IMG/VR virus record: IMGVR_UViG_2873063797_000002 | From: a virus | Lineage: Duplodnaviria; Caudoviricetes | Strand: one strand, 5' to 3' | Length of the DNA: 64,000 nt | In this document: positions 1 to 64,000 of the stretch, one piece after another | Layout: every line of letters starts with the position of its first letter | Numbering within the stretch: the stretch's first letter is position 1 | The notes under the pieces: generated by a model | Database searches by the model: none | What the model was told of the DNA's origin: nothing | Seen by the model: the letters and a program-made list of their open reading frames with translations, nothing else | Translations under genes and position numbers: made by a program

Positions 1-1
1 C

Positions 2-1519
2 GGCCCGGATGCCGGGGGCCGATGGAAGTTCACGCGAGAGCAAGCGCGAACGGTTATGCGCTGGTACGAGATAGACGACAGCGGCGCATTCGTCTACCGA
101 CAGGGAACCGTGCGGCGAATCAAGGGTGCCGGTAAGGACCCGTTCGCTGCTGCGCTGTGTGCCTTTGAGTTCGTCGGCCCGTGCCGTTTCGGCGGTTGGG
201 ATGACAGCGGGAATCCGGTTGGAATTCCTCACCCCGCCGCATGGGTTCAGGTCGCCGCTACTTCCAAGGATCAGGCGCAGAACACAATGGCGCTTTTCCC
301 TGGCATGTTCTCTAAGTCGGCCCTTATCGCGTACGGAATCGACCTCGGTAAGGAGATCATTTACAGCGGGACGGGTGGACGGATTGAAGCCGTTACCGCA
401 TCGGCCCGAGCGCTGGAAGGTCGCCGCGCCACTTTCACGCTGATGAACGAAACCCAACATTGGGTCAAGTCCAACGGCGGCCACGACATGGCAATGACCA
501 TTGCCGGAAACGTGGCTAAGTCTCGTGGTGGTGGTGCTCGCACACTGGAGATCACAAACGCCCCGTTGCCCGGTGAAGACTCGGTAGCGGAGCGCACGTT
601 TCACGCGTGGTCCAAGCTGCGCGATAAGGGTTCGGATATTCCCCGTCAGGCTGGCACCTATTACGACTCCGTAGAGGCTCCGGCATCAGTGGAGCTAGGC
701 AACCGGGAATCTCTCCGCGCTGGCATCATCGCTGCCCGAGGTGACGCCGATTGGCTAGACGTTGACTGGATCATTTCCACGATCTACAGCGGCACGTATC
801 CCGCGTACCAGTCCCGTCGAATGTTCCTCAATCAGCTAGTGACCGATGAGGATTCCCTCATTTCGCCGGTTGCTTGGGATGCCCTCGCAGTCTCGGACAG
901 CATCCAAGAGGGCGACCGAATCACGCTCGGGTTCGATGGTGGAAAGACCGACGACGCAACAGCCCTAATCGCCATGCGCGTAACAGACCGGCTGATTGAA
1001 CCGCTCGGCATTTGGGAGCGGCCGGACGGTCCCTCGGGTGAAGGGTGGGAAGTTCCCCGCGATCAGGTGGAGGACGCCGTACACCACGCGTTCGCGCGCT
1101 TCGACGTAGCGGCATTCTTCGCTGACCCCGTGCTATGGGAAGGGCACATTGCCCGCTGGTCCGAGGAGTACCGGGACCGATTCGCTGTACGGGCCTCTAC
1201 GGGCTCCGCAGTGGCCCGACGCATGGACGGCTCGGGCGGACAACAGCGGGAGCTGACAGACGCCAATGCGCGGCTTGTAGCGGCAATCGAGAATGGCCAC
1301 GTCCGGCACACCGGAAACCAGACGCTACGGCGTCACGTCATGAACGCTAAGCGCCGGATCAACCGGTACGGCGTCAGCTTCGGCAAGGAGAATCCCAACT
1401 CCCGCAAGAAGGTGGACGGTTACGCCGCTCTGTTGCTGGCAGACCTAGCGCGTACTCGACTGGCCGAGGCTGGAAAGCTGGAGGTTCCCAAGCGCGACGG
1501 TCGAATGTTCTTCGGATGA
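2..1519 (+). CDS. terL: Phage terminase large subunit (5'-partial)
   Basis: Frame open from position 2 (GPDAGGRWKFTREQ); LMNETQHW Walker B region; GFDGGKTDDATAL nuclease motif; KVDGYAALLLA C-terminal motif. Confidence 0.9.
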   Translation, partial: GPDAGGRWKFTREQARTVMRWYEIDDSGAFVYRQGTVRRIKGAGKDPFAAALCAFEFVGPCRFGGWDDSGNPVGIPHPAAWVQVAATSKDQAQNTMALFPGMFSKSALIAYGIDLGKEIIYSGTGGRIEAVTASARALEGRRATFTLMNETQHWVKSNGGHDMAMTIAGNVAKSRGGGARTLEITNAPLPGEDSVAERTFHAWSKLRDKGSDIPRQAGTYYDSVEAPASVELGNRESLRAGIIAARGDADWLDVDWIISTIYSGTYPAYQSRRMFLNQLVTDEDSLISPVAWDALAVSDSIQEGDRITLGFDGGKTDDATALIAMRVTDRLIEPLGIWERPDGPSGEGWEVPRDQVEDAVHHAFARFDVAAFFADPVLWEGHIARWSEEYRDRFAVRASTGSAVARRMDGSGGQQRELTDANARLVAAIENGHVRHTGNQTLRRHVMNAKRRINRYGVSFGKENPNSRKKVDGYAALLLADLARTRLAEAGKLEVPKRDGRMFFG

Positions 1520-1546
1520 CCTCCCCGTAACGTTACGGGGTGGTGT

Positions 1547-1587
1547 AACGCCCCTGATGGCTTCCCGCTGTCAGGGGCGTTTTCGTT
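1547..1587 (+). terminator. Rho-independent terminator after terL
   Basis: AACGCCCCTGA/TCAGGGGCGTT 11-bp inverted repeat followed by a T-rich tract. Confidence 0.75.
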
Positions 1588-1679
1588 GCCTTGGATTAAA
1601 AGGCGGGTATCCTCGCCGGCCGTGGGTGCTTGGGGGCCGACTTCCCAGCAATACCAAGGGTTTTCGGCACCTTCGATTC

Positions 1680-2696
1680 TTAGGCTGCTTCGACCGCTCG
1701 GCGCAAAGCGTCCTTGTGTTCCCACGACCAAGGGGCGTCGCGCAGTTCCTCGGGCAAGCCAGCGAGACCGGTCCTCAAATGGTCGGCCGCCTCGCTGTAT
1801 CTGCCGAGTGCGAGAGTGGCTAGCCCCATGTTCAGTCGGTTGAAACTCGGGGTGAGCCAATACGCGGTTGCCGGTGGCGGGAGCGCTGCGGCTTTATCCA
1901 TGAGCTTTTCCGCCTGCTCCACAGTCCGCAGCGCTGCGTCTGCGTCGCCCAACTCCGCGAGTCCGGCCGCTGATTGCAGGTAGTCACCGATTCGCTGTGC
2001 GGGGTGCGCGCCGGGGGTATTCGCCGCTGCACCGAACCAGCGGGCAATTCCTTGGGGTCGCCCCTGCTGTCGCGCAATGTAGCCCTTGAAATTGAGGGCC
2101 TGCGCGGCAAGGGTTCCGTTTCCTGTCTCGTCGGCAAGTTCCACGGCGTCATTCAAGAGCCGTACGCCGTCCTTGTATTCGCGCGTTTGTGCGAATAGCC
2201 ATCCTGCGAACTGGACCCATTCTGACGCTACGTCAGAAAGTCGGTCCCTTTGCGGGCCGCGCGCTTCCTTGAGCATCCGCGTAACCTCCCGCATTTGCGT
2301 CATGGTCGCCGGAATGACGCTGCGCGGGGGTGCTGTGTCGTCTAGGCGGCGGTATGCGGCCAGTACGCCAGCGAGAGCGTCAACGGTTCCGGCGTCCAGT
2401 CGAGAGGGATTCTCAGCGCTGCGTGCCACGCGTTCCGCGTCGTCCTCCCCGAGCAGTGTTCCGGCCAATGCGCCACCGGCACCAACGAGGGAATCCAGCG
2501 CGTGAGCGAGGTTTTCCGACGGGCGCTGTTTGCCGTTGAGGACACGCGAGAGGTATGCCGGGTCATAGTGCATTTCCCGTGCTGCGGCTTTCATCGAATA
2601 TCCGGCGTCGCGGAGTGCACGGCGGGCAAGGTCAGGGAAGTCGTCACGCATTGCGAACCTCTGGGGGTTGACCGGCTGTGCATCCAGATTAGTCAA
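1680..2696 (-). CDS. XRE-family HTH regulator with a helical/TPR-like C-terminus
   Basis: GYSMKAAAREMHYDPAYLSRVLNGKQRPS is a typical XRE HTH; resembles Streptomyces mobile-element regulators. Confidence 0.85.
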   Translation of the reverse strand: MTNLDAQPVNPQRFAMRDDFPDLARRALRDAGYSMKAAAREMHYDPAYLSRVLNGKQRPSENLAHALDSLVGAGGALAGTLLGEDDAERVARSAENPSRLDAGTVDALAGVLAAYRRLDDTAPPRSVIPATMTQMREVTRMLKEARGPQRDRLSDVASEWVQFAGWLFAQTREYKDGVRLLNDAVELADETGNGTLAAQALNFKGYIARQQGRPQGIARWFGAAANTPGAHPAQRIGDYLQSAAGLAELGDADAALRTVEQAEKLMDKAAALPPPATAYWLTPSFNRLNMGLATLALGRYSEAADHLRTGLAGLPEELRDAPWSWEHKDALRRAVEAA

Positions 2697-2744
2697 CCTC
2701 GGTCAACTCCCGCGTGACCATTGCAATTCCCGATCATGGTCCGC

Positions 2745-2942
2745 ATGACCAAGCCGAGGACGTACCCCACTGCGCCGGTTGAACTCCCCATGAGGGAAGC
2801 GGAGTTGGAGCCGGTGCCGGTCGAAGGCTGCGCAGGATGCGCCGAGTTGGACAAGGTCCGGGCCCGTGCGCGTGTGGTCAACGATCAGGCGACGATCACC
2901 GACGCCAATGTGTTGCTGCGACGGCACCCCGATGGTCACTGA
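2745..2942 (+). CDS. Small CxxC...RHP protein divergent from the XRE gene
   Basis: PVPVEGCAGCAEL...TDANVLLRRHP; homologous to 63788-64000. Confidence 0.65.
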   Translation: MTKPRTYPTAPVELPMREAELEPVPVEGCAGCAELDKVRARARVVNDQATITDANVLLRRHPDGH

Positions 2943-3129
2943 CAAGGACGTGGGCCAGCGGGTCAAGGACAGCGCGGGAAGGGTCGGCATCCTGCGCGCT
3001 GTACTCACCGATTGGGAGGACCCGGCCAAGCTGCCGCCGGACCGCCGCAAACAGACCCTCGCTTTCCTCTGGCCAGAGGGGGGCGGACGGGAGTGGACGG
3101 CCCCGCCTCGCGCTGTGGAGCGCATCTAG
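2932..3129 (+). CDS. Small hypothetical protein (SH3-like) of the XRE cassette
   Basis: ATG overlaps the upstream stop; VGQRVKDSAGRVGIL...GGREW. Confidence 0.6.
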   Translation: MVTDKDVGQRVKDSAGRVGILRAVLTDWEDPAKLPPDRRKQTLAFLWPEGGGREWTAPPRAVERI

Positions 3130-3503
3130 TTTCCGCAGGTCAGAGGTACTTCGGGGGGTGTACAACACGCCTCGGCGCGCTGGTAGCAGTCGACGTTCGT
3201 GCCCATCGCGACGTGCTCGCCCTGCCAGCGGTGCGAGGCCAGCTGGCGGCGCAGCAGCTCGGGCGCGTTCACCTTCACGACGATCTGGGAGTCGAAGCCG
3301 AGTCCCGTGTCGAGGTCCAGGTAGCTGTGCGTCTTGCGGGCGAAGCAGTACACGCACGCGTGCGTGCAGCCCCGGTACGGGTTCACGGTCCATTCGAACG
3401 GCATCCGCGAGGCGCCCGGCACCCGGTTGAGGATCGAGCGGGCCCGCACCTCGTGGAAGGTGATGCCGCGGAACTCGGGTGTGTCGGTTCTGTCATCTAA
3501 CAC
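3126..3503 (-). pseudogene. Internal fragment of a host Rv2578c-family radical SAM gene
   Basis: DTPEFRGITFHEVRARSILNRVPGASRMPFEWTVNPYRGCTHACVYCFAR with the CxxxCxxC motif; family-like sequence stops at YQRAE and is replaced by 14 unrelated codons; native N-terminus absent. Confidence 0.9.
3130..3175. other. Putative att junction of the left element
   Basis: Host-like codons end at CAG CGC GCC GAG G (minus strand, 3170); the sequence beyond is non-homologous. Confidence 0.7.
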
Positions 3504-3515
3504 GCATCAGAGCCT
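3478..3515. other. Putative att junction of the right prophage
   Basis: Host similarity starts near GAC ACA CCC GAG, about 40 bp upstream of the integrase start, as with phiC31 attP-int. Confidence 0.75.
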
Positions 3516-3528
3516 CTATCATGGGGCC

Positions 3529-5061
3529 ATGACGCCAACTGACGTCCCAGCGACGTCCCGCCCGCGGAAGCGTGCGAGCCTCTACGCCAGGCTGTCCGTC
3601 GCTGCCGACGCTGAGAACCTGTCACTCGACGGCATGATCCGCGACATGCGCGCACTGTGTGACCGTGAGGGCTTCGAAGAGGTTGCCCTACACATCGACG
3701 ATGGTAGGTCGGGTGGACGCCGGGACAGGGACGAATTCCAAGCCTGGCTGAACGACGCACGCACAGGCGCCTGCGACGTCCTCGTCAACCCTGTGACCGA
3801 CCGGCTCACCCGTGAGGGCCTGAACGTCGCAGCGACGATTCTGGACGTCGTGGAGGGCAAGGACCCGGCAACCGGCAGGCTCGCACACCCGCCTGTACGG
3901 CTCATCGACTGCAACGGGCTCGACAGCTTGCACGGTGACGCGTTCCGCTTCCGCTTCGTCATTCAAGCGGAGGTGGGACGGGCGGAGCGGGAACGTATCC
4001 GGTCCCGCTCCCGAAAGCGGGCACGCAACCTCCGTCGCGCCGGCCGATGGGGAGGTGGGACGCCGCCCTTCGGGTACAGGGCGATAGCCAACCCTGACGG
4101 ACCTGGCTGGGTGCTCGACGTGGAGCCGAAAGAAGCGAAAGCCGTACAGGAGGCGGCAGAGGCGGTTCTGAAGAATCCCCCGGACCCGCTGACGCGTGTT
4201 GTACGGCGACTGAATCATCAGGGCGTGCCGCCTCGTCGAGCAAAGGCATGGTCCCGTGTGACGCTGAAGAGGGTGCTCACGGGGGACCACATCTTGGGAC
4301 GCGTCAGTCAGAACGGACGCCTTTTGCGCGACGAGGAGGGGGAAATCCTGGCGCCGTTTCCGGCGGTTCTCTCCCTTAGCCAGGTATCCGCATTGCGCGA
4401 CCGGCTGAAGCCGAAAGGCGGGACGTCGAACGGCGGAGGACATCCCGCGCGGGTGCTTTCCGGCCTTCTCTCTTGCCATTCCTGTCTGTCTGACCTCATC
4501 GTCCATCATGCATCAGTGCGCACGCGTGACGGAAAGCAGAAGGTAGAAGGGAAGCCGCCGAGAGTCTCCTACCGATGCGAGTCGCGAAGCCAGGGCAGGG
4601 TGTGCGAGCAACCCGTGACGGTAACTGCCGGCCCCATTGAGGAATTCGTCGTCAGGCTGTACCTGGACACCGTCGGCAGCTTCCCCATGTACAAGGAGCG
4701 GACGATCGTCTCCGGACTGGAAGAGTTGGCGTCGGTGGAGGAGGAGATCAAGGAAGCGTTGGCGGACCTGGCCACGGCTGCGGACGCAGAGACGTTCGCC
4801 AGGCTGCAGAAGCTCCAGGCACGTCAGGCAGAGCTGTCGACCCGGGACACCGGCCGTCGGTCGGAGATGGTGGCGACGGGCCAGACCATGGCGGAGTTCT
4901 GGGAGGGCGCGCTCATCGACGATCGCCGGGAGCTACTGGAGAGCGCGTTCGATGAACTGATCGTCGGCCCTGGGCGACGGGGGCCGAAGGGGTTCGACCC
5001 CGAGAGGCTCTCGTACCGATGGGCCGAGCGGGACGATGTGGCCTTCCAGGAGAGCATTTAG
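3529..5061 (+). CDS. int: Large serine integrase/recombinase
   Basis: ASLYARLS catalytic Ser motif, DRLTR, recombinase domain, CHSC...CES...C zinc ribbon and coiled coil. Confidence 0.95.
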   Translation: MTPTDVPATSRPRKRASLYARLSVAADAENLSLDGMIRDMRALCDREGFEEVALHIDDGRSGGRRDRDEFQAWLNDARTGACDVLVNPVTDRLTREGLNVAATILDVVEGKDPATGRLAHPPVRLIDCNGLDSLHGDAFRFRFVIQAEVGRAERERIRSRSRKRARNLRRAGRWGGGTPPFGYRAIANPDGPGWVLDVEPKEAKAVQEAAEAVLKNPPDPLTRVVRRLNHQGVPPRRAKAWSRVTLKRVLTGDHILGRVSQNGRLLRDEEGEILAPFPAVLSLSQVSALRDRLKPKGGTSNGGGHPARVLSGLLSCHSCLSDLIVHHASVRTRDGKQKVEGKPPRVSYRCESRSQGRVCEQPVTVTAGPIEEFVVRLYLDTVGSFPMYKERTIVSGLEELASVEEEIKEALADLATAADAETFARLQKLQARQAELSTRDTGRRSEMVATGQTMAEFWEGALIDDRRELLESAFDELIVGPGRRGPKGFDPERLSYRWAERDDVAFQESI

Positions 5062-5083
5062 GTAACGAGTAGATAACACTCAT

Positions 5084-5115
5084 GAGAGCCCCGGAGTCAC
5101 CCCTCCGGGGCTCTC
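5084..5115. terminator. Hairpin after the integrase
   Basis: GAGAGCCCCGGAG/CTCCGGGGCTCTC 13-bp perfect inverted repeat. Confidence 0.7.
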
Positions 5116-5243
5116 GGGCCCTCCCCGCGCCCTCGTCGCCCTCCTCGTCGACGTCGCACAGGCGCCGCGTCCTCCACAGGGGCCTGTGGGTAACTGCGGA
5201 GGGTGAGTGACGGGGTGTAAACTGCTACTCACTGTAGCCGTAG

Positions 5244-5359
5244 TGGTCAGACTGGGTGCCAAAGTGTCGAACTAACCCCTATTTTCAATTTCTTCTAACG
5301 CGCGTCGGTAGAAAATGAAAATAGGGGGTTAGTTTGCATGTTTGACCGCAGTCTGACCA
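5244..5359. repeat. Long AT-rich nested palindrome, copy 1
   Basis: TGGTCAGACTG/CAGTCTGACCA outer arms; AACTAACCCCTATTTTCA/TGAAAATAGGGGGTTAGTT inner arms; centre ACGCGCGT. Confidence 0.9.
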
Positions 5360-5758
5360 GGGGCCTACCAAGATCGTTCCCGCGTCACACTTACGACATA
5401 ACAATAGTAGGAGGGAAGGACGAGGCGACCGCGACGAGTAGCGCGCGGCCCGCTTCCCTCCCCGACGGCCGGCACCGCTCCCGTGCTCCCCGCACTCTCC
5501 TCCGGGTTGAAGCGCGGTTGCAGCGGTCCGGCCGTCCAAGGTTTCCCGTCCGTCAGGCAGCGTGCGCCGGATCTCATCGAGGGTCGGCATGCAGACGCGG
5601 ACGGGGAGGACGTCAAGCGCCGCGGGACCTCTCGCGGAGAGCCTCTGACGCCCGCGCTGTACCGCGAGGCGCCGGGAACGGGGCTACTTGCCGCGGACAG
5701 AGGCCGTAGGGGCGAGGCCCCGTGACGATCAACACCCGGGCCTCACGGTCCGGACGTT

Positions 5759-5831
5759 TCCCCGCTGGTGTAACCGGCAACACGCCCGCCTCTGGAGTGG
5801 GTAGCTACAGGTTCGAATCCTGTGCGGGGAG
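5759..5831 (+). tRNA. tRNA-Gln(CTG)
   Basis: TCCCCGC/GCGGGGA acceptor stem; CCCGC-CTCTGGA-GTGGG anticodon arm; GGTTCGAATCC T arm. Confidence 0.85.
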
Positions 5832-5881
5832 CTGGGGGCGTCCCGTGCGTGACTGATCAGCACGCGCCCGAACGTAGCTGT

Positions 5882-5952
5882 GCGTGGATAGCTCAGTGGC
5901 CGAGAGCACCCGACGCAATCGGGGGACGCGGGTTCAAATCCCGCTCCAATGA
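5882..5952 (+). tRNA. Degenerate tRNA-Cys(GCA)-like gene (possible pseudo-tRNA)
   Basis: Good D and T arms; anticodon loop ACGCAAT lacks U33; acceptor stem needs a bulge to pair. Confidence 0.55.
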
Positions 5953-5992
5953 CGTGCAGCGCTTTCCGACGGCGGGACCCGGACAGCACCCC

Positions 5993-6066
5993 GCCCGCGT
6001 AGGCAAACTGGCAAAGCCGCCCGGTTCAGGCCCGGGAGTCTGGGAGTTCGACTCTCCCCGTGGGTA
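5993..6066 (+). tRNA. tRNA-Leu(CAG) with a short variable loop
   Basis: GCCCGCG/CGTGGGT acceptor stem; CCCGG-TTCAGGC-CCGGG anticodon arm; GGGAG-TTCGACT-CTCCC T arm. Confidence 0.8.
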
Positions 6067-6077
6067 CAGGCAGTCTC

Positions 6078-6149
6078 CGGGACGTAGCCAAGAGGTAAGG
6101 CGCCCGCTTTGGGAGCGGGAGAGCGCGTGTTCGATCCACGCCGTCCCGA
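6078..6149 (+). tRNA. tRNA-Pro(TGG)
   Basis: CGGGACG/CGTCCCG acceptor stem; CCCGC-TTTGGGA-GCGGG anticodon arm. Confidence 0.88.
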
Positions 6150-6156
6150 CACAGCC

Positions 6157-6193
6157 GAAGGGCCCAACCGCAGCCACCCCGGTTGGGCCCTTC
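6157..6193. terminator. Hairpin between the tRNA cluster and the convergent lipoprotein gene
   Basis: GAAGGGCCCAACC/GGTTGGGCCCTTC 13-bp inverted repeat. Confidence 0.7.
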
Positions 6194-6337
6194 TAACCCC
6201 CGCATCGGCGGGGAAAAGGATCACGCTGTGCCCGTAACGCGGGCCACCCCCGCGTCGGCGGGGAGGTGTTGCGTATTCCACGCTAACAGACACGCCCCGC
6301 CCCGGAGGAGAGTTCCCGGGAGCGGGGCGGACGCATT

Positions 6338-6973
6338 TCAGGAGGACGGCAGCTCCACGACGAAAGCCGCTTCCGCGTTCGGATCGTCCGTCCCCGTGTA
6401 GCTGACGGTCCCGCCCTTGGCGGCGACGTCGAGCACCACCTTCCCCGTGACGGACTGACCAGGCTTGTACGTCGTATCCAGGTCCGGACCCTCTCCGACG
6501 CCCTCCAGCGTCGTGGCGTCCTGCGCGGCGTGCTCGGCGTCCTGCCACTCCAGCATCCCGTAGAGCATGACGTCCGCGGGGGCCTGGCCCACGTTCTTCA
6601 GCGTCAACGTCAGCTCCACGTACTGACCGTGCTCCGGCTCGTTCGTCGTGTCGACCTCCGCCGGCGTCACGTACTTCGCACTGACGACAGTGACGGACAT
6701 CTTCGACGTGACCTTGTAGTTCTGGCCGTAGTCGTCCGTCTCGCCGTAGTCCCAAGTCTTCGTCTCACCGACCTTGACGACGGGCGCTTCAGCCGCAGGA
6801 GCGGACGAGGACGGCTCCTCCGACGGAGCATCCGCCGGCTCGACAGAGGCCTCCGCGGCAGGCTCGTTTTTCGACGCCTCCGCCCCGCCTCCGTCATCAG
6901 ACGAGCACCCCGCTACGAGGGCGAAGGACAGGACGACGGCTGGCACCACGGCACGGCGAATGTAGGCGCGCAT
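6338..6973 (-). CDS. Lipoprotein (DUF4352-like), candidate superinfection-exclusion or lysogenic-conversion protein
   Basis: Signal peptide with LVAGC lipobox, PEA-rich linker and Ig-like beta domain. Confidence 0.75.
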   Translation of the reverse strand: MRAYIRRAVVPAVVLSFALVAGCSSDDGGGAEASKNEPAAEASVEPADAPSEEPSSSAPAAEAPVVKVGETKTWDYGETDDYGQNYKVTSKMSVTVVSAKYVTPAEVDTTNEPEHGQYVELTLTLKNVGQAPADVMLYGMLEWQDAEHAAQDATTLEGVGEGPDLDTTYKPGQSVTGKVVLDVAAKGGTVSYTGTDDPNAEAAFVVELPSS

Positions 6974-7057
6974 AGCGCATCCCCCCATGAATCAGTGGCC
7001 TCCCCTGGCCACGCGGAGCCCACAGCGTAAGGCACAGGCGTAGGACGAGGAGGCGCA

Positions 7058-7363
7058 ATGGCGTGGGAAGGAAGCACACGCAGAAGCCGACTCCCCGCGA
7101 ACTGGCCCTCACTTCGACGCCGTGTCCTGCGCAGGGACAAGGGCCTGTGTCAGATGCCCTTCTCTGACGGGCGCTTGTGTGGGGCAGAGGCCACAGACGT
7201 GGACCACATAGAGCCCGGTGACGACCACAGCATGGCCAACCTACAGGCGCTGTGCACGTGGTGCCACGCACGCAAGAGCGCCAGTGAAGGCGGCAAGGCA
7301 GCAGCCCTCACGCGCGTGCGTATGGACCGACCCAAGCCCACACACCCGGCCCTGGAGGACTAG
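7058..7363 (+). CDS. HNH endonuclease (packaging-associated, HK97 gp74-like)
   Basis: LCQ...LCGAEATDVDHI...NLQALCTWCHARK; located upstream of the terminase genes. Confidence 0.9.
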   Translation: MAWEGSTRRSRLPANWPSLRRRVLRRDKGLCQMPFSDGRLCGAEATDVDHIEPGDDHSMANLQALCTWCHARKSASEGGKAAALTRVRMDRPKPTHPALED

Positions 7364-7365
7364 GC

Positions 7366-7617
7366 ATGGCAGGCGCACACGTGGTGCTGGAGGAGGCAGA
7401 CGACACGGGCGAGCAAGGCGTCAGCATCACGCGAGTGATCGTCAACGGAATCGATGTTGGTCGGCTCGCGAAGGCACCGAAGATCAGCGTCGGCACAGAG
7501 CGACGCTGCACAACGGTGACGCTCACGCTCGTGCCCAGCCGCCTGGAGATCAGAGGCGAGCACGCTGACGGTGATCGTCGAGAGGCGCGCGCCGGCTTCG
7601 GTTCGAAGATCGACTAG
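7366..7617 (+). CDS. Small hypothetical protein
   Basis: RBS-coupled ORF directly after the HNH gene. Confidence 0.6.
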   Translation: MAGAHVVLEEADDTGEQGVSITRVIVNGIDVGRLAKAPKISVGTERRCTTVTLTLVPSRLEIRGEHADGDRREARAGFGSKID

Positions 7618-7619
7618 CC

Positions 7620-7861
7620 CCCGGGGCAGGGGGGTGATCCCCTCCCGGAAACCCTGAGCATCGTTAAGGTGCTGGGTCTCGCGCTCTGTACGGGTCTGGG
7701 GACCCAACGAGTCACACTTTCGCCCCATCGCGCGGGAGGGCGGCAGACGGCCGCACAGGGCTTCCTAGGGGCATCTGAGCCGCGCGGGGGCCGAGAAAGT
7801 GTGACGCGCCGGCCCTCTTCATCAACTACGTTTCCGCAGGTGGGAGGCTTGAAAGTGTGAC
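7620..7861. promoter_or_regulatory. Putative cos packaging region
   Basis: Non-coding gap after the HNH gene; three GTCACACTTT 10-mers (7711 +, 7796 -, 7852 -). Confidence 0.5.
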
Positions 7862-8516
7862 CGGCCGCCACTACGATAGAGACGTGCCCAAGACTTGCGA
7901 GCACTGCGCGAAGCCCCTGCCGATCATGGCCAGGCGGCATACGCGGTCGTGCTCGCCCCGGTGCCGAAAGGCACTGTCCCGCGCTGCCGCGAAGGCTGCG
8001 CGCTCGCTCCCCGTCGAGCTGACGTCCCGCGACAGGTGGGTACGTCGAGCCGGCGACAAGCGTCCGCTGACGACGACCGGCAGGGCCGCGTCAAGCACTG
8101 ACGCGAGCACGTGGAGCACCTACAAGAACGCCGCGGAGTCCGTGGCGGGCGTCGGGCTGGGCTTCGTCCTCTCCGACGCCGACGACGTGGTCTGTATCGA
8201 CCTCGACCACTGTCTCAACCCGCTCACCGGGCGACTTGCCCCGTGGGCGGCAGCCATCGTGCGCGACGCGGGCGCCACCTACGTAGAGGTGTCCCCGTCC
8301 GGCGATGGACTGCACATCTGGGGCCGCGCCCACGTCCGACAGGGACGGCGCATCCGACGCCCTGACGGAACGGCCGTGGAGATCTACGGGACCGGCCGGT
8401 ACATCGCAATGACGGGGCGCCGGCACGGTTCTAGCCCCTCTATCCTGGGGGACTTGTCCTCCCTCGTTGCCCGGCTGACGGCGCACCCGAAGATCCCGAC
8501 AGGGGACCACTCGTGA
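7857..8516 (+). CDS. Zn-finger plus stand-alone primase-polymerase (AEP/Prim-Pol-like) domain protein
   Basis: CEHC...CSPRC N-terminus; CIDLDHC, EVSPSGDGLH and EIYGTGRY motifs. Confidence 0.7.
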   Translation: MTGRHYDRDVPKTCEHCAKPLPIMARRHTRSCSPRCRKALSRAAAKAARSLPVELTSRDRWVRRAGDKRPLTTTGRAASSTDASTWSTYKNAAESVAGVGLGFVLSDADDVVCIDLDHCLNPLTGRLAPWAAAIVRDAGATYVEVSPSGDGLHIWGRAHVRQGRRIRRPDGTAVEIYGTGRYIAMTGRRHGSSPSILGDLSSLVARLTAHPKIPTGDHS

Positions 8517-8779
8517 CTGACCGCCCGAACCCGACGCTTCCTAGTGAGACCCTCCGGGCCGTACAGGAGCTGTCGCTGATCCTAATGGACCAGGTATCCG
8601 ACCCGGCCGTCGCCCGCCGCGTGGCGGAGTGCTTCGAGTTCCTTGACCAGCCTGGCGACATGCCGATGTCCGTCGGATGGTGGCGCCGTGCCGCCGACAT
8701 GGGCGACCGAGATGCGCGGGACTACCTCCGCGACCTGATTGACCAGGGGAAGGCCGAACGGCTCCCTGACGACGACTGA
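8513..8779 (+). CDS. Hypothetical protein
   Basis: GTGA overlap with the upstream gene. Confidence 0.55.
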   Translation: MTDRPNPTLPSETLRAVQELSLILMDQVSDPAVARRVAECFEFLDQPGDMPMSVGWWRRAADMGDRDARDYLRDLIDQGKAERLPDDD

Positions 8780-8835
8780 CGGCGTACCTCCCGACAGGGG
8801 ACGGCACGGCCGTTCCTTACCTGGGAGGTACCCCC

Positions 8836-9006
8836 ATGGATGACGAGGTCGTCCCCTACGAAGACGGCGGCATTCTCGCGCCGGTCACGTCGTGGGTCTC
8901 ATATCCCGAAGAAACATGCGTCCTCACCTTGGACCAGATGCGCGAGATGCTCGCGGCGTTTGACCCGTCGGAGCCGATCACCTTCATCCACGATCGGAAC
9001 TACTGA
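8836..9006 (+). CDS. Small hypothetical protein (56 aa)
   Basis: GGGAGG RBS; stop overlaps the terS ATG. Confidence 0.5.
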   Translation: MDDEVVPYEDGGILAPVTSWVSYPEETCVLTLDQMREMLAAFDPSEPITFIHDRNY

Positions 9007-9452
9007 TGGCCGGCCGCGGACCCGCCCCGAAGGACCCCGCGAAGCGGAGGCGCCGCAACGCCACTGAGCCGGAGACTGTCATCGCCAACGACGGTGAACT
9101 CCGCGGCCCCGACCTCCCGGAGGGCGTCCTCCCCGGTGACGAGGAGTGGCACCCCATGACGGTCAACTGGTGGCACACCTGGCGCACGTCGCCGATGGCT
9201 GCGACCTTCCTCGACACCGACTGGGCTTTCCTCCTCGATGCCGCCCTGATGCACCACACGGCGTGGACAAAGGGCAAGTGGGAGTTCCTCTCTGAAGTAC
9301 GCATGCGCTCCTCGAAGTTCGGCGCCACGCCAGAGGACCGCGCCCGCCTGAAGCTGAAGGTCGACGAGCCGCTGAGCGGCCGTCAGACGCCCGTTCAGCG
9401 CGCGGACAACGTCTCGGACATCAACTCGCGCAGAGCGCGTCTCACAGGCTAG
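9006..9452 (+). CDS. terS: Terminase small subunit
   Basis: MAGRGPAPK start; FGATPEDRARL motif; precedes terL. Confidence 0.85.
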   Translation: MAGRGPAPKDPAKRRRRNATEPETVIANDGELRGPDLPEGVLPGDEEWHPMTVNWWHTWRTSPMAATFLDTDWAFLLDAALMHHTAWTKGKWEFLSEVRMRSSKFGATPEDRARLKLKVDEPLSGRQTPVQRADNVSDINSRRARLTG

Positions 9453-9463
9453 GAGGGGGCTTC

Positions 9464-11173
9464 GTGCCGCACGTAACCGTGCGCGCCCCCGGTCACGATC
9501 GCTCCCGCTCGCTCGGGTGGATGGCGGTCGCGTGGATGGAGTACTTCGTCGTGCACGGCCCTGGCGACGTCCAGGGCGAGCCGGTGCGTCACGGAGACGA
9601 ATACACCGGCTTCGTCGTGGACTGCTACGCGGTCGACGAGCACGCCGGCAAGATGCTCTACGACTCCGCCTTCTTCTCCCGCCCCAAGGGCTGTGACAAG
9701 TCCGGCCTAGGCGCCCGCATCGGCCTCTTCGAAGCCTTCGGCCCCTCCCGCTTCGACGGCTGGGCTGAGGGCGGAGAGGTCTACCGCGACCCGTGGGGAC
9801 TGGGCTTCGAGTACGTCTACGAGCCTGGCGAGCCGATGGGCCGACCAGTCAAGGTCCCGTACCTCCGCATCATGGCGACGGAGGAAGGCCAGACCGGCAA
9901 CGTCTACGACACCATCCATTTCAACCTGACCGACGAGGCGTCGCCGCTGAGTCAAATCCCGGGAGTCGACCCGGGCCTTACCAAAATCAACCTCCCTGAC
10001 GGCGGGGAAATTACCCCGTCAACCGCTTCTTCCTCCTCGAAAGATGGCGGCAAGGAAACATGGGTCTGTTTCGACGAAACCCATCTCTATAACACGCCCG
10101 AACTTCGCCGTATGTACGCGACGGTTACCCGAAACCTCCGCAAGCGGAAGAAGGGTGCCGGAACGTGGTATCTGGAAACAACCACCATGTTCGCCCCCGG
10201 GCAAGACTCCGTCGCTGAGCGCACCTACGAGGAAGCCGAAGCCATCCGCGAGGGTAAGAAGAAGCGCGGTCGCGCTCGTCTTCTTTACGATCACCGCTAC
10301 GGCGTCTGCAAGAACCTGAAAGACGAGGCCGAACTACGCGCGGCCCTCATCGACTCCTACGGCGACGCCATGGAGTGGATGGACCTGGAGACGCTGGTCG
10401 ATGACTTCTACGACCTGCGTAACGACAGTGCCGACGGCAAGCGGTACTTCCTCAACTCCCGGACCTCCTCCAGCGACTCGTGGATGGAGCCGGACGCGTG
10501 GGAGGTCTGCCGCCGACCGGAGCCGCTCCAGGCCGGTGACCTCGTCACTCTTGGCTTCGACGGCTCCATTCGTGACGACGCCACGGCGCTCGTCGCCTGC
10601 CGTGTCTCTGACGGTCACCTCCAGCTCCTAGGAGTCTGGGAGAAGCCCGAAGGGCACGAAGGCGAAGGCTGGCAAGTCGACCGCGAAGCGGTAGACAACT
10701 GTGTTGCTCGCGCCTTTGACCGCTACGAGGTCTGCGGCTTCTACTGCGACCCGCCCCACTGGCAAGACTACGTGGACAAGTGGACGTCGGAGTACGCCGA
10801 AGGGCTCCAGATAAGCGCTGTGCAATCCCGCCCGCTGGAATGGTGGACGAACCGCCCCACGGCCATGGAACACGCGCTTGACCGCTTCGTCGAAGCCGTT
10901 GACGACAAAGCCCTCTCCTTCGCCGGCACCGCTAAGGCGGACGACGAAGAGGAATTCTCGCGGCTGGGCGCCACGCTCACCCGCCACGTCCTCAACGCCA
11001 AGCGCCGGCCGATGGGCCGAAATCACATGGGTATCGGCAAGGAGCACCCCAAAAGTCCGAAGAAAATCGACGCCGCTATGGCGGCAGTGCTCGCCTACGA
11101 ATGCCGCGCGGATGCGGTTGCCGCGGGCATCACGAAGCGCAAGAAAAAGACCGGTCGCCTAGTCGCCTTCTGA
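9464..11173 (+). CDS. terL: Terminase large subunit
   Basis: SRPKGCDKS Walker A; CFDETH Walker B; GFDGSIRDDATAL; KIDAAMAAVLA. Confidence 0.95.
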   Translation: MPHVTVRAPGHDRSRSLGWMAVAWMEYFVVHGPGDVQGEPVRHGDEYTGFVVDCYAVDEHAGKMLYDSAFFSRPKGCDKSGLGARIGLFEAFGPSRFDGWAEGGEVYRDPWGLGFEYVYEPGEPMGRPVKVPYLRIMATEEGQTGNVYDTIHFNLTDEASPLSQIPGVDPGLTKINLPDGGEITPSTASSSSKDGGKETWVCFDETHLYNTPELRRMYATVTRNLRKRKKGAGTWYLETTTMFAPGQDSVAERTYEEAEAIREGKKKRGRARLLYDHRYGVCKNLKDEAELRAALIDSYGDAMEWMDLETLVDDFYDLRNDSADGKRYFLNSRTSSSDSWMEPDAWEVCRRPEPLQAGDLVTLGFDGSIRDDATALVACRVSDGHLQLLGVWEKPEGHEGEGWQVDREAVDNCVARAFDRYEVCGFYCDPPHWQDYVDKWTSEYAEGLQISAVQSRPLEWWTNRPTAMEHALDRFVEAVDDKALSFAGTAKADDEEEFSRLGATLTRHVLNAKRRPMGRNHMGIGKEHPKSPKKIDAAMAAVLAYECRADAVAAGITKRKKKTGRLVAF

Positions 11174-11186
11174 GGGAGGTCCGTAA

Positions 11187-12713
11187 GTGCCTATCGATGC
11201 ATCGAAGGTGGAGTCTCCCGGATGGTGGCTTCAGCGCCTTGGTAAGAAGCTCCTCGACGAGCGGGAGGACGTCACCGACGCCAGCGGCGAGAAGACTCCG
11301 GGGCTCGACACCCTCCGGGACTTCGCCGAAGGTCGACCGCCCGTTCCGCACGTCCTGGGCGTCGACCCGCGCGAGGCGCGAGAGTGGATGAAGGACGCGC
11401 GTACCAACTGGACCGCGCTCGTCCTCGACTCCCCGACAGAGCGCATGCACGTCGATGGCTTCCGCTTCGGCGATCCCAACGACGACAGCGAAGACGCCCG
11501 CAAGGCGGACACCGAAGCCAACCGCATCTGGCAGGAGAACAGCCTCGACGCGGACGCGGACCTCATCCACTACGGCGCACTTTCCCAGCGACGGGCCTTC
11601 GCCCTCGTCGAGCAGGGCGACGAGGGACGTCCCGTCATCACGCACGAGACGCCCCGACAGGTGGCCGTGGAGCACGTCCAGGGTAGCCGGCGGAAGCTCG
11701 CTGCGGGCCTGAAGCTCTGGCGCGACGACTGGACCGGGAACACCCGGGCGACGCTCTGGACACCGGACCGGATTTACGACTTCGTCTCCAGATCGGACCT
11801 CGTGACCTTCTCCGGTCGCGCGGCAACTCTTCGCGGCTGGGATGCCCTTGTCCTCCCTGATCGTCCCGACGGTGAGCGACCCAACGACCTGGGCATGGTC
11901 CCGCTCGTCCCCTTCATCAACCGCCGTAACCGGCGTCTGACCGGCTTCGCTGAGCACGAGGACGTTCTCAGCATTCAGAATCGGATCAACCTCAGCCTGA
12001 TCAACCTCATGGCCGCGATGAAGTACGGCGCCTTCCGACAGCGCTGGGCGGCCGGCCTGGAGGTCGGGGAGGACCCGGTCACCGGGAGGGCGATCGAGCC
12101 CTTCCAGCTCGACATTCGCCGGCTCTGGACGACGGACGACCCCGAAGTGAAGTTCGGCGAGTTCGCCGCAACCGATCTCAAGCCCTACGTCGCAGCCGTG
12201 CAGGCGGCCGTGCAGGATCTCGCCGCTATCTCGCGGACGCCTCCGCACTACCTGATTGGTGCAGTCGTCAACGTCTCCGGCGACGCCCTGAAGGCCGCGG
12301 AAACGGGTCTGATCAGCAAGGTTCGGGACCGTCAGCGCTCCTTCGGCGAATCTTGGGAGCAAACCATGAGGCTGGCCTTCCGCGTCCTGGGCGACGAGGC
12401 GAAGGCGACGACCTTCACCGCTGAGACCCTCTGGCGTGACCCGGAATCCCGCAGCATCGCGGAGCTTGCCGACGCTGCCGTGAAAAAGAGCACTGCCGGC
12501 GTTCCGTGGCGTCAGCGCATGGAGGACATGGGTTACACCCCGGCGCAGATCTCCCGCATGGAGATCGACCGGGCGGCCGACGCGATGAATGCTCAGACAG
12601 CCGTCGACCCGACCATGCCGCCTCCGGCCTCACTTGACGACGCTCGCGCACGACGTGATCAGCGCCCGGTGATCGGACGAGAGGACGACGACGATGCCGC
12701 TAACGCCGCTTGA
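11187..12713 (+). CDS. Portal protein (SPP1 gp6-like)
   Basis: Position after terL; VPFINR, FAEHEDVLSIQNRIN and SGDALKAAETGL motifs. Confidence 0.92.
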   Translation: MPIDASKVESPGWWLQRLGKKLLDEREDVTDASGEKTPGLDTLRDFAEGRPPVPHVLGVDPREAREWMKDARTNWTALVLDSPTERMHVDGFRFGDPNDDSEDARKADTEANRIWQENSLDADADLIHYGALSQRRAFALVEQGDEGRPVITHETPRQVAVEHVQGSRRKLAAGLKLWRDDWTGNTRATLWTPDRIYDFVSRSDLVTFSGRAATLRGWDALVLPDRPDGERPNDLGMVPLVPFINRRNRRLTGFAEHEDVLSIQNRINLSLINLMAAMKYGAFRQRWAAGLEVGEDPVTGRAIEPFQLDIRRLWTTDDPEVKFGEFAATDLKPYVAAVQAAVQDLAAISRTPPHYLIGAVVNVSGDALKAAETGLISKVRDRQRSFGESWEQTMRLAFRVLGDEAKATTFTAETLWRDPESRSIAELADAAVKKSTAGVPWRQRMEDMGYTPAQISRMEIDRAADAMNAQTAVDPTMPPPASLDDARARRDQRPVIGREDDDDAANAA

Positions 12714-13503
12714 TCGGCGCTACGGCTCCGCGGTCCGAAGTATTTGGACGAGCGTCCTGGGAAGGACCAACCGGTCCTTCCTGGGGCTGGGCTCGTGGCG
12801 TGACGCGGACATGCGCCGCTTCCAGCGACAGGCTCTCCCCATCATCCTGGCCGGCGAACGCCAAGTAGCGACGCTGACGGCGTCCTACCTGGAACAGCTC
12901 TACAGGGACGAGGACCCCCGGGGCCGCCGTGCTCGGCTCGACCTTGACGCTGTGACGGGCCAGGCCCTCCGTGGCGTCGACCCTTCCGACGTCTACGAAC
13001 GGCCTTTCAAGGAACTGCGCGCCGCTTTGGGCGATGACGTCTCCCTCGACGAGGCCGTCAACCGGGGCGCTCACCGTCTCGAAACCCTCGTGAAGACGGA
13101 CCTGCAACTTGCTCGCACGCACACTGTTCGCGAAGTGTCGGCCGACATGCCGCGCTTCACGTACACCGTCCGTGAGCTGCAAGGGGAATACGACTGCGCC
13201 CTCTGCATCATCGCCTCCACGCAGCGCTACCACAAGCGCAACCTAGCCCCGATCCACCCCGGCTGTGACTGCCTCGTCAAGACGGTCACCGCCGACTACG
13301 ACCCGGGCCAGGTCATCGACGAGGAGACGCTAGAGCGGCTTCACGACCTCGTGGAGGAGGCCGTGGGCAAGGCGGACCGCGGAGGACGCGCGGTCGATTA
13401 CCGAAAGATCATCGTCGCCAACGATCACGGCGAGATGGGGCCCGTTCTGGGCTTCAAGGGCCAGCGATTCACCGGGCCCGACGACATCAACCTTCCGACC
13501 TGA
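12694..13503 (+). CDS. Head maturation/minor capsid (MuF-like) protein
   Basis: Position; CALC...IHPGCDC motif. Confidence 0.7.
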   Translation: MPLTPLDRRYGSAVRSIWTSVLGRTNRSFLGLGSWRDADMRRFQRQALPIILAGERQVATLTASYLEQLYRDEDPRGRRARLDLDAVTGQALRGVDPSDVYERPFKELRAALGDDVSLDEAVNRGAHRLETLVKTDLQLARTHTVREVSADMPRFTYTVRELQGEYDCALCIIASTQRYHKRNLAPIHPGCDCLVKTVTADYDPGQVIDEETLERLHDLVEEAVGKADRGGRAVDYRKIIVANDHGEMGPVLGFKGQRFTGPDDINLPT

Positions 13504-13543
13504 CGCCCGCCATGGGCCGACGACTCCCGACAGGGGATACCGC

Positions 13544-14176
13544 ATGCCTCGACGCACTCTCGCACGCCGTACCAACCTTCTGACCCTGGCGCACGAGCCG
13601 TGGACTCTCTACGAGGACGACCCGGGAGCCGGCGGGGGAGGTGGTGGAGGCGGCACGTCCGTCAACGAGCACGGGTACCCCGACGCGACCCCCGTCGCCG
13701 ACATGACGTCGGAACACCAGGTCGCCTACTGGAAGCACCACGCCCGCAAGCACGAGGCTGCGGCGAAGTCGGCCCCCGACGCTGCGGAGCTGGAGCGCCT
13801 CCGGGCCGCTGAGGCAGAGCTGAACACCCGCAGGGCCGCGGAGCTGAGCGAGACGGAGCGACTCCAGAAGGAGCGCGACGAAGCCGCCGCAGAAGCCGCT
13901 ACCGCGAAGGCGGAGCGCGACGCCGCAGCGCGCAAGGCACTCCTCCTCGAAGTCGCCGCGGACAAGGGTCTGACCCCCGCGCAGGCTGCGCGCCTCCAGG
14001 GCTCCACGAAGGAGGAGCTGGAGGCCGACGCCGACGCGCTGAAGGCGGAGTTCGGCTCGACCGGCGGACAGGGGACCCCCGTCCCTCGCTCTGGCGGCAA
14101 CCGGGGAGGCGACGTCGGCAACTCCGGCGGCGTGTCGACGGGTGCTGAGCGCTTCCGCCAGAAGCACGGCAAGTAA
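13544..14176 (+). CDS. Capsid scaffolding protein
   Basis: YWKHHARKHE motif; coiled coil; GSTKEELEADA. Confidence 0.85.
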   Translation: MPRRTLARRTNLLTLAHEPWTLYEDDPGAGGGGGGGGTSVNEHGYPDATPVADMTSEHQVAYWKHHARKHEAAAKSAPDAAELERLRAAEAELNTRRAAELSETERLQKERDEAAAEAATAKAERDAAARKALLLEVAADKGLTPAQAARLQGSTKEELEADADALKAEFGSTGGQGTPVPRSGGNRGGDVGNSGGVSTGAERFRQKHGK

Positions 14177-14197
14177 CCACCACCTCTTGGAGGACAC

Positions 14198-14593
14198 ATG
14201 GACCTCAACCTGAAGGTTGAGTCTTTCACTCAGGACCGCCGGGATTGGCTGGGGTCCGCTCACGGCACCGACGCCCCCGTCTCCGTGACCCTCGACGTCT
14301 CGAAGTTCACGAAGGCCACTCACTACCCGGACGGCTACATCAAGTCGGGTCTGCCGCTGGGCAAGATCACGACCGGCGGCAAGTACGGCCCCTACGACGA
14401 CACGGCCACCGACGGCCGACAGACCCTCGTGGGCTTCCTCTTCACCGCCCAGGACGTCGACGCCCGCAAGGTGGCGTCAACTTCCGTCGTCGGGTCGATG
14501 CTCATCCATTGCTTCATCCGTGAGGCGAAGCTCCCCGTCGCCGTCGACGCTGCCGGAAAGACCGACGTCGCCGGCCGCATCATCTTCGTCTGA
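14198..14593 (+). CDS. Head decoration protein
   Basis: SGLPLGKITTGGKYGPYD (lambda gpD-like) located before the major capsid gene. Confidence 0.8.
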   Translation: MDLNLKVESFTQDRRDWLGSAHGTDAPVSVTLDVSKFTKATHYPDGYIKSGLPLGKITTGGKYGPYDDTATDGRQTLVGFLFTAQDVDARKVASTSVVGSMLIHCFIREAKLPVAVDAAGKTDVAGRIIFV

Positions 14594-14606
14594 GAGGCCC
14601 TGATAC

Positions 14607-15641
14607 ATGCAGCTCATCACTGAGTACGCGACTCCCGCGGAACTCACCGGCTACGCCCGCGAGGCGCTCCGGTTCCGCGAGGAGAACGCGCTCAACCTGA
14701 ACCGGTGGCTCCCCAACGAGACCATCAACGACCTGACGTTCCGGTTCAACCGGGGCGGAGGCGGACTCACGGAGGCGGCGAACTTCCGCGCCTTCGACGC
14801 TGAGTCGGACATTGCGACCCGCTCCGGCGGGGCCCGGGTGAGCGGCGAACTGCCGCCCATCTCGCGGAAGATGCCCGTTGGCGAGTACGAGCAGATCCGC
14901 ATGCGGAACGTCGACACGCAGAACGCCGAGATCCGCGACGCCATGGAGTCCGACTCCGTGAAGCTCGTCGCGCAGATCGCCGCGCGGCTGGAGCTTGCCC
15001 GCGGACAGGCCCTCTTCAACGGCTCCGTCACCCTGAACGAAAACGGCGTCCAGGCGTCCGTGGACTTCGGCCGGTCGGCGACCCACTCGGTCACCATCGC
15101 CGACAGCGCGCTCCAGTGGGACAAGACCGAGGCTGCGAAGGCGTACGACGACCTCCAGAAGTGGCTAGAGGTCTACAACGACACGAACGGCCATCTTCCG
15201 GCGTACACCCTGATGTCCCGCAAGGTGTACAACTTCCTGCGGCAGAACAAGCAGATCCGAGAACTCGCGTTCGCTGGCTCTGCCTCCGCCCCGGGTGTCC
15301 TGACGCGCGAGGGGCTGAACAGCGTCCTTGGTCAGTACGACATCCCGCCCATCGAGATCTACGACGCCAAGGTGAGCGTCAGCGGCGCCACCACGCGCAT
15401 CACTCCGGAGGACAAGCTTCTCTTCCTGCCCGAGCAGGGTGACGCGGCCGGTAAGACCCTGTGGGGTGTGCCGGTGGAGGCGAACGACCCGCGCTACGGC
15501 CTGGCCGGTGACGCTGCGGGTATCGCGGTCGGCGGCTACAAGTCGGAGGACCCACAGACCGTGTGGACTCGCGCGACTGCCATCGCCCTTCCGATCGTTG
15601 CGAACCCTGACCTGACCTTCGTCGCGGACGTGATTGCGTGA
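14607..15641 (+). CDS. Major capsid protein (lambda gpE-like)
   Basis: RAFDAES, ELPPISRK, WTRATAIALP; synteny. Confidence 0.92.
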   Translation: MQLITEYATPAELTGYAREALRFREENALNLNRWLPNETINDLTFRFNRGGGGLTEAANFRAFDAESDIATRSGGARVSGELPPISRKMPVGEYEQIRMRNVDTQNAEIRDAMESDSVKLVAQIAARLELARGQALFNGSVTLNENGVQASVDFGRSATHSVTIADSALQWDKTEAAKAYDDLQKWLEVYNDTNGHLPAYTLMSRKVYNFLRQNKQIRELAFAGSASAPGVLTREGLNSVLGQYDIPPIEIYDAKVSVSGATTRITPEDKLLFLPEQGDAAGKTLWGVPVEANDPRYGLAGDAAGIAVGGYKSEDPQTVWTRATAIALPIVANPDLTFVADVIA

Positions 15642-15889
15642 GTGAAGCACGCTGGGTCCGCGTCAGCGAGTCGACGGTTGACCCTCTTCGTCCTGTGATC
15701 ACGTTCAGGGATGTTTCGAAGGTGTCGACTGTGACCGTGCGCGGCGTCGCAAACAGCACGGGCATCGCCGATGGCTACTACGTGGAACTTGACGGCGTCC
15801 GTACCGTCGGCCCGTTCGCAACCGTCGTTGAGGCAGAAGACCTCGTAGAAGCTCTGCTCTCGCCGTACTTCCCCGACCTCCCATCCTGA
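15638..15889 (+). CDS. Small hypothetical protein
   Basis: GTGA overlap with the capsid gene. Confidence 0.5.
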   Translation: MSEARWVRVSESTVDPLRPVITFRDVSKVSTVTVRGVANSTGIADGYYVELDGVRTVGPFATVVEAEDLVEALLSPYFPDLPS

Positions 15890-15902
15890 AGGAGCCCGAA
15901 CC

Positions 15903-16136
15903 GTGGCCAAGCTACGTACCTTCGTCCACGTGACGGACGACGAGGGCCGCCCCCACGCGTTCGGCCCCGCGGACGAGGTCCCGACGTGGGCTCAGGCCCT
16001 CATCACCAACCCGAAGGCGTGGGCGGAGGCGCCAGTCGCGCAAAACGACTCACGCGTCACCGCCCCGTCTGCGAAGCCCGCTGCGAAGCGCGCTGCGCCA
16101 CGGCGGAAGGCGGGCGGCAGTGGCACTGTTCAGTGA
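15903..16136 (+). CDS. Small head-associated protein
   Basis: FGPADEVPTWA...ITNPKAW, typical of actinophage post-capsid genes. Confidence 0.7.
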   Translation: MAKLRTFVHVTDDEGRPHAFGPADEVPTWAQALITNPKAWAEAPVAQNDSRVTAPSAKPAAKRAAPRRKAGGSGTVQ

Positions 16137-16500
16137 GGCTGAACTCCGCACGCTCCTGAAGCGTCCCCTCACGGCCGACGAGTGCACGCTTGCTCACGAC
16201 CTCACCGAAGACGCGTTCTACGGTGAGGTTGGGGAGCGGCTGACGGACCCGCCTCAGCGCGGAGTCAAGTCCGTCGCCCTGGCCGTCGCCGCCCGCATCC
16301 TGACGAACCCCGCGGGGGTCCGGTCGGAGCAAGCGGGCGGCATGCTCGTCAGCTACGCCGACTCCGAGACAGGCGTCATGCTCTCGGAGGACGAGCGTAA
16401 GCGACTGCGACGTGCCGTCGGCATGGCGGCCGGCGCCTCGTCCCTGGACATCGCTCCGGAGGACTACTGCCCGCCTGTGAGGGTCTGGAGGGCGCTGTGA
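16120..16500 (+). CDS. Head-to-tail adaptor
   Basis: RILTNPAGVRSEQAG...LSEDERKRL. Confidence 0.8.
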   Translation: MALFSEAELRTLLKRPLTADECTLAHDLTEDAFYGEVGERLTDPPQRGVKSVALAVAARILTNPAGVRSEQAGGMLVSYADSETGVMLSEDERKRLRRAVGMAAGASSLDIAPEDYCPPVRVWRAL

Positions 16501-16850
16501 GCCTGGTAGCCCAGCTCATGTCTGAGACCCTCATCATCGAGCGCCCCGGGGAGCCCGTCCGGGATTCCACGGGGTCGGAGGTCCCCGGTCCGCCCGTCCG
16601 GATCACCGTCGAGAACTCATCGATCATGAGCCCTTACGGCGTCACGGTCGGCTCTTCGACGGAGACTCACGACGCATCGACGGTCATCGACACCCGACGC
16701 GTCTTCGCCGCTCCACTAGGCACCGACGTGCGACCCGCGGACAAGATCCTCCGGGGTGACGAGGTGTGGCAGGCGGAGGGCGAGCCCCTTGCCTTCCCCC
16801 TGACGTCGCTGGCCCGGGTGGAGATCTATGTGAAGCGGGTGAGCGGATGA
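16497..16850 (+). CDS. Head-to-tail stopper/closure protein
   Basis: Synteny; DVRPADKILRGDEVWQAEG. Confidence 0.75.
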   Translation: MSLVAQLMSETLIIERPGEPVRDSTGSEVPGPPVRITVENSSIMSPYGVTVGSSTETHDASTVIDTRRVFAAPLGTDVRPADKILRGDEVWQAEGEPLAFPLTSLARVEIYVKRVSG

Positions 16851-17188
16851 CGAACGGACCCCGCCCCACCTACCGGGGCAATTACCGCGGCATCGGCCGG
16901 ATGTTCCAGCGTCCGTGGATGCAGCGTGGCGTGCGGAAATTCGCGGTTCAGATGAAGGAAGTGGCGGAGGCTGGCTCACCCCGTGAGACGGGCGAGTACG
17001 CATCGAGCTTCGACGTCGCCCCGCTCTGGAAGAACATCCCCTTCAAGGGCAAGCCTCGCATGCGTGCCGGCGCACGGCTGGTCAACACGAGCGACCACGC
17101 CCGTCACGTCGAGTACGGCAACGGGGAGACTCCCCGGTACGCCGTCCTCCACAAGGCCGTCGACACGATGAAGGCTGCCCATGGCTGA
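16847..17188 (+). CDS. HK97 gp10-like neck protein
   Basis: SPRETGEYASS...HVEYG motif. Confidence 0.75.
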   Translation: MTNGPRPTYRGNYRGIGRMFQRPWMQRGVRKFAVQMKEVAEAGSPRETGEYASSFDVAPLWKNIPFKGKPRMRAGARLVNTSDHARHVEYGNGETPRYAVLHKAVDTMKAAHG

Positions 17189-17546
17189 CATCGAAGCTGT
17201 CCTGAACCCCTGGGCGGAGGCGCTGACCGGCGTCAAGGCCGGCGCGGAGACTCCGCCGGAGCTGGAGAAGAGGCTCCCGCGCATTCGGATTCAGCGCGAC
17301 GGAGGAGCCGACGCACGGTTCTCGTCGCACCCGCGTGTGTTCGTCGATGTCTTCGCCGCCACGGCGGACGAGGCGCGGACACTCGCCAACGCCCTGCGGG
17401 ATGCCTTGCTCTTCCTTCACGGCCCGGTGAACGGTGCAGTCATCCGCTCCGTCCGATGTGACTCCGGCCCCTCTCGGCAACCGTGGACTAACGAGCTGAT
17501 TCACCGACGAGGCGCCACCTACACCGTGTCCTTCCGGGACGCGTAA
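17181..17546 (+). CDS. Tail terminator
   Basis: Synteny before the major tail gene; PRIRIQRDGG. Confidence 0.75.
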   Translation: MADIEAVLNPWAEALTGVKAGAETPPELEKRLPRIRIQRDGGADARFSSHPRVFVDVFAATADEARTLANALRDALLFLHGPVNGAVIRSVRCDSGPSRQPWTNELIHRRGATYTVSFRDA

Positions 17547-17611
17547 CCCCCTGACACCCCGACCCGACGTCCATTGTGACGCGCGGGTCTCTCGCATGCC
17601 CTGGAGGGCTC

Positions 17612-18211
17612 ATGGCGGATACCCGCAACGCGGATTTGACGTTCGGCGCAACTGACTACCTCGTCCACCTGGCGCCGATGAACGCCACGAAGCCGGCTGA
17701 CTTCGCGGACCCCGCGACCCCGTGGCAGTGCCTCGGGTGGATCACGACCGATGGCGGCACGTTCACCATCGAGGAGGAGAGCCAGGACGTCAACGCCGCC
17801 GGCTCCCTGGAGCCGATCCGGACCCTGATGACCCGGTCGACGAAGAGCCTTCAGGTCACCTTCCTGGAGGGTCTCAACCCCCTCGTCCGCAGCCTCTACG
17901 ACAACGTCCCACTTGAGTCGCTGCGTCCAGACACCACGAGCGGCATCGCGACCTACGACCTCCCCGACAAGCCGAACGATCTTCGGTATGCCTTTGTTTT
18001 CGACACCATCGACGGAGACAAGAAGCTCAGGTACTACATGCCGAACGGCAAGGTCATCGAGCGCGGGGACGAGCAGCCCCAGACCGAGGACGTCATGTCG
18101 GTGCAGATGACCATGCGCTTCTACAAGGGCGCGTCGAACGCTGCGGCCGTGACCCGTTTCATCGACTACGGAGCGGCCGACGTGACGGACTTCTTCCCGG
18201 AGGCTCCGTAA
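17612..18211 (+). CDS. Major tail protein
   Basis: WQCLGWITTDG motif; synteny. Confidence 0.85.
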   Translation: MADTRNADLTFGATDYLVHLAPMNATKPADFADPATPWQCLGWITTDGGTFTIEEESQDVNAAGSLEPIRTLMTRSTKSLQVTFLEGLNPLVRSLYDNVPLESLRPDTTSGIATYDLPDKPNDLRYAFVFDTIDGDKKLRYYMPNGKVIERGDEQPQTEDVMSVQMTMRFYKGASNAAAVTRFIDYGAADVTDFFPEAP

Positions 18212-18308
18212 GTGACCAGCGGGGCCCGTATCTGCGCGGGTCCGGGCCCCGCTTCATCTCTTCGACCCGCGCAAAACGACTCACGCAACAGACCTAGGAG
18301 ACCCGCGC

Positions 18309-18632
18309 ATGTCCGAGACCACTAGCCCCGCTGAGGCGCAGGAGAACGAGGCGACGGAGGAGTACGCCACGGCTGAACTGTGCGGCACTGAGCTTCGCGT
18401 GAAGAGCGCCCTGCACTGGCGCCCCTCGCACATGCGAGCCCTGCGACAGAGCGACTTCGACACCTGGGCGGCTGGCGTCCTGCACGAGGAGGACGTGGAG
18501 AAGTTCATCGACCTCGACGCGACCTTCGCTGAGATCTTCGACTTCGTCGGCAAGGCCAGTGAAGCCGTTGGTGAGCCAGTGGGAAAGTCCACCGCACGTG
18601 CGCGCTCCTCGCGCAGCACGCGGAAGCGCTAG
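18309..18632 (+). CDS. Tail assembly chaperone G
   Basis: Between the major tail and tape measure genes; ends just after a slippery site. Confidence 0.85.
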   Translation: MSETTSPAEAQENEATEEYATAELCGTELRVKSALHWRPSHMRALRQSDFDTWAAGVLHEEDVEKFIDLDATFAEIFDFVGKASEAVGEPVGKSTARARSSRSTRKR

Positions 18633-19045
18633 AGGCTGACATCCCGCGGTACTACCCCGGCTGGACCGTGCTGGACGTGTACCGCGGGAGGCTCTCCCTC
18701 CGTACGCTGCGCATCTGGATCGAGCATCTGCCGCCGGAGAGTGCGACGAAGACGGCCATCCGCGCGAGCATCCCGCAAAAGGTGCTGGAGGAGCACACCG
18801 ACGAAGGCCGTCCCGACCTGGCTCCGTGGAGTGGGACGGAGACGCTCCTCGCGTCCGTCAAGGACGAGGTTGTGAAGCTGCGCCTGGCGCTCATCGCCGT
18901 CAACGGCGGCAAGCCTGGCGAGTTCCAGCCGACGCCACGCCCCGGCATCCCGCCCAAGCACAAGCCCAAGCACAAGCGACTGAGTGATGAGCAGCGCCGC
19001 GCCCTCGACCCGCGGCTGAGAAACCAGCCGGAGAAGGAGGCGTAG
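18581..19045 (+). CDS. -1 frameshift extension (GT) of the tail chaperone; slippery GGGAAAG at 18581-18587
   Basis: Lambda-type GGGAAAG; downstream ORF is in the -1 frame and open across the site. Confidence 0.85.
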   Translation, partial: GKVHRTCALLAQHAEALEADIPRYYPGWTVLDVYRGRLSLRTLRIWIEHLPPESATKTAIRASIPQKVLEEHTDEGRPDLAPWSGTETLLASVKDEVVKLRLALIAVNGGKPGEFQPTPRPGIPPKHKPKHKRLSDEQRRALDPRLRNQPEKEA

Positions 19046-19048
19046 CCC

Positions 19049-22000
19049 ATGGCCGCAGGCCTGGACATTGTCGGAACCGTGGGCGTGGACGTCGTACCCG
19101 TCGCGCCGCTTTTCCACGAGAAGCTGAAGGCCATTGCCCTCCCCGCCGCTAGAAGCGCTGGTGAGGACGCGGGCCGCGCCTTCGGCGACGCCATGTCGCG
19201 CCACATCACCGTGGCAATCCCGTCCGCCATCAACAACGGCGGACGGGCAGCACGGACAGCGTCAACGCGACAGGGCGACGACAACGCTGGCGCCTTCGGG
19301 CGGGCCTTCAAGAACCGCCTTCAGGTGGCGTTCCGCTCCCTCCCGCGTCCTGACGTCCGCCTCTCGACAACGGGCTTCGACGCCGACCTTGCTCGCGTCC
19401 GCGCCCGCATGGAGACGCTGAGCGGGAAGCGCATCGGCATTGACGTTGACGTGGCGACGGCTGCGGCGGAGATCGAGACCATCGACGCCCAGCTTGCGGC
19501 GCTGGGCTCCCGCTCCCCGAACGTGCAGGTTCGCGCGGATATCGCCACGGCCCGCGCTGAGCTAGCCGCGATTCAGCGGCAGATCAACGACGTAGACCGC
19601 GACGACGTCAACATCAAGGTCAGGGCCAACACGGCGCAGGCTCAGGCCTCCCTCCTCGCCCTGTCGGCGTCGCTTGCGGGGATCGCCATCATTCCCGCCA
19701 TCCCGGTTTTGGCCGCAGGTATCGGGGCTATCGCATCCGCGGCACTCGCGGCCGGCGCTGGCGTCGGAGCCTTCGCCCTGGCGGCAATTCCCGCCGTCCA
19801 AGGGGTAACCAAGGTCATACAGGCGAAGACGGCTGCGGAGAAGGAAGCCGCAACCGCGACGGACAATGGCGCTGCTGCCAGCGTGAAAGCCGCACAGAAC
19901 GCCCTCCAGATGGCGACTGCTCAGCAGTCCCTTGCCGCCGCTCACCGCAACGCCGCCCGCTCCATCGCCCAGGCTAACCGCCAGGTGGAGGACGCAGAGC
20001 GCGCCCTTGGCCAGGCGGCAGCGCGTGCCATGGAACAGCGCGAGCAAGCAGCCAAGGCCGTCGAGCGCGCGGAGCGTGCGCTTGCCGACTCCAAGCGCGC
20101 CGTTCAGGCGGCAGAGCGCTCCCTGATCGACGCGCAGGAGGACGCGACACAGGCTCAGCAGGATCTCACCCGTGCCCGTCAGGATGCTGCGCAGAAGCTC
20201 GCGGACCTGAACGACGAGCTGGAGCGGGGCAAGCTTGACGAGCGAGACGCCACTCTCCGCGTCCGTGAGGCACAGGAGGAACTCAACCGAGTTCAGCGCG
20301 AGTTCGACGCCGGCAAGGCGACGGAACTTCAGCTCCAGCGGGCCCAGCTCGCCTACGACCAGTCCGTTCAGGCTGCGGCGCAGCAGAAGAAGGATTACGC
20401 GCAGCTCCAGAAGGATGCGGAGGCCGCGAAGAAGGCCGGCGTCGACGGGAGCGACGAGGTCAAGAGCGCCTCTGAGCGCCTGGCCGACGCGCAGCAGAAC
20501 GTGCGTGATCAGCTCCAGGCCGTCGTGGACGCTCAGCAGAACGTGCGTGATCAGGCGGAAGCCGTTGCTGACGCGCAGACCGACGCCGCCCGAGCGCAGG
20601 TGGAGGCGGCTCAGACCGTCGCGGACGCACAACGGGCCCTGTCCGACGCCGTGCAGAACGCCGCCGACACGCAGGTTCAGGCCGCGGACTCCATCACCTC
20701 CGCGGAGCGGGGCGTCGAAGCGGCTCGCCTGTCGTCCATCGACACCACGGCGAAGGCCGTCACGAAGGCGGACGAGTACCGTAAGGCACTCGCGAACTTG
20801 ACGCCGGAACAGCGGGCGCTTTACGACTCGCTCGCGGGCCCCCAGGGACTCATTCCGGCATTCAAGGAATGGTCGAAGTCCCTTCAGCCCGACGTCCTCC
20901 CGATCTTCACGCGGATGGTCAACGGCGCGAAGCGGGCACTCCCCGGCCTGACGCCGCTCGTCAAGAGCACTTCCGACGGTATTCAGGAGGTAATGGACCG
21001 CGCGAGTGCGGACCTGAAGGAGCCGTTCTGGCAGCGCTTCAAGACGGGTATTTCGACGGCGGCAAAGCCCGCTATCGAAGGTCTGGGAATTGGGTTCGGC
21101 AATGTCTTCAAGGGCATGGCCGGCGTCCTGGAAGCGTTCTTCCCGCACATGGACTCCATATCGGAGCGCATGCAGCGGATCACGAAGAGGTTCGCTGACT
21201 GGGGCACGGGCCTTCGCGGGTCCAAGGAATTCGAAGACTTCCTGAGCTACGCGAAGGAGATGGGCCCATTCGTCTCCGAGACGCTGAGGAAACTCGGCGC
21301 CGCACTGTTCGACCTGGCGAAGTCGCTGGAGCCCCTGTCCCGGATAATTCTCGAAACTCTCGGGAATGTAGCCGACGCAATCCGGTACGTCGCCGAGAAT
21401 GCGCCATGGGCAATTCAGCTCCTGTACGGCCTGTGGGTCGCGACGAAGCTGTGGAACCTGGCCATGGCGATGAATCCCATCGGCGCCGTCATCATGGGAA
21501 TCGCCCTTCTGGCCCTGGGGCTCAAGTACCTCTGGGACAACAACGAGGGATTCCGGGAGGTCGTAACCGCAGCCTGGAACGCCATCCGGGACAAGACGGT
21601 AGAAATCTGGGAGCGCTATCTCCGGCCGTTCTTCGAGTGGTTCGGCGCTATCGTCATGTGGCTCTGGGAGCACGTGATCAGGCCGTATATCGGCTTCCTG
21701 ATCGCCTACTGGAAGCAGGTGGGCGAAGTCTTCAAGTGGGTGTGGGACCACTGGCTCAAACCCTACATCGACTTCCTCATTGCCTACTGGACGAAGGTGG
21801 GGGAGGTATTCAAGTGGGTCTGGGATAACCTCCTGAAGCCCTACATTGACTTCCTCATTGCCTACTGGCTGCGCGTCGGCGACGTCCTCAAGTGGGTATG
21901 GGATCACTTCTGGCGCCCCATCATCGGCTTCATCGGTGAGCTGATTGTGTGGTGGTGGAACAACATCGTGAAGCGCTATTTCGGCTTCGTGATGGATATC

Positions 22001-23755
22001 CTTCGCGCCGTCGGTGGAGTCTTCAAATGGCTCTACGACAAGGGCGTGAAGCCGCACGTCGACTTCATCAGTGACAAGGTTTCGTGGCTCTGGAACAAGG
22101 GACTGAAGCCGGCCTTTGACAAGATCAAGGAAGGCGTAAGGCTCGTCGGAGAAGGATTCCGGCACGCCAAGGACGCCATTGGCAAAAACTGGGGACAGAT
22201 CTCCAACATTGCCAAAAAGCCCGTGAACTTCCTGATCGAGTGGGTTTACACAAAGGGAATCAAGGCCCTCTTCGACGGCGTCGGTAAGTACGTCGGAATG
22301 GACCCGCTCCCGCCCGGTCCTAAGCTCCTCGAAGCCGGCGGAACCGTCGGCGACGGCTGGGGCGTAGCGAAGCCGATGAAGGTCAACCGACCGACGGCAA
22401 TCGTCGGTGAGGGAAACCCGCGGTACCCCGAATTCGTCATCCCGACGGACCCCAAGTACCGCTCTCGTGCGGTCGCTCTCCACGCTCAGGCTGGCACTCA
22501 GCTCCTAGAGGACGGCGGCATCATCGGCGGTGCGTGGGACTGGACGAAGGACACTTTCTCCGACGTCATAGGAACGGGCATTGACTGGGCGAAGCAAGCC
22601 GCGGACCTCATGGTCAACCCGTCGAAGATCTGGGACAGGCTCACGAAGCCGGTCCTGGCAAAGGTGGCTGACGGTGTCGGTGACTCGCCCTACGGCAAGA
22701 CCCTGGGGAAGCTCCCCGTCAAGATGGTCGGTGGCCTAAGGGATAAGCTGATCGACGCTGTGACCTCCCTGACCGCCGAAAACGGGGGATGGGGCGGACA
22801 GTGGCAGAAGCCTGTGAACGCCGGCATCGGAACCAAGTTCGGCGTACCTGGCGCCATGTGGTCCAGCGGGTATCACACGGGCCTCGACTTTCCCGCAGCG
22901 ACGGGGACGCCGGTCAAGGCCGTGGCAAACGGACGCGTCTCGAAGGCCGCAAGCGGAGGCCCCTACGGCAAGCACGTGATCATCGATCACGGCGGGGGAC
23001 TCCAGTCGCTCTATGCTCACCTCTCCAAGATCCGCACGACGTTTCCGAAGAACCATAACGGGGGCTCCCGGATCGGCGACGTGGGCGCGACGGGCAACAC
23101 CACGGGCCCTCACCTTCACCTGGAGGCGAGGCTGAACGGCCGTGCCGTCGACCCCATGAAGTACCTGAGTGGGGGAGGCGGAGGAGCCGCAGCCGTCGGC
23201 GCAGCGCAGAAGTACGCGAAGTCCATCCTGGACAACTACGGCTGGGGCTCCTCGCAGTTCGCCCCGCTGAAGAAGCTGTGGGAGGGCGAGTCCAACTGGC
23301 GCTGGAACGCGGAGAACCCGTCCTCCGGCGCCTACGGCATCCCGCAGGCACTCCCCGCGTCAAAGATGGCCGCGGCCGGCGCGGACTGGCGGACGAACTA
23401 CAAGACGCAGATCCGGTGGGGCCTCGACTACATCAAGGGCCGTCCGGACTACGGCTCCCCGTCCGCGGCCTACTCGAAATGGCTCGCTCGCTCCCCGCAC
23501 TGGTACGACGACGGTGGCTACCTCCAGCCAGGTCTTTCCCTCGTCGCCAATGGCACGGGACGCCCTGAGCCCGTCTTCACCGGCTCTCAGTGGGCCGACA
23601 TCCGCGCCGCGAAGAGCGGAGGCGGACCGGCGACGGTCAATGCCGCTGTGCGTGTCTTCGTCGGTGACCGCGAAATCACCGACATCGTCCGCACGGAGAT
23701 CGACACCTACGACTCCGCGACTGCAACCGATCTCAACAACGGAAGGTGGGACTGA
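19049..23755 (+). CDS. Tape measure protein with C-terminal M23 peptidase and lytic transglycosylase-like domains
   Basis: 1568 aa; coiled coils; Trp-rich repeats; HTGLDF...YAHLS...HLHLE (M23); ESNWRWNAEN...GAYGIPQ (SLT). Confidence 0.95.
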   Translation: MAAGLDIVGTVGVDVVPVAPLFHEKLKAIALPAARSAGEDAGRAFGDAMSRHITVAIPSAINNGGRAARTASTRQGDDNAGAFGRAFKNRLQVAFRSLPRPDVRLSTTGFDADLARVRARMETLSGKRIGIDVDVATAAAEIETIDAQLAALGSRSPNVQVRADIATARAELAAIQRQINDVDRDDVNIKVRANTAQAQASLLALSASLAGIAIIPAIPVLAAGIGAIASAALAAGAGVGAFALAAIPAVQGVTKVIQAKTAAEKEAATATDNGAAASVKAAQNALQMATAQQSLAAAHRNAARSIAQANRQVEDAERALGQAAARAMEQREQAAKAVERAERALADSKRAVQAAERSLIDAQEDATQAQQDLTRARQDAAQKLADLNDELERGKLDERDATLRVREAQEELNRVQREFDAGKATELQLQRAQLAYDQSVQAAAQQKKDYAQLQKDAEAAKKAGVDGSDEVKSASERLADAQQNVRDQLQAVVDAQQNVRDQAEAVADAQTDAARAQVEAAQTVADAQRALSDAVQNAADTQVQAADSITSAERGVEAARLSSIDTTAKAVTKADEYRKALANLTPEQRALYDSLAGPQGLIPAFKEWSKSLQPDVLPIFTRMVNGAKRALPGLTPLVKSTSDGIQEVMDRASADLKEPFWQRFKTGISTAAKPAIEGLGIGFGNVFKGMAGVLEAFFPHMDSISERMQRITKRFADWGTGLRGSKEFEDFLSYAKEMGPFVSETLRKLGAALFDLAKSLEPLSRIILETLGNVADAIRYVAENAPWAIQLLYGLWVATKLWNLAMAMNPIGAVIMGIALLALGLKYLWDNNEGFREVVTAAWNAIRDKTVEIWERYLRPFFEWFGAIVMWLWEHVIRPYIGFLIAYWKQVGEVFKWVWDHWLKPYIDFLIAYWTKVGEVFKWVWDNLLKPYIDFLIAYWLRVGDVLKWVWDHFWRPIIGFIGELIVWWWNNIVKRYFGFVMDILRAVGGVFKWLYDKGVKPHVDFISDKVSWLWNKGLKPAFDKIKEGVRLVGEGFRHAKDAIGKNWGQISNIAKKPVNFLIEWVYTKGIKALFDGVGKYVGMDPLPPGPKLLEAGGTVGDGWGVAKPMKVNRPTAIVGEGNPRYPEFVIPTDPKYRSRAVALHAQAGTQLLEDGGIIGGAWDWTKDTFSDVIGTGIDWAKQAADLMVNPSKIWDRLTKPVLAKVADGVGDSPYGKTLGKLPVKMVGGLRDKLIDAVTSLTAENGGWGGQWQKPVNAGIGTKFGVPGAMWSSGYHTGLDFPAATGTPVKAVANGRVSKAASGGPYGKHVIIDHGGGLQSLYAHLSKIRTTFPKNHNGGSRIGDVGATGNTTGPHLHLEARLNGRAVDPMKYLSGGGGGAAAVGAAQKYAKSILDNYGWGSSQFAPLKKLWEGESNWRWNAENPSSGAYGIPQALPASKMAAAGADWRTNYKTQIRWGLDYIKGRPDYGSPSAAYSKWLARSPHWYDDGGYLQPGLSLVANGTGRPEPVFTGSQWADIRAAKSGGGPATVNAAVRVFVGDREITDIVRTEIDTYDSATATDLNNGRWD
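21668..21910 (+). repeat. About three tandem 78-bp (26-aa) repeats in the tape measure gene
   Basis: xxPYIdFLIAYWxxVGeVfKWVWDxx three times; boundaries approximate. Confidence 0.75.
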
Positions 23756-23913
23756 TGTCCGACGAGACTCCCGAGACTCCGACGGAGCCGACCCCGGAGC
23801 CGCCGGTCACCGTAGAGGTGCCGCCGATCGTCGACTACGGCACCGTGCCGGCGGACCCGCCCGCGGAGCCGCTCCCGTACACCCCCGGTGAGCGGGGGGC
23901 CGAAGGCGGATGA
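23755..23913 (+). CDS. Small Pro/Glu-rich protein (52 aa)
   Basis: TGATG and ATGA couplings on both sides. Confidence 0.55.
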   Translation: MSDETPETPTEPTPEPPVTVEVPPIVDYGTVPADPPAEPLPYTPGERGAEGG

Positions 23914-26126
23914 GCGTCCCCACCAACCTCCTCAGCGCGAACGTGGAGTCGGTGGAGACGGACGTGAGCGGGTGGACTGCGGGAGCGAACACAACGCTCT
24001 TCAAGTCCACCCGCTTCTACGCGGGGGCCGCCTCACTCGGGCTGCAAGCCTCCGCGGCTGGCACAGTGACGGCGACGACGGCATCACGCGTCGCCGTTAC
24101 GGCCGGCAGCGTCTATCAGGCCTACGCCTACTTCGTGAACCTCGTTGCGATAGCGGGCCGGACGTCGACGATCCGCATCAGTTGGTACTCCGCCCCGACC
24201 GGCGGGTCGGCGATATCGACGTCCACCAGCACAGCGACGACGCTGACCACCACGACGGAGTGGAACACCCCTCCGCCGCAGGTTACTGCCGCTGCACCCG
24301 CTGGAGCCACTCACGCCGCCATCACCGTGACGGTCACCGGGCTGGGCTCCGGTGCTCAGGTGGCCGTGGACCGCATCACCTTCGGACTTCCGAACAACAA
24401 CCAGACGTACAACGTCATGCCCTACACGGCGTCGAGCGTGGAGGGGGACGCGTCCGAATGGACGGTCCTGGAGAACACCACCCTCACCCGCACCACAGCA
24501 CTCGCCTTTGAGGGTTGGTACAGCCTCGTCCTGACGTCGACGGCCGCCGGGCAGATGCGCGCCATGGGCCCCGCCGTGTCGGTCACTCCCGGCACTACGT
24601 ACATGGCTCAGATGGTGGCGCGGAACGCCTCTCCGCCGATGCGCGTAGACATCTACTGGTACGACTCGGTAGGTACGCAGATCCTGACGACCACGGGCAA
24701 CCCGTGGACTCTCAGCTCGTCGGCGTGGACCCCGTGCAACACGGTCGCCGTTGCTCCGCTCGACGCTGCAACCGCACGACTGGTCATCGCGCCCACCGCT
24801 ACGGCCGGAGGCCAGGCGTGGACCTGCGACATCATGCGCTTCCTGAACCTGACGCCCGCCCTCGTGCCGGGGAACCTGATCCCCTACGCACAGAGTGACG
24901 TGGAGGGCGGCATCACCGGGTGGACGGTGACCGGAGCAACGGCGACGCTCAGCACCGCCTACGCCTACAACGGCGACTACTCCGCAGCTATCGTCGCAGC
25001 CGGCGGAGATCTGACCATCGCCCTCGACGTCACGCCCGTGACTCCGATCATCCCCGGGCAGTCCTACCAACTGAAGGTGCCCACGAGGTCCCCCTCCGGC
25101 GCCCTTCCCTTCACCACGCGGTTCGAGTGGCTCGACGCTACTGGGGCCGTTCTTCGCGACCGGTGGCAGAGCTGGGTAGTCACTGACTCAAGTGGCTGGT
25201 ACCTGGGACCCTCCGGCGACATTGCGCCGGAAGGCGCTGTCTCCGTCCGCGTGTCGGTCGGCCTCGTCGACGTGCCCGGCGGGCACACGTTCTACGTCGA
25301 CCGGGTACAGATCGTCCCGGGAGGCCTCACTGTCGCTGCCACACCAGCAGCGGGAGGAGGAGCCGCCCTCGTGGTCAGCGGCCTGTCCTCTGGCGGGCCT
25401 GACTGGACATGGACCCTCGTCCGGCTGGACGGGGACGGAGGCACAGCTCCCGTCCGTGGATGGACGGGGGACCTCACCGACCAACCGGTAACCGGCGACA
25501 TCGCCGCCATCACCGACTACGAAGCGCCCCTTGGCGTGCCCGTCACGTGGCGCGTCACCATCACCTCCCCGTCCGGCGCCTCGTGGCGGAACTACACCTG
25601 CGACCCGGTCACCCTGCTGGCGGACGACACGGACGTCTGGCTGAAAGACCCGGGTCTCCCGCAGCGCAGCGTCCAGCTAACCGTGGGCACGCCCATGCCG
25701 ACGTGGCGCACGACCGCCCGCCAGGGCGTCAGTCAGGTCCGCGGCCGGCGACTACCCGTCGTCATCAGCGACGTGCGGGGCGGCAAAACCGGCGACCTCA
25801 CAGTCGTCACGGAGACGACCGCGGAGCGCCAGGCCCTCGAATGGGTCCTGAGCGCCGGGAGCATCCTCCTCCTTCAGTGGCCCCCGGGCTGGGGGGAAGA
25901 GGACATGTACGTGTCCGTCGGTGACGTCAGTGCCGCACCGGTCGCCGATCACGCGGCGTTCCACGACCGGACATGGGTCCTCCCGCTGACGGAGGTCGAC
26001 CGGCCCATCGGCGGCGTCACGGGCAGCGCGACCCGCACGTGGCAGCTCGTCAAGGACGCCGGGCCCACCTGGGCGGACGTCCTCTCCGGCAAGACATCGT
26101 GGCTCGACATCTACACGGGAGCGTGA
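23910..26126 (+). CDS. Distal tail-like protein with three carbohydrate-binding-module-like repeats
   Basis: Three N...xVExxxxxWT repeats, then a Dit-like C-terminus (WLKDPG, RGRRLPVV). Confidence 0.75.
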   Translation: MSVPTNLLSANVESVETDVSGWTAGANTTLFKSTRFYAGAASLGLQASAAGTVTATTASRVAVTAGSVYQAYAYFVNLVAIAGRTSTIRISWYSAPTGGSAISTSTSTATTLTTTTEWNTPPPQVTAAAPAGATHAAITVTVTGLGSGAQVAVDRITFGLPNNNQTYNVMPYTASSVEGDASEWTVLENTTLTRTTALAFEGWYSLVLTSTAAGQMRAMGPAVSVTPGTTYMAQMVARNASPPMRVDIYWYDSVGTQILTTTGNPWTLSSSAWTPCNTVAVAPLDAATARLVIAPTATAGGQAWTCDIMRFLNLTPALVPGNLIPYAQSDVEGGITGWTVTGATATLSTAYAYNGDYSAAIVAAGGDLTIALDVTPVTPIIPGQSYQLKVPTRSPSGALPFTTRFEWLDATGAVLRDRWQSWVVTDSSGWYLGPSGDIAPEGAVSVRVSVGLVDVPGGHTFYVDRVQIVPGGLTVAATPAAGGGAALVVSGLSSGGPDWTWTLVRLDGDGGTAPVRGWTGDLTDQPVTGDIAAITDYEAPLGVPVTWRVTITSPSGASWRNYTCDPVTLLADDTDVWLKDPGLPQRSVQLTVGTPMPTWRTTARQGVSQVRGRRLPVVISDVRGGKTGDLTVVTETTAERQALEWVLSAGSILLLQWPPGWGEEDMYVSVGDVSAAPVADHAAFHDRTWVLPLTEVDRPIGGVTGSATRTWQLVKDAGPTWADVLSGKTSWLDIYTGA

Positions 26127-26133
26127 GGCACTG

Positions 26134-27246
26134 ATGTACCCCGTCAGCCCCACGTTCCTCCGAACCCTGGCGACATCCCACACGATGGTCGCCAGGGTCG
26201 ACGCCTACTTCGGCGGTCAGCTCGTGCGCTCCAACCTCCCCTTCGACAGTGGCTCCGTCACCGTCGACCGCGGAAGCAAGAGCCGGCGCAAGCTGTCCCT
26301 CACCATCCCCGATCCCTCGCTCCTGCCCTGGGGTGAGACGGACGTACTCGCTCCCTACGGTCAACAGCTCGTCGTGTCCCGCGGCATTCGCTACACGAAC
26401 GGCGCGGAGGAGTGGGTCCCACTCGGCACATTCCGCGTCGACAATCCGTCGGGTGACGTCCACCTAGGCCCGATAACCGTGTCGGGGACGTCGATGGAGT
26501 CGGCAATCATCGACGACAAGTTCCAAGTCCCGACCACCACTCGGGGATTGGGCGGATGCGTCGACGCAATGACGACGCTCATCCGTCAGACGCTCCCCAA
26601 CGCCGTAGTCACGAACATGACGACCGGCAACCGCAATCCGAGTGTCGCCGTGGCGACGTGGGACGCCGGAAACGACCGTTGGGACGCCATCACGCAAATC
26701 GCTCGCGCGATGAGTGCGGAGATATACGTCGATGCTCTGGACCGCTTCGTCGTCACCGACCTACCCGACGTCGTAAACGGTCCCGTTGCGTGGGACATCA
26801 CGGAGGGGGAGGGCGGAACGCTCATCTCTTCCGCGCGTTCTGTGTCACGAACGGGCGTTTACAACGCCGTTGTCGCGTCGGGCGAGAACAGTGCATCCGG
26901 GTCAGCTCCAGTAAGCGGTACCGCCCGCGACACTGACCCGGGAAGTCCGACGAGATGGGGCGGCCCATTCGGCAAGGTGACGAAGTTCATTTCGTCTGCC
27001 CTATGGATTACAGCGGGCGACTGCCTGAGCGCCGCGAATTTCGCTCTGTTCGACGCTACGGCGCCGAATGTAGAGACCTCTCTCGACTCCCTCCCCAACC
27101 CCGCGTTGGAGGGTAACGACATCGTCCGCATTGCCCACGCAGGCCGAAAGGAGCGGTACCTAGTGCAGTCCCTGACGGTCCCTCTGACGGCCGACGCGGA
27201 CTTCGCCGTGACTCTCCGCGGAGGGAAGGAGGACGAGGCCCCGTGA
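26134..27246 (+). CDS. Baseplate hub/Tal-like minor tail protein (DUF5047-like)
   Basis: MYPVSPTFL, LAPYGQQL...EWVPLGTFRV, YNAVVASG. Confidence 0.8.
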   Translation: MYPVSPTFLRTLATSHTMVARVDAYFGGQLVRSNLPFDSGSVTVDRGSKSRRKLSLTIPDPSLLPWGETDVLAPYGQQLVVSRGIRYTNGAEEWVPLGTFRVDNPSGDVHLGPITVSGTSMESAIIDDKFQVPTTTRGLGGCVDAMTTLIRQTLPNAVVTNMTTGNRNPSVAVATWDAGNDRWDAITQIARAMSAEIYVDALDRFVVTDLPDVVNGPVAWDITEGEGGTLISSARSVSRTGVYNAVVASGENSASGSAPVSGTARDTDPGSPTRWGGPFGKVTKFISSALWITAGDCLSAANFALFDATAPNVETSLDSLPNPALEGNDIVRIAHAGRKERYLVQSLTVPLTADADFAVTLRGGKEDEAP

Positions 27247-27497
27247 GGCTCTCCACACAGCTCAGAGACGCAGTTCAGCGCCTCGTAGTCCAGACCGTCG
27301 AGCAGCGCGCGGCGTCGTGGTTCCTGGCCAAGGTGACCGTCGTGAACGCCAACGGGACCGTCGACATCGACACCGCACGCGGACCCGTCGCGGGTGTCCG
27401 CCGGCTGAAGTCCTATTCCGCCCCGGCGGTGAACGACGTCGTCAAGGTGTCGCGTAACGCGGACGGCAATTGGATTGTCGACGGCGCTCTTGCCTGA
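27243..27497 (+). CDS. Small minor tail protein
   Basis: Coupled ORF; YSAPAVNDVV. Confidence 0.65.
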   Translation: MRLSTQLRDAVQRLVVQTVEQRAASWFLAKVTVVNANGTVDIDTARGPVAGVRRLKSYSAPAVNDVVKVSRNADGNWIVDGALA

Positions 27498-27532
27498 TCT
27501 ATTCGTAAAGCGCTGGAGGAGGCGCCACACAC

Positions 27533-28135
27533 ATGCCCCGTAAGGATCTGTACGGCCAGGGAATTCAGTCGCCGGTACTCGGCGACGCGCCAGACATCGA
27601 AGAGGCCACTAAGGGCATCGTCGACGGCATCGTTCCTAAGACCATCATGCGTTTCGCCAACGCCAACGCGCGTTCTGCGGCGTTGTCAGGTGCCACGGCT
27701 CCCGTTCCGGGAATGGTCACCTACCTGATAGCTGAGGACCGCTTCGACAGACGGGACGGCGATAACGTTTGGCGACCGTTGTCCCCCGGGCCGTGGAAGC
27801 CGTTCTCGTTTGCGTCGGGCTACAGCGCGCACACCGGCGCGCCTGCCTATCGAATCATCAACGGTGAAGTCCAGCTCCGCGGAGTGGTGCGGAGGACGAA
27901 TGGCGCGGACCTGGTGCTGAATACCGAAACGTCGCTCGGAACGCTCCCGGCGGAAGCCCGTCCGACGGCCTGGCGCTACTTCCTAGCCCCGACGCAGTTC
28001 ACCAACGTCAGCGGCGTCAGCTATTTCAGCGCCCGAATCGGCGTGGCCCCCGACGGCACCATCAACTACATTATGCCGCTCAAGTCTTCGAGTAACTGGA
28101 TTGGCCTCGACGTCGTCCGCTTCTCTCTCGACTAA
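27533..28135 (+). CDS. Minor tail/receptor-binding protein
   Basis: MRFANANARSAAL...PVPGMVTYL N-terminus; YRIINGEVQLRG head domain. Confidence 0.7.
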   Translation: MPRKDLYGQGIQSPVLGDAPDIEEATKGIVDGIVPKTIMRFANANARSAALSGATAPVPGMVTYLIAEDRFDRRDGDNVWRPLSPGPWKPFSFASGYSAHTGAPAYRIINGEVQLRGVVRRTNGADLVLNTETSLGTLPAEARPTAWRYFLAPTQFTNVSGVSYFSARIGVAPDGTINYIMPLKSSSNWIGLDVVRFSLD

Positions 28136-28157
28136 ACGCCACCACACACCGCATCAC

Positions 28158-28181
28158 GCCCCGCAGCGACGGGGCCTTTTT
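28158..28181 (+). terminator. Terminator after the tail genes
   Basis: GCCCCG/CGGGGC followed by TTTTT. Confidence 0.6.
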
Positions 28182-28203
28182 CATGCCCTGGAGGGGATCG
28201 CGC

Positions 28204-29385
28204 ATGCCCGAAATATGGATCACGGAAGCGGAGCGGCTGGGAGACGGCAGCATCGGCGGATCGATGGACACCCCGTCGGCGCCACCCCGCGTCGTCTGGC
28301 ACACCACGGAGTCGGGCGCCGGTAACACAGCCTTCAACGCCGTCGGCTCCTACCTCATCCGCGCGGCCTCTGAGCCGCACATCCTCTACGACCCCACCAC
28401 GGACCGCCTGGCGCAGTACGGCCCACTGAATCAGTCGGCGCGAGCCCTGGCGAACGACGGGTCGACGAGGACGAACCGCACCGGACGCGTCTGCATCCAG
28501 ATCGAGGTACTCGCCCGCGCCGGCAAGCCCTTCACCAGCTACTGGAAGCCGGGCCCAAACTTCCGCGCCCTCATGCGCGCCATCCGCTCGTGGGGAGTCC
28601 CGGACACCTGGCCCGCCGGCTCCTGCGCCCCCGGCGCCTCTCGCCCCCGCACCACGTGGGCGACGAGAGGAGGGCACTACGGTCACTGCCACATCCCGGG
28701 TAACGATCACTGGGACCCGGGCAACATCGACCGTTCCGCCATCCTGAAGGCCGCGGGAGGAAGCGGCACGGCTCCGCAGGGCGGCAGCTCCGGCGGCTCG
28801 TCCGTCGCCCGCTATCAGGTGACGATCGGTGGCCTGAAGTACGGCTACGGCGCCGAGGGCGCGCACGTGACGGCCGTGGGCAAGGCTCTCGTCGCGCAGG
28901 GATGCTCCGCCTACTCCGACGGCCCGGGGCCGAAGTGGACTGACGCGGATACCAAGAGCTACCAGAAGTGGCAACGCAAGCTGGGCTACTCCGGCACCGA
29001 CGCCGACGGAGTCCCGGGGGAGTCCTCCCTGAAGCGGCTACTGGGCACCCTGCCCGGAGCCTCGAAGCCGGCAGCTCCGAAGCCTCCGGCGAAGCCCACC
29101 GTCGACCTGTCCAACGTGGTCGCTGCGGCACGTCGTGACCCGGGCCTCCGCCAGGGCGGCACGACCCACGCGGCTGACGTCCGCATCGTCGAAGCAGCGC
29201 TGAAGGCGGAGGGCCTCCTCTCCTCGACCTACGCGGGCGACGGCTCCTTCGGCTCGACGACCGTTGCGGCGTACCGCAAGTGGCAGCAGCGATGCGGCTA
29301 CACCGGCTCCGCGGCCGACGGGATTCCCGGCGAGGCGTCCCTCGAAAAGCTGGGCGCGGAGCGCGGCTTCAAGGTCAAGGCGTGA
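28204..29385 (+). CDS. Endolysin (amidase plus two peptidoglycan-binding domains)
   Basis: VVWHTTE, CIQIE, HYGH...NDHWDPG; repeated ADGxPGxxS. Confidence 0.9.
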   Translation: MPEIWITEAERLGDGSIGGSMDTPSAPPRVVWHTTESGAGNTAFNAVGSYLIRAASEPHILYDPTTDRLAQYGPLNQSARALANDGSTRTNRTGRVCIQIEVLARAGKPFTSYWKPGPNFRALMRAIRSWGVPDTWPAGSCAPGASRPRTTWATRGGHYGHCHIPGNDHWDPGNIDRSAILKAAGGSGTAPQGGSSGGSSVARYQVTIGGLKYGYGAEGAHVTAVGKALVAQGCSAYSDGPGPKWTDADTKSYQKWQRKLGYSGTDADGVPGESSLKRLLGTLPGASKPAAPKPPAKPTVDLSNVVAAARRDPGLRQGGTTHAADVRIVEAALKAEGLLSSTYAGDGSFGSTTVAAYRKWQQRCGYTGSAADGIPGEASLEKLGAERGFKVKA

Positions 29386-29392
29386 GCGCCTC

Positions 29393-29695
29393 GTGGAAAT
29401 CCTGATCGCCATCATCGGCGCCATCGGCGTCATGGGTGCGGCGGCAGTGACGGCGTCCATCCCCCTCATCAACCGCCGCACACGCGGGGCTGTGGAGGCG
29501 GAGGGCGTCGTCACCCGGGAGGCCGTGGCGGAAGCCGTCACGGCCCTTGGGTCCCAGCTCAATGCCCGCATCGAAGACGTCCGCGACGACCTCGACGAGG
29601 TCCGCGAAAACCTAGCGCGCGTCCGCGAATGGCAGGCCGGCCACGACGCCGAACACCTGCTCATCGGACGCACCCAGCCACCACGAGGAGAATGA
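29393..29695 (+). CDS. Membrane protein after the endolysin (holin/spanin-like)
   Basis: N-terminal TM helix plus coiled coil. Confidence 0.6.
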   Translation: MEILIAIIGAIGVMGAAAVTASIPLINRRTRGAVEAEGVVTREAVAEAVTALGSQLNARIEDVRDDLDEVRENLARVREWQAGHDAEHLLIGRTQPPRGE

Positions 29696-31360
29696 ATGGC
29701 CATCCCCGCCGGCATCGCGACGGTTGTCGTCACGGGCCGATACATCCGCCCCGACGGGTCGCCACTGACGGGGACCGTCACCTTCGAACCACCTCCGCGC
29801 CTGACCTTCCCCGACGCTGACACCATCAGCGCGGGCGCTGCCACGGTGGCGCTGGACGGTGACGGCGCGTTCCTGGTGACGCTCATTGCGACCGACGTCC
29901 CCGGGATGCAGCCGGAGGACTGGACGTACACCGTCACTGAGCGCATGGCCAGAGCGCCAGAGCGCACCTACCACGTCGCACTTCCCTCCGCCACGCCTGC
30001 CGTCGACCTGGCGGACATCGCCCCCGCAGACCCTGCGCACGGAGATTACGTCCTCATCACCGGCCCCGCGGGGGCGGACGGGGAGGACGGCACGCAGCTC
30101 CTGAGCGCCTCTGGCGCACCGACGAACGGACAGGGCGCCGACGGTGATTTCTACGTCGACACCACGCCCGGGGACCCGACGCTCTACGGCCCGAAGGCGG
30201 GGGGCACTTGGCCCACGGCCGGCATCTCCTTGGGACGTCAGCCCGACAGAGGCGTCTACGTTCCGCGCGGCTGGGGCGAGCACTGGCGGGCGAAGAGAGA
30301 CGCTGCCGCAGCGGGCAAGGCAAAGATCATCTTCATGGGTGACTCCGTGACGAAGGGCTACTACGTCAGCAACCTCGTCACGAAGAGCTACCCGGGCGTT
30401 ATCCGGACCGCCCTCCAGACCGCCTACGGCGACGGTGGGTCGGGCCTCTACTCCGTGAACCGGTCCGCGGCCATCGTCGGCGCGAAGCCGGAGGCCGTGG
30501 CTGCGTGGTCGGCCAACGGCTCCATCATCGCCACCACGGGCACGTGGACGGATACCGACCTCTACTACGGCCCCGGCATCTCCAGCATCTACGCGACGGC
30601 TGCGGCAACCGCCACGTTCTCCGTGCGCGGAACCACGCTCAAGATCTACACCCTGGCGGGCGTCAACACCCCGAACGCCGGCTACACGTACTCCATCGAC
30701 GGAGGCGCTCCCGTCGCAGTCCCTGACCCGGGCCTCTCCTCCGGGTCGACGAGGACGACGACCGTCACCGGCCTCTCCGCCGGAAACCACACCGTGGTCA
30801 TCTCCTACAACGGCTCCGCTGGAGCCCGACTCCAGCTCATCGGCGTCAGTGCCGAGAACAGCACGGGCGTGGTGGTCGACAACGCGGGACGCTCCGGAGT
30901 CCGCTCTGACCACTACGCCGTCAGCGGCACGGGCAACACCCTATGGCACGGCGGCAGTCTCAACCCCGCTGACCTCGTCGTCTACTCCCTGGGGCTGAAC
31001 GACGCCAACCAGAGCGTCGCGCTCGACACGTGGGCGAACAACACGTATCAGATCCTGAACACCATCAAGGGCGCGGGGAACGGTGCGACGGATCTCCTGA
31101 TCCTCCTCCAGCACCGCGGGAGCTTCGCGAGCACCCCGTACTCGCAGTACGGCGCCAGGGCGCGGGGCATCGCGGAGGAGTACGGAGCCGCCCTCATCAA
31201 CCTCTGGCCGATGGGGCGCAACAATTACACCTACTGGAGTGAGCTGGGCTACTGGGGCACCGCAACCAACCCCGGAGCGGCAGGGGCGGACACGGTCCAC
31301 CCTTCCGACGCCGGCCACCAGTACATCGCGGACCAAGTGCTCCCTCTACTGATGTCCTAG
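29696..31360 (+). CDS. Virion-type protein with a C-terminal SGNH/GDSL hydrolase domain
   Basis: MGDSVTKG (block I), GRSG, LGLND and DTVHPSDAGH motifs; phage tail-type N-terminus. Confidence 0.8.
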   Translation: MAIPAGIATVVVTGRYIRPDGSPLTGTVTFEPPPRLTFPDADTISAGAATVALDGDGAFLVTLIATDVPGMQPEDWTYTVTERMARAPERTYHVALPSATPAVDLADIAPADPAHGDYVLITGPAGADGEDGTQLLSASGAPTNGQGADGDFYVDTTPGDPTLYGPKAGGTWPTAGISLGRQPDRGVYVPRGWGEHWRAKRDAAAAGKAKIIFMGDSVTKGYYVSNLVTKSYPGVIRTALQTAYGDGGSGLYSVNRSAAIVGAKPEAVAAWSANGSIIATTGTWTDTDLYYGPGISSIYATAAATATFSVRGTTLKIYTLAGVNTPNAGYTYSIDGGAPVAVPDPGLSSGSTRTTTVTGLSAGNHTVVISYNGSAGARLQLIGVSAENSTGVVVDNAGRSGVRSDHYAVSGTGNTLWHGGSLNPADLVVYSLGLNDANQSVALDTWANNTYQILNTIKGAGNGATDLLILLQHRGSFASTPYSQYGARARGIAEEYGAALINLWPMGRNNYTYWSELGYWGTATNPGAAGADTVHPSDAGHQYIADQVLPLLMS

Positions 31361-31379
31361 AAGATCTTCGCTCCTCTGC

Positions 31380-31410
31380 GTCACATCCGTCCCGGATTAC
31401 GACACAACCC
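31380..31410 (+). promoter_or_regulatory. Class A phage promoter motif GCGTCACATCCGNNNGGATTACGACAYAAC (also at 34215, 39721, 52434; shortened variant at 5381)
   Basis: Near-identical intergenic motif upstream of the dNMP kinase, exonuclease, gp3 and sigma genes. Confidence 0.75.
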
Positions 31411-31441
31411 CAGAGACAGGACGCAGAGGGGATGAGGACGC

Positions 31442-32038
31442 ATGAACATCGGCATCATCGGCCGCGCACGGGTCGGCAAGGACACCGCCGGCAAGTGGCT
31501 CGTCGACAACCGCGGGTACCGGCGGGTCGCCTTTGCGGACGCGCTGAAGGAAGCGGCGCTGAAGGTGGACCCGATCATCGGTTGCTTCGCCGACGAGGAC
31601 ACGCACGCTGCGACAACCGTGCGGCTGGGGGAGATCGTCCGCACGCTTGGCTGGGAGCTGGCCAAGGAAACTCCCGAAGTCCGCCGCTTCCTCCAGGAAC
31701 TCGGCGCAGCCGTTCGCGCCATCGACGAGGACTTCTGGCTCCGTGCCGCGATGAAGACGGTCATGGAGGCCAACGACGGCGGTGTCCCCGTGGTCATCAC
31801 CGACGTCCGCTACCCCAACGAGGCTGCGTCCCTGAAGCGCGCCGGCTTCCGCCTCGTCTACATGGAGCGCCCTGGGGTGCCTCGGATGGACCACGCGTCG
31901 GAAAACTCCCTGACACCTGCGGACGCCGACGACTACATCCACAACGCGGGCGACGTCGACGAACTTCACCGCATGGTCGAAGCCCTGTGGGACGACGTCT
32001 ACCGCGTCGAGTCCGCCCGCCATGTCAACCGCCTCTAA
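31442..32038 (+). CDS. Deoxynucleoside monophosphate kinase
   Basis: IIGRARVGKDT P-loop; FADALK, RRFLQELG, ITDVRYPNE, DHASE. Confidence 0.9.
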   Translation: MNIGIIGRARVGKDTAGKWLVDNRGYRRVAFADALKEAALKVDPIIGCFADEDTHAATTVRLGEIVRTLGWELAKETPEVRRFLQELGAAVRAIDEDFWLRAAMKTVMEANDGGVPVVITDVRYPNEAASLKRAGFRLVYMERPGVPRMDHASENSLTPADADDYIHNAGDVDELHRMVEALWDDVYRVESARHVNRL

Positions 32039-32053
32039 CCACGAAAGGCACTC

Positions 32054-32302
32054 ATGTTGAAGAAGCTCCGCACCTACCTGAACGACCTCACCCTCCGGGC
32101 CTACGTCCGTGCTCAGATCTTCGCCGCGCAGGAGCCCGTCCGCCTGCGTGCGGCCCTGACGTCGCTCGCCCTGGCCGGCGCAGTCTTCGTCCCCGGCCTG
32201 GCGCAGGAACACACTGCGTCGATGGTCGGCGGTGTAGCGGCCGTCGTCCTGCCCGTCCTCGTCGGTGAGAACGCCCGACGGAAGGTGACGCCGACGGAGT
32301 AA
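32054..32302 (+). CDS. Small membrane protein, holin-like
   Basis: Two hydrophobic segments; ARRKVTP tail common in actinophage holins. Confidence 0.55.
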   Translation: MLKKLRTYLNDLTLRAYVRAQIFAAQEPVRLRAALTSLALAGAVFVPGLAQEHTASMVGGVAAVVLPVLVGENARRKVTPTE

Positions 32303-32328
32303 CAACTGAGCTGCACTGAAAGCATCTG

Positions 32329-32362
32329 AGCCCCCTGGTTCTTCGGAGCCAGGGGGCTTTTT
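32329..32362 (+). terminator. Terminator ending the late region
   Basis: 13-bp stem, TTCG tetraloop and T tract. Confidence 0.85.
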
Positions 32363-32459
32363 GCGTTGTGGCGAAAGACGCTATACAAACGCCCGTTCGA
32401 ATCCCGCACCGGCCATCTCTTCATATCAAGGGAGGAGAGGGCTTTCATGCACACCGCAC

Positions 32460-32478
32460 GCGTAAAACGACTCACGTG
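32460..32478 (+). promoter_or_regulatory. 19-bp operator-like repeat GCGTAAAACGACTCACGCG (13 copies; see findings)
   Basis: Near-identical copies from 16038 to 60103. Confidence 0.85.
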
Positions 32479-32496
32479 CTTGACCAGAACTTGGGA

Positions 32497-32525
32497 GGTT
32501 GTGTGGTCGACATACGTCCTATACT
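32497..32525 (+). promoter_or_regulatory. Class B promoter variant (GGTTGTGTGGTCGACAT...TATACT)
   Basis: Same core as 55081, 57283, 59220 and 60108, with a shorter spacer. Confidence 0.6.
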
Positions 32526-32532
32526 CCGCGAC

Positions 32533-33159
32533 ATGCCGACCTCACCCGGCCCGCTTCTATCCGCTGTCAGCACGCTATGGCAGCGACTAAGGAGCAACGT
32601 GCCAGATCTACCCGACATTGTCCCCGCCGTGTCGCCGACCACCCGGCGACTGGACCACGGCCAAGAGCGGTGGGCACGCGACGAGGAGGGACGAGTATCG
32701 GGCCTCGTTCTTACCGTCGATGTGCTGCAAGAGGGCCCTGAGTGCGCCCTAGACATGATCCTCCACGATGCGGCGCACATACTGTGCTGGACGCGGGGGA
32801 TCGCTGAGACGACCATGCACGGCGTCTACCACAACGCCCAGTTCCTGACGGCCGCGGAGGAGGTGGGACTGACATGGCCGGAGGACGCCACACGCGTGCG
32901 TGGGAAGGGCTATCACACGCCCGTCCTCACCCCTGAGACAAAGGAGCGGTACGCGGAGAACATGAGGGAGCTGGAGGAGGCTATCCCTCTCGTCCTTCCG
33001 CATCTGGAGTTGCCGCCGACGTCGAACCGAGGCCGCGTCGATCGCCTCACGCTCCGCTGCAAGTGCAAGCCGGCACGGAGCTTCCGTATCTCCCGGACCA
33101 TCGCAGCTCAGGGAGCTATTCACTGCGCCGTATGCGATAACGATTTCACGGAGGACTGA
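32533..33159 (+). CDS. SprT-like zinc metallopeptidase-fold protein with HDxxH variant and C-terminal Zn ribbon
   Basis: ILHDAAH...YHNAQFLTAAEEVGL; CKC...CAVC. Confidence 0.65.
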   Translation: MPTSPGPLLSAVSTLWQRLRSNVPDLPDIVPAVSPTTRRLDHGQERWARDEEGRVSGLVLTVDVLQEGPECALDMILHDAAHILCWTRGIAETTMHGVYHNAQFLTAAEEVGLTWPEDATRVRGKGYHTPVLTPETKERYAENMRELEEAIPLVLPHLELPPTSNRGRVDRLTLRCKCKPARSFRISRTIAAQGAIHCAVCDNDFTED

Positions 33160-33251
33160 TCAACTAGAGCTACCGTGGGGTAAGGTCTCCCTAAAGTCAG
33201 TGCTTCACGGTACTCTGCCTCTGGCGGAGGTGCGTCTAGGGAGAGGTCGAG

Positions 33252-34028
33252 ATGAGCCCGAAGGAAGTTGCCCGACTGCGTGACGATGCGGCTGTAAAGC
33301 GCGTCAGTGCTGCGAGCGTCCAGGCCCTCGACCTCGAAACCATCGAGAACGAAGCGACTCCGACGCTCATCGCTCGTGGTGCCGCCTACGCTCGCGAGTA
33401 CGCCGCCATCGAACACAAGCCAGAGCTACTCGCGAAGAACATTGCTGTGGTTCTCCTGGCGCTGCGGAAGCGTCATGACGACTGGCTTGGGCGGATGGGT
33501 GACTACCGACGTGATGCGGCAGAGGTCTACAGCGCTGCCAACATCAGGGATCGAGAGCAACTGAAGCGGCTTCAGGCGAACGTGCGCTACCACGTCGGCA
33601 ACATGGTGCGCCGCCACCTCACCCCGCGGGAGCTGAAGGCGCTAGAGCTGAAAGACGCCTCGCCACTGGAGCGTCAGCAGGACCGGCGAGCGACGGACAC
33701 AGCCATTCTCCGCGCGACGAAAGTGGCGGCTGACGTGGAGGCTTCGACTCCGAAGACGTCGAAGGCAGCGAAGAAGCCGAAGGGCCAGGCCGCGGAGGAG
33801 ATCGTCCCCACGCAGGGCGGAGGTCCCGGTACCGGTGTCAAGGCGACTGCCGACCACCTACGCCTGGCTGAGGTCGCGGCCGGCATCGTCAGTAAGCTCG
33901 ACGTCGACGTCATCGACGGGCACATGACCGACGGTCAGCGTGCCAGACTCGACGAGGAGCTTGCGGAGATGGAGCGCACCGTCCGCCGGCTGCGCCGACA
34001 CCTGAAAACTCGCAGGTCAGAGGACTGA
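33252..34028 (+). CDS. Putative repressor/DNA-binding protein (positional analogue of phiC31 c)
   Basis: Basic helical protein between the late and early regions, behind an operator-bearing promoter; no recognised HTH. Confidence 0.4.
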   Translation: MSPKEVARLRDDAAVKRVSAASVQALDLETIENEATPTLIARGAAYAREYAAIEHKPELLAKNIAVVLLALRKRHDDWLGRMGDYRRDAAEVYSAANIRDREQLKRLQANVRYHVGNMVRRHLTPRELKALELKDASPLERQQDRRATDTAILRATKVAADVEASTPKTSKAAKKPKGQAAEEIVPTQGGGPGTGVKATADHLRLAEVAAGIVSKLDVDVIDGHMTDGQRARLDEELAEMERTVRRLRRHLKTRRSED

Positions 34029-34065
34029 TCCGCCTCCCCGTCGACCAGCCTCCCCGTCCTCCGCG

Positions 34066-34179
34066 GGCCAAACTCCAGGCCAAAGTGTCGAACTAACCCC
34101 TACTTTCACTTTCTCTCTATGCGCGTTAGAGAAAAGTTGAAAGTAGGGGTTAGTTTGCATTTTTGGCCTCAGTCTGGCC
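34066..34179. repeat. Long AT-rich nested palindrome, copy 2
   Basis: Perfect 18-bp AACTAACCCCTACTTTCA/TGAAAGTAGGGGTTAGTT; AGGCCAAA/TTTGGCCT; centre TGCGCGT. Confidence 0.9.
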
Positions 34180-34282
34180 AGTGGAGGAGGACGCGGAAGA
34201 TCTTCGACGGCCCGCGTCACATGCGCTCCGGATTACGACATAACCCATGTGTAAGCCACTGACGGACTGCACAGGGAGCCAC

Positions 34283-35086
34283 ATGGCAGGCGTGAGCACC
34301 ATCAAGCGCGGCGACAGCCGCTTCTACATCGACCCCGACGACGGCGACATCAAGGTCCCGGGCGTGACCAGTGTCGGCAGCATGCTGCCGAAGGACTACC
34401 TCATGTACTGGTCCGCGAAGGAGGCTGCGGAGGCGGCCGTCACCAACTGGGACATCGTCTCCCAGCTCGTCCAGCGTGACCCTGCCGGCGCCGCCGACTA
34501 CCTGAAGAACGCGCACCGGCGGAAGTCGAAGGCCGCGAGTGACCTGGGCACCGCCGCGCACGACTACTTCGAGCGACTCGCGCGAGGCGAGACGGTCAAC
34601 GACCGCTCCGTCCACATGGACGTGAAGCCTCACGTCAGGTGGTTCCGCGAGTTCCTCCAGGAGGTTCAGCCGGAGTTCCTCTACATGGAGGAGACGGTGT
34701 GGAGCGACAGCCACCGCTACGCCGGCTCCTTCGACGCCATCGCGAAGGTGGACGGGGAGGTCGTCATCCTCGACTGGAAGACGTCGAAGTCGATCTACGA
34801 CTCCGTAGCCCTCCAGCTCTCCGCCTACCGCTACGCGGACCGCATCATCCTCGCGGAGTCGGGGGAGTCGGTCGATGTCCCGGAGATGGTCGGCGGAGCC
34901 GCCCTGCACGTCCGCCCGGAGGGCTGGGCGCTGCACCCGGTGAAGTGCGACCGCACGGTGTTCGACACGTTCCTCCACCTCCGCGGCGTCTTCGACTGGG
35001 AGAAGGAAGGGAAGAAGAAGGTCATCGGCAAGCCGATTGCCTCCGGTGGAGAGTTCGTTACCGGCACTCAGAGGAGAGCGGCGTGA
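34283..35086 (+). CDS. PD-(D/E)xK exonuclease (RecB/Cas4-like)
   Basis: VPGVTS, LGTAAH, YAGSFDAI...ILDWKTS, QLSAY. Confidence 0.85.
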   Translation: MAGVSTIKRGDSRFYIDPDDGDIKVPGVTSVGSMLPKDYLMYWSAKEAAEAAVTNWDIVSQLVQRDPAGAADYLKNAHRRKSKAASDLGTAAHDYFERLARGETVNDRSVHMDVKPHVRWFREFLQEVQPEFLYMEETVWSDSHRYAGSFDAIAKVDGEVVILDWKTSKSIYDSVALQLSAYRYADRIILAESGESVDVPEMVGGAALHVRPEGWALHPVKCDRTVFDTFLHLRGVFDWEKEGKKKVIGKPIASGGEFVTGTQRRAA

Positions 35087-35622
35087 GCGGGACGAAGAGC
35101 ACCTACCTGGGCCATGAGACGACGTTGACGGAGTACACCGACCCGGTCCGTGTGGAGCTGACCACCATGGGGCGCGGCCCTGTTGCGATGGAGGAGAATT
35201 CCAGCGGGCAGCGCTGGACCTTCGATATTCCAGGAATGTCGTGGTACGCGCTTCGGGGCCACATCCGCGACACTGATCCCGTCCGTGCGGAGCTGGAGAA
35301 GTCTCTCGACGACGCCCGGAGTACCATCGAGCGGCTCAGCGACGACCGCGACCACTGGGAGCAAGAGGCGGAGAGCCGGCAGAAGGAAGCCGACCTCTGG
35401 AAGTCCCTCGCCGCACGTCAGGACAACACAGCTCCGCTCCGCACGGAGCTGGACAGCGTCAAGCGCGAGCGCGACTACTGGCATGGTCGGTTCGAGGGCG
35501 CTCAGGCGAACGCGGAGTACGTCCGTGAGCAGTACGGGCGCCCGGACGAAGTCGACGAGCTGAAGGCCGTCATCGTCAGCCAGGCGCGGGAAATCGCGCG
35601 ACTGAAGGGGGAGAGCGAGTGA
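35083..35622 (+). CDS. Coiled-coil hypothetical protein
   Basis: GTGA coupling; heptad-rich. Confidence 0.6.
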   Translation: MSGTKSTYLGHETTLTEYTDPVRVELTTMGRGPVAMEENSSGQRWTFDIPGMSWYALRGHIRDTDPVRAELEKSLDDARSTIERLSDDRDHWEQEAESRQKEADLWKSLAARQDNTAPLRTELDSVKRERDYWHGRFEGAQANAEYVREQYGRPDEVDELKAVIVSQAREIARLKGESE

Positions 35623-35792
35623 GCAAGTACGGCGAAGGCGTGCGCGAGCCGTTCGCAACATCGGGACTCATCAACGTCAGCATCGAGGACTACGACGGCA
35701 GCAGTCACACGAGTATCCATCCCGACGAGGCCCGTCTCCTCGGGCTCCGCCTGATCAAGATGGCCGACGAAGCGGAGGCGCAGGAATGGTGA
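35619..35792 (+). CDS. Small hypothetical protein
   Basis: GTGA coupling. Confidence 0.5.
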   Translation: MSKYGEGVREPFATSGLINVSIEDYDGSSHTSIHPDEARLLGLRLIKMADEAEAQEW

Positions 35793-35923
35793 ACGACGCT
35801 CCTCCTCGTCCTGGGCGCTGACGCACTGGCGGTCGTGACGTCGAAGTTCCGCAAGTAGCACCAGTCGCACACGCGGGGCGTCCACACCGGGCGCCCCGCT
35901 TCGCATGCACACAGGAGGAGAGC

Positions 35924-36118
35924 GTGAAACGACTTACGCGACACCTGGCCGTCGTCCTGGCCCTCGTCGCCGCCCTGGCCATGCTCGCGGCCTGCGACAT
36001 CGACGACACCGCTCAGCCGTCGTGCGTGGAGGTCGACGTCGACGCTCCGAAGGTGAAGAAGCCGACGGGCCCGAAGATCACCGCCCCCGCACTGCGCATC
36101 CCGACGAAGAGGAAGTGA
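35924..36118 (+). CDS. Small lipoprotein
   Basis: Signal peptide with LAAC lipobox; AGGAG RBS; start overlaps an operator copy. Confidence 0.6.
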   Translation: MKRLTRHLAVVLALVAALAMLAACDIDDTAQPSCVEVDVDAPKVKKPTGPKITAPALRIPTKRK

Positions 36119-36275
36119 CATGGAAGGCGCCGGAGTAGTCATCCTGATTGCCCTGATCCTCCTGCTTGCGTCCAGTCACAAGCCGAAGAAGTAGCGCCAA
36201 CCACACACGCACGGCCTAGCCCCCGGTTGCCACGGCGCCGGGGGCTTTCGGCGTAGGACGACACAGAGGAGAGAC

Positions 36276-36473
36276 ATGATCAACGGCGGAACCACCATCC
36301 ACACGGCCGACGGATCGACGGTCAACGTCACCCCGCGGGGCCTGGAGTACGACCTCCACGTCCGTAACGCCAGGGGCGAGACCGTCGCCACGGTGGTCAT
36401 GAATCAGGACGACCTCGACGCCCTCTACGAGGAGCTGGACGCGCACACGACGGTGGAGTGGGAGGCGGCATGA
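36276..36473 (+). CDS. Small hypothetical protein
   Basis: GAGGAG RBS; coupled to the next gene. Confidence 0.6.
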   Translation: MINGGTTIHTADGSTVNVTPRGLEYDLHVRNARGETVATVVMNQDDLDALYEELDAHTTVEWEAA

Positions 36474-36961
36474 GTCTGCACGTGCGACCGCTGACCCTGA
36501 AGGAAGCTAACGCCCTCGTCGGCTCCTGGCATCGGCATCACCGTCCCGTGGTGGGCCACCGATTCAGCATCGGTGTGTTCGACGAGGGAGGCGCCCCTCA
36601 TGGAGCGGCCATAGTCGGCCGGCCTGTGGCGCGGGCCGTAGATCAAAGCGCCGTCGCGGAGGTCACAAGACTTGTGACGGACGGGCACAAAAACGCGTGC
36701 TCGATGCTCTACGCGGCAGCTGCGCGGGCGGCGTCGGCGATGGGGTTCGAGCGCATTCAGACGTACACCCTGGCGTCGGAGCCTGGCACTTCGTTGCGCG
36801 CTTCCGGGTGGGTGCTCGACGGGACCACCCGGGGCCGGTCGTGGTCGTGCGAGTCCCGTCCTCGCGTGGACACGCACCCCACGGAGGACAAACAGCGATG
36901 GGTGCGTGTTCTGAATCCGGGTTGGCAGGCGTCCGACAGCGACAGCCGGGAGGCGGCATGA
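36470..36961 (+). CDS. XF1762-family protein (GNAT/Mom-like)
   Basis: HRHH, AIVGRPVAR, EVTRL, NACSMLYAA and ITY/QTYTLASEPGTSLRASGW motifs. Confidence 0.75.
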   Translation: MSLHVRPLTLKEANALVGSWHRHHRPVVGHRFSIGVFDEGGAPHGAAIVGRPVARAVDQSAVAEVTRLVTDGHKNACSMLYAAAARAASAMGFERIQTYTLASEPGTSLRASGWVLDGTTRGRSWSCESRPRVDTHPTEDKQRWVRVLNPGWQASDSDSREAA

Positions 36962-37215
36962 CGAAGCGCGAAGCACTGATCCTCACCCTCGCCGGCTCCC
37001 TGGCAACCTCCGGCATCGGCCGCTACGAGGAGCACTACGCCAGGGCGGAGAGGCTCGTCGACGAGGTGTTGGCGGAGGGAGCGCACGAGTTGGCGGAGGA
37101 GGGCCGGAAGTTTGTCGGTCCCCGCGCCTACCTGGGCGAGCCGGACCACGTTACGCGCTACGTCGCCGGCTGGCACGACGCTCTAAACCGTATCGACCCG
37201 GAGGTGTCCTCATGA
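36958..37215 (+). CDS. Hypothetical protein
   Basis: ATGA coupling. Confidence 0.55.
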   Translation: MTKREALILTLAGSLATSGIGRYEEHYARAERLVDEVLAEGAHELAEEGRKFVGPRAYLGEPDHVTRYVAGWHDALNRIDPEVSS

Positions 37216-37541
37216 TGGACCACGTCACCCGACAGATGATCATCGTCAACCAAATCCTGGAGGAGCGCGACGCACAGGACGCCCTCTTCGGCCGGCAGGA
37301 CGACCTACCGAACGGCACGGGGGCGGAGGAGATGAAGCAACTAGCCGACCGCTATCGGTACGCCTGTGATGCAGCGTTCGCGGCTGGAGAGGGCACCCTC
37401 CGGCACGTCTTCCTGGAGGAAGTGTTCGAAGCCATGGCGGAGTCCGACCCCGTCAAGCTCCGCGCGGAACTACTCCAGGCCGTCGCCGTGGGCGTGAAGT
37501 GGCTGGAGGCCATCGACAAGCAGCAGGAGGAGAGCCAGTGA
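37212..37541 (+). CDS. MazG-like all-alpha nucleotide pyrophosphohydrolase
   Basis: LEEVFEAMAE...RAELLQ acidic helix pattern. Confidence 0.55.
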   Translation: MMDHVTRQMIIVNQILEERDAQDALFGRQDDLPNGTGAEEMKQLADRYRYACDAAFAAGEGTLRHVFLEEVFEAMAESDPVKLRAELLQAVAVGVKWLEAIDKQQEESQ

Positions 37542-37873
37542 AGTACATCGACCGATCCGGCGACACCTGGGAGGACGTGTCGGCCGGCATCGTCCGCATC
37601 GTCGTCATGGGCGGCGAGCCCGTGAAGTTCGCGGAGCCGTGGGACCGGGACGCCGCGGAGGAGAAGTGGGGTCCGTTCGCTCCGGGCGACACCCCCGCAG
37701 AACCCCAGGAAGCCCCCTCTCCCGTCCTCCCGACGGTCGAAGGGGTCATGAGTCGCGCGAGTGTCTTTCAGAGCGCTCACGCCCTCGTGACGGGCCTTGC
37801 GTGGGGCGACGAGGAGAAGCCGTCCGTGTACGACGTCCTGAGCGTCGCGAAGTGGCTGGAGGGCGACGAATGA
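37538..37873 (+). CDS. phiSA1p31-like domain protein
   Basis: YIDRSGDTW...WGPF motif shared with the genes at 42310 and 43127. Confidence 0.6.
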   Translation: MKYIDRSGDTWEDVSAGIVRIVVMGGEPVKFAEPWDRDAAEEKWGPFAPGDTPAEPQEAPSPVLPTVEGVMSRASVFQSAHALVTGLAWGDEEKPSVYDVLSVAKWLEGDE

Positions 37874-38169
37874 GCATGGCCCAACTCGTCGCAGCCGGCG
37901 CCCCGGAACTGCCGGAGGGCTACTTCTACCGGGTGCACACAACGAGCATCCGTTCCCTGAAGGTGGAGATCCGCGAGCAGCGGCGTTTCAGGTCTCGCGC
38001 CGTGGCCGACACGTGGGTTCTCGACAAGCTGGAGGAGTCGGCGGAGGAGTCCATCGTCAAGGCGTGCGCACGTGCGTTCAAAGACTGGCAGGAGGCCGAC
38101 GCAGTGCGCGCGTCGTACCGCGCCGTGTCGGAGTACATCGGAGACCACGACCCGAAGGGCGGGCGATGA
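37870..38169 (+). CDS. Hypothetical protein
   Basis: PELPEGYFYRV; coupled ORF. Confidence 0.6.
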   Translation: MSMAQLVAAGAPELPEGYFYRVHTTSIRSLKVEIREQRRFRSRAVADTWVLDKLEESAEESIVKACARAFKDWQEADAVRASYRAVSEYIGDHDPKGGR

Positions 38170-38549
38170 CCTACACCCTCGCCGACGCCATCCGCGACGA
38201 GTTCGAGCGCACCCACCCGAACGGCAAGAACACGCTCCTCTGCGTCGGCCTGTGCCGGCGGCGCAAGGACCGGAACGACTTCCGCGAGACTCCCTGGCAC
38301 GGACGTGCGGCCCGCTGCACGAGCTGTGAAGGGCTCCGCTACGTCGACGAGCTTCGTTACCGCCAGGCGTGGGAGCTGGAGCAGGAGCGGGCGAAGGTGC
38401 GGATGCTCGTCCGCCATATCCAGCGGCTCCGGCTTCAGCGGATCGTCGAGCGTGCGCCGGCACTGCACTTCCTGACGGAGCCCATGCCTGAGGCTGAGCG
38501 ACGACGCAAGCGCGCACGACTCACATTGCAAATGGAGAGGAAGCGATGA
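38166..38549 (+). CDS. Zn-finger hypothetical protein
   Basis: CVGLC...CTSC. Confidence 0.55.
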   Translation: MTYTLADAIRDEFERTHPNGKNTLLCVGLCRRRKDRNDFRETPWHGRAARCTSCEGLRYVDELRYRQAWELEQERAKVRMLVRHIQRLRLQRIVERAPALHFLTEPMPEAERRRKRARLTLQMERKR

Positions 38550-39043
38550 CACCTCAACCCGGCGACTTCGCCCTCACCCGTATCAAGGGCATCACCGGCG
38601 CCTTCGTCTCCGCCGGCCAGTACCTCGTAGGCGACGGCGCACCCGTGCACCATGCCTTCGTCTACGTCGGCAACGGCTACATCGTCCAGGCTATGCCGGG
38701 CGGGGCGGAGAAGATCCGTCTCGACGAGGCGTCGGAGCCGGTCCTGTGGTCGACGGGCGCCTTCAACCTGACGGCCGCGGAGCGCATGCGGATCTGCTAC
38801 GAGGCGCGGAGCCTCGTCGGGACGCCGTACAGCTTCCTCGACTACGCGTCCATAGCGCTGGCTCACTGGCGCATCCGTCCTCAGTGGGTACGGGACTACG
38901 TCGCCGCCACGGGCCACATGATCTGTTCCCAGCTCGTCGACGAGGTGTACCGCCGTGCCGGCGTGGACCTCTTCGCCGACGAGCGCATCCCGGGCGACGT
39001 GACCCCCGGGGACCTTAATCGGCTGCTCGTTGGGAGGCGATGA
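38546..39043 (+). CDS. Permuted papain-like amidase (YiiX/C92, NlpC/P60 superfamily)
   Basis: PGDF...HHAFVYVG...GTPYSF...ICSQLV (His before Cys). Confidence 0.8.
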   Translation: MTPQPGDFALTRIKGITGAFVSAGQYLVGDGAPVHHAFVYVGNGYIVQAMPGGAEKIRLDEASEPVLWSTGAFNLTAAERMRICYEARSLVGTPYSFLDYASIALAHWRIRPQWVRDYVAATGHMICSQLVDEVYRRAGVDLFADERIPGDVTPGDLNRLLVGRR

Positions 39044-39487
39044 GTGGAGGTAGAGGAACGCTTCTGGGCGAAGGTTGACTTCGACCCGCATGACGAAGAG
39101 CGGTGCTGACGGTGGCAAGGCGGCACCGTGACGCGGGGAGGGTACGGGCAGTTTGCGCTTCAGCGGGTGAACGTCCTTGCTCACCGCTTGGCGTATGAGT
39201 TGGAGCGGGGAGACATACCAGAGGGGTTGGACCTGGACCACCTTTGTCGTAGTCGGGGCTGCGTGAACCCCTGGCACTTGGAGCCCGTTACCGAGCGGGA
39301 GAACGCGTTGCGGGGCGAGGGGCCGACCGCGCAGAACGCGCGTAAGACAGCCTGCCCGCAGGGGCATCCCTACGACGTCCATGGCACTGAGGCGGACGGG
39401 TCGCCACATCGGCGATGCAGCCGGTGTTCTCGTGCCTCGGGCCGGGCTCGCCAACGTAGATACCGAGAGAGGAAACGCCATGACTGA
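39044..39487 (+). pseudogene. HNH endonuclease with an in-frame TGA at 39107-39109
   Basis: ERFWAKV...C*RW; AHRLAYEL, LDHLCRSRGCVNPWHL, CPQGH. Confidence 0.75.
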
Positions 39488-39749
39488 CGCTCGCCGTTAC
39501 CGCCTCGCCTGGCTTTCCGCCCGACGGCGAGTAGCCCGTGAGTCCGTCATGGCGACGGAGGCGGTCGAGCACCTCAGCGCCGACCGGGACCGGTGGCGGC
39601 AGCGCTACGAGCGCCTGGCGGCAGATCTGGAGGCGTCGCGTAAAACGACTCACGCGTCCCTCGTCGACGTGGGTCCCGACGGGGAGGGCGGAAGCGTCGT
39701 GAAACTCGCCGAAGTCCCCGCGTCACATCCGCCCGGGATTACGACATAA
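39480..39749 (+). CDS. Small hypothetical protein
   Basis: RYRLAWLSARRR motif; 3' end overlaps an operator and a class A promoter. Confidence 0.5.
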   Translation: MTDARRYRLAWLSARRRVARESVMATEAVEHLSADRDRWRQRYERLAADLEASRKTTHASLVDVGPDGEGGSVVKLAEVPASHPPGITT

Positions 39750-39813
39750 CCCATGTGTAAGGCCGAACAAGGCCGCACACACCACGCACACCGCCAACGA
39801 AAGGCACTCACAC

Positions 39814-40596
39814 ATGGCGAACAACCTCGCGAACATCTGGGACGCTGACCCCGACGCCGCTCCGAAGGAGCGCCCCTCCTTCTCCGACGACATCGCGGGC
39901 CGCTTCCGGTCCGGCCGCCTCGTTAAGACGGGGCGGACGGAGACGCCGGAGAGCCTGAACGAGTGGCGCGTCACCACGGGTGACCCCAGCGTCGCAGCGA
40001 AGGTCGCGGAGATCCTGGGCGGGAAGCCGGAGTCGTGGGAGACGGACCGGGAAGACAACCTGGAGATCCTCACCGACGCCAAGACGGTTCAGATCATCAT
40101 CGAGCCCGACGGCGTCGACGCGAGCTTCAAGCAGTTCGTGCCGGGTGCTGGGATGACGCACCACTGCGACGGCTTCAAGTACCTGTCCCCGGACGAGGAC
40201 AAGGGCCAGCCCTGCGGCTGCCCGTCGTACATCGCGGAGCGCAAGACGGCCGCCGACAAGCTCCGCGGACCGAAGCCCAGCGTCGACGTCACCTTCCGCA
40301 TGGCGGACGCGCCGGACCTGGGGAAGTTCAGGTTCAACAGCGGCTCTTGGAAGCTCGTGGAGGCCCTGGGCCCGCTCTTCGCCGACCTCGACAAGCACGG
40401 TAACGCGGGCGACGAGGAGAACGGCGTCGACGGTGTCCCGACCCGCGCGTCACTGACCATCGAGAACGTCACCTACGTTCCGAAGAAGGGGCCCCGCGCC
40501 GGCCAGACAGTGAGCTACAACAAGCCGGTCATCAAGATCTTCGGCCCCGTCGCCGCTGAGGTCGCGGAGGACGAGGGCCTGAGCCAGGCCGCGTAA
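39814..40596 (+). CDS. Recombination directionality factor, phiC31 gp3-like
   Basis: GRFRSG, WRVTTG, HHCDG, GQPCGCP and LGKFRFNSGSW match the recalled phiC31 gp3 motifs. Confidence 0.85.
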   Translation: MANNLANIWDADPDAAPKERPSFSDDIAGRFRSGRLVKTGRTETPESLNEWRVTTGDPSVAAKVAEILGGKPESWETDREDNLEILTDAKTVQIIIEPDGVDASFKQFVPGAGMTHHCDGFKYLSPDEDKGQPCGCPSYIAERKTAADKLRGPKPSVDVTFRMADAPDLGKFRFNSGSWKLVEALGPLFADLDKHGNAGDEENGVDGVPTRASLTIENVTYVPKKGPRAGQTVSYNKPVIKIFGPVAAEVAEDEGLSQAA

Positions 40597-40694
40597 GCAC
40601 CACACGCACCGCGAGCAACGCAAGGCGCCGCTCCCAATGATTCCGGCACTGGGAGCGGCGCCTCCCACGATTCTACGCACACTGAGGTGAAGCA

Positions 40695-41225
40695 GTGTCC
40701 GAACCTGAAACGAGTCAGCCGAAGATCCTCGAACTTTGCGCAGGATACGGGGGCATCGGGTTGGCTGTAGAGCCCCTCATCGACGGACAAGTCACCCACG
40801 TCGCTGAGGTAACCAAGCACGCCTGCAAGATCCTGGAAGACCGGTTCCCCGGAGCCGAGAACATCGGGGACGTCACGAAGTACGACTGGAGCGCCCTCGT
40901 CGGCCGAATCGACGTGATCACCGCAGGGTTCCCCTGCCAGGACATCAGCAACGCCGGCAGGAGAGAGGGCATTAATGGGAAGCGGTCGGGGATCTGGAAG
41001 CAAGTCGCCGAAGCTGTTGGGACACTTCGACCGAAGTACGTCTTCCTGGAGAACGTCGCAGTCCTCCGAACTCGGGGGCTCGACGTTGTCGCCCAGGACC
41101 TGGCCGAAGTCGGGTATGACCTCCGGTGGACGACTCTACGAGCTTCCGACATCGGTGCCGCCCACCATCGGAGCCGGTGGTTCGGGTTCGCGACTCCCGC
41201 TGTTTCCCACCCCGAAGGCATCTGA
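40695..41225 (+). CDS. DNA cytosine-5 methyltransferase, N-terminal part (motifs I-VIII)
   Basis: ELCAGYGG, AGFPCQDIS, LENV, HHRSRWF. Confidence 0.9.
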   Translation: MSEPETSQPKILELCAGYGGIGLAVEPLIDGQVTHVAEVTKHACKILEDRFPGAENIGDVTKYDWSALVGRIDVITAGFPCQDISNAGRREGINGKRSGIWKQVAEAVGTLRPKYVFLENVAVLRTRGLDVVAQDLAEVGYDLRWTTLRASDIGAAHHRSRWFGFATPAVSHPEGI

Positions 41226-42036
41226 CGGGCCGCACGGAGGACTCAACCAGCGCAATGGGAATGGCGAATACGACGCGCTGCCGAGCATGGTGGTGCACCT
41301 CCTCCCTACACCGACGGCGGCCGACGCAAGAGGGACTGCCAACTTCCGCGCGGACGGCACGCCGTACGGGAGCGGGTACGGTCCCACCCTGACGGACGCC
41401 GTTCGTGTGCTTCTGCCGACACCAACAGCACGCGATTGGAAGTCCGGGGCGTCAAACCTGCACGGCCGGAACTCTCGTCCGCTAAACGAAGTGGTGCTCA
41501 CACTTGCGGAGCCGACGAAGTTCTTTGGCACGCCAAGGGCGTCATCAGCCAACGGACCCGGGCGGCTCGACAACCCCAAGAACCAGAGCCGGCTTGAGAC
41601 GCAGGTGGTTCTGCTCAAGACACCCACGGCAAACCTGGGGACCAACGGCGCCGCGCAGCATCCGGACAAGAGGAAGGCCGGAGGACACGGCCCGACACTG
41701 GACGATGAGGTCACGTACCTGATTCCCGAGCCGGACGGCCTAGTGCAGGACTGGGGGCCTTATGAGCCGGCCATCCGACGTCAGGAAGCGTGGATGGACC
41801 GCGAAGCGCCAATCCCCACGGAGGTGGGGCCGCGCGGAGGACGGCGTCTGGCTGCTCGGTTCGCCGAGTGGCTCATGGGCCTTCCTGACGGCTGGGTGAC
41901 AGACACTCCGGGGCTGAGCCGGGGCAACCAGTTGCATGCGATCGGTAACGGCGTGGTGCCCCGGCAGGCGTATTACGCCTTCAAGTCCCTGATGGAACAC
42001 CAGGCACACACGGAACAGCACACAGAGGAGAGCTGA
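40975..42036 (+). CDS. DNA cytosine-5 methyltransferase, C-terminal part (TRD repeats, motifs IX-X) in an overlapping +1 frame
   Basis: Five xxPTPxA-type repeats; EWLMGLPDGW; IGNGVVP. Confidence 0.8.
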   Translation: MGSGRGSGSKSPKLLGHFDRSTSSWRTSQSSELGGSTLSPRTWPKSGMTSGGRLYELPTSVPPTIGAGGSGSRLPLFPTPKASDGPHGGLNQRNGNGEYDALPSMVVHLLPTPTAADARGTANFRADGTPYGSGYGPTLTDAVRVLLPTPTARDWKSGASNLHGRNSRPLNEVVLTLAEPTKFFGTPRASSANGPGRLDNPKNQSRLETQVVLLKTPTANLGTNGAAQHPDKRKAGGHGPTLDDEVTYLIPEPDGLVQDWGPYEPAIRRQEAWMDREAPIPTEVGPRGGRRLAARFAEWLMGLPDGWVTDTPGLSRGNQLHAIGNGVVPRQAYYAFKSLMEHQAHTEQHTEES

Positions 42037-42037
42037 C

Positions 42038-42313
42038 ATGGGCAAGGCCCGACTGACCGACTACACGGGCGCGGAGATCCGCCCCGGCGCCCTCGTCTCC
42101 TACGCGACGCGACAGGGCAACCTCGTCCGCCTCTCTGAGGCCGTCGTCCTGGAGCTGGAGAGCAACAAGGCGGCCGGCGTGGTCGTGCCGCTCGTCAAGG
42201 TGAGGCCGACGGGGCGCGACTCCGGCTTCATCAGCCGCAAGACACTGGCCGTTCAGACGGTCGCCGCGGACCGCATGGTCGTCATCGGTGACACGAAGGG
42301 GGAGAGCAAGTGA
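42038..42313 (+). CDS. Small SH3-like hypothetical protein
   Basis: DYTGAEIRPGALVSY. Confidence 0.6.
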   Translation: MGKARLTDYTGAEIRPGALVSYATRQGNLVRLSEAVVLELESNKAAGVVVPLVKVRPTGRDSGFISRKTLAVQTVAADRMVVIGDTKGESK

Positions 42314-43053
42314 GCGACGTCTTCGAGGTAGGGCAGAAGGTCCGCGTCCCTGGCGAAGCGGAGGGAGAGGTCACCTACGGCCCGTTCCGCAGCACCTTCG
42401 GCAGTTTCACGGGCTACGTGGTGCGGGTCCGTGGCATCGAGCGGCTGTACCGGGAATCGCACTTGGCCGCCGTTCCCACGCTGCCCGTCTTCGCCGTGGG
42501 GGACACGGTGACGCTGACGACGCGGGATTCACTCGCAACCGTCGAGTACGGTCCCTTCGACGACCGGGACGTCTACGTCGTGAAGCTCGTCGACGCACCG
42601 TCTGACCCTGACGACGTCCGCACCTTTACGGCGCTCGCAAGTGTCATGCGGAAGGTGGAGACGCCGGCCGTCGCGGTCGGTGACCGGGTGCGGGTGACGC
42701 GTGCCTTTGCCGTGAGCAACTGGCTCGGGCGGGTCGGAACGGTGACGTCAACCACTGAGCGTTTCCGGGAGAACCTGGGAGACCTCCACCGCTATGTGGT
42801 GGACGACGGCTCCGATAGCGTTTACGCCGCCGAAGTTGAGCCCGTCACCGACGAGGACACCTACGAGTACAACGGCATGGTCTACGACCTGGTGGCGAAG
42901 TACCGGGACCGGGACGGCGACGTGTGGCGCCTGAAGCGCGTCAACGGCATTGTCCGCGCCCGGTGGGACGGCGAGGAGGACCCCACGACGGACAGCAACA
43001 CCCTGGCGACCGTCGCGAGCACCTGGGGCCCCCTCACCCGGATCACCGACTGA
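42310..43053 (+). CDS. Tandem KOW/SH3-like repeats plus phiSA1p31-like domain
   Basis: FEVGQKV, FAVGDTV, VAVGDRV; YDLVAKYRDRDGDVW...WGPLTRI. Confidence 0.7.
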   Translation: MSDVFEVGQKVRVPGEAEGEVTYGPFRSTFGSFTGYVVRVRGIERLYRESHLAAVPTLPVFAVGDTVTLTTRDSLATVEYGPFDDRDVYVVKLVDAPSDPDDVRTFTALASVMRKVETPAVAVGDRVRVTRAFAVSNWLGRVGTVTSTTERFRENLGDLHRYVVDDGSDSVYAAEVEPVTDEDTYEYNGMVYDLVAKYRDRDGDVWRLKRVNGIVRARWDGEEDPTTDSNTLATVASTWGPLTRITD

Positions 43054-43126
43054 CCATCCCGCACCCCGCGGCCCCGGACACCGACGATCCGGGGCCCTCA
43101 CACGAGCTACTCACGGAGGAGAGAGC

Positions 43127-43675
43127 ATGGCGTTCAAGGTTGGCGACAAGGTGGATCACCGGACCTTCGGCAAGGGCGAAGTCGTCTTCGGCCCGTTCGA
43201 GCACACCATGGGTTCGGACTTCTACCTGATGAAGCAGGAGCACGACGGTGCCCACGCGCTGACGGCGGGCGAGGCGCTCACACAGGCCGCGAAGTTCAAG
43301 GTCGGCAACAAGGCGCAAGGGACCTACTCCGGTCGGGTCTACACCATCGTGGGCGGGCCGTACCGGGGCCCCGCGGGTCGTACGTGGTACGCCACGGAGA
43401 GCACCGACGGCATGGTCACCAACAACGACGAGGACGACCTCCTGACCGTCACCCCGGAGCCGGCGAAGGACGAGGCCATCGTCGACGGCGTGACTTACGA
43501 CCTGACCGCCCGCTACCGGGACCGGGACGGCGACTACTGGACGTTCAAGGACGTCGACGGCACTGTCCGGGGCGAGTGCAGTAGCTACGACCGGGACAAC
43601 TCCGAGCACATCAGCTCCTACAGCGACCCGCTGGAGTCCGCTGTCCGCAACTTCGGCCCCTTGACCCGCGTCTGA
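43127..43675 (+). CDS. Tandem KOW/SH3-like repeats plus phiSA1p31-like domain
   Basis: FKVGDKV, FKVGNKA; YDLTARYRDRDGDYW...FGPLTRV. Confidence 0.7.
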   Translation: MAFKVGDKVDHRTFGKGEVVFGPFEHTMGSDFYLMKQEHDGAHALTAGEALTQAAKFKVGNKAQGTYSGRVYTIVGGPYRGPAGRTWYATESTDGMVTNNDEDDLLTVTPEPAKDEAIVDGVTYDLTARYRDRDGDYWTFKDVDGTVRGECSSYDRDNSEHISSYSDPLESAVRNFGPLTRV

Positions 43676-43680
43676 CCCTC

Positions 43681-43711
43681 AGCCCCCGGTGACTTCGGTC
43701 CCGGGGGCTTT
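43681..43711 (+). terminator. Terminator-like hairpin
   Basis: AGCCCCCGG/CCGGGGGCT with a TTCG-containing loop, followed by TT. Confidence 0.65.
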
Positions 43712-43743
43712 CGGCGTAGGAGGACCGAGAGAGAAGAGGGCAC

Positions 43744-44565
43744 ATGGCAACGATCCGTAAGCCCGATGTCGTGATCGTCGAGATGACCACGGCGGAACTG
43801 GAACTGATCCGCGTGGGGCTCCGGTGCTACCGGACCTACGAGGCGGCAGGGGCCGACGACAGCGACGCGCTGAACCTGCTCAACGACCTGGAGGGCGTCC
43901 GTCGATGACCGGCGCCTTCCACACCATCGACGCCGCCATGGCGCCCGCACTGGGCGACGTCCGCAGCGCCGGCCCCGGTGATCTGGTCTACATCCTCCCC
44001 GACGCGACGAGCCGGAAGGACTTCCCGAAGTACTGGGAGGCGGCCGGTACAGCGTTCGTGCGGGGAGCGCAGGTGGTTGTTATGAGGAGAGAGGAGAACA
44101 CATGAGGGACTCATTCGGCACCCGCATCGAAGCCGGGGACTACGTCCTGTCGGCCGCATCTTCCAGCGGCTTCTTCAAGCTGGGCGTCGTCTACCTGGCG
44201 CAGTCGGGCCGACTGATGATGGAAGTCACGCGGTCGAACTGGAGCGGCGCCGCCCGGCGCAGTGAGGTCGGCTCGAACGTCCTCGTCCTGCGCAAGGCGG
44301 ACGGCACGGTGCCGTCGGTCGTGGCGGGGGAGGGCGGCTGATGGGCGTCTTCGACGGTGGGACGCACCGTGTCAGGGTTCTCACGCGGGACGGCGACGAG
44401 AGCGACCACTACCCCGACGACGTCCGCGGCTTCGTCGCCACGCTGCGCAAGCGTTCGGACGTGAAGGCGTTCGAGACGGTGTGGGTCCACTTCGCCACGG
44501 GTGATGTCGTGAGCGACCTCTCGCACGGGGACATCGACGGCCTCGACGAGGAGGAAGCCGAATGA
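43744..44565 (+). other. Run of four coupled small hypothetical genes (43744-43908, 43905-44105, 44102-44341, 44341-44565)
   Basis: ATGA/TGATG couplings and purine-rich RBSs. Confidence 0.6.
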
Positions 44566-44832
44566 TCGTCCGCGAGCCCGACATGCGCATCGTCCACGCC
44601 CTCCCCGATCAGGAGCCCGTGGAGTTCGACAAGCCGCGGAGCGTGTACGCCTCGTGGATCACGGAAGAGCTGATGAGGGAGACGGAGGAAGGCTGACAGT
44701 TCCTCCACGACGGCTACACATCTGTAGAGACTCCGTGCTCTCCCGTAACCAAACAAGCGTTCCATCCGTTGAGGTTGTACGACACACGCACCGGGTATGG
44801 CATGCGCATATGCGCGGGGGAAGGGGCTCCAC

Positions 44833-44985
44833 ATGGCGGACGAACAGCGCGGACACCTGACGTACGGCGGGCAGACGTGGGAGGTCGAGACGGCGCCCGT
44901 CTTCGTCGACGAGGACGGGGACTCGATCCTCGTCGAAGTGTGGGTCAAGAGAGGTGAGTCCATCGGCAAATCCAGCGAAGGCTAA
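44833..44985 (+). CDS. Small hypothetical protein
   Basis: RBS plus ATG. Confidence 0.4.
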   Translation: MADEQRGHLTYGGQTWEVETAPVFVDEDGDSILVEVWVKRGESIGKSSEG

Positions 44986-45370
44986 GGGCACCGCGTGGGA
45001 AACCGCGTGGACCAACTACATCCGCGAGCACCACAACCCGGCGGCCCATCGAAACGTACAGATGGGCCGCGCGGACATTGGTGACGTGTCGGGCTACTAC
45101 CTCCATGCTGCGGAGCTGAAGGCAGAGAAGTCGATCACGCTCTCCGACTACATCGCGCAAGCCAACCGCGAAGCCATCCACGCCGGCCAGCCCTTCGGCT
45201 GCGCGGTGGTGAAGCGGCGGATGAAGGGCACCGCTGACGGCTACGTCGTGAGGGACGTGGGGACGGATGTCAGGCTGGTGAATCGGCTGCGGGACATGGA
45301 GGAGGCGCTCCAGGACGTCGACTACGACCGATGGAGCGACCTCGACACGGAGCACAGGGAGGCAGCGTGA
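44954..45370 (+). CDS. Holliday junction resolvase (Hjc-like PD-(D/E)xK)
   Basis: KAKGTAWE, DIGDV, AELKAEK, VVKRR. Confidence 0.75.
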   Translation: MSPSANPAKAKGTAWETAWTNYIREHHNPAAHRNVQMGRADIGDVSGYYLHAAELKAEKSITLSDYIAQANREAIHAGQPFGCAVVKRRMKGTADGYVVRDVGTDVRLVNRLRDMEEALQDVDYDRWSDLDTEHREAA

Positions 45371-45546
45371 AGACGCGGATCGAGTTCACGGCGTTCCTCG
45401 ACGTCGAGGGCGCCTCAGACATGAGCCCTGTCGACGCTGCCGACTGGGTGCGTAAGGCGCTCCTGTACGGCGACAAGCATGCCGACGGGTGGACCCTGCA
45501 CGGCTCAGATCTGCGCATGGTCGAAGCCGTCGGCGACGACGAGTAG
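45367..45546 (+). CDS. Small hypothetical protein
   Basis: GTGA coupling. Confidence 0.5.
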   Translation: MKTRIEFTAFLDVEGASDMSPVDAADWVRKALLYGDKHADGWTLHGSDLRMVEAVGDDE

Positions 45547-45640
45547 CCGCGTAAAACGACTCACGCGGCAGCACCGCTAAGCACTGACACAAGGGGCGTC
45601 CTCCGGGGCGCCCCTTCCGCATGCACGAGAGGGGAGAGGG

Positions 45641-46162
45641 ATGGGCGGGATCAGCTTTGCTCCGGTACCGGGAGCTAAACGCGGTTACTACGTCGACAGT
45701 GAGGGCGGGGTTTACGGTCCCCGCGGGCAGATGAAGCCCACTCCTCGGTGTGGGAAAGTCAGGAGGCGCCAGCGGGGGCACGGGTACCTAGCCTTCACGT
45801 ACCGAGCCCCTGATAACCGGCAGCGGACCAAGAACGTTCACCGGGCCGTCTTCGAGGCGTTCCACGGTCCTGTGCTTGCGGGCCTTCACGTTCGGCATCT
45901 AAACGGTGATGAGACGGACAACCGCCTCAGCAACCTTGCGGCGGGGACACCGACGGAGAACGTTGCGGATTCATACCGGAACGGCGCCCGGCACAACGGC
46001 GAACGGCACCCGCGTGCGCGGCTGACCGATGCACAGGTTCTCAGCATCCGCACGGAGTACGCGGAGGGCGAGACAAGTTACCAGCGACTCGCGGACAAGT
46101 ACGGCGTCACGAAGCAGCAGATCTACGCAATCGTCAAGCGGAAGCAGAGGAGGGACGTCTAG
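45641..46162 (+). CDS. Free-standing HNH homing endonuclease
   Basis: VHRAVFEAFHG, VRHLNGDETDNRLSNL; C-terminal HTH. Confidence 0.85.
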   Translation: MGGISFAPVPGAKRGYYVDSEGGVYGPRGQMKPTPRCGKVRRRQRGHGYLAFTYRAPDNRQRTKNVHRAVFEAFHGPVLAGLHVRHLNGDETDNRLSNLAAGTPTENVADSYRNGARHNGERHPRARLTDAQVLSIRTEYAEGETSYQRLADKYGVTKQQIYAIVKRKQRRDV

Positions 46163-48645
46163 TGCGGCTTTCGGAGATCCTGGGGCGACTTGCGGGGGTC
46201 GAAGAAGACCACGACGGGCACCTTGCCTTCTGCCCCGTGCACGCTGACCGCAACAACCAGAGCCTGAAGCTCACGCTGAAGGAGGACGGCAAGCTCCTCC
46301 TCGTCTGCCGCACCGGGTGCCCGAAGGGCGACGTCCTGGAGAGGCTCCGAATGCGGGAGTCCGACCTCTTCGACGTCATCAATGACCTGGGCGCGTCGAC
46401 CATCAGCGCGAAGGCACCGGAGAGCGTCGGCCCGGGGGAGATAGCCGGCCTCCGCATGTTCGTCGACGAGACGTCGGCCGCCCTGGAGCCGGAGTCGGAA
46501 GCGGCCTCCTACCTCTTCGACCGCTTCGGCATCACGCTGGAGACGGCGGAAGACCTGGGCGTCGGCTACGCGGCTCCCGGGCCTCGTCCTCAGCCGTGGC
46601 TCTCCCGCGGCTTCACCCGGTACCCGCGACTGACGGTCCCGCTCGCCGGCTTTGACGGAGTGGTCCGCGGCCTCCAGGGGCGCGACCTCTCTGGCAAGTG
46701 CCCCGCCCGGTGGGTCTCCCTGACCAACGTGGACGGCAAGCAGTGGGCGAAGTACGGCGTGATGAGGAGTGGCGCCGGCTACGACACGGTCCTAATTTGT
46801 GAGGGTCCTGGCGACGCTCTGACGGCCGTCGGCGCGGGCTATGACGCCGTGGCCATCCGCGGCGCTGGGCTCGCCCGTAACGCCGCTCTGGTGGCCGAAC
46901 TGGCGGACGGCCTCCGGGACCTGGACGTCGTCATTGCCGGCGACCGGGACCGTGCCGGCGCAGGCTTCACCGACTCCCTGGCCGTGGCCCTCGTCAAGGC
47001 GGGCGTCATGGTGCGTCGCCTGGAGATCCCGAACGACGGCGACGACCTCACCGACTGGAGGGAGCGGGACGCGGAGGCCTTCCCCGGGCAGCTCCATGCC
47101 GCCGTGCGTGCGGCCACCGTCGTGGAGCTGGAGGAGACGAAGGCGGAGCCTGTGAAGGAGGACGCCGACGAGGAGGCAGACGTCTCCGCCACGGACGCCG
47201 CCCTTCAGACGATGTCCCAGTCCGCGCGGGAGGCTTTCGACCTGACGGACGTGGGCATCGCGGTACGCCTCCGCGACTACATGGCCCGCTCTGGCGGGGG
47301 AGTGCGCTACGCGAGCGGACTTGGCTTCCTCGTGTGGGACGGCAAGGTCTGGGCGCCGGGGAACGACGAGGTGCGGACGGCGCTCCTTCAGATGGGCGCG
47401 GAACTCATCGCGTCGGGCGACGACGGGGCGCGGAAGATCGCGCTACGAGCGCTGACCAACCGGGCCATCGAGGACATCATCAAGGTTCTGCCGTCGGTGC
47501 CCGGAGTCCCGGCGTCGGCCGCGGACTTCGATTCGGACCCGGAGCTTCTGTCCGTCGCCAACGGGACCGTCAACCTCCGCACGAAGGAGCTGCGCCCGCA
47601 CGATCCCGCGGACATGATCACCCGTCGCCTTGACGTCGCGTACCGACCGGGCGCGAAGGCGGAGAGGTGGCTCCAGTTCCTCGACGAGATCTTCCCCCAT
47701 CACCCGGAGCTGCCGGCGTACATGCGACGGCTCATCGGCTACGGAATCACCGGGTCGACGGCGGAGGAGTGCTTCGTCTTCCTCCACGGGGACGGCAAGA
47801 ACGGGAAGTCGAAGTTCCTGGGCGCGCTCATCGACACCTTCAAGGGCGTCACGAAGTCGACGGAGTTCAGCACCTTCGAGAGCCGCGTCGGCGTCGGCCA
47901 GGCGTCACCGGAGGTGGCAGCGCTCCGCGGGGCGAGGCTCGTGACGGCGAGCGAGACGGAGAAGTACTCCCGTCTTGCGGAAGGGCTGATCAAGCAGTTG
48001 ACCGGCGGTGATCCGGTGACGTGTCGGATGCTCTACGGCGCGCCGTTCACCTACGTGCCTAGCTTCCTCCTCCTCGTCGCCGGCAACTACAAGCCCGCCA
48101 TCCTGAGCCAGGACTACGGAATTTGGCGTCGGGTGAAGCTCGTGCCCTTCGAAGCGTCCTTCCGCGGGGCGAAGGCAGACCTCAACCTTGCCGCCCGCCT
48201 CCGCGCGGAGCGGGAGGGCATCCTCGCGTGGGCCATCGACGGAGCCGCGGAGTGGTACGCGAGCGGCCTTCAGGAGCCCGACTCCATCGCCACGGCTACG
48301 CAGGACTACCGGGAGTCGGAGGATCGCCTTGCCGAGTTCCTCGTCGCCCGGTGCGTCGAAGAGCCGGGCACGCGGGTCGCTCCCATGGCCATCCGTCGCG
48401 CCTACCAGGAATGGGCGGAGGACGCCGGCCTGAGCCGGAAGGAGGTGCTCTCCGGCTGGGCGCTGGGCGTGGAGTTGGAGTCGCGCGACTTCGCGAAGGT
48501 CAAGCGCTCCGGGCGCTGGGGCTTCGAGGGGCTGCGACTGAAGAGCGACGAAGAAATCCAGGAGGCGAACGCAGCGGAGAACACGCCGGCCGACGAGCCG
48601 GGCGAGGACACGGACATCTTCAATCAGTCGAAGGAGGCAGCGTGA
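46162..48645 (+). CDS. DNA primase-helicase (Zn finger, TOPRIM and D5-like SF3 helicase)
   Basis: CPVH...C...C; ICEGPGD; GDRDRAG; HGDGKNGKS; KQLTGGD; WRRV. Confidence 0.92.
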   Translation: MRLSEILGRLAGVEEDHDGHLAFCPVHADRNNQSLKLTLKEDGKLLLVCRTGCPKGDVLERLRMRESDLFDVINDLGASTISAKAPESVGPGEIAGLRMFVDETSAALEPESEAASYLFDRFGITLETAEDLGVGYAAPGPRPQPWLSRGFTRYPRLTVPLAGFDGVVRGLQGRDLSGKCPARWVSLTNVDGKQWAKYGVMRSGAGYDTVLICEGPGDALTAVGAGYDAVAIRGAGLARNAALVAELADGLRDLDVVIAGDRDRAGAGFTDSLAVALVKAGVMVRRLEIPNDGDDLTDWRERDAEAFPGQLHAAVRAATVVELEETKAEPVKEDADEEADVSATDAALQTMSQSAREAFDLTDVGIAVRLRDYMARSGGGVRYASGLGFLVWDGKVWAPGNDEVRTALLQMGAELIASGDDGARKIALRALTNRAIEDIIKVLPSVPGVPASAADFDSDPELLSVANGTVNLRTKELRPHDPADMITRRLDVAYRPGAKAERWLQFLDEIFPHHPELPAYMRRLIGYGITGSTAEECFVFLHGDGKNGKSKFLGALIDTFKGVTKSTEFSTFESRVGVGQASPEVAALRGARLVTASETEKYSRLAEGLIKQLTGGDPVTCRMLYGAPFTYVPSFLLLVAGNYKPAILSQDYGIWRRVKLVPFEASFRGAKADLNLAARLRAEREGILAWAIDGAAEWYASGLQEPDSIATATQDYRESEDRLAEFLVARCVEEPGTRVAPMAIRRAYQEWAEDAGLSRKEVLSGWALGVELESRDFAKVKRSGRWGFEGLRLKSDEEIQEANAAENTPADEPGEDTDIFNQSKEAA

Positions 48646-49145
48646 GCGACGAGTGGCGGGAGATACCGGGGTTCCCCGGCTACTTCGCAAGCAGCTCCGG
48701 GCGCATCCGGGGGCGGCGAGGTTGGGAGTTGTCTCCTGCGGTAGGGCGGGGCGGGTACGAGAAGGTGACCCTGTACGCAGGTGGGCGGAAGCAGAACGTG
48801 GAAGTACACCGGGCGGTGGCACTCGCCTTTCTTGGTCCGGACGAGGAGGGCCGCCCAGTTGTTGCACACGGCGACGGCAACCCGCGGAACAACACCCCAG
48901 GCAACCTCCGATGGGCAACGTACGCGGACAACGCCGCCGACCGTGACCGACATGGAAGAACTGCGCGCGTGTGTGGAGAGGACCACCGTTCCGCGAAGGT
49001 GACGGCGCACGAGGTACGAGGAATTCGCGCTGAATACGAGGAGGGCGTACTCACCCAAGCAATGCTGGGAGAGGCATACGGGCTCTCGCATCAGACCGTC
49101 TGGTCGATCATCCATCGTCAAAACTGGAGGCACCTCGATGCGTGA
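48642..49145 (+). CDS. NUMOD4/HNH homing endonuclease
   Basis: EWREIPGFPGYFASSSGRI; VHRAVALAF; HGDGNPRNN..NLRW. Confidence 0.85.
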   Translation: MSDEWREIPGFPGYFASSSGRIRGRRGWELSPAVGRGGYEKVTLYAGGRKQNVEVHRAVALAFLGPDEEGRPVVAHGDGNPRNNTPGNLRWATYADNAADRDRHGRTARVCGEDHRSAKVTAHEVRGIRAEYEEGVLTQAMLGEAYGLSHQTVWSIIHRQNWRHLDA

Positions 49146-51108
49146 GGTCCGTGGATTGCTCGCAGGACGTCCCTGGACCGGTCACGTCCTGGAGCGCGTC
49201 GAAGATCTCCCTGCCTTCGTAAAGTGGGGCCTCCGCCAACGTGTCCCCGTTGCCGTGGATAGCGAGACGAAGGGGCTCGCTATCCTCAGCGGCGACCCGG
49301 AGTACATCCGTCTCGTGCAGATGGGCAACGAGGAAGAAGCGTTCGTCATCCCCGTCGAGCTGGGGGAGCCGTTCCGCGTTGCTGTCCGTGACGTCCTCCG
49401 CGCCCTGCCTCGCATCGTGGGGCACAACTACCACGCCTACGATGCGCCAGCGCTTCACGCGTATCTAGGCATGGACTACGACGAGCTGTGCCGTAAGGCC
49501 ACGGATACCATGCTTCTGTCGAAGCTCGTCGACCCCCGCGCGGTCCACGAGGGTGGCATAGGAAGCTCGCTGAAGCCGCTCTCAGACCACTACATCGACC
49601 CGACGGCCGCCGATACACAAGGCGACCTCACGGCCGTGTTCCGCACGCTGAAGCTGACGAAGGAGACAGGGTGGGCGGGAATCCCGCTCTTCCACCCGAC
49701 CTACGTCGAGTACGCCGCACTCGACGTCATCTTGACTGCACGGCTGCTCTCCAAACTGGAGGCGGAACTCCGTCGCTTCGGCGTTCCTCAGCGTCTCGTC
49801 GACTACGAACACGAGGTCGCCCGCATCTGCGGGCACATGCAGATCCGCGGCTTCCTTCTGGACCCTGACTACACCCGCCACCTGGCCGACGAGCTGAGGG
49901 AAGAGGAGGAGACCAACACCCGCATCGTCCGTTCCTACGGCGTGGAGAAGCTGGGCTCTCCGACTCAGATCGTCGAAGCGCTGCTTGGCATGGGGGAGTC
50001 CCTCATCATGCCCGGCAAGTCGGCGCCGGAGCGGACGGCCGGCGGAGCCATCAAGGCTGACAAGTCGGTCCTCTGTGCACTCGCGGACACCGACCTCTAC
50101 GGCAAGCGTCTGCACATCCGCACCCCCAACCCGCTCGCCGTTGCCGTCATCAAGGCGAAGCGGGCGGCGAAGTGGCGCACGGCCTACGCGGACAACTTCC
50201 TCTCGACGGTCGACCGCAACGGCCGCATCCATCCGGGCATCCGGACGATGCAGGCGCGCACGGGGCGCATGTCCGTGACGAACCCCGCGGTTCAGACCCT
50301 CCCGTCGGGCGACTGGAAGATCCGCCGGGCGTTCCTCGCGGAGCCGGGGGAGCGGATCATCAGCGTCGACTTCCAGGCCGTCGAACTGCGCGTTCTTGCG
50401 GCCCTGGCGGGCGTGACGAAGATGAAGGAGGCCATCAACGCCGGCCGTGACCTCCACTCCTTCACGGCGGAACTCGTCTTCGGGCCCGGCTTCACGAAGA
50501 AGCACCGCAAGATCAGTAAGGCGATCGGCTTCGGCGTGGTCTATGGAGGCGGCGCCAATACGATTCAGCGCCAGACCGGCGCCCCGATGGAGGAGGTCAA
50601 GCGGGCCGTCGCCGCCTACCACCGGGCGTACCCGGAGGTGCGCCGGGCGGCGAACCGATGGCAGCGTGAGGCCTTCGCGAACGGCATGGTGACGACGTCT
50701 GTGACGGGGCGTCGCCTCCCGCTGGACCGGGACCGCACCTACGCCGTGACGAACTACCAGGTTCAGAGTGCGGCGCGGGACTGCTTGGGCCAGGCCCTCA
50801 TCAACATGGACGAGGCGGGCCTCCTGCCGTACCTGCGTCTCCCCGTTCACGACGAGGTCATCGCGTCGGCACCGGAGCGGGAGGCGGAGGACGTCGCCCG
50901 TGCCATCGGTGAGTGCATGACGTTCAACCTCTTTGGCGTGCCCATCGATTCGGACCCCGACGTCAGCGGACAGAGCTGGGGGAGCCTGTACATGAAGGAC
51001 CCGGACGACAAGTACCTCCCGGAGCTACTCATCGAGCACGACCCGTACTTCGCGAGCCGGCCGGAGGAGGCGCACCGCATGCGGGAGCCGGAAGCGGCGG
51101 CAGCGTGA
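49138..51108 (+). CDS. DNA polymerase family A with 3'-5' exonuclease domain
   Basis: VDSET; RTGRMS; DFQAVELRVLA; KAIGFGVVYG; VHDE. Confidence 0.95.
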   Translation: MREVRGLLAGRPWTGHVLERVEDLPAFVKWGLRQRVPVAVDSETKGLAILSGDPEYIRLVQMGNEEEAFVIPVELGEPFRVAVRDVLRALPRIVGHNYHAYDAPALHAYLGMDYDELCRKATDTMLLSKLVDPRAVHEGGIGSSLKPLSDHYIDPTAADTQGDLTAVFRTLKLTKETGWAGIPLFHPTYVEYAALDVILTARLLSKLEAELRRFGVPQRLVDYEHEVARICGHMQIRGFLLDPDYTRHLADELREEEETNTRIVRSYGVEKLGSPTQIVEALLGMGESLIMPGKSAPERTAGGAIKADKSVLCALADTDLYGKRLHIRTPNPLAVAVIKAKRAAKWRTAYADNFLSTVDRNGRIHPGIRTMQARTGRMSVTNPAVQTLPSGDWKIRRAFLAEPGERIISVDFQAVELRVLAALAGVTKMKEAINAGRDLHSFTAELVFGPGFTKKHRKISKAIGFGVVYGGGANTIQRQTGAPMEEVKRAVAAYHRAYPEVRRAANRWQREAFANGMVTTSVTGRRLPLDRDRTYAVTNYQVQSAARDCLGQALINMDEAGLLPYLRLPVHDEVIASAPEREAEDVARAIGECMTFNLFGVPIDSDPDVSGQSWGSLYMKDPDDKYLPELLIEHDPYFASRPEEAHRMREPEAAAA

Positions 51109-51482
51109 CCCCCGCACGTCTCACACCCCCGACCCTGGGGCGCACGACCGCAGTTGGCCGCACGGTGGCGGGATTCCGTCCCTCTGCCGTGCGGCCCGTG
51201 CCTCGTCCCATGCACACCACGCCCTCCCTGCGCCCGCCTGAGCCTCCGCTCTTCCCCTCCCGTCGTGACGTTCTGCGACGGTGGGAGGAGTCGGAGGAGT
51301 GGTCCTGTGCCTACTGTGACGCCGCGTTTACGCAAATGGTTGTAGCGGAGGTGGACCACATACGTCCGCTTGCGAAGGGGGGCGTTCACGACTGGGCCAA
51401 CCTGGCGCCCGCGTGCGCCGCTTGCAACCGCGCGAAGGCGGACACGGATGTCGTGTCTTGGCTCGCACAAAAGCACAGGTGA
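51105..51482 (+). CDS. HNH endonuclease
   Basis: CAYC...VDHIRPLAKGG...NLAPACAACNRAK. Confidence 0.85.
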   Translation: MTPARLTPPTLGRTTAVGRTVAGFRPSAVRPVPRPMHTTPSLRPPEPPLFPSRRDVLRRWEESEEWSCAYCDAAFTQMVVAEVDHIRPLAKGGVHDWANLAPACAACNRAKADTDVVSWLAQKHR

Positions 51483-51785
51483 GAGCCTCACCAACGTCAC
51501 CTGCATAGTCACGCAAGGCGACGAAGAGGGGTGTGTGGAGGCTTCACAAGTCCTCCACACGGTCACAGTTCGGTAACGGGGATTGGTTGAACCATAAGAC
51601 ATGTCGACCGACATAACCGCAGGTGAGATTGGTCGACCGACATAAGTCGTTCAATCACGTGCTCGAACCGAAACGGACGTTACATCACATAGCGGTACAG
51701 ACAACGGGGTTGATCCGGCCGCTTGCTCATTGCCTGTGGAGGTTGTGTGACTTACAGTCCTGATCACGCCACTGACGGACAACGG

Positions 51786-52145
51786 ATGACCGATTTGATC
51801 GAGGCGCTGATTCAGGCGGCGCACGAGGTCAGGCAGTTCGTTTCCGCCTACGACGACGCAGTAACCATGCCGGGCAGGCGGCCCGACGTGGATGCGGACG
51901 GAACGGGCCGGACAGCAACGACCGGACCCTCCCGCCCAACGGAGGCGACGGCGCTGGACGGGCGCCGGCTGGCCCTCCGCACAGAACTGAAAAACGGCGC
52001 CGACTGGCTCGCCTACGCAGTAGCAGCGACTCGCGGCGTCTCCGCATCCATGGATCGCGCCCTCACCCATTGGGAAGGGGAGGACGTGACCCTCCAGCTC
52101 CCAGGGGGACAACTTGATCATCATGACGGGGCCGCAGGGCAGTGA
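51786..52145 (+). CDS. Hypothetical protein
   Basis: SRPTEATALD motif; ATG after a regulatory gap. Confidence 0.55.
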   Translation: MTDLIEALIQAAHEVRQFVSAYDDAVTMPGRRPDVDADGTGRTATTGPSRPTEATALDGRRLALRTELKNGADWLAYAVAATRGVSASMDRALTHWEGEDVTLQLPGGQLDHHDGAAGQ

Positions 52146-52335
52146 CGAAGAGGTCGGATTCCTGGCGGAGATGGCGGGGTTGCTGGGAGCTATCCCCGCG
52201 TTCGCCGCAGTACTCCAGTGGGCGACGGCAACAGCGCTCTACTGCCTCACCGGCTGGGAGAAGTGCCCGACGGCCGTAGCTGACGTGACGCTCGCGGAAG
52301 CCGCCGGCATGGCGATTCACTTCCTGGCCGCATGA
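52123..52335 (+). CDS. Small hypothetical protein
   Basis: Overlapping coupled ORF. Confidence 0.45.
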   Translation: MTGPQGSDEEVGFLAEMAGLLGAIPAFAAVLQWATATALYCLTGWEKCPTAVADVTLAEAAGMAIHFLAA

Positions 52336-52361
52336 CACCCGCGTAAAACGACTCACGCGAC

Positions 52362-52391
52362 GCCCCCGTTCCAGCGAGGGACGGGGGCTTT
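52362..52391 (+). terminator. Terminator
   Basis: GCCCCCGTTCC/GGGACGGGGGC followed by TTT. Confidence 0.65.
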
Positions 52392-52495
52392 CGTGTACCT
52401 GAATCACTGTGTGACCCACGTCACAAAACATCAGCGTCACATCCGCCTCGGATTACGACACAACACAAGCACAAGGCACACACGGAGGAGTTCAC

Positions 52496-53266
52496 ATGAG
52501 CCGCGACCAGATCAACGCCGACCAGATCCGCGCCGCACAGGGTGGCAACAGTGACGCCATGTGGCAGATCGTCATGGGTCTGGACGCGACTCTCCGCGGC
52601 ATCGTCCGCAGCGTCGCCCCGACGGCAAACGAGAAGGACGCGGAGGACTACCTCCAGGAGGCGCGGGTGGTCCTGATCCAGCGCATCAAGGACTTCGACT
52701 CCGACGCGTCGTCGGCATCGCTGATGACTTACGTCTATCAGGCAGCCCGTCGCGCGGTGACGGAGGCGCACATCTCCAACTCGTGCCCCGTCTCCGTTCC
52801 CGCATCGGCCGCGATCGTCGTCCGTCACCTCCTGTGGCGCCACGGTGGCGACGCGGAGAAGGTGTGGGCGGAGCTGGAGGAGCAGCGGAGCGCCACGCAC
52901 AAGATCTCCCGGGAGATGTTCGTCTCGGTCATCGAAGCACTCGCGGAGGTGACGAGCCTCGACGCCCCCACCGGCGGAGAAGACGGCGACGGCTCCGGCC
53001 TCACGCTCTCCGACGTCCTCCCCGACCCCTTGTCGGAAGCCACCGACTCCATCGAGCGCCGCGACCTGGCCCGGTGGCTCATGACGCAGATCCCACAGCG
53101 CCAGGCATACGCGCTTCGCGCCTTCTACGGCGTCGGCATGACGAAGCAGGAGGACGCGGAAACGTGCGACGACCTGACCGTCAAGCCGGCCGCCCTCCGC
53201 AAGCTCCGTTCCCGCGGACTGTGCAGCGCGCTTGCCGTCGCAGACGCGCACGACGTGACCGCGTGA
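52496..53266 (+). CDS. Phage-encoded sigma-70-like RNA polymerase sigma factor
   Basis: DAEDYLQEA (region 2.2), SLMTYVY, SLDAP, LSDVLPD and a region 4-like C-terminus. Confidence 0.8.
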   Translation: MSRDQINADQIRAAQGGNSDAMWQIVMGLDATLRGIVRSVAPTANEKDAEDYLQEARVVLIQRIKDFDSDASSASLMTYVYQAARRAVTEAHISNSCPVSVPASAAIVVRHLLWRHGGDAEKVWAELEEQRSATHKISREMFVSVIEALAEVTSLDAPTGGEDGDGSGLTLSDVLPDPLSEATDSIERRDLARWLMTQIPQRQAYALRAFYGVGMTKQEDAETCDDLTVKPAALRKLRSRGLCSALAVADAHDVTA

Positions 53267-53303
53267 ATCACACACCCAACCGAACCGAACTGGAGCAACG
53301 ACC

Positions 53304-53450
53304 ATGAACCGACTCCCCTCCCTCGACGACTACGACCTCTCCGGCGTCCGCCTCGACGAAGCCGCCCTCTGGGGTGACGACGTGCGCTACCTCGTGGAGG
53401 CCCGCAGCGACGGCGAGGCGTTCGACGGCTTCACCATCGACACCCTGTAG
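53304..53450 (+). CDS. Small acidic protein
   Basis: GGAG RBS plus ATG. Confidence 0.5.
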   Translation: MNRLPSLDDYDLSGVRLDEAALWGDDVRYLVEARSDGEAFDGFTIDTL

Positions 53451-53508
53451 TACGCACCGCCGCGTAAAACGACTCACGCGACTCGAAGTTACGGACAGAG
53501 GAGAGAAC

Positions 53509-54501
53509 ATGACCGAGCACATCGCTACGTGCCGTTGGGCCGCCGCTGACCACCTGCGCGCGCAGGTTTCCGGCGACGCCGTGCACATCGAACACCGAAC
53601 CAACCACACCATCAACGGCGACGTCTCCCTCCGCTCCGACGCTGCCCGCACCTTCGCCCGCGGCATCCTCGCCCTGGCCGACGAGATCGACGGGGGAGAG
53701 GCGGAGGAGGTGCCGGCCCTGAGTCGTACCCCGAAGGTTGGTGACCGGGTGCGTGTCGTGCGCAACGCCTACAGCTTCGAGGGCGCCGAGAACATCGGTC
53801 GGGTGGGGGTGCTGAAGGAGGTCACCCCCGAAGACGCCCAGTCGCACCGTGTGTCCTTCACGGACGACGCTTACGGCTGGTGGTGCGCGGAAGTGGAGTA
53901 CGTGGAGAGCGCGCCGGCCGACTCCCGCCCGAAGGTGGGCGACCGGTTCCGCGTCACGCAAGACTTCCTGGAGTGCGCGGGTGTCCACGTCGGTGACATC
54001 GTCGCCGTGGGCGAACTGACCGGAGATGAGTCGTTCCGCACCACGCCGTGCGCCGACGGCCGACGGTGGCACTTCGGCTTCTCCAGCATCGGTGACGGCC
54101 TGGAGCCCGTCACCGACGAGCCGGCTCACCCCCTCGACGAGCCGGGACTCGCCGGCTGGGAGCGCGACCTCATCGAGAGCGCGTCGCCCCCTGCCCCGAT
54201 CAAGGTCGGTGACCTCGTGACGATCGTGCGCGCGGAGTACAGCGCCCGCGACGAGGACGGCCGCACGGGCATCGTGGACGAGGTCGACGACAACGACGAC
54301 CGCCTTCCATACCGCATCGTCGACGAGGCAGGCGACTTCGTCGCGTGGGCCGCAGAGGTTCGGAAGGTCGACGAGCCGGAGGACGCCACCCCCTCCCCCT
54401 TCGCCCGCTACGTCGACGAGGCGAAGAAGCTCCTCGCCGGCACCGACCACACCGGCACCGACGTCATCGCCCTGGCCCGGGAGCTGTCGGAGCACCCCTA
54501 G
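53509..54501 (+). CDS. Protein with three KOW/SH3-like repeats and a helical C-terminal tail
   Basis: PKVGDRVRV, PKVGDRFRV, IKVGDLVTI; SPFARYVDEAKKLL tail. Confidence 0.7.
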   Translation: MTEHIATCRWAAADHLRAQVSGDAVHIEHRTNHTINGDVSLRSDAARTFARGILALADEIDGGEAEEVPALSRTPKVGDRVRVVRNAYSFEGAENIGRVGVLKEVTPEDAQSHRVSFTDDAYGWWCAEVEYVESAPADSRPKVGDRFRVTQDFLECAGVHVGDIVAVGELTGDESFRTTPCADGRRWHFGFSSIGDGLEPVTDEPAHPLDEPGLAGWERDLIESASPPAPIKVGDLVTIVRAEYSARDEDGRTGIVDEVDDNDDRLPYRIVDEAGDFVAWAAEVRKVDEPEDATPSPFARYVDEAKKLLAGTDHTGTDVIALARELSEHP

Positions 54502-54548
54502 CCGCGTAAAACGACTCACGCGACACCAACCACACACGAGGAGAGACC

Positions 54549-55046
54549 GTGACTAGACACACACTGAGGTGCCGTGTAACCGACGGGGACTACGCGGAGG
54601 CGCACATCGACGCGGACGGCGACGTGCGCCTTGAGGTGCACATGGGTCAGCACACCTCCGCCTTCGTCTACGGCCGCCCCACAGAGTTCGCCGCCTTCGC
54701 CCGTGCCGTCCTGGCAGGGACGGGGGAGAGCGTGGAGACGCTGACCGACGGGTCGATCAATGTAGGTGACCGGGTGGAGATCCTCCCGTCCGCCAACAAC
54801 ACGACCACCGCTGGCCGTGTGGGAGTCGTCAGTAAGGTCGACCGTAGCGGTAACGACGACATGCCGTACCGAGTCGACGACGAGGCGGGCGGGTTCATTG
54901 CCTGGGCGACGCGAGTCCGCAAGATCTCCAGCGATTCCGCCACCTCCCCGCGCGCTGACTTCGTCTCCCAGGCCCGCGCCGCACTCGACGGCACCAACCC
55001 CACGGCCGCAGACATAGTCCGCCTCGCGGAGTTCCTGGCCGGCTGA
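54549..55046 (+). CDS. Paralog of 53509 with one KOW/SH3-like repeat
   Basis: INVGDRVEI, DxxPYRV; SPRADFVSQARAAL tail. Confidence 0.7.
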   Translation: MTRHTLRCRVTDGDYAEAHIDADGDVRLEVHMGQHTSAFVYGRPTEFAAFARAVLAGTGESVETLTDGSINVGDRVEILPSANNTTTAGRVGVVSKVDRSGNDDMPYRVDDEAGGFIAWATRVRKISSDSATSPRADFVSQARAALDGTNPTAADIVRLAEFLAG

Positions 55047-55080
55047 CGCGTAAGTCGTTTCACGCGACTTTCCCCGCAGG

Positions 55081-55112
55081 GGTTGTGTGGTCGACATAAC
55101 CCGTGCCATAGT
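55081..55112 (+). promoter_or_regulatory. Class B promoter (TTGTGT-N18-CATAGT), also at 57283, 59220 and 60108
   Basis: GGTTGTGTGGTCGACATAACC is identical in four places, each preceded by an inverted operator. Confidence 0.8.
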
Positions 55113-55175
55113 CATCACATCGCAAGGCACACACGGAAGGGGCGCTCCGCACGGGGCGCCCCAGGGGAGGACGTC

Positions 55176-55511
55176 ATGGCACTCACCTTTCACCTGATCT
55201 CGTACCGCACCCTGTCGGGCGAGACAGGCGTGGCCCGGGTCGGTACCGACCGCACCCGCCCGGTCCGATCGGAGTGCAGGGAGCAAATCCCCGGCTTCCT
55301 CAGCGGATCGCACCTGGGGCCGGAGCCGACCCTCACGCTCACCTACGAGACGGAGCGCGGGACGCAGACGAAGACGGTCAGCCGCACCCTGCTGAACCGC
55401 AGCGTCGGCCGGCTCGTCGCCCGCGCTGCGGACCGGGGCGAAGCGTGGAACATCGCCGTCGTCGACGAGCGCGGGGAGGATGTCACCGACTCCGTCCCCT
55501 GCTTCGCCTGA
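55176..55511 (+). CDS. Hypothetical protein (cassette 1)
   Basis: GGAGG RBS after the class B promoter. Confidence 0.65.
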   Translation: MALTFHLISYRTLSGETGVARVGTDRTRPVRSECREQIPGFLSGSHLGPEPTLTLTYETERGTQTKTVSRTLLNRSVGRLVARAADRGEAWNIAVVDERGEDVTDSVPCFA

Positions 55512-55544
55512 CCAACTAGCCGAAGCGCCCTCCGCGGCGCTGGC

Positions 55545-55619
55545 GCCCCGCATAGGCAAGCCCGACTACCCGGTACCCCCAGTGCCGGCGGGCGCGCGGT
55601 TCGAATCCGCGGCGGGGCA
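55545..55619 (+). ncRNA. tRNA-like RNA (75 nt; perfect acceptor and T arms, non-canonical D arm)
   Basis: GCCCCGC/GCGGGGC-A; CGCGG-TTCGAAT-CCGCG; CCGGTA-CCCCCAG-TGCCGG. Confidence 0.65.
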
Positions 55620-55654
55620 CTTCACAGACCTACCGACTCACTAAAGGAGCAACC

Positions 55655-55936
55655 TTGTTCGAGATCTCCCGCATCGCCGACCTGCACCCCACGGCGATCA
55701 CGCACAGCGCCCGTCAGCTCCGCCTAGTCTTCCCCAACGGCTTCGGCGCGTCGGTCATCACCGACGGATACGGCGCGGAGGAAGGGCTCTACGAGGTGGC
55801 CGTGCTGGACGCGGACGGGCACGTCACCTACGACACCCCGGTCACGGGCGACGTCGAGGGATACCAGACCTCCGACGAGGTCGCGGCGCTCCTGCACAGC
55901 ATCGCGGTCCTGCCATCGTCCGCGCTGGAGCGGTGA
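55655..55936 (+). CDS. Conserved phage hypothetical protein
   Basis: FPNGFGASVI...GLYEVAVL...YDTPVTGDV; AAGGAG RBS. Confidence 0.65.
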   Translation: MFEISRIADLHPTAITHSARQLRLVFPNGFGASVITDGYGAEEGLYEVAVLDADGHVTYDTPVTGDVEGYQTSDEVAALLHSIAVLPSSALER

Positions 55937-56282
55937 CCGTGAAGCACAACCCCAACGACTCCGCCATCCGCGCCGCCTTCGACCGCTTCCACACCACGGC
56001 GTCGACGTCCCGCAAGTCGGCCGTCGCCCAGCTCCACACCGACATGAAGCGCGCCGGGGGACCGGTGCCGCAGGAGGAGGAGAAGTGACCACGCAGTACG
56101 AGGAGCACTACATCGTCGAGCACGTCAAGGCGGAGGGGAAGGTCGACGTCGAGCAGTACGACAACCCGTCGGAGGCGATCGGGGCCTACAACGAGCTGGC
56201 CCGTGTGCTGAGTCGCGGAGAGAAGATCAACCTCCACCGGTACAGCTCCGTCGTGCTCGCCTCGTCCGCCCGCGCGAAGTAG
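55933..56282 (+). other. Two small coupled hypothetical genes (55933-56088, 56085-56282)
   Basis: GTGA couplings. Confidence 0.5.
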
Positions 56283-56293
56283 GAGACCCGACC

Positions 56294-56920
56294 ATGCCGA
56301 GGCCCTCCCGACTCCCGTTCCGCGCAGCCGTCGTCACGGCCTCTGCGGCGACCGTCGCTGCCCTGGCGTTCACCATCGCCCCCGACGCGCAGGCGCCCGA
56401 CTACCCGCGTCTGTCCGACGTCGTCTCCGCCCCCGTCGTGACGCCCTCCCCGAACTCTCCGTCGCCGTACCGTCCGGAGCCGCGAGAGCCCCGTCAGACG
56501 ACGCGGGACGAGCCGCGCAAGACACTGACGCCGACGCCCTCCCCGACGGTCGCGAAGCCGTCGAAGACGCCCGCCGTGAAGCGGCCCATCGCGAAGCCGC
56601 CGGCCGACATCCGCATCAGCTTCTACCGCGACTGCACCGGCCACGCTCAGCAGTGCATCGACGCCGGCACCCTGACGATGTACGCGGGCAAGATCCTGGC
56701 CGGCCACAACTACGACGGCTATCAGTGGCTCTCCCGCGTCCCCGTCGGCCGCACGGTCCGCGTCATCTCCGGCCCGCTCGCGGGGACGTACCGGGTCTAC
56801 GGCCACCAGTACATCGACCGCCAGGGCGGCAAGATCCCGGCGTTCAGCGGCGGCCCGGACCTCGTGCTCCAGACGTGCGAGGGGGAGGGGACGGGGTTCT
56901 CGCTGCTACGTCGGGTCTGA
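56294..56920 (+). CDS. Membrane-anchored sortase-fold protein
   Basis: N-terminal TM, Pro/Thr linker, ILAGHN...LVLQTC...LRR. Confidence 0.6.
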   Translation: MPRPSRLPFRAAVVTASAATVAALAFTIAPDAQAPDYPRLSDVVSAPVVTPSPNSPSPYRPEPREPRQTTRDEPRKTLTPTPSPTVAKPSKTPAVKRPIAKPPADIRISFYRDCTGHAQQCIDAGTLTMYAGKILAGHNYDGYQWLSRVPVGRTVRVISGPLAGTYRVYGHQYIDRQGGKIPAFSGGPDLVLQTCEGEGTGFSLLRRV

Positions 56921-57352
56921 TCAACAGCCACGCCAACCACGCTCGTAGAGGAGCCATCATGCCCACCTTCGCCGACTCCCTTGATCAGTTCTTCAACGAC
57001 CTCCGTGACGCCGGGGAATGCGAGTTCTGGGAGTGCCCGCGCACGGGTGCCCAGCCTCACGACCGTAACTGCCTGACGGGCAGTTCGACGGACGACGACG
57101 AGTAGGAGTCCACGTGATGATGCTCGGACGGTTCTGCCCCGACGGTCCTGGCGGCCGTGACTGCTACTGCTGCGGACAGCCGCCGGGGAGGGGGAGGACC
57201 CTTGCCCGTCGGGCGCAGCGCCGCAGGGAGCGGCACGCTTGGCGCAAGAGCGTGAGTCGTTTTACGCGAGTTGGCGAGTAGGGGTTGTGTGGTCGACATA
57301 ACCCGTGCGATAGTCGCTACAGCGAAAGGCACTCACTCACGAAGGAGTCGAA

Positions 57353-57982
57353 ATGAACCTCTGCACCTCCACCCGCCGCAAGGTCACCAAGCACTACGGC
57401 ACCACGTGGGTGTTCGGTCAGCCGGAGTGCGGCAAGCCGGCGACGCACTTCCGCAAGACGGCCGACGACTCCGGCGCCTCCGGGTGGATCATCTACATGT
57501 GCGAGGAGCACGCGGGGGAGGGCTTCGAGGTCATCGCAGACGAGGAGCCGGCGGAGGCCGTCGAGCACCGGGAGACCACGGTCACCGTCGCGGGCGTCGA
57601 CCGCGTCATCCGCACGGAGGTGGGAGGCCGTGTCCGCACCGTCAAGCAGCTCGAAGCGGCGCACACGAAGGCCGTAAAGGCGGCCCTCGTAGAGATGCGT
57701 AAGGCGAACCTGGCGGGCTTCCAGGAGGCCGCGAATGCTGCGGAGGTTAGCGCAAAGAAGAACCCCGGCTCGTGGTTCACTCAGGAGGACGCCAAGCGGG
57801 CGCGCAACATCGCTCGTCGGGCGGAGCGAGGGACCCTCTACTCCCACACCTCCCCGTGGGCGTCGGACCTGAAGCCGTTCCCCCCGGTCAAGTTCACGGA
57901 CGAGGTCCCCGCCTACCTCGTCGAGATCGAGCCGGGCCACTACGCGACGGAGGAGGCCGCGGAGTCGCTCACCCTCTTCTAG
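57353..57982 (+). CDS. Hypothetical protein (cassette 2)
   Basis: AAGGAG RBS after the class B promoter; N-terminal C..C..C Zn motif. Confidence 0.7.
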   Translation: MNLCTSTRRKVTKHYGTTWVFGQPECGKPATHFRKTADDSGASGWIIYMCEEHAGEGFEVIADEEPAEAVEHRETTVTVAGVDRVIRTEVGGRVRTVKQLEAAHTKAVKAALVEMRKANLAGFQEAANAAEVSAKKNPGSWFTQEDAKRARNIARRAERGTLYSHTSPWASDLKPFPPVKFTDEVPAYLVEIEPGHYATEEAAESLTLF

Positions 57983-57990
57983 ACCCTTTG

Positions 57991-58021
57991 GAGCCCCTGT
58001 CAATTCCGGTGACAGGGGCTC
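57991..58021. repeat. 31-bp hairpin GAGCCCCTGTCAATTCCGGTGACAGGGGCTC (identical copies at 59656-59686 and 60519-60549)
   Basis: Three exact copies, each just after a cassette gene. Confidence 0.9.
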
Positions 58022-58031
58022 TAGGCGCCAG

Positions 58032-58229
58032 TCACTTGCGCCTCCACCTGAAGACCGCGTCGACGAGGGAGCGGAAGTAGTCCCCCAGGGCGCGGATGAT
58101 GTGGGGGCGAGCGTCCTCCGACGTCCCGCGCAGAGCAATGCGCAGGCCGATGATGCCGCCGGCTACGACGACGAGGACGCAAAGGACGAGGGCGAGCAGG
58201 ACCCACGGCAGAGCTTCAGCGAACGACAT
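58032..58229 (-). CDS. Small membrane protein, antisense to the early operon
   Basis: One long TM helix; basic C-terminus RWRRK. Confidence 0.55.
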   Translation of the reverse strand: MSFAEALPWVLLALVLCVLVVVAGGIIGLRIALRGTSEDARPHIIRALGDYFRSLVDAVFRWRRK

Positions 58230-58615
58230 GACGAACCCTTCGTGCCATGCCTTCGGAGAGGGCGCCGCCCCGTGGCGACGCTGCAACCTCAACGAAGGAC
58301 AGTTGTGCCTGTCAGACACGGCGCCCGCTAGGCCGTGCTCCGCCGGAGCGGATTCGTTGAAGTCGATACTCCCGATCTTCGGTACTGCGGTACTGCGTTG
58401 CGCGGGCGGACAGGCATTGGCCACAACGTCTGTCCCTACGAGGGGCGTTCAGAAGCCCCATTCGTCCTCCGGGGAAACTGTCCCAGGGACGAGATCTTTC
58501 CAGTTTTCCGATGGCGCCTTTGGCGGCGACGCCTCTTCTCACTTTCCGGGGAGGACGGTAGCCCACGAACCTGGCGCCGTGTCAACTCAGCCACGAGGCA
58601 CTCACAGGAGGAGCC

Positions 58616-58813
58616 ATGCCCGTATTGACCATCCCCGCCCGCGACATCCGCCAGGGCGACCGCTTCAGCCTCCATGGCTTCCGCCGCACGGCTTCTGACG
58701 GAGCCTGGCCGTGGGGAGACCACAGCGTCAGCCTGACCTTCGAGGACGGAGGCTACGCCCTCGTGTCGGACGACACGGAGTTCGTCGTCAACCGCGACGG
58801 GGAGGCGGTGTGA
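58616..58813 (+). CDS. Small beta-barrel-like protein, paralog of 59711
   Basis: ARDIRQGDRF; GGAGGAG RBS. Confidence 0.6.
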   Translation: MPVLTIPARDIRQGDRFSLHGFRRTASDGAWPWGDHSVSLTFEDGGYALVSDDTEFVVNRDGEAV

Positions 58814-59202
58814 CGGAATACGACTACTACAACCCACCTCCGCCGGGGGTCCGCGTCTCGACGGACTTCGGCGACTACGCAACGTGCCATGCGTGCGGAG
58901 GGTTCACGACAGTGTGGCGTGACGGCTTGCTCGCCCTTCACGACCGGCCCCGGGCCGGCGGGCAGTGTCCGGCGTCGTGGTCCGCGGCGGATCTGGAGTC
59001 CGCGATAGCGCGAGACGACCGCCTCAACCCGGAGGAGGAGACGGCAAGCTCCTGGGCGTGGCGATGGGTCAGCATGTGCAGGGGCTACCAGACACTAAGC
59101 AACGGCAGTACGGAACACTGCTGGCACCCCATCTGCGAGGAGCGGAAGGCGAAGGGGATCTACTGGACGCTCTCCGGGTGGAGACGTCGCGACGTCGCGT
59201 GA
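58810..59202 (+). CDS. Cys/His-rich hypothetical protein
   Basis: CHAC...H...C; C...C..P.C. Confidence 0.55.
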   Translation: MTEYDYYNPPPPGVRVSTDFGDYATCHACGGFTTVWRDGLLALHDRPRAGGQCPASWSAADLESAIARDDRLNPEEETASSWAWRWVSMCRGYQTLSNGSTEHCWHPICEERKAKGIYWTLSGWRRRDVA

Positions 59203-59303
59203 GTCGTTTTACGCGATGAGGTTGTGTGGTCGACATAACCTGTGTCATAGTTAGGGCACCGCGAGGGACACACGGTCTCTCCCAAACCTCCCCGGAGGTC
59301 ACC

Positions 59304-59639
59304 ATGAACGCCACGACCAACACCATCGAGGCCGGCACCATCGTTCGCGCCCCGCGGGTCGTGGCGACCGTGTCCACCGGGGTCCGCAAGGGACTCGTTG
59401 TCGACACCTTCGGCGACTCGGCCTTCCTCGTCTGGTTCTACGGCGCCGGCGACGCCAAGACGGAGACCCGCCTCGTCATGAAGCGGGAGATGACGGAGGT
59501 CGGCAGCGTCGGTGACCTGTCGGAGCGGATGCTCTCCCGCCTCCTGGGCGGCATGACGGAGGACGGTCCGGCCCGCGCGATGGGCTTCAAGATCCACCGT
59601 CTCCGGGCGCAGCTCCGCTCCGCGCGCCGGGGCTACTGA
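59304..59639 (+). CDS. Hypothetical protein (cassette 3)
   Basis: GGAGG RBS after the class B promoter. Confidence 0.65.
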   Translation: MNATTNTIEAGTIVRAPRVVATVSTGVRKGLVVDTFGDSAFLVWFYGAGDAKTETRLVMKREMTEVGSVGDLSERMLSRLLGGMTEDGPARAMGFKIHRLRAQLRSARRGY

Positions 59640-59710
59640 CCACCCCTCACCATGTGAGCCCCTGTCAATTCCGGTGACAGGGGCTCGCTCAGTTCTCGTT
59701 TGGAGGAACC

Positions 59711-60090
59711 ATGCGCGACTACCGTCGTTTGATCATGGCTGAGGCCATCCGCCAGGGTGACTCACTGGAGTTCAAGGGCGCGCAGAGGGCGGTGAGCGAA
59801 CCGCCCCGGATGGGCCGGTTGCTGCACCACGTCTTCGTGTCCTTCACGGATGGGGAGGAGGCCGTGTTCACGGCTTCCGACCCCGTCATGGTGCACCGGC
59901 AGGACGCGGCATGTTCCGCCTGACCTTCGAGGACGGCCTCTCCTTCCTCGTCGACGAGGACGCGCGGCTCCACTTCCTCCGCCTGGCGAAGCGCCGGGGC
60001 GACGAGCTGACCCGGGTCCGCGGAGGCCACGTCATCACCCTGGCCGGCCGACGGGTGCGACGGGTGGCGATCATTGCGGAAGTCGCGTGA
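59711..60090 (+). other. Two small genes (59711-59923, paralog of 58616; and 59911-60090)
   Basis: AEAIRQGDSL motif; overlapping ORFs. Confidence 0.55.
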
Positions 60091-60176
60091 GTCGTTTTAC
60101 GCGACGGGGTTGTGTGGTCGACATAACCTGTGTCATGCTGAGGGCACAGCGTAAGGCACTAGCGAAGGAATTGGGC

Positions 60177-60509
60177 ATGAGCACCGCAATTGAGACGGTC
60201 TCGAAGCTGGTAGGGAAGTGGGTCGCGGCTCGTGCCGAACTGGCGGAGATCGAGCGGGCGGAGCACCCGGACATCGTCGACCGCCACGGCCGCACGTGGA
60301 CGTGGTTCGGGCGAGGTGACCTCTACCGGCACTGCGGCAACGCCGCTCCCGCATCCATGATCGACCAGTTCGGGCGCCGCCCGCAGGTGATCTTGGACAA
60401 CCCGAACTACGACCTCTGTGACGTCTGCATCGACGGAAGGGTTCGTAACGCCCCCGTCTGCAAGCCGGAGTGGGACTGCTCGCACAAGTGGTGCGCGAGC
60501 CATCGCTAG
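60177..60509 (+). CDS. Hypothetical protein (cassette 4)
   Basis: After the class B promoter; DRHGRTW and CDVC motifs. Confidence 0.6.
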   Translation: MSTAIETVSKLVGKWVAARAELAEIERAEHPDIVDRHGRTWTWFGRGDLYRHCGNAAPASMIDQFGRRPQVILDNPNYDLCDVCIDGRVRNAPVCKPEWDCSHKWCASHR

Positions 60510-60589
60510 GCACACTCGGAGCCCCTGTCAATTCCGGTGACAGGGGCTCCGGTTCACACTCACAACTCACGCACACTGAACGAGGAGCC

Positions 60590-61237
60590 ATGAGAGCACT
60601 CCGCCGGCTGGACCCCCTTCTGATCCAAGCCATCATCGCCGCCGCACTCTCCTTCGCCCACATCCACGACATCGCGGAGGCTGCGGGACAGGGCGGATGG
60701 AAGGCGTGGGCCTACCCCGTCTCCGTCGACGTCCTCCTCGTCATGGCCTGGAAGCGCGTCAGGGAGGCGGAGGAGGGCGAGTCCATCGCCGCCGCGCGCC
60801 TGTGGTTCTGGCTCTCCCTGGCTGCGTCCATGAGCGCCAACGTGGCTACGGCCGGCGTGATCGACCTGGAGCACCCCCCGACGATGCTCCGCGTCCTCGT
60901 CGCCGCGTGGCCGGTGCTGGCGTTCTTCGGGGGTTCGCTCCTCGTCCACTCCCGCAAGGCACCCACGAAGGCCACTGAGGGGCCGCAGGAGGCCGCTGGA
61001 GAGCCTGCGGGGGAGCCGGTGGAGGAAGTGGTCCCGGAGCCCGTGGAGGAGCCCCAGAGGCCCAACCTCGTCACCTACGCGGAAGCGGCGGCCATGGCCG
61101 ACGTCGCCCCCGAGACGATCCGCGGCGCCGCGAACGGCCCGAAGGCCCGACTGACGAAGTACGAGACGAACCAGGGACCGCGCGTCGACCTCGACGAGGT
61201 CCGTAAGGTCTACAGCAAGCGCCCTGCGGGCGTGTGA
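60590..61237 (+). CDS. DUF2637/SpdA-like membrane protein with C-terminal HTH
   Basis: LSFAHI...AWAYPVSVD, SMSANVA, AAWPVLAF; TYAEAAAMADVAPETIR. Confidence 0.75.
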   Translation: MRALRRLDPLLIQAIIAAALSFAHIHDIAEAAGQGGWKAWAYPVSVDVLLVMAWKRVREAEEGESIAAARLWFWLSLAASMSANVATAGVIDLEHPPTMLRVLVAAWPVLAFFGGSLLVHSRKAPTKATEGPQEAAGEPAGEPVEEVVPEPVEEPQRPNLVTYAEAAAMADVAPETIRGAANGPKARLTKYETNQGPRVDLDEVRKVYSKRPAGV

Positions 61238-61246
61238 GGAGAGACG

Positions 61247-62423
61247 ATGAAGCGTTATGTCGTTAGACCTTCCAACTCAACCCTCCTGCCGTGGCGCGTG
61301 CGTCATCGTCTGTCAATCTTCCCGGCGGCTGACGTGGACGCTGGGGACGGTAACGGAAAGCGCGTCCAGCTCCACCGGTCGGAGGGCGACGCGCAGAAGG
61401 CCGCCCGGCTGCTGAACGGCGAAGGCCTGACTCAGGAGGCCCGTCTCGTCGAGCTGGACCGCAGCATCAAGGCCCTGGAGACGTGGCACCACGAATGGCG
61501 CCTCCGCTGGGACGCGGACTACCGCACGCTGCACCCGGGGGAGTGGTGCGAGCACCACAACGGGCCGAAGATGGGGTGTGAGCTGCCGTGCCACTGGAGG
61601 CGTTCGTATGCGCTTGAGCGCGAGGGGCGTCAAAGGCTGCGCCGGCGGGAGCGGGAGGACGACGTCGAGATCGTCACCTGGAGCGGGCACGTCCTCCGCT
61701 CGCGCCGTGGAGAGCGCGAGGACGAGTACGGCATGACGGTGACGGAGCGACGCCGGGCGACGCGGAACGTGGTCGCGTGGGTCCGCTCGCAGGTGGGGGA
61801 GGCCGACTGATGCAGTGCAAGGACATCCCCGACGCCACCTTCCTCGACGCCGTCCGCACCGCCCCTGCCTCCTCCGCAATCGGATGGCGGAACCGGTGGG
61901 ACGTCCACGAGGCACTGGAAGCCGTCATGGGTCATGAGATCCCGTCCAACCTCCTCATGGCGAAGGCTCGCCGGCTGGAGTCCCGGGGCCTCTTGGGAGG
62001 CTGCACCTGCGGGTGTCGGGGCGACTGGCACCCGTCGGACGAGTGCGGCGACCGAACGTACTGCTGCCCGCCTCGTACCATGGCGGCATGAGCGCCCAGA
62101 CCGGACCCTGCACGAAGTGCCACGAGCCCACCATCCGCTATGGACCCGGAGGGAACCCCCTCTGCCCGGAGTGCCTGGCCCCGGTCCGTGAGCGGCAGGG
62201 TAAGAAGTAGAGACGAGGACGAATGAAGCTCGACGACGATACTCGGAACACGCTGGAGGGGCTGGAGCACGTCGAAGACGCACCGCTCACGGCGACGCAC
62301 GGCCGGTCTGCGTCGCTCTTGCAGTACCTCATGGCCGCCGGCTACGTCGAGAACTCCGGCCCCGGGCGCATGCGTATCAGCGACGTCGGACGTCGCGCTC
62401 TCGCTGACCACCGCGGACACTGA
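61247..62423 (+). other. Four hypothetical genes (61247-61810, 61810-62091, 62088-62210, 62223-62423)
   Basis: Coupled ORFs with RBSs; CTCGCRGD motif in 61810. Confidence 0.55.
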
Positions 62424-62433
62424 GCACCACCAC

Positions 62434-62466
62434 GAAGGCCCCCGCCATCAGGCAGGGGCCTTCTTT
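62434..62466. terminator. Terminator at the convergence of the early operon and the DUF397 gene
   Basis: GAAGGCCCC/GGGGCCTTC followed by TTT. Confidence 0.7.
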
Positions 62467-62480
62467 GCGTTCAGGCTAGA

Positions 62481-62690
62481 TCAGACGTCGCCACGCTTCA
62501 CAGCGTCGACGAAGCCCCACCACGTGTCAGCGGAGAAGACGACCGCCGGGCCGGCGGGACGCTTGCTGTCGCGCACGGGGAGAGCCGCGGGAACGGCACC
62601 GTGGGCGACCTCGACGCAGTCACCTTGGTTGCCGCTGTATGACGACTTCGTCCAGGTAAAGGGCAAGGCGGAAGAGTTGGGGATCATCAT
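62481..62690 (-). CDS. DUF397 protein
   Basis: WTKSSYSGNQGDCVEVA...VRDSK...P...F....W..F. Confidence 0.93.
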   Translation of the reverse strand: MMIPNSSALPFTWTKSSYSGNQGDCVEVAHGAVPAALPVRDSKRPAGPAVVFSADTWWGFVDAVKRGDV

Positions 62691-63580
62691 CAGATGGAGT
62701 CCTTCAGTCGTTCAATGAGGTCGGCTGAGTCGTCGAACGGCAACGCTGCGGCCCTCAGCCGCTCGAAGGCGCTGCCGTAACGGCTCACTTCCGTATGGTC
62801 CTCGACATACAAGGCGTTCGTCAGGTTCTCCAGATAGACGACGTCAAGGTCAGCCGTCTCGGGGAAGCCGAACAGTACGAAGCTTCCGATCATCCCCACG
62901 TGTGGCGGGGCATCGAGCGGAAGCACCTGTATCGAGACATTCGGAAGCTCTTGTCTGTCGAGCAGCGATTGAAGCTGCTCCTTCATGATCTTCGGGTGGC
63001 TCTTGACCCGCGGACGGAGCGCAGCCTCATGGATGACGGCCCACAGCTCCAGAGGGTCCGGGCGGGTAAGGACGGACTGACGAGCCATCCGCACCTCTGC
63101 CAGCCGGTTGACCTCGTCGGGGGTCGACGTCATACCCGTGGCGCTCAGCGTCGCGCGAGCGTAGGCGACCGTCTGGAGGAGTCCCGGGATGAGGGTGGAC
63201 TGGTACGAGCGCATCGACTGTGCGTCAGCCTCCAGGCTGATCAGGTCCGCGTACGCCGGGGAGATCAAGTCTTTGTAGGTCTGCCACCACCCGCGCCGGC
63301 TCCCATGCCGCGCGATGGAGCGGAGGACGGTACGAAGGGACTCGTCCTCGACGTCGTAGAGGTCCAGAAGCTCGTCAAGATCGTCAGGCTTGATGCCCAG
63401 GCGCCCCAGTTCGACGCGGCCGACCTTCGATTCGGGCATCGACGTGCGAGCGGCGACGTCTTCGAGTTTCAGCCCCTTGGCCTGGCGCAACTGACGCAGC
63501 TTCGCCCCAAGCTGACGCTTGCGCACCGTCGGCTCACCTACTGCGCCCAACTCGTCCCCGATTCCTCGTCTCTGCGCCAT
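62690..63580 (-). CDS. XRE HTH plus DUF5753 regulator (WhiJ/Scr1-like)
   Basis: RRxLGAKLRQLR, IPGLLQTVAYARA, RMARQ, VIHEAAL, VYLEN. Confidence 0.93.
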   Translation of the reverse strand: MAQRRGIGDELGAVGEPTVRKRQLGAKLRQLRQAKGLKLEDVAARTSMPESKVGRVELGRLGIKPDDLDELLDLYDVEDESLRTVLRSIARHGSRRGWWQTYKDLISPAYADLISLEADAQSMRSYQSTLIPGLLQTVAYARATLSATGMTSTPDEVNRLAEVRMARQSVLTRPDPLELWAVIHEAALRPRVKSHPKIMKEQLQSLLDRQELPNVSIQVLPLDAPPHVGMIGSFVLFGFPETADLDVVYLENLTNALYVEDHTEVSRYGSAFERLRAAALPFDDSADLIERLKDSI

Positions 63581-63787
63581 CTTCCCGCCGCTGGAGCGAC
63601 GCGGCTACACAGCCTCCCATAGTTGGGACGCCGACCCTAGATCGGACTGCATTTTTGCAGTCTTGGTCTGTCGGGTTGCAATTCCGAGAGTTCTGGCGAC
63701 ACACTAGACGTGCCATTCCGCACACGGCGAGTCACCGAATGTACGGGGCTTCGTTGTGACGTGTGCCTGATTCCGGGAGGTGGGGGA

Positions 63788-64000
63788 ATGGCGTACGAGC
63801 GAACGCTTCAAGAGCCGATCTGCTTAAGCGATCCGCTGGAGTGGGGTCCGAAACCGGCGCCGGGGTGTGACGTGTGCGGGGCCCTCGCGAGTCAGTACGC
63901 GACGTTCAACAACCCGAGCAACCCCGAGTACAACCCGTCAAAGGCGACTGACGTTCTCGTCGAAATCGGCCGGCACCCGCACGGGGAGGGGCGCTCGTGA
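63788..64000 (+). CDS. Small CxxC...RHP protein, homolog of 2745-2942
   Basis: PKPAPGCDVCGAL...TDVLVEIGRHP. Confidence 0.65.
   Translation: MAYERTLQEPICLSDPLEWGPKPAPGCDVCGALASQYATFNNPSNPEYNPSKATDVLVEIGRHPHGEGRS

Follow-up and report, generated by a model that had tools for sequence, protein, structure and literature searches.

A radical SAM gene of Streptomyces ambofaciens ATCC 23877 is split at two intragenic sites by two mobile elements with different serine integrases

In Streptomyces ambofaciens ATCC 23877 (genome G000; chromosome, 8,303,940 bp), one host gene for a radical SAM protein is divided into three pieces by two mobile elements, which occupy two different sites within its coding sequence. 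The window, meaning the whole stretch of 64,000 nucleotides that was analysed, corresponds to G000:C1:6586304-6650303; it holds the middle piece of the gene, the right-hand end of one element and most of the other, the prophage Samy. The two insertions in this orthologue of SCO6481/SAM40697_5543 were, we conclude, independent events, and very probably they represent the collateral inactivation of a dispensable gene and not a regulatory device.

The open reading frame at window 3126-3503 (minus strand) begins with a phage-derived GTG, continues through DTPEFRG...CTHACVYC...CYQRAE and runs out into unrelated sequence. Its 105 host-like codons (window 3170-3486, minus strand) are the middle piece of a gene of the Rv2578c family. 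This host-like core is 96% identical to residues 39-144 of an intact orthologue (L002:874-1929, minus strand; 352 aa); against single-copy genes from the genus, its identity is 90-97%. With the intact orthologue as reference, tblastn was then run on the whole G000 genome. Exactly three pieces were found, which are collinear, free of stop codons and all on the minus strand; the same whole-genome search gave no further copy of the gene. The 5′ piece (aa 1-49; C1:6650946-6650824, window-equivalent 64521-64643) lies outside the window, about 550 bp past its end. The middle piece (aa 39-144) lies at C1:6589788-6589471 (window 3168-3485), and the 3′ piece (aa 140-352) lies at C1:6579512-6578829, 6.8 kb to the left of the window start. 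The residues shared by neighbouring matches show where each crossover took place.

The crossover region of the right element (site A) contains a 12-bp core, TCGGGTGTGTCG (CGACACACCCGA on the gene strand), at window 3475-3486. This core is the Samy att repeat and is present at both ends of the right element; it recurs at C1:6650846-6650857 (window-equivalent 64543-64554). For the left element (site C), the crossover region contains a 6-bp core, CCGAGG on the gene strand, at window 3170-3175, and this is repeated at both ends of the left element, with the second copy at C1:6579500-6579505. The two cores are spaced exactly 305 bp apart. The gene piece of this length that they delimit (window 3170-3474, minus strand) runs from the end of codon 34 to the start of codon 136 and includes the CxxxCxxC motif (CTHACVYC, codons 70-77 of the rejoined protein). 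All pieces are in frame, and when they were joined in silico at the repeated cores, an intact ORF of 359 aa was obtained. The rejoined protein is 81-86% identical over its full length to five orthologues, and its breaks fall at codons 30-34 (Samy) and 134-136 (left element). At window 3487-3503 (minus strand), the Samy end places an in-frame GTG and then a TTA codon ahead of the middle piece. The resulting 125-aa ORF could at most give a truncated, non-functional fragment.

These results bear out the original prediction that one host gene is interrupted twice, by two elements at two intragenic sites. It had described about 105 host-like codons with foreign sequence on both sides, in agreement with the orthologue match and the element repeats; a serine integrase about 40 bp to the right, which starts 42 bp to the right; and a second element directly to the left, which ends at window 3169. 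The missing 5′ part was expected beyond position 64000 and the 3′ part to the left of the left element, and tblastn located both there. The two attB sites are distinct, as proposed, but the proposed spacing of about 315 bp has to be corrected to the 305 bp between the cores. Flanks without the complementary pieces, or an intact copy elsewhere with the fragment as phage cargo, had been named as grounds for rejecting the idea; both were examined, and neither was found.

We propose that two different large serine recombinases carried out the insertions, each at a short target of its own in the coding sequence. Samy (61 kb) would have recombined at codons 30-34, and the 9.97-kb left element, with its phiK38-1-like integrase, would have recombined at codons 134-136; for the left element, we infer this crossover mechanism. 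Since serine integrases cut and rejoin DNA without loss of sequence, the gene pieces would remain collinear and in frame, and exact reversal of both insertions would restore the 359-aa ORF. Conserved coding sequence provides good and widespread attB sites, so different elements would converge on one gene.

The family of the split gene was assigned by scanning the intact orthologue; the G000 protein exists only as a join. The orthologue scored 529 bits against NCBIfam NF038135 ('Rv2578c family radical SAM protein'; cutoff, 430), which upholds the predicted placement in the Rv2578c family with a distant likeness to SplB. The middle fragment alone gave a sub-threshold match to the start of the Pfam Radical_SAM domain (21.3 bits; cutoff, 29.5). 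No SplB model was among the NCBIfam matches of the orthologue at E 1e-5, and the published comparison with SplB gives 17.6% identity and an RMSD above 4 Å and advises caution (PMC12924846). The target gene of Samy has been described as the SAM40697_5543/SCO6481 orthologue of the Rv2578c family, and its inactivation had no fitness cost in vitro (PMC11302927, PMC12924846). The gene is probably dispensable, judging by these in-vitro data of others together with its loss in the genome comparison described below.

The prophage Samy forms the right element: its repeat TCGGGTGTGTCG, its coordinates 6,589,778-6,650,857, the 305-bp spacer and the length of the host chromosome all match the published prophage (PMC11302927, PMC12924846), whose att-int system was described by Jaffal et al. 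2024 (PMC11302927) and Delhaye et al. 2026 (PMC12924846). The prophage (61.07 kb, plus strand) occupies window 3475-64000 and runs 554 bp beyond the window end, as defined by the core repeats, by TerS, TerL and portal genes in canonical order and by the published description (PMC11302927). Its large serine integrase, SAMYPH_94 (510 aa; window 3529-5061, plus strand), has coordinates identical to those in S1 Data of PMC11302927 and contains all three domains of large serine recombinases, namely Resolvase (PF00239), Recombinase (PF07508) and Zn_ribbon_recom (PF13408). ARAGORN predicted four tRNA genes in Samy, three (Gln, Leu and Pro) at window 5759-6150 (plus strand) and the fourth (Gly) at window 55545-55620. 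The Samy integrase inserts into the SCO6481-type gene in six species (PMC11302927, PMC12924846). Samy is expressed and produced on stress media, its excision accompanies virion production, and the authors propose that it kills part of the colony (PMC11302927, PMC12924846). In the sister strain DSM 40697 (99% ANI), the gene is intact and neither element is present (PMC11302927).

The left element has been published as a 'remnant integrative element', about 10 kb in size and equipped with a second serine integrase (PMC11302927). By junction mapping, it comprises 9,973 bp (C1:6579500-6589472, window-equivalent -6803 to 3169); its right-hand 3.2 kb lies at window 1-3169 (plus strand), where we recognised its genes with Pfam and PHROGs and followed the naming in PMC11302927. 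At the outer junction it has a 551-aa serine recombinase, followed by a conserved non-coding stretch of about 650 bp, two small ORFs (one with a zinc ribbon, the other of about 62 aa) and then a head-tail adaptor, a 194-aa protein, a portal of the SPP1 type, a VG15/protease-like protein, TerS and TerL; an oppositely oriented XRE-TPR regulator and further small ORFs complete the element. The window contains the C-terminal 505 of the 540 aa of TerL (1-1519, plus strand, starting 104 bp before the window; PHROG 9, E 1e-67), the regulator with XRE-type HTH and TPR domains (1680-2696, minus strand; Pfam HTH_31 and TPR_12) and, at the att-proximal end, a 73-aa ORF taken from the ORF list (2721-2942, plus strand). 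In the related loci L030, L031 and L033, the regulator is kept at 83-97%, and homologues of the 73-aa ORF (58-66%) are in the same position. A tblastn comparison at E 0.01 gave no match between this ORF and the right end of Samy. No ORF of the left element had a Pfam or PHROGs match to capsid, tail, lysis or replication genes, no recombination directionality factor was recognisable in the element, and the 194-aa protein had no convincing Atlas match. The ORFs o130 and o162 were rejected as genes because stops are present in other copies of the element. The left element is also neither a near-duplicate nor a derivative of Samy, given identities of 31% for TerL, 28% for portal and 26% for integrase; its packaging proteins as a group are 25-31% identical to those of Samy. 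The non-coding stretch after the integrase (about 650 bp within L007:7200-8100, which is G000:C1:6581200-6582100) is about 80% conserved and contains the invariant blocks TCAGAATCAACACTCA and TAACCCCAGGTCAGA. It had no Rfam family at E 0.1, and it could serve in packaging, as an origin or in regulation.

The left integrase appears intact, judged by its full-length similarity to the phiK38-1 integrase: the two are 51% identical and collinear over their full length, and the N-terminal CRKS motif is kept. Pfam at E 0.01 gave only PF07508 and did not detect the N-terminal resolvase domain; PHROG 95 (integrase) covers residues 18-543, and the C-terminal domain aligns to structures of phiC31 integrase. 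In the reconstructed left attP, an imperfect inverted repeat, GTGTGCAAC / GTTGTACAC, flanks the core, as is typical of the attP of serine integrases. The integrase of phiK38-1 (AB251919.1) is the closest characterised relative, and its attP, beside int, also bears an imperfect palindrome. However, the attP sequences of phiK38-1 and the left element are unlike, and the attB of phiK38-1 is in another gene, SAV1570/SCO1148; this rules out the phiK38-1 attB as the site used here. We found no report of excision of the left element in the literature.

In published RNA-seq counts for the non-inducing medium MP5, the left element transcribes its integrase and regulator, with its structural genes silent (0-5 reads) (PMC11302927). 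The left integrase (C1:6579554-6581200) has 93-1279 reads, the XRE-TPR regulator 131-323 and the Samy integrase 652-2494, and each integrase is among the most transcribed genes of its element (PMC11302927). Such high integrase transcription in both elements is unusual for repressed prophages.

Relatives of the left TerL (88-97% identity) were found in G168, G319 and Streptomyces sp. NRRL WC-3549, NPDC102402 and NPDC005876. At least five full-length copies of the element are present, in different species and at different loci: L007:5545-15470 (G000:C1:6579545-6589470), L027, L028, L031 and L033. The G168 and G319 copies have an identical gene order and are 76-80% identical in nucleotides to the G000 copy. 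The full copies share an unusual order in which the adaptor, a protein of 190 aa, the portal and the protease stand ahead of TerS and TerL. Each copy forms, or lies within, a low-GC3 block of about 9.5-10 kb with host genes on both sides, and each has a serine integrase before it and a small opposite-strand regulator after it; four integrase lineages are represented in the family. The copy of WC-3549 is listed in IMG/VR as an 8.3-kb viral region, and at a related phage-like locus in G338, TerS, TerL and portal follow one another in the usual way. None of the core ORFs is disrupted, and dN/dS is 0.10-0.18 at dS 0.7-1.0 for the adaptor, the portal, the protease-like protein and TerL. These values indicate purifying selection on the compact family, which could partly be a legacy of a phage ancestor.

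The same compact architecture, at different loci and with different integrases, is unlike independent decay; thus the compact form would be the unit that spreads. We regard the chances as even that the left element is no random remnant but belongs, at full length, to a conserved family of compact elements and is possibly a helper-dependent satellite. More tentatively, the element may be live and belong to an undescribed family of Streptomyces satellites, which would combine a portal-vertex and packaging kit with interchangeable serine integrases. Such a satellite would put its own portal and motor into the capsid shell of a helper and borrow the helper's tail, and in ATCC 23877 the satellite and its possible helper, Samy, would have one target gene in common. 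Like known satellites, the element is compact, with an integrase and a regulator and without most phage functions. MulchRoom, MiniFlayer and the capsid-forming PICIs (cf-PICIs) are likewise small, encode their own TerS, TerL, portal and head-tail adaptor and have no replication module (PMC10690885; bioRxiv 10.1101/2022.09.08.507074), and MulchRoom has an integrase and a GntR-type HTH regulator, as do the G168 and G319 copies. In contrast, those satellites encode a major capsid protein and a scaffold, which are not recognisable in the compact family: a major capsid protein of its own, as in cf-PICIs, was sought with Pfam and PHROGs, and no ORF gave a capsid match. The integrase of the compact family is a large serine recombinase, whereas those satellites have tyrosine integrases, and the placement of adaptor, portal and protease before TerS and TerL is unusual in comparison with them. 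A Samy-like prophage alongside the compact element was not seen in G168 or G319, and G168 had no Samy-like terminase.

The strongest rival is the published view that the left element is a dead prophage remnant; it would then be immobile, and the gene would be permanently inactivated whatever Samy does. We give this view a substantial chance, somewhat short of even. The element has just 10 kb and is devoid of capsid, tail, lysis and replication genes and of a recognisable directionality factor, its structural genes are silent in MP5 medium, and the 4.1-kb internal deletion in its close relative L030 demonstrates that decay occurs. Against it stand the five full-length copies of one architecture and size, at different loci and with four integrase lineages, and the intact core ORFs with their low dN/dS. 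The element identity in L030, which exceeds that of the host flanks, suggests recent transfer, and the combination of integrase on, regulator on and late genes off, as seen in MP5 medium, is the pattern of a repressed live element.

The insertion sites were mapped across the genus by comparing the intact orthologue with 401 genomes, one per species, and inspecting partial matches singly; the unpublished genome G138 is counted in the tallies only, and no claim is based on it. A match was found in 375 of the 401 genomes, and about 350 have one full-length, uninterrupted gene. In 26 genomes there is no match, and at least seven others hold just decayed scraps; the gene is decayed or was not found in roughly 9%. 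Three intragenic sites recur: site A (codons 30-34), site B (in the CxxxCxxC motif) and site C (codons 134-136). The integration hotspot that had been predicted from two sites is borne out by these recurrent splits and has a third site as well. Site A is occupied in G000 only. Site B lies within GCGTGCGTGTACTGC, which codes for the last two cysteines of CxxxCxxC (codons about 73-77; window about 3349-3363, minus strand), and the gene is split there in G011, G080, G114, G188, G210, G260, G266, G272 and G389, and probably in G341 too. Site C is split in G000, G099, G230 and G319 of the survey and in L030 outside it. Double occupancy was found in one of the 401 genomes, G000.

Serine integrases adjoin the site B junction in G188, G272, G080, G389, G011 and G260, and belong to at least two lineages, with 26-30% identity between them. 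The site B elements (L011-L020, L022 and L023) range from 3 to 38 kb, and four have the end sequence TCACTGCATGACCCTATTGAGCCC in common. G260 was considered as a second case of site A, but it is a site B insertion with a 22-codon deletion. NF038136, the model for intein-containing Rv2578c proteins, aligns residues 85-323 of the intact orthologue (L002:874-1929, minus strand) to model positions 335-573; from these profile coordinates, the intein may sit just before the last Cys of CxxxCxxC, in the same few bases as site B.

At site C, G319, G230, G099 and L030 share a common junction and related element arms (AGTGTnCAAC...CCGAGG), and in G230 an integrase of 81% identity is at the junction. The left element is not conserved whole at this site: G230 has just the integrase in common with it, and the 26-kb insert of G319 has other content. 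L030 (Streptomyces sp. NPDC005876, NZ_JBEXWM010000013.1, 6805-13949) has a G000-type integrase (99.3% identity) at site C; its gene contains the left-type element alone, with the 4.1-kb internal deletion, and no Samy insertion. The L030 element is 92-94% identical to that of G000 and the host flanks are 81-85% identical, a difference that suggests recent horizontal spread. Among the inserts in the gene, two were seen to carry metabolic cargo in place of phage genes, namely a B12-binding radical SAM enzyme (L012:6095-8170, in G114) and a haem-oxygenase-like enzyme (L010:10195-11634, in G319).

The original prediction had further read the split gene as an AND gate, that is, a two-key form of active lysogeny in which the radical SAM enzyme is made only after both elements are excised during development or stress. 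Active lysogeny or developmental excision is known from skin/sigK and SPbeta/spsM of B. subtilis, phi10403S/comK of Listeria and the cyanobacterial fdxN/XisF system. The present case resembles these in having a serine-recombinase element within a coding sequence and a precise excision that would restore the gene. Both integrases match the XisF model, but weakly and far below its cutoff. All three pieces remain intact in a common frame, precise removal of both elements in silico rebuilds the 359-aa ORF, and both integrases appear intact from their sequences and are transcribed in MP5 medium. HT, a medium that promotes sporulation, induces Samy, and sigF is up there; basal excision has been reported for Samy-based vectors. 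We nevertheless consider a switch very improbable. Those systems keep the gene interrupted as a conserved state and excise the element by programme, whereas the state of ATCC 23877 is strain-specific and recent, with no known programmed excision: DSM 40697 has neither element, double occupancy is confined to one genome, the gene is uninterrupted in about 350 of the 401, and each element is found elsewhere without the other, the left-type one in L030. Since the insertions are recent, the intact pieces can be explained without selection. The gene has been lost or has decayed in several lineages, and no fitness effect of its inactivation has been reported. Samy expression is coupled to virion production, with cell death proposed, and an intragenic attB is the rule among Streptomyces phages with serine integrases. 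The AND gate is unsupported in view of the sister strain, the single doubly occupied genome and Samy excision accompanying virion production, and so is the suggested coupling to DNA repair or sporulation, in view of the decay or absence of the gene in roughly 9% of the genomes and the weak link to SplB (PMC12924846). The weakest alternative, that the fragment is phage-carried cargo or a scrap of a duplicated gene and not part of a split host gene, has nothing in its favour except the position between two mobile elements, and it is virtually eliminated by the matching 5′ and 3′ parts, which adjoin the far ends of the two elements in frame and with the same orientation, by the three collinear pieces with no other copy and by the presence of the 305 bp in the element-free sister strain.

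The layout is largely published: both elements, both serine integrases, the 305-bp stretch and the term 'hotspot' have all been reported (PMC11302927, PMC12924846). The 305 bp at 6,589,473-6,589,777 were termed an intergenic region that is present in both strains (PMC11302927), and another integrative element was noted a few hundred bp upstream of Samy-attB, in a region termed a hotspot (PMC12924846). Neither paper says that the other element interrupts the Samy target ORF at an attB of its own, and neither gives a genus-wide map of the three sites; both are new here. The re-reading of the 'remnant' as a member of a conserved compact element family is also new, and we hold it at evenly balanced confidence.

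What was published as a '305-bp intergenic region' is in fact the centre of a gene, and the double occupancy of that gene is a by-product of serine integrases targeting conserved coding sequence, which carries little weight for the question of a switch. In ATCC 23877 there are thus two natural attB sites, orthogonal and 305 bp from each other, with a third available elsewhere in the genus in the CxxxCxxC motif; these sites are served by different integrases, which are candidates for new integration tools. The 'remnant' may be a new compact helper-dependent element, and its candidate helper, Samy, is inducible in the laboratory. The radical SAM gene itself is a clear case of several integrase lineages converging on one conserved ORF.

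Follow-up and report, generated by a model that had tools for sequence, protein, structure and literature searches.

The Samy prophage of Streptomyces ambofaciens ATCC 23877 carries two long palindromes, one behind the integrase gene (int) and one behind the operon at the immunity position, each upstream of a phage-type promoter that heads a lytic operon. We propose that they are hairpin terminators without a U-tract, which would insulate the lysogenic transcription units from the lytic promoters, and we put the probability of this tentative reading at about 45%. A transcription stop was not among the options of the preliminary description of this DNA; we rank it first because of RNA-seq gene counts and the place of the palindromes after units that are expressed in lysogens.

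The 64-kb stretch of DNA that was analysed (the window) is the Samy prophage and corresponds to positions 6,586,304-6,650,303 in an 8.39-Mb two-contig genome. Samy was described as a prophage that is integrated, encodes a serine integrase and has cos ends (PMC11302927), and both the attL repeat TCGGGTGTGTCG and the cos sequence CGTTAAGGTGC given there occur once in the window, at the expected places (3475 and 7662, respectively). Nearly all Samy genes lie on the plus strand, and their order is syntenic with that of phiC31: attL, the serine integrase gene (3529-5061), copy 1 of the palindrome, four tRNAs, a DUF4352 gene on the minus strand and cos; after cos, a Prim-Pol-like protein, the terminase, structural genes, a dNMP kinase and a canonical terminator (~32320-32362); and after this terminator, an SprT-like protein, SAMYPH_32, copy 2, a PD-(D/E)XK exonuclease and the early genes, which include a Toprim-D5_N-SF3 primase-helicase (46162-48645), PolA (49138-51108) and a sigma-70 region-2 protein (52496-53266). 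The features that bear on the palindromes are the following:

3529-5061, plus strand: serine integrase SAMYPH_94 (Resolvase, Recombinase and Zn_ribbon_recom domains; phrog_95), expressed in lysogens, ending 183 nt before copy 1
5244-5359, no strand assigned: palindrome copy 1 (type A), an AT-rich imperfect inverted repeat of ~115 bp after int, with 50 pairs and z -7.6
5370-5402, plus strand: type-A promoter boxes AAGATC (5370-5375) and GTCACA (5384-5389), a 7-nt spacer and CATAAC (5397-5402)
5403-6150, plus strand: conserved leader (5403-5758, including the annotated SAMYPH_95) and four-tRNA cluster, the head of the late side
32533-33159, plus strand: SprT-like protein of the lysogenic operon, highly expressed
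33252-34028, plus strand: SAMYPH_32, 'putative immunity repressor' of the lysogenic operon, ending 38 nt before copy 2
34040-34199, no strand assigned: extended type-B stem, in which the C/T-rich left flank CCGTCCTCCGCGG pairs with the G/A-rich right flank GGAGGAGGACGCGG to give a longer hairpin
34066-34179, no strand assigned: palindrome copy 2 (type B), after the immunity-position operon, with 49 pairs and z -9.7
34196-34244, plus strand: type-B promoter boxes GAAGATCTTC (34196-34205) and GTCACA (34216-34221), a 17-nt spacer and CATAAC (34239-34244)
34283-35086, plus strand: PD-(D/E)XK / Cas4-type exonuclease SAMYPH_34, the first early gene, silent in lysogens

The preliminary description had reported two AT-rich palindromes in direct orientation, and a repeat search agrees with it: the direct repeat spans 5245-5363 and 34066-34184, with a spacing of 28,821 bp, and the arms of copy 1 are 5244-5301 and 5302-5359. 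The GC content of the palindromes is 46-47%, versus ~66% for the prophage, and the two copies are ~76-85% identical, depending on the aligned span. An 18-nt arm, AACTAACCCCTAYTTTCA, occurs three times in the window against zero expected. It had been stated that both copies keep this arm with a compensatory T-A to C-G swap and that the outer arms differ yet still pair. The swap is real, but the right arm of copy 1 has one extra C and hence matches AACTAACCCCTAYTTTCA inexactly; likewise, the change from GGTC/GACC to GGCC/GGCC is real, but the outer arm of copy 2 contains one uncompensated A-C mismatch (GGCCAAACT versus AGTCTGGCC). The unpaired GTGTCG and TGCAT segments and the GCGCGT centre were found in both copies, as described. 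There is no third copy: the 8.39-Mb genome contains two, both in the prophage, and this copy number together with the fixed context rules out a mobile palindromic element of the MITE or REP type. Nor does the element resemble phage repressor operators, taken as 17-20-bp sequences present at many sites, as it is 115 bp long and has two copies.

Each copy folds as one long hairpin of 49-50 pairs. The minimum free energy of the RNA is -59.6 to -60.6 kcal/mol for copy 1 and -67.8 to -72.5 kcal/mol for copy 2, and none of 200 shuffled sequences folded as well as the native copies. The z-scores of the two copies on both strands range from -7.6 to -10.2, the fold of the minus strand being about equal to that of the plus strand; a covariance model (R1) gave 106 bits (plus) and 91 bits (minus) for copy 1, and 118 and 98 bits, respectively, for copy 2. 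With 45 nt of flank on each side, copy 2 reaches -90.3 kcal/mol, and the CCTCC/GGAGG flanks are present in most type-B relatives. A consensus scan for canonical intrinsic terminators (a GC-rich hairpin followed by a 7-9-nt U-tract) found none in 5000-5800 or 33900-34400, where the right flanks of the palindromes read GGGGCCTACC and GTGGAGGAGG. The gaps between int and copy 1 and between SAMYPH_32 and copy 2 contain no other substantial hairpin and no U-tract terminator.

The gene map bears out that copy 1 follows int and copy 2 follows the 32533-34028 operon. The copies also stand, as had been claimed, at the heads of the late and early regions: a phage-type promoter (GTCACA...CATAAC) lies 35-60 bp downstream of each, heading the tRNA/late or the exonuclease/early operon, and the boxes (G)AAGATC(TTC), CGTCACA and CATAAC are found downstream of both. 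Behind copy 2, the unit GTCACA-N17-CATAAC leads into a ribosome-binding site and the start codon of the exonuclease gene; the spacer behind copy 1, at 7 nt, is one helical turn shorter, and the conserved leader and tRNAs come next. No sigma-70-type promoter was detected within the palindromes or in the flanking regions.

Transcription around the two copies was judged from raw RNA-seq gene counts of non-inducing cultures (PMC11302927, S2 table). SAMYPH_30, before the late terminator, had 4, 2 and 0 counts; SAMYPH_31, the SprT-like gene, had 3716, 3215 and 2593, and SAMYPH_32 had 3353, 2435 and 1678. The exonuclease gene, 255 bp downstream, had 26, 15, 13, 8, 7, 7 and 4 counts, and a minus-strand ORF over copy 2 had 10, 3 and 10 (PMC11302927). 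RNA in lysogens thus drops ~100-fold across copy 2, between genes of similar length; counts at the level of genes do not separate termination from processing and decay, or from the action of Rho. In each of the 10 non-inducing conditions, int and SAMYPH_31/32 alike were called expressed (PMC11302927). Copy 1 lies between int and the DUF4352 gene, which converge and are both expressed: int had 2494, 1872 and 1435 counts over 1533 nt and the DUF4352 gene, on the minus strand, 469, 329 and 527, while SAMYPH_95 (243 nt), behind copy 1, had 316, 216 and 370 (PMC11302927). The RNA density of SAMYPH_95, ~1300 counts/kb, is close to that of int (~1600/kb), so that there is either read-through at copy 1 or activity of the type-A promoter in lysogens.

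We suggest the following course of events. In the lysogen, two blocks are transcribed, the SprT-like/SAMYPH_32 immunity operon and int, the latter together with att-proximal regulators located before it when the genome is circular, and each runs head-on into a lytic operon. The palindrome, once transcribed, would fold as a hairpin of ~50 bp (~65 bp for copy 2) without a U-tract and would end the lysogenic transcript, by termination or processing, tens of bases before the repressed lytic promoter. Under this proposal the hairpin itself would cause the drop in RNA over copy 2, and copy 1 would act alike; as the element is symmetric, it may stop leftward transcripts too. The position after lysogen-expressed blocks, the RNA drop over copy 2, the very stable folds, the lack of another terminator in the gaps, a slight excess of G-U pairs on the transcribed strand, and the selected pairing and the hairpins kept at both positions in relatives (below) argue for such a stop, as do the U-tract-less terminators reported for phiC31 (Ingham et al. 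1995, as cited in PMC3993855). Against it, mycobacterial hairpins without a U-tract failed to terminate in vitro (PMC3993855).

The drop over copy 2 fits equally well with cleavage followed by decay, and the hairpin may have a role in RNA other than termination, as an RNase III processing or stability site in the 3' UTRs of the int and immunity transcripts or as the target of a lytic antiterminator. Near-perfect dsRNA of ~50 bp is predicted in both 3' UTRs, and phiC31 early mRNAs were reportedly found by Hindle and Smith in 1994 to be processed at stem-loops by an RNase III-like activity. We nevertheless regard such a role as very improbable. The bias in G-U pairs that a function in RNA would leave is weak (3.15 per element on the plus, transcribed strand versus 2.33 on the minus strand). 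The palindrome also matched no Rfam family at the gathering score, the sub-threshold matches being generic long-hairpin miRNA precursor models (24-36 bits versus cut-offs of 63-104).

Relatives of the palindromes were sought with a family pattern (AACTAACCCC, a gap of 25-50 nt, GGGGTTAGTT), which matched ~35 Streptomyces genome contigs and 23 IMG/VR stretches (viral contigs of 52-60 kb), often twice per contig. In total there are 54 distinct relatives; loci were oriented by synteny in tblastn (orientation by GC3 only proved inadequate), and the relatives always occupy the two syntenic positions in Samy-like prophages. Type B is always found between the SAMYPH_32 homologue and the exonuclease gene, and type A after an integrase and before tRNA, DUF4352(-), PrimPol and TerL genes; on contigs with two copies these are 27.8-30.3 kb apart. 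The family pattern demanded perfect 10-mers in both arms, so that an unchanged core in the first set is by construction. Searches based on the covariance model and on synteny revealed one-sided and two-sided changes of the core; loci reached via the exonuclease protein had one-sided changes (AACTGACCCC, AACCAACCCC). The covariance model matched 8 of 150 Streptomyces species genomes (~5% of the species sampled). All strong matches that were checked for context lie in the two syntenic prophage contexts; the weak ones are those of G005 and G147. Two genomes (G002 and G129) have prophages with two sites each, at distances of 27.8 and 30.3 kb, and two others (G072 and G134) have a single type-A-like copy behind a serine integrase, with the core altered in both arms. 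These last two loci (GCACTGGACCC/GGGTCCAGTGC in L100 and AAATCAACCCC/GGGGCTGATTT in L099) still fold, with z of -7.6 and -4.8, respectively. The relatives found are prophages and IMG/VR contigs; blastn with 221 nt against 50,697 phage records gave no match to the palindrome DNA.

We analysed whether the two arms depend on each other by folding every left arm with every right arm and comparing the energies; this was used in place of column-wise covariation because register shifts (4 or 5 C's, bulges) hamper the latter in MAFFT alignments, where RNAalifold calls the invariant core only (14 pairs, 3 with double changes). Native hairpins had a mean of -59.7 kcal/mol, versus -54.8±0.9 kcal/mol for arm-swapped chimeras. 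Permutations of partners almost never reached the native value (0 of 20,000; 1 of 20,000 with 36 representatives <80% identical), hence the arms co-vary, and the pairing is under selection. The view in the preliminary description of a conserved cis-element selected for symmetry is thus upheld: homologues that preserve the symmetry are numerous, and the co-variation is significant. At the same time, chimeric hairpins keep 92% of the native energy, and most of the symmetry stems from one consensus common to both arms. The plus and minus strands differ in fold energy by a mean of only -1.4 kcal/mol. The shared-arm consensus and the near-equal folds of the strands also fit a site in DNA. Over longer evolutionary distance the sequence is replaced and the hairpin persists.

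Such replacement is seen in Attoomi, whose exonuclease is 59% identical to that of Samy and which has a palindrome of its own, of ~93 bp, upstream of the exonuclease gene (21093-21187) and after int (40637-40728), the two copies being 82% identical. The G147 prophage has the same arrangement, with differently sequenced hairpins at both places; z for the Attoomi and G147 hairpins is -5.3 to -8.5. In phiC31 and phiBT1, exactly two copies of a dyad module of 120-140 bp are found at these positions, with GC-rich hairpins before and an early-type phage promoter at once after. With z of -0.8 to -2.3, these modules show no significant tendency to form a hairpin; that of phiC31 is a pair of 11-13-bp inverted repeats ~60 bp apart. 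Three sequence classes (Samy-type, Attoomi/G147-type and phiC31/BT1-type) therefore occupy the same two positions. A canonical GC-rich terminator stands immediately upstream of the module in phiC31, in the G147 prophage and before each copy in Attoomi, so that there the module either adds a second stop at most or has another role. These upstream terminators and the non-folding modules of phiC31 and phiBT1 hold down our confidence in a transcription stop, and so do the sequence common to both arms and both copies, the stepped type-B spacing described below and the ambiguous data on copy 1.

Several of these observations are what would be expected of a platform in DNA, i.e. a dyad bound as duplex or cruciform by a lineage-specific protein that controls the heads of both lytic operons. 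Candidates for the protein would be RNA polymerase carrying the phage sigma factor or a regulator that does not belong to the multi-copy operator system, and any stop would be a roadblock or side effect. Both arms have the same consensus, and divergent lineages alter both together, as a switch in the specificity of a dimer would. The three sequence classes at the same two positions and the inverted-repeat pair without a hairpin in phiC31 are in line with this, and the gene beside copy 2 is class-specific: SAMYPH_32, which gave nothing significant in Pfam, was rejected as a homologue of phiC31 repressor c or Attoomi gp25 because no similarity was detectable, whereas the SprT-like gene next to it is common to the classes, with 35% identity. 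In 7 of 15 genomes, the resident A and B copies are mutual nearest neighbours, in three at 94-99% identity. Distances from the type-B centre to the -10 box cluster at 105.5, 114.5-117.5, 125.5-127 and 137.5, about one helical turn apart. Finally, in a comparison by eye, the arms resemble the phage promoter (GTCAGA-N19-ACTAAC versus GTCACA-N17-CATAAC).

Other observations make a platform of this kind rather unlikely. The type-A spacing to the promoter is unphased and continuous over 92.5-108. The type-B promoter belongs to a repeat family (D6; 31375, 34211, 39717 and 52431), whose three other members, at 31375, 39717 and 52431, are promoter-like units without a palindrome. One genome (G071) has a single type-A-like copy with the canonical core despite having no SAMYPH_32 homologue. 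To judge from sequence, the repressor operator of Samy is likely another element, the multi-copy box CGCGTAAAACGACTCACGCG, which has ACTCACG in common with the phiC31 CIR and is absent beside the palindromes. The resemblance between the A and B copies suggests either gene conversion or joint evolution with one shared partner, and gene conversion alone could account for it; under our preferred reading of a transcription stop, gene conversion would keep the copies alike. A wider form of DNA-level control, which we consider quite unlikely, would unite the hairpin palindromes and the phiC31/phiBT1 dyad modules across the lineage. A class-specific protein, with the variable C-terminal domain of the SF3 primase-helicase (as at P4 ori/crr) or the immunity-position protein as candidates, would bind both copies, possibly as cruciforms, and couple the early and late heads, or the initiation of replication, at two sites half a genome apart.

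The primase-helicase also raises the question of a replication origin, in which the AT-rich dyad would be the assembly site for this enzyme and the second copy a P4 crr-like element or a second origin. SF3 helicases (SV40 T antigen, papillomavirus E1 and P4 alpha) load on inverted repeats beside AT-rich DNA, and HSV oriS and oriL are multi-copy palindromes with AT centres. In Samy, an AT-rich palindrome stands in a genome of 66% GC, each arm has one to three CTAAC/GTTAG pentamers, and copy 2 heads the replication and recombination module. The encoded primase-helicase is P4-alpha/D5-like (Toprim, D5_N and DUF5906 domains); over residues 3-757 it is 44% identical to that of Attoomi, and the last ~70 residues are unalignable, which hints at an origin, although C-termini often diverge and this is no proof. 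The cumulative GC skew has its maximum near copy 1 and its minimum near copy 2, but codon positions 1 and 2 produce this turn. GC3 skew stays negative in late and early genes alike, with no switch at either copy; the turn thus reflects amino-acid composition, not replication, and an origin inferred from GC skew was rejected. In addition, 12 kb separate copy 2 from the primase-helicase gene, and both positions are defined by upstream lysogenic genes and downstream promoters, neither of which an origin needs. We therefore find an origin improbable.

The palindromes lie at module borders, and relatedness between phages is in places discordant over copy 2. One relative (L057) is 0.85-0.92 identical to Samy downstream and 0.55-0.69 upstream of copy 2, and in another (L024) the identity is 0.91 just upstream and falls to 0.77-0.81 downstream. 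Together with the concerted evolution of the A and B copies, this would be consistent with a junction for module exchange, whose shared sequence lets related phages swap lysogeny, late and early modules by homologous recombination. We hold this to be the least probable of the readings considered: few discordant pairs were seen, fast-evolving immunity genes mimic a breakpoint, and recombination between the direct copies would delete 28.8 kb. Exchange would, moreover, explain the persistence of the sequence, not the palindrome.

Temperate actinophages of the phiC31 type need to keep lysogenic transcripts out of their lytic operons, because nearly all genes are on one strand. If our reading of the palindromes as transcription stops is true, this separation is achieved by two very long hairpins at fixed places, one behind the immunity genes and one behind int, and the toolbox for Streptomyces genetics may gain a compact terminator that lacks a U-tract and possibly works in both directions. 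If the elements act at the level of DNA instead, they would be a pointer to the origin or master switch of a widely used phage group. In either case the pair marks module borders in a large uncharacterised prophage family and aids its annotation. The Samy paper (PMC11302927) mentions no palindromes, hairpins or terminators, and our full-text literature searches yielded nothing relevant, in keeping with the earlier view that the element is undescribed.

Among known systems, the N15 telRL site, a palindrome with a ACGCGCGT-like centre as in Samy, had been put forward as a lead. The likeness is limited to the 8-bp CG-rich centre, and an N15-type telomere was rejected. No protelomerase (PF16684) was found in the whole genome, and Samy has two internal copies, a serine integrase and cos, and is integrated between attL and attR and packaged from cos, and not a linear plasmid with closed ends (PMC11302927). 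The P4 ori/crr, SV40 and HSV origins are AT-rich dyads, sometimes in at least two copies, on which an SF3 or origin-binding helicase loads, whereas the flanks of the Samy palindromes are transcriptional and have no skew switch. Models for module exchange are Botstein-type linker sequences and the PeSL (promoter-early stem-loop) cassettes of T4-type phages (Arbiol et al. 2010), in which a repeated intergenic hairpin is combined with a phage promoter at module borders and shuffling is suspected. PeSLs are short, have many copies and place the hairpin downstream of the promoter, whereas Samy, a temperate phage, has two copies with the hairpin upstream. The CIR operators of phiC31 (CCTACTCACGTGAGTAGG, the sites of repressor c) are likewise conserved intergenic inverted repeats in the same phage supergroup, but are 17-18 bp long and occur at at least 15 sites, the Samy palindrome being six times longer and present twice; their counterpart in Samy is more likely the multi-copy box with ACTCACG.

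The retroregulation hairpin of lambda, sib with tI, is also long and lies directly 3' of int, and its form in RNA determines what becomes of the int transcript. It is parted from int by integration and works via RNase III on anti-terminated transcripts, whereas the Samy hairpin stays beside int in the prophage and has a second copy after the immunity operon. A further system is the U-tract-less terminators reported for phiC31 (Ingham et al. 1995, as cited in PMC3993855). They belong to the same phage supergroup and host genus, a hairpin without a U-tract ends a transcription unit, and symmetry permits action in both directions. The Samy elements differ from them in being far longer (~115 bp, with an AT-rich top), in forming two near-identical copies at fixed syntenic positions and in a sequence conserved over dozens of prophages, and termination by them is predicted. 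Regarded as hairpin boundaries, they stand out by their length, their occurrence as a pair, their fixed position and their conservation across the phage supergroup.

The Samy window carries, between its genes, many copies of a box of about 20 bp, CGCGTAAAACGACTCACGCG, often 55-95 nt 5' of phage promoters.

16033, 18264, 32460, 39633, 45544, 52336, 53457 and 54499, + strand: direct copies of the box
35922, 55048, 57250, 59187 and 60079, inverse orientation: inverse copies of the box

The box shares ACTCACG with CCTACTCACGTGAGTAGG, the CIR operator bound by the phiC31 repressor c, which occurs in at least 15 copies in phiC31 (L093). Box CGCGTAAAACGACTCACGCG is probably the operator of the Samy repressor. 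Four of the inverse copies also open the members of a second promoter-like family.

55048-55134, 57250-57336, 59187-59273 and 60079-60151: inverse box CGCGTAAAACGACTCACGCG, followed by GGTTGTGTGGTCGACATAACC

These sites have the -10-like element CGACATAAC in common with the GTCACA...CATAAC promoters (31375, 34211, 39717 and 52431).

At the immunity position, the SprT-like HDxxH protein of Samy (32533-33159) is 35% identical (E 1e-22) to that of phage Attoomi (L122 19269-19811). The neighbours of the two genes, the putative immunity repressor SAMYPH_32 in Samy and gp25 in Attoomi, have no detectable relatedness to each other. The immunity pair thus consists of one conserved peptidase-like gene and one class-specific partner.

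Behind palindrome copy 1, a conserved, structure-prone leader lies between the type-A promoter, a GTCACA...CATAAC promoter, and the tRNAs.

5403-5758: leader (GGAGGGGAGGACG ... CTCCCCTCC), overlapping the annotated ORF SAMYPH_95

Lysogens contain much RNA from this leader (316, 216 and 370 raw counts over 243 nt in published RNA-seq), and the leader may be a non-coding RNA or attenuator instead of a gene. A fourth tRNA (5885-5948), tRNA-Cys in the published annotation, was found by Rfam and missed by ARAGORN; conversely, the tRNA-Gly(ccc) at 55545-55620 is an ARAGORN call at which the Rfam tRNA model stays below its gathering score.

ORFs were also called over both palindromes.

34017-34220, - strand: SAMYPH_33, annotated over palindrome copy 2; about 1-10 reads
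5285-5590, - strand: mechanical ORF overlapping palindrome copy 1, similar to SAMYPH_33

SAMYPH_33 is probably a spurious call, a product of the AT-rich palindrome. Another repeat is present in three copies in the att-proximal accessory region.

57990-58021, 59655-59686 and 60518-60549: perfect 32-nt GC-rich hairpin GGAGCCCCTGTCAATTCCGGTGACAGGGGCTC

They probably serve as terminators or are some other kind of repeated site. Lying 5' of attL, a weak TerL-nuclease match and a radical-SAM gene fragment (2-1519 and 3126-3503 (-)) are consistent with the remnant integrative element described in the literature and with a host gene disrupted at the att site.

Two-copy elements are also found in related phages: a dyad module of 120-140 bp, in which inverted repeats of the GTGATGAAGTGAC type are separated by about 60 bp, occurs exactly twice in phiC31 and exactly twice in phiBT1.

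L093 21649-21768 and 40428-40547: phiC31 dyad module
L123 20474-20594 and 40703-40827: phiBT1 dyad module

In both phages one site directly precedes the promoter of gene 1, and the second directly precedes the tRNA/late promoter. Samy itself encodes a sigma-70 region-2 protein, its gene located behind a GTCACA...CATAAC promoter.

52496-53266: sigma-70 region-2 protein (Pfam E 7.5e-06)

The genes in the syntenic place, phiC31 gp12, phiBT1 gp12 and Attoomi gp35, are annotated as sigma factors.

Follow-up and report, generated by a model that had tools for sequence, protein, structure and literature searches.

A repeat-punctuated array of putative repressor-controlled gene cassettes in a temperate Streptomyces prophage

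The window, by which we mean the whole 64,000-nt stretch of DNA analysed, carries a prophage with an array of short genes at one end, punctuated by recurring operator-like, promoter-like and hairpin sequences. We interpret this accessory (hyperplastic) arm as a set of repressor-controlled, moron-like cassettes whose repeats act as seams for homologous recombination, a reading to which we give a probability of roughly 60%. Under this model, the phage immunity repressor would bind a 20-bp operator, four copies of which are placed directly upstream of cassette promoters. The other operators, between genes of the early and late operons, would be comparable to the CIR operators of phiC31 or the stoperators of R4 and L5. 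A promoter-leader block of ~70 nt (TTGTGT as a -35-like box, an 18-nt spacer, TGn-CATAGT as an extended -10 and AAGGCACWCAC as a conserved leader) would restart transcription at each cassette, and a tail-less, GC-rich RNA hairpin would end or attenuate the cassette transcript. Because the modules are nearly identical within and between related phages, they could serve as homology arms, through which recombination, general or phage-encoded, may insert, delete, replace or relocate the intervening genes, and a captured gene would fall automatically under the control of the resident repressor.

The prophage and its relatives

The prophage is ~58 kb long and lies within an 8.39-Mb Streptomyces genome. 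Its nearest phages were TG1, Nesbitt, phiSASD1, phiBT1 and phiC31, at 64–69% nucleotide identity. Homologues of the phiC31 lysin, gp52, exonuclease gp1, gp3, gp4, gp5, primase and polymerase were found. On this sequence evidence, the best reading is that of an integrated temperate Streptomyces phage, with phiC31 as a distant relative. A large serine integrase is encoded at 3334–5061, ~50 kb from the array, together with a Gp3-like RDF (directionality factor). The array occupies the attR-proximal prophage end, remote from the integrase. Just upstream of it lies the gene of a phage sigma-like protein (52496–53266, + strand), a possible reader of one repeated promoter class. The protein has a Sigma70_r2 domain, as does phiC31 gp12. 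Across the 8.39 Mb of the genome, every copy of the promoter core, the operator and the hairpin was confined to this one prophage. For comparison, a set of six prophages was used, consisting of that of the window and five relatives, including MH60, SID5910, G401, G402 and G403.

Promoters, hairpins and cargo of the array

An earlier sequence-only reading had described the array as self-contained expression cassettes, each with an inverted operator, an identical promoter and an identical hairpin. The promoter was confirmed: its 21-bp core, GGTTGTGTGGTCGACATAACC, occurs exactly at 55081, 57283, 59220 and 60108, where shuffled sequences give an expectation of 0. The core also forms the imperfect dyad that had been proposed, with seven of eight positions pairing. 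Downstream of each copy stand yGTGy and a -10-like hexamer (CATAGT, GATAGT, CATAGT and CATGCT in units 1–4), and the predicted promoters 1–4 span 55081–55112, 57283–57314, 59220–59251 and 60108–60139, all on the + strand. Promoter 1, with TGn-CATAGT, continues into the conserved leader AAGGCACWCAC, and a GC-rich leader hairpin follows (55139–55162, +). The -35-like box TTGTGT agrees with TTGACA at three of six positions, and the conserved core exceeds a -35 hexamer in length. A consensus scan of the region returned no canonical sigma-70 promoter, with neither repeated promoter class matching.

Two elements had been overlooked in the sequence-only reading. One is a fifth, degenerate copy of the core at 32497, with three mismatches; the other is a second class of repeated promoter, which heads the replication genes. 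Both classes, predicted promoters throughout, have five copies each. The degenerate class-1 promoter, with a -10-like TATACT, is combined with a reversed operator (32459–32525, +) and heads an operon at the immunity position (32536–34028). The sigma-like gene is located behind a promoter of the second class and not of class 1.

The hairpin sequence of 31 bp was likewise exact at all three sites, 57991–58021, 59656–59686 and 60519–60549 (+). It is built of a 12-bp GC-rich stem and a 7-nt loop and has no U tail; its folding energy was -27 to -30 kcal/mol (z -4.6 to -6.8). The 14 copies collected from eight contigs were 96% identical by column. Their stems were perfect, with two compensatory pairs and additional G-U changes, and the loop ATTCCGG was kept in 12 of the 14.

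The description of the units as self-contained held only in part. All four have an operator and a promoter, but unit 1, which combines seven ORFs with a tRNA-like sequence, lacks a closing hairpin, ORFs I, J, L, M and O lie downstream of hairpins and lack a recognisable promoter (the gap being 25–45 nt for L and O), and a reverse-strand ORF and a spacer come after hairpin 1. Thus, the units are not all self-contained. Given the absence of U tails and the lack of a visible promoter before ORFs I, L and O, the hairpins cannot be complete terminators.

The cargo of unit 1 (55176–57281, +) comprises ORF A (55176–55511), the tRNA-like sequence (55545–55620), ORF B (55655–55936), ORF C (55933–56088), ORF D (56085–56282), ORF E (56294–56920), which encodes a sortase-like peptidase, ORF F (56959–57105) and ORF G (57117–57281). 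Unit 2 carries ORF H (57353–57982, +), whose 209-aa product has no family; its homologues in MH60 and G403 differ at the N-terminus and sit in the same promoter-hairpin frame. Downstream of hairpin 1, a small reverse-strand ORF (58032–58229, -) encodes a membrane protein of 65 aa. Together with a 385-nt spacer, it forms a segment (58032–58615) present only in the window prophage and G401. ORFs I (58616–58813) and J (58810–59202) follow on the + strand, the stop codon of J being inside operator 3. In unit 3, ORF K (59304–59639, +; 111 aa) was assigned to DUF6409 / phrog_21348. Behind its hairpin are ORFs L and M (59711–60090, +), of which L is a paralogue of ORF I (32% identity) and M has its stop codon inside operator 4. 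The last unit carries ORF N (60177–60509, +), encoding a Cys-rich protein of 110 aa without a family, and the right flank is formed by ORF O (60590–61237, +), a DUF2637 membrane protein conserved in all six prophages. The sequence-only reading had taken the cargo for immediate-early anti-host or anti-defence genes by inference. Hardly any cargo protein had a named family, and PADLOC gave zero matches among them.

Operators and cassette turnover

The operator-like motif, CGCGTGAGTCGTTTTACGCG, is 20 bp long and lies 4 nt (units 3 and 4) or 14 nt (units 1 and 2) upstream of the core. Its four array copies (+) are found at 55047–55066, a variant with two mismatches, at 57249–57268, over the last codons of ORF G, and, in exact form, at 59196–59215 and 60084–60103. 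An operator-like motif before each promoter was correctly recognised by the sequence-only reading. The inverted arms measure only 5 bp around an asymmetric core, and the half-sites of the window type agree at 7 of 10 positions. That reading had missed the spread of the motif across the whole prophage: there are 13 copies in the window, with 0 expected. Nine of them are in reverse orientation (16037–54522, -; at 16037, 18268, 32459, 35921, 39637, 45548, 52340, 53461 and 54503) and sit between genes of the late and early operons. These nine non-array copies are oriented alike, and the four array copies are opposite. All but one of the 13 lie between ORFs or at ORF ends, the copy at 16037 being inside a possible 77-aa ORF.

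Array operators are found upstream of the -35 box (about -43 to -72), in either of two positions offset by 10 bp. Such a placement is at least as compatible with activation or looping as with simple occlusion. The operator of the immunity operon differs from those of the array in geometry, being in reverse orientation at a distance of 18 nt.

G402 and G403 have their own near-perfect or perfect palindromic 20-bp operators, which take the corresponding place upstream of the same promoter. Nine copies of each are present genome-wide, and the other operator types are absent from each genome. Since each immunity type has its own operator in the same pre-promoter place, in about 9–13 copies per genome, common control of the cassettes by one DNA-binding protein is plausible from the sequence comparison. 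The two proteins encoded at the immunity position showed no DNA-binding/HTH family and no fold match, nor did they resemble phiC31 c, and no homologue of the phiC31 repressor c was found in the prophage.

The five relatives keep the design and differ by whole cassettes. One promoter and one hairpin are common to the six prophages, which have three operator specificities and largely different cargo. Gene content is hence not fixed, and the earlier proposal of a recombination-shuffled accessory region was borne out by differing cassettes or cargo and by breakpoints at repeats. By protein or DNA comparison, only the families of C, O and M are common to all six arrays, with that of I present in five; most other array ORFs are singletons without a family. 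The promoter-H-hairpin cassette occurs in three of the six prophages, and the J-promoter-K-hairpin-L segment only in that of the window, to which ORF K is unique. Leader and hairpin of the last cassette are the same in the window, MH60 and SID5910, but the three cargos that they enclose are unrelated to one another; in the latter two, other genes replace ORF N exactly between these elements. Gene N itself sits behind promoter 4 in the window, behind promoter 1 in G403, and without such a promoter in four other viral contigs. Between the window and MH60, 6 of 16 breakpoints fell at repeat edges, with the repeats amounting to about 8% of the array, and ~10 of the 16 lay away from repeats. Many coincided with the promoter block or with gene overlaps and not with the hairpin.

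More tentatively, the operator-promoter-leader block and the hairpin might form a portable capture system. Their seams of ~88 nt and 31 nt would move single genes between phages and array positions, and the immunity-specific operator would wire a captured gene into the resident repressor circuit. If their predicted functions hold, the compact repressible promoter with its leader and the 31-bp insulating hairpin are parts for Streptomyces genetics. The locus is a clean, small natural case of accessory gene gain and loss in temperate Streptomyces phages. The ORFans evidently traded by these phages (A, B, H, J, K, N and the replacements) are candidates for host-takeover, exclusion or counter-defence roles.

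Alternative readings and known systems

The sequence-only reading had also proposed an integron-like platform, on which a site-specific recombinase would capture and shuffle cassettes at the hairpins. Repeated hairpins do close cassettes with variable ORFan cargo, but this idea is highly improbable: no IntI-type tyrosine recombinase was found among the ORFs at 52–64 kb, and the sole recombinase found was the serine integrase. Moreover, each cassette has its own promoter instead of a shared Pc, the perfect, near-invariant hairpin contrasts with the variable, imperfect attC sites, and many breakpoints are not at the hairpin. A different role for the hairpin, as an RNA-stabilising or processing element or as a protein-binding palindrome within longer read-through transcripts, is unlikely. 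The missing U tail, the promoterless ORFs I, L and O and the conserved loop would fit such a role; however, the G-U-compatible changes favour an RNA structure of the coding strand, and the hairpins immediately follow stop codons, as terminators typically do. Tail-less terminators are also on record for the phiC31 early region, as far as the title of Ingham et al. 1995 tells (cited in PMC2602773).

Two further alternatives concern expression. The cassettes could be morons expressed in the lysogen together with the immunity operon, for superinfection exclusion, defence or host modification, class 1 then being a maintenance-type promoter activated or autoregulated by the operator-binding protein. 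We consider this possible but doubtful. The same core and operator head the immunity-position operon (32459–34028), the array operators take two helically phased positions upstream of the -35 box, the array is attR-proximal and distant from the integrase, and the replication genes have a different promoter class. In addition, some cargo is of a membrane or secreted type, namely E, which is sortase-like, and the small membrane ORF on the reverse strand. What speaks against it is the different operator geometry at the immunity operon and the fact that the equivalent phiC31 operators adjoin lytic early promoters. Should the class-1 promoter also drive the immunity operon, the array would amount to a set of exchangeable host-modifying or defence genes, expressed in the lysogen and coupled to the repressor. 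Reading of the 21-bp core by the phage's own sigma-like protein, which would make the cassettes delayed-early or middle rather than immediate-early genes transcribed via the host holoenzyme, has a low probability. The position of the Sigma70_r2 gene, the domain shared with gp12, the lack of a canonical sigma-70 match and a 15-nt block around the -35 position kept in all six phages point that way. Nevertheless, TGn-CATAGT is retained even where the remaining core drifts, as expected for an extended -10 host promoter, and the sigma gene itself belongs to the other promoter class.

The preferred reading, of repressor-controlled cassettes with recombination seams, has a close parallel in phiC31. 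Ingham, Smith and co-workers reportedly described CIR operators, conserved early promoters and tail-less terminators in its early region in 1993–1995. In the phiC31 genome (NC_001978), we found a palindromic operator in at least eight copies and a non-canonical repeated promoter in 10–12 copies, with an operator-promoter spacing of ~30 nt. The two phages share the exonuclease, gp3 RDF, primase, polymerase, gp52 and lysin, and both have a serine integrase and, behind the polymerase, a sigma-like gene. They also have in common a multi-copy intergenic operator, a repeated non-canonical promoter before early genes and GC-rich tail-less hairpins. In contrast, neither operator nor promoter matches in sequence (up to three mismatches), and the window operator is asymmetric and orientation-biased. 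There are also two promoter classes here, one reserved for accessory cassettes and the immunity-position operon, and a single exact 31-bp hairpin is reused three times.

In T4-type phages, conserved promoter and stem-loop motifs (promoter-early stem-loops, PeSLs) punctuate a hyperplastic region of non-essential ORFans; indels and replacements between close relatives end at these motifs, and homologous recombination between motifs was proposed as the driver (PMC2839356, PMC4122927). The window array resembles them in the concentration of motifs in a hyperplastic ORFan region and in endpoints at motifs (6 of 16, and the last-cassette replacement in three genomes). Unlike the PeSL phages, which are lytic myoviruses, the window phage is a temperate actinophage. 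Its promoter and hairpin are unfused and flank the cargo 400–1200 nt apart, abutting at one G402 site only, and its module includes a predicted repressor operator. The array is a fresh example of a known phage design and leaves the general picture from phiC31 and the PeSLs unchanged.

Mycobacteriophage L5, with gp71 as its repressor, is a repressor-stoperator system; stoperators are asymmetric sites in transcribed intergenic spaces and point one way relative to transcription. In the Streptomyces phage R4 and its relatives, many repressor sites occupy the short intergenic spaces of early and late operons and a lytic promoter (PMC10276819). The window operators are similar in their many intergenic sites in both operons and in the single orientation, relative to transcription, of the nine non-promoter copies. 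They differ from stoperators as 20-bp sites with inverted ends, fully palindromic in two relatives, and in the opposite orientation of the promoter-proximal copies.

Morons of lambdoid phages were reportedly described by Juhala et al. and Hendrix et al. in 2000. As in those, units 2–4 each place one gene, equipped with a predicted promoter and terminator, between two genes that adjoin each other in a related phage; unlike in those, all units use the same promoter, operator and terminator sequences.

Repeated control elements and their prophage

Exact copies of the 21-bp promoter core GGTTGTGTGGTCGACATAACC were found at 55081, 57283, 59220 and 60108 (units 1 to 4 of the cassette array), and one copy with three mismatches at 32497; shuffled sequences gave 0 expected copies. 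The 31-bp hairpin was exact at 57991, 59656 and 60519 (hairpins 1 to 3). A 20-bp operator-like motif, CGCGTGAGTCGTTTTACGCG, stood upstream of every core, by 4 nt in units 3 and 4 and by 14 nt in units 1 and 2. All copies of core, operator-like motif and hairpin in the host genome (8.39 Mb, 66% GC, Streptomyces type; the window is G000:C1:6586304-6650303) fell within one region, the prophage. Because of this confinement and the zero expectation for cores in shuffles, the repeat finding is real and far above chance. The repeated operator, identical promoter and identical hairpin described in the sequence-only reading were therefore borne out.

The prophage was marked by a plus-strand gene run from ~7.8 to 62.4 kb, as seen from codon-position GC. 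It encodes a large serine integrase (3334-5061; Resolvase, Recombinase and Zn_ribbon_recom domains), a PD-(D/E)XK exonuclease (34247-35086) and a Gp3-like recombination directionality factor (39814-40596). Searches with phiC31 proteins (tblastn) returned homologues of lysin, gp52, gp1, gp3, gp4, gp5, primase and polymerase at 39-56% identity, and none of the repressor c, gp12 or the integrase. A 256-aa phage sigma-like protein at 52496-53266 (Sigma70_r2 domain; phrog_351 and phrog_15865) is syntenic with phiC31 gp12, which likewise has Sigma70_r2. The nearest isolated phages were TG1, Nesbitt, phiSASD1, phiBT1 and phiC31, with 64-69% nucleotide identity over primase and polymerase. Together, the landmark genes, phiC31 homologues and nearest phages make the prophage a distant relative of phiC31 and place the array in its accessory part, at the end away from the integrase. 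Two terminase-large-subunit-like stretches were also present (812-1417 and 10418-11095); the position of the first, to the left of the integrase, suggests that another phage-type element, or a remnant, adjoins the prophage.

Beyond the array, the 20-bp motif brought its total in the window to 13 copies. Nine of these, at 16-54.5 kb, were all in the opposite orientation and placed in intergenic spaces of the late and early operons. The degenerate promoter copy stands before the operon at 32.5-34.0 kb, and the operator 18 nt upstream of it is reversed. A further class of repeated promoter-like sequence, GCGTCACATCCGCC..GGATTACGACAYAAC, whose copies have the element CGACAYAAC in common, occurred before the gp52-like (31400), exonuclease (34236), gp3-like (39742) and sigma-like (52456) genes, with a partial copy at 5394. 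Its skeleton, CCGGG.T..CGAC, bears a loose likeness to the phiC31 early promoter. Behind both promoter classes, just upstream of ribosome sites, lies a leader motif, AAGGCACWCAC (39800-39812, 52480-52490, 55125-55135, 57326-57336 and 60153-60160).

Anatomy and turnover of the cassettes

Each promoter block starts with the operator and a spacer of 4 or 14 nt, and continues with GG, a TTGTGT -35-like box, an 18-nt spacer, and TGn with a -10-like hexamer (CATAGT, GATAGT or CATGCT). After the hexamer come ~10 nt and the conserved leader CGCAAGGCACWCAC, then sequence specific to each cargo and a ribosome site. Between units, no relatedness was left on the left of the operator, on the right of the leader or on the left of each hairpin. 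Three upstream open reading frames (ORFs) terminate in or at the operator: J and M, which precede promoters 3 and 4, stop at the TGA within the motif, and G, in unit 1, reads through operator 2.

Not all units were as tidy and self-contained as proposed earlier: unit 1 holds seven ORFs (A-G) and a tRNA-like sequence, without a closing hairpin. Hairpin 1 precedes a small ORF on the reverse strand and a spacer of 385 nt, and ORFs I-J, L-M and O (the last in the right flank) come 25-45 nt or more after hairpins, with no visible promoter. A higher-order arrangement was discernible: hairpin, I or L, J or M, operator-promoter, K or N, hairpin. I and L are paralogues with 32% identity.

Relatives were found by motif and protein searches, namely prophages of Streptomyces sp. 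MH60 (L007, also L008 and L010) and Streptomyces sp. SID5910 (G271, L013) and the IMG/VR proviruses G401, G402 and G403. Array maps of these and the window were drawn from blastn and all-against-all blastp. By comparison of proteins or DNA, only three gene families, C, O and M, were common to the six arrays; I occurred in five, all but G402. A, B, J and K were confined to the window among the six prophages, F and G were in none of the five relatives, and D was common only to the window and G402. The peptidase gene E was absent from G401 and G402 and a fragment in G403; in SID5910 the hairpin directly follows it. The operator-promoter-H-hairpin cassette (unit 2) was present in the window, MH60 and G403, with an N-terminal half that differs among the three. 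The reverse ORF and spacer after hairpin 1 were common only to the window and G401.

In the last cassette, the window, MH60 and SID5910 each carry a different, unrelated cargo; homology ends at the leader and restarts at the first base of the hairpin. An N homologue, 70% identical, sits in G403 behind the first promoter of the array, the place of A in the window. Four further viral contigs have N homologues without the cassette promoter, two of them with hairpin variants nearby. Homologues of N form ~30 clusters, every one hypothetical and originating from Streptomyces or unnamed metagenome sources. The window-MH60 comparison gave 16 breakpoints, 6 of them at repeat edges, the repeats making up ~8% of the array. 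Gene content thus differs among relatives instead of being fixed, and the region is shuffled, as the sequence-only reading had held.

Cargo annotation was sparse. PADLOC gave no matches among the cargo proteins, and the sole NCBIfam match was a weak, sortase-like one for E, a membrane-anchored peptidase. Pfam identified K as DUF6409 and O as DUF2637; no relatives of K were detected in viral contigs.

Several smaller features lie among the cassettes. ARAGORN called a tRNA-Gly(CCC) at 55545-55620 inside unit 1, and an Rfam search up to E 0.1 returned no tRNA at this place. Conservation of the sequence is 95% in SID5910 and G403 and 83% in G402; MH60 keeps the 3' part only, and G401 lacks the sequence. 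A GGGGCGC...GCGCCCC hairpin, with family members near 35880 and 45590, sits in the unit 1 leader at 55139-55162, between promoter 1 and ORF A's ribosome site. SID5910, G402 and G403 retain it in their first unit; it may act as an attenuator or stabilise the 5' end. The segment 58032-58615, with the 65-aa hydrophobic reverse-strand ORF and the non-coding spacer, is 80% conserved in G401 only; it may contain an RNA or a promoter of its own.

Predicted promoter recognition, termination and repression

A consensus scan found no canonical sigma-70 promoter in the region. The TGn-CATAGT element and the block GTTGTG...TGGTCGA were both retained in all six phages, even with the rest of the core drifting. 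As first choice, we take the cassette promoter to be a predicted extended -10 host promoter; recognition by the phage's own sigma-like protein is a serious alternative. Room is also left for expression of the cassettes in the lysogen, given that their promoter is common to the operon in the immunity position (32536-34028) and that the operators are upstream and helically phased. Common control of the cassettes by one DNA-binding protein, the regulatory part of the earlier proposal that they are switched on together, is plausible, each immunity type having its own operator at the same place before the promoter.

The hairpin folds at -27 to -30 kcal/mol. Fourteen copies, drawn from 8 contigs, showed two compensatory pairs (A-U to G-C, U-A to C-G) and G-U-compatible single changes on the coding strand. 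The hairpin has no U tail; tail-less terminators have reportedly been recorded in the phiC31 early region. Since I, L and O come after hairpins without promoters, the predicted termination can only be partial.

The window-type operator was common to MH60, SID5910 and G401. G402 and G403 carry other 20-bp sequences in its place, 3-5 nt upstream of the same promoter; the two are palindromic, perfectly so in one G403 copy. Each of these two types has nine copies across its own genome, and each type was never found in genomes of the other types. Such a multi-copy, position-fixed, genome-specific pattern has the look of putative immunity-specific repressor sites. It parallels phiC31, where palindromic CIR operator sites were located in NC_001978 together with 10-12 copies of the repeated early promoter. 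A repressor-stoperator system has been reported for Streptomyces phage R4 and relatives (PMC10276819).

Both proteins of the immunity-position operon (32536-33159, 207 aa; 33252-34028, 258 aa) were kept in all six prophages. The former has an HDAAH motif and a C-terminal Cys cluster, and its partner is all-helical and basic. Neither had a Pfam, NCBIfam or PDB-sequence match or resembled phiC31 c, and the all-helical AF2 model of the 258-aa protein (pLDDT 65) gave no fold match. The divergence of both parallels overall phage divergence, so neither is singled out as the repressor.

Just past the array, on the minus strand at 62481-63580, lie an XRE-type HTH-DUF5753 regulator and a DUF397 partner, which may belong to the prophage or to the host, with 76-84% nucleotide identity in four relatives. 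The regulator (62690-63580) is unlikely to determine operator specificity, being equally similar in G403, which has a different operator type, and MH60. With its flank, the unit 3 operator (59190-59222) folds in plus orientation into an 11-bp stem with G-U pairs (-15 kcal/mol; minus, -5.8), a fold that could be fortuitous or could serve as a weak insulator ahead of the promoter. An RNA-hairpin role for the plus-orientation operator was dropped, as the unit 1 variant is unable to form the extended stem.

Recombination and known systems

In the simplest mechanism, co-resident or co-infecting phages would undergo homologous recombination at their near-identical control modules, with arms of ~88 nt on the 5' side and 31 nt on the 3' side. 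The prophage exonuclease is of the type employed by phage recombination systems. The cassettes resemble the moron concept of lambdoid phages. An integron-like platform, as once suggested, was rejected: there is no IntI among the ORFs of 52-64 kb and no attC, every cassette has its own promoter, and each defining feature tested fails. A mobile element of the MITE or REP-like sort was not favoured; all motif copies are limited to the prophage. Motif-to-motif homologous recombination has been proposed, with experimental support, for the promoter-early stem-loop (PeSL) cassettes of T4-type phages (PMC2839356, PMC4122927).

The locus is best filed as phiC31-type control architecture with PeSL-like behaviour. 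The phiC31 CIR and early promoter have no sequence homology to the window motifs. The locus differs in its asymmetric, orientation-biased operator, in setting one promoter class aside for the immunity-position operon and the accessory cassettes, and in the reuse of a single exact hairpin. It adds a compact case of three operator specificities on one promoter-hairpin chassis.

In G402 (L030, reverse-complement 11861-11955), a diverged hairpin directly abuts the operator and promoter; with the terminator predicted, this junction is a composite terminator-operator-promoter of the PeSL kind.

What the first reader, a model, noticed from the sequence alone, without database searches (positions are those of the whole stretch)
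55545..55619. Isolated tRNA-shaped RNA with perfect acceptor and T arms but a non-canonical D arm and CCCCCAG loop
Seen: exactly 75 nt, a 7-bp acceptor stem, A73, a canonical GGTTCGAATCC T arm, and a 6-bp anticodon-like stem with a 7-nt loop (nominal CCC, no U33). There is no U8 and no GG D-loop. It is far from the tRNA cluster, inside the first early cassette. Inference: a tRNA mimic, such as a decoy for anticodon nucleases or synthetase-sensing defences, or an RNase P/Z processing signal, rather than a decoding tRNA.
Basis: partly seen in the sequence, partly recalled or inferred. Interest (0 to 1): 0.7.

Follow-up and report, generated by a model that had tools for sequence, protein, structure and literature searches.

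The report
Non-cloverleaf tRNA-like RNA in Streptomyces prophage
A 75-base gene in a Streptomyces prophage encodes a tRNA-shaped RNA with a normal acceptor end and T arm but no D hairpin and a loop of five Cs. About 45 copies in related phages keep the fold through compensating mutations, so it is a working RNA of an uncatalogued kind, but nobody has tested whether it reads GGG codons or acts as a tRNA mimic.

Summary
The element at 55545-55619 (+) is real. ARAGORN calls it tRNA-Gly(CCC), but the Rfam tRNA model misses it even at E<=10.

- **Distribution.** I found 45 copies (38 distinct), all in Streptomyces phages, prophages or soil contigs. One, in phage AbbeyMikolon, is annotated tRNA-Gly.
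- **Fold.** Covariation supports four helices (9 of 22 pairs with double changes; 0 of 500 shuffles reach this). The fold is not a cloverleaf. It has a 7-bp acceptor stem, an 8-nt connector with an invariant GG, one long bulged hairpin and a canonical T arm. The strand that would be the 3' half of a D stem pairs with the variable region, so the anticodon-like stem is nested inside that helix.
- **Apex.** The hairpin tip carries five or more consecutive Cs in 36 of 38 distinct sequences, with C33 instead of U33.
- **3' end.** C74 is invariant, as in 90% of host tRNA genes, so it is probably matured like a tRNA.
- **Verdict.** It is not a decaying pseudo-tRNA. I favour a non-decoding tRNA mimic that works through its C-run loop (about 0.45) over an odd but functional tRNA-Gly (about 0.3). 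The reasons are variable helix length, C33, some copies with pyrimidine 37, and no GGG codon bias.

This scan has noted other "rewired" phage tRNAs (Ile, Arg) on other DNA, but not this family.

The parts
55545..55551 (+). Acceptor stem, 5' strand (7 nt)
   Evidence: Pairs perfectly with 55612-55618. In the family, pair 2-71 switches C-G to U-A in 3 distinct sequences and pair 7-66 is C-G or U-G.
55552..55559 (+). 8-nt single-stranded connector. Its core resembles the 3' half of a canonical D loop (G18 G19 N20 A21).
   Evidence: GG at 55555-55556 is invariant in 38 of 38 distinct sequences. The same hexamer forms the 3' part of the D loop in a canonical phage tRNA-Lys (L084). The G18/G19-like elbow contact is inferred, not shown.
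55560..55564 (+). Outer helix, 5' strand (D-stem-like long-range helix)
   Evidence: Pairs with 55589-55593 in the MFE fold. The helix is kept through double changes in AbbeyMikolon, Nesbitt and L195, and is 4-7 bp long across the family.
55565..55569 (+). 5' bulge, A/C-rich and variable in length
   Evidence: 1-9 nt in the family. This bulge accounts for most of the 66-82 nt length range.
55570..55575 (+). Inner (anticodon-like) stem, 5' strand
   Evidence: All 6 pairs show compensatory double changes in the family (helix 3).
55576..55582 (+). Apical loop with a run of five Cs (nominal anticodon CCC, C33, A37). The first C and last G can pair.
   Evidence: Five or more consecutive Cs in 36 of 38 distinct sequences, including copies found with patterns that did not constrain the loop. 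With its closing pair it is 9 of 9 complementary to the anticodon arm of host tRNA-Pro(GGG).
55583..55588 (+). Inner stem, 3' strand
55589..55593 (+). Outer helix, 3' strand, occupying the place of the variable region
55594..55594 (+). Single-nucleotide link to the T stem
   Evidence: 0-1 nt in the family.
55595..55611 (+). T arm: 5-bp stem and canonical 7-nt T loop
   Evidence: Pair 51-63 switches C-G to U-A in the AbbeyMikolon group.
55612..55618 (+). Acceptor stem, 3' strand
55619..55620 (+). Discriminator A73 and encoded C74. No CCA is encoded.
   Evidence: The discriminator varies in the family (mostly A, also U or C). C74 is invariant in 37 of 37 flanks while later positions vary. 74 of 82 host tRNA genes also encode C74, and only 12 encode CCA.
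55524..55541 (+). Short GC hairpin between the upstream ORF stop (55509-55511) and the element
   Evidence: Read. It has no T tract and is not called a terminator. It is not conserved in other copies.
55083..55511 (+). Upstream ORF (142 aa, no family match)
   Evidence: In most other copies an unrelated ORF stops 6-18 nt before the element.
55655..55936 (+). Downstream ORF (93 aa, phrog_4074, function unknown) with its own ribosome-binding site

Best explanation
The element is a small RNA gene of a temperate Streptomyces phage.

**Fold.** It adopts a tRNA-like but non-cloverleaf shape: a normal acceptor/T-arm minihelix, a GG-bearing connector, and one long bulged hairpin. In that hairpin the anticodon-like stem is nested inside a helix formed between the former D-stem 3' strand and the variable region.

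**Maturation (inferred).** It is transcribed inside an early operon. I infer that it is cut out by the host tRNA-maturation enzymes, with RNase P cutting at G1, 3' trimming to A73/C74 and CCA completion. This would give a stable RNA of about 77 nt.

**Function (inferred).** I think it most likely does not serve as an ordinary decoder. Instead it acts as a tRNA mimic whose working surface is the run of five Cs at the hairpin tip. That run would bind a G-run partner, either an RNA (G-rich mRNA sites, as for actinobacterial 6C RNA, or the anticodon loop of host tRNA-Pro(GGG)) or a protein that reads tRNA anticodon loops.

**Shown versus inferred.** Shown: the fold, its conservation, the tRNA-type ends and the invariance of the loop. 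Inferred: processing, CCA addition, lack of decoding and the identity of the partner.
For: **Fold and selection**
- 45 copies (38 distinct) score 44-96 bits with my covariance model.
- 96.5% of cells are paired and 9 of 22 pairs have double changes. No shuffle out of 500 reaches this, and slid controls are near zero.
- G-U pairs occur only when the + strand is read, which sets the strand.
- Flanking genes differ between copies while the element stays about 88% identical.

**Not a cloverleaf**
- RF00005 gives no match at E<=10. It also gives none in five other element-bearing phage records whose true tRNAs score 52-70 bits.
- The ARAGORN D stem is not conserved.

**tRNA-type ends**
- C74 is invariant and -1 is mostly C, matching host tRNA genes (74 of 82 have C74, 12 have CCA).

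**Loop as the functional site**
- A C-run of 5 or more is present in 36 of 38 distinct sequences while its stem covaries at 6 of 6 pairs.

**Against ordinary decoding**
- C33 is the rule, against U33 in 74 of 77 ARAGORN calls in the host genome, the element being one of the three exceptions.
- Four distinct sequences have U at position 37, one has six Cs in an 8-nt loop (L194), and one has CGC.
- The hairpin has 8-13 bp and a bulge of 1-9 nt among close relatives.
- GGG use is 17.6 per 1000 codons in both prophage and host.
- The host has its own, unrelated tRNA-Gly(CCC).

**Precedent for C-rich loops as pairing seeds in actinobacteria**
- 6C RNA (PMC6486639). The host copy has loops with 7-8 Cs.
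Against: - There is no direct evidence of a discrete processed RNA. Public RNA-seq coverage was too thin and not size-selected.
- The acceptor and T stems are much more sequence-conserved than the inner stem. C35 and C36 are invariant, and G1-C72 and C2-G71 match glycine identity elements (my knowledge). An aminoacylated tRNA-Gly would show exactly this.
- A 32-38 pair able to form C-G also occurs in the host's genuine tRNA-Pro(GGG), so it does not rule out an anticodon loop.
- Other notes of this scan argue that phage tRNAs with the anticodon arm nested in a long-range helix do decode (unverified).
- No partner RNA or protein has been identified, and no conserved neighbouring gene points to one.
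Confidence: 0.45

Rival explanations
1. It is a working, aminoacylated glycine tRNA (anticodon CCC) with a rewired D arm. It may be a replacement that host tRNA-cleaving defences cannot recognise. On this view the outer helix stands in for the D stem stacked on the anticodon stem, and the connector GG makes the elbow contact with the T loop.
For: - ARAGORN calls it tRNA-Gly, and GenBank annotates the AbbeyMikolon copy as such.
- The acceptor stem, T arm, C74 and the central CCC of the loop are all conserved, and the acceptor sequence is nearly invariant.
- Outer plus inner helix come to about 9-12 layers, close to the 10 layers of a D stem stacked on an anticodon stem (the comparison is my inference).
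- Phage tRNAs with altered anticodon loops that escape anticodon nucleases are documented (PMC10264068, PMC11555353).
- Other notes of this scan report rewired Ile and Arg phage tRNAs, one of them a C33 variant (unverified).
Against: - C33 is fixed where U33 is nearly universal.
- Some copies have pyrimidine 37, an 8-nt loop or a CGC centre.
- Stem lengths vary by up to 4-5 bp between close relatives, which is hard to reconcile with a fixed anticodon-to-CCA distance.
- The discriminator varies (A, U, C) and pair 3-70 is C-G where all host tRNA-Gly have G-C.
- There is no GGG codon bias.
- It stands alone, away from the tRNA cluster, and two near-complete phages carry it as their only tRNA-like gene.
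Confidence: 0.3
2. It is only a cis-acting punctuation mark. A tRNA-shaped RNase P/RNase Z site would cut the early polycistronic mRNA and set the stability of the flanking messages. The released RNA would have no role of its own.
For: - It sits tightly between same-strand ORFs. The upstream stop codon is usually 6-18 nt away, and the next ribosome-binding site is 15-40 nt after it.
- In AbbeyMikolon and Nesbitt it is the last feature before a strong terminator hairpin.
- The weak Rfam resemblance is to mascRNA, a tRNA-like 3'-end processing element.
Against: - RNase P and RNase Z need only the acceptor/T minihelix and elbow. They would not hold a five-C loop invariant while its stem covaries.
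- The flanking genes are unrelated between copies, so no particular message is being served.
Confidence: 0.08
3. It is a decaying pseudo-tRNA, a leftover tRNA fragment from an integration site, or a chance ARAGORN call.
For: It is missed by the Rfam tRNA model, and ARAGORN also makes several poor calls in this high-GC genome.
Against: - 45 copies show compensatory changes in all helices.
- Both acceptor strands are present.
- No host tRNA shares more than 13 nt with it.
- It lies inside the prophage, between phage genes that are syntenic across many phages.
Confidence: 0.02

Closest known systems
Canonical bacterial or phage tRNA-Gly(CCC) (Rfam RF00005), including the annotated 'tRNA-Gly' HOS57_gt01 of Streptomyces phage AbbeyMikolon
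   Same: It has a 7-bp acceptor stem, a discriminator, an encoded C74, a 5-bp T stem with a canonical T loop, and CCC at the centre of a 7-nt loop followed by A. The AbbeyMikolon gene is a true member of this family (88 bits).
   Different: - There is no D hairpin, and the strand order of the core is changed.
- C33 replaces U33.
- Stem lengths vary between copies.
- RF00005 does not score it.
- The host tRNA-Gly(CCC) is unrelated in sequence.
'Rewired' non-cloverleaf phage tRNAs (Ile, Arg) reported in other notes of this scan (for example e1-4047454, e1-5787239); not found in any paper searched
   Same: The anticodon arm is nested inside a long-range helix that replaces the D hairpin and uses the variable region. 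Both are found in phages (including Streptomyces phages) and are missed by tRNA models.
   Different: - In those notes the GG-bearing D-loop segment lies 3' of the anticodon arm. Here it lies 5'.
- Those genes sit in tRNA arrays as the only isoacceptor. This one stands alone.
- I did not compare sequences with them.
D-arm-lacking mitochondrial tRNAs such as metazoan tRNA-Ser(AGY)
   Same: The acceptor stem is joined to the anticodon stem by a short replacement loop, and the T arm is kept.
   Different: - Those are organellar, AT-rich and used with specialised factors.
- They have no nested outer helix and no conserved GG.
- This comparison rests on my knowledge and was not tested.
tRNA-like domain of tmRNA
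   Same: The topology matches: acceptor 5' strand, a single-stranded GG-bearing D-loop analogue, a long helix, a short link, the T arm and the acceptor 3' strand.
   Different: There is no G3-U70 pair, no mRNA-like domain or pseudoknots, and ARAGORN's tmRNA search did not call it.
6C RNA of Actinobacteria (Rfam RF01066; PMC6486639)
   Same: A GC-rich hairpin presents a run of Cs in its loop. In 6C such loops are the pairing seeds.
   Different: 6C has two hairpins, longer C runs (7-8 in the host copy) and no tRNA-like part. The two are analogous, not homologous.
mascRNA / MEN-beta tRNA-like RNAs (Rfam RF01684)
   Same: It is a tRNA-like RNA excised from a longer transcript, and this family gave the only weak Rfam match (20.4 bits).
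   Different: The score is far below the gathering threshold (42.5 bits), and mascRNA is a eukaryotic nuclear RNA. The resemblance covers only the acceptor and T arms.

Membership tests
Canonical tRNA (RF00005) | 7-bp acceptor stem with discriminator, and a 5-bp T stem with a GTTCRANYC-type loop | tested here: met
Canonical tRNA (RF00005) | D arm: a local hairpin with a 3-4 bp stem and a loop carrying A14 and G18 G19 | tested here: not met
   ARAGORN's 3-bp stem in the window is absent from homologs. Covariation supports a long-range helix instead.
Canonical tRNA (RF00005) | 7-nt anticodon loop with U33 and purine 37 | tested here: not met
   C33 in 37 of 38 distinct sequences and U37 in four. 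Of 77 ARAGORN calls in the host genome, 74 have U33, and the element is one of the three exceptions.
Canonical tRNA (RF00005) | Scores above the Rfam gathering threshold (29 bits) | tested here: not met
   No match at gathering or at E<=10. No match at the element in five other phage records.
Canonical tRNA (RF00005) | Aminoacylation and decoding | not testable with these tools
   Needs charging and translation assays.
Rewired non-cloverleaf phage tRNAs (scan notes) | Anticodon arm nested in a helix between a pre-anticodon strand and the variable region | tested here: met
Rewired non-cloverleaf phage tRNAs (scan notes) | GG D-loop segment located 3' of the anticodon arm, and membership in a tRNA array | tested here: not met
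   The GG lies 5' of the hairpin (55555-55556), and the element is 49 kb from the tRNA cluster.
tmRNA tRNA-like domain | G3-U70 alanine identity pair and an mRNA-like tag domain | tested here: not met
   Pair 3-70 is an invariant C-G, the RNA is 75 nt in all, and ARAGORN made no tmRNA call.
mascRNA-menRNA (RF01684) | Score above the gathering threshold | tested here: not met
   20.4 bits against 42.5.
6C RNA (RF01066) | Two hairpins with C-rich loops that match the family model | tested here: not met
   RF01066 matches only the host locus C1:4360018-4360093. The element has one such hairpin.
YrlA-type Y RNA | tRNA-like module joined to a Ro60-binding helix, with a Ro60 gene nearby | tested here: not met
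   No Rfam match and no room for a second module in 75 nt. No Ro60-like neighbour appeared among the ORFs I scanned.

The most novel reading that the evidence does not exclude
The element is an 'anti-tRNA'. Its loop plus closing pair (55575-55583) is a perfect 9-nt Watson-Crick complement of the anticodon loop and closing pair of host tRNA-Pro(GGG).

- It is the only fully complementary pair among 1,431 pairs of anticodon loops in this genome.
- The target arm is invariant in 149 of 150 other genomes sampled from the genus. One of those genomes, G130, is unpublished, and the claim does not depend on it.
- The unusual C33 and G38 are exactly the bases that extend this complementarity.

A processed, tRNA-shaped RNA could therefore form a loop-loop kissing complex with tRNA-Pro(GGG) to sequester, shield or sense it. 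All four element-bearing phages that have any canonical tRNA carry tRNA-Pro(UGG), although four others carry none.
Probability: 0.1. Interest if true: 0.85.

Novelty: new variant of a known kind. Interest (0 to 1): 0.62.

Why it matters
Bacterial and phage tRNAs are assumed to be cloverleaves, and gene finders and Rfam are built on that assumption.

This family is selectively maintained. It keeps the enzyme-facing half of a tRNA, rewires the core, and presents an invariant C-run.

- If it decodes, it widens the structural limits of tRNAs that bacterial ribosomes accept.
- If it does not, it is a new class of phage tRNA mimic in a genus where tRNA-directed defence and counter-defence are little explored.

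Either way it should be annotated as a distinct RNA family and not as 'tRNA-Gly'. AbbeyMikolon, which plates on S. lividans, offers a tractable system for testing it.

Tried and rejected
1. **Public RNA-seq.** Four RNA runs were laid on 55100-56100.
   - Depth was 20 or less, and no read-end pile-ups or joints were seen.
   - Assembled RNA contigs break between about 55372 and 55555 and resume inside the element at 55556-55588.
   - The coverage is too thin, and the libraries are not small-RNA libraries, so I draw no conclusion about a discrete species.
2. **+1 frameshift idea.** I asked whether a C-run tRNA-like RNA, or an imbalance of proline tRNAs, could drive a +1 frameshift that fuses the split C5 methyltransferase (40695-41225 and 40975-42036).
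   - The split and the +1 frame are conserved in two other element-bearing phages.
   - However, the proline codon at the candidate site is CCC-G here and CCT-G there. There is no shared slippery site, so I rejected the idea.
3. **Codon compensation.** GGG frequency is identical in prophage and host.
4. **Recent copy or fragment of a host tRNA.** No similarity beyond the T loop. No canonical tRNA in IMG/VR shares its T-arm and acceptor 3' half: all 23 hits are family members.
5. **Conserved partner gene.**
   - Neighbours differ between copies.
   - The only recurring genes are a phage sigma factor 2-3 kb upstream and a phrog_17228 peptidase downstream in one phage lineage.
   - No tRNA-related enzyme is present.
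6. **Distant homologs outside Streptomyces.** A loose pattern scan gave only ordinary tRNAs at 20-32 bits. L049 (31 bits, loop of four As) is too weak to include.
7. **Isolated-phage relatives of this prophage.** Neither the 1.2-kb region (near mode) nor the sigma factor (protein mode) matches the phage collection. Only AbbeyMikolon and Nesbitt share the element.
8. **Alternative mini D hairpin.** Connector GGC pairing with the following GCC would leave a 2-nt loop in most copies, and the pairing is broken in L061, L194, L196, L197 and L199.
9. **Literature.** No paper in the searchable library describes this RNA or AbbeyMikolon's tRNA.

Full report
**Setting.** The window is part of an 8.39-Mb, two-contig Streptomyces-type genome (C1:6586304-6650303). 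The region is prophage-like.
- A phage sigma factor lies at 52496-53266 (phrog_351).
- Genes with phage-family (PHROG) matches follow on the same strand.
- A tRNA cluster lies at 5759-6150.
- Many IMG/VR proviral contigs share the gene order.

**Observation.** ARAGORN calls tRNA-Gly(ccc) at 55545-55620.
The exception is 'no GG', because a GG sits at 55555-55556.
- Rfam's tRNA model does not report it at gathering score. It also fails at E<=10 on a 361-nt slice, where the only match is mascRNA at 20.4 bits against a 42.5-bit cut-off.
- The minimum-free-energy fold (-43.9 kcal/mol, z = -2.9, 82% of the ensemble) is not a cloverleaf. It consists of:
  - a 7-bp acceptor stem;
  - an 8-nt connector;
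  - one long hairpin, with an outer 5 bp, a 5-nt 5' bulge and an inner 6-7 bp;
  - a 1-nt link;
  - the T arm.

**Homologs.**
- A blastn search of isolated phages found only Streptomyces phages AbbeyMikolon and Nesbitt. AbbeyMikolon's copy is annotated tRNA-Gly. Nesbitt's is unannotated and ARAGORN misses it.
- Pattern scans added copies from three collections:
  - IMG/VR;
  - GTDB genomes, with 11 hits, all titled Streptomyces;
  - soil metagenomes, with 4 hits.
- A covariance model built from nine sequences scores 44 copies at 70-96 bits and a divergent one (L195) at 44 bits. That makes 45 copies, 38 of them distinct.
- The model finds one copy in the window's own genome and nothing else at E<=1. 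It finds copies in 3 of 150 other genomes sampled from the genus.
- Flanking genes are often unrelated between copies, while the element stays about 88% identical.

**Structure is under selection.** These figures come from the 38 distinct sequences.
- 96.5% of cells are paired.
- 9 of 22 pairs show changes on both sides, against a shuffled mean of 3.4, and 0 of 500 shuffles reach 9.
- Sliding the partners by 1-3 columns removes the signal.
- The inner stem covaries at all six pairs.
- The outer helix, the acceptor stem and the T stem each have double changes.
- G-U pairs appear only when the + strand is read.
- The 3-bp D stem that ARAGORN needs in the window copy is absent from homologs.
- The connector resembles the 3' half of a normal D loop, and the same hexamer occupies that place in a canonical phage tRNA-Lys (L084).

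My reading is that the D-stem 5' strand and the early D loop are gone. The former D-stem 3' strand now pairs with the variable region, so the anticodon-like stem is nested in that helix. Other notes of this scan describe related 'rewired' layouts for phage Ile and Arg tRNAs. I took the concept from them and checked it on this family only.

**tRNA-type ends.**
- In 37 non-redundant flanks the base after the discriminator is always C, and later positions vary. The base before G1 is mostly C.
- In the host, 74 of 82 tRNA genes encode C74 but only 12 encode CCA.
- The element therefore obeys the same 3'-end rule as host tRNA genes. That is the best evidence available here that it is matured as a tRNA.

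**The loop.**
- Five or more consecutive Cs crown the hairpin in 36 of 38 distinct sequences. This includes copies recovered with patterns that left the loop free.
- C33 is the rule, whereas 74 of 77 ARAGORN calls in the host genome have U33 and the element is one of the three exceptions.
- Four distinct sequences have U at position 37, one has six Cs (L194) and one has CGC.
- Hairpin pairs number 8-13 and the bulge is 1-9 nt.
- GGG codon use is 17.6 per 1000 in both prophage and host.
- The host has its own, unrelated tRNA-Gly(CCC).

These points weigh against an ordinary decoder, but they do not exclude one. The acceptor stem sequence and C35/C36 are conserved, as glycine identity would require. 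A C32/G38 combination also exists in the host's own tRNA-Pro(GGG).

**What the loop might bind.**
- C-rich loops are pairing seeds in actinobacterial 6C RNA (PMC6486639), and the host copy has such loops.
- The loop plus its closing pair is 9 of 9 complementary to the anticodon arm of host tRNA-Pro(GGG). It is the only fully complementary pair among 1,431 loop pairs in this genome.
- That arm is invariant in 149 of 150 other genomes sampled from the genus. The unpublished genome G130 is among them, and the claim does not rest on it.
- This observation was made after the fact, so I offer it only as the most novel reading.

**Context.**
- No tRNA enzyme or other conserved partner gene lies nearby.
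- In most copies an unrelated ORF stops 6-18 nt upstream, and the next ribosome-binding site follows within about 40 nt. In AbbeyMikolon and Nesbitt a terminator follows instead.
- A pure processing signal would fit this placement, but it would not explain the invariant loop.

**Expression.** Public RNA-seq was too shallow to show ends.

**Verdict.** This is a real, conserved, uncatalogued non-cloverleaf tRNA-like RNA family of temperate Streptomyces phages.
- It is most likely excised and finished like a tRNA.
- I put a non-decoding mimic that acts through its C-run at about 0.45.
- I put a rewired but functional tRNA-Gly(CCC) at about 0.3.
- I put processing only at about 0.08.
- I put a pseudogene at about 0.02.
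- The remainder goes to unforeseen roles.

Noticed in passing
window 5885-5948 (+): The Rfam tRNA model (42.3 bits, model positions 4-67) hits a fourth tRNA-like gene between tRNA-Gln and tRNA-Leu that ARAGORN does not call. It has a normal D arm and T arm, but its anticodon stem closes on a loop of only 5 nt and its acceptor pairing is weak. It is either a second non-standard tRNA-like RNA in the same prophage or a decayed tRNA.
   Followed up: partly
window 6078-6150; L200-L203 (records G152, G153, G154): Every element-bearing phage that has any canonical tRNA carries tRNA-Pro(TGG), and in G153 it is the only one. Two near-complete records (G151, G155), plus AbbeyMikolon and Nesbitt, have no canonical tRNA. 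These phages are related to one another, so this could reflect shared ancestry and not a functional link.
   Followed up: partly
window 40695-42036; L208 912-1935; L209 1480-2557 (-): The C5 methyltransferase is split in the same way in three divergent phages. Motifs I-VIII are in one ORF, and the rest is in the +1 frame with an overlap of about 240 nt. So the split is conserved and not a sequencing error. There is no shared slippery site at the junction (CCC-G here, CCT-G in the others).
   Followed up: partly
flanks of the element in 37 loci (for example L015, L024, L043, L052 upstream; L004-L006, L010, L013 downstream): Many copies share a short 5' leader (stop codon, then a CCACC-like run ending in C at -1). 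Many also share a 3' trailer of about 8 nt beginning CTCGAAG or CGCAGAAG, even though the neighbouring genes differ. The conserved module is therefore a little longer than the tRNA-like core.
   Followed up: partly
L020, L022, L025, L029, L031, L033, L042, L048, L050, L051, L054, L057 (IMG/VR contigs): A separate group of cloverleaf phage tRNAs came up in a pattern scan. They have a 3-bp D stem, anticodon TAG (a leucine codon reader) and only a short variable loop, unlike bacterial leucine tRNAs.
   Followed up: no
genome C1:118471 and C1:8185395: Two ARAGORN 'tRNA-His(gtg)' calls near the two chromosome ends also have C at position 33. They may be false calls or copies in the terminal inverted repeats.
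   Followed up: no
L156 8085-8157 (+): In a 20-tRNA phage array, tRNA-Arg(acg), tRNA-Asp and tRNA-Trp are called with the anticodon at positions 29-31, earlier than usual. These may belong to the rewired tRNA class noted elsewhere in this scan.
   Followed up: no
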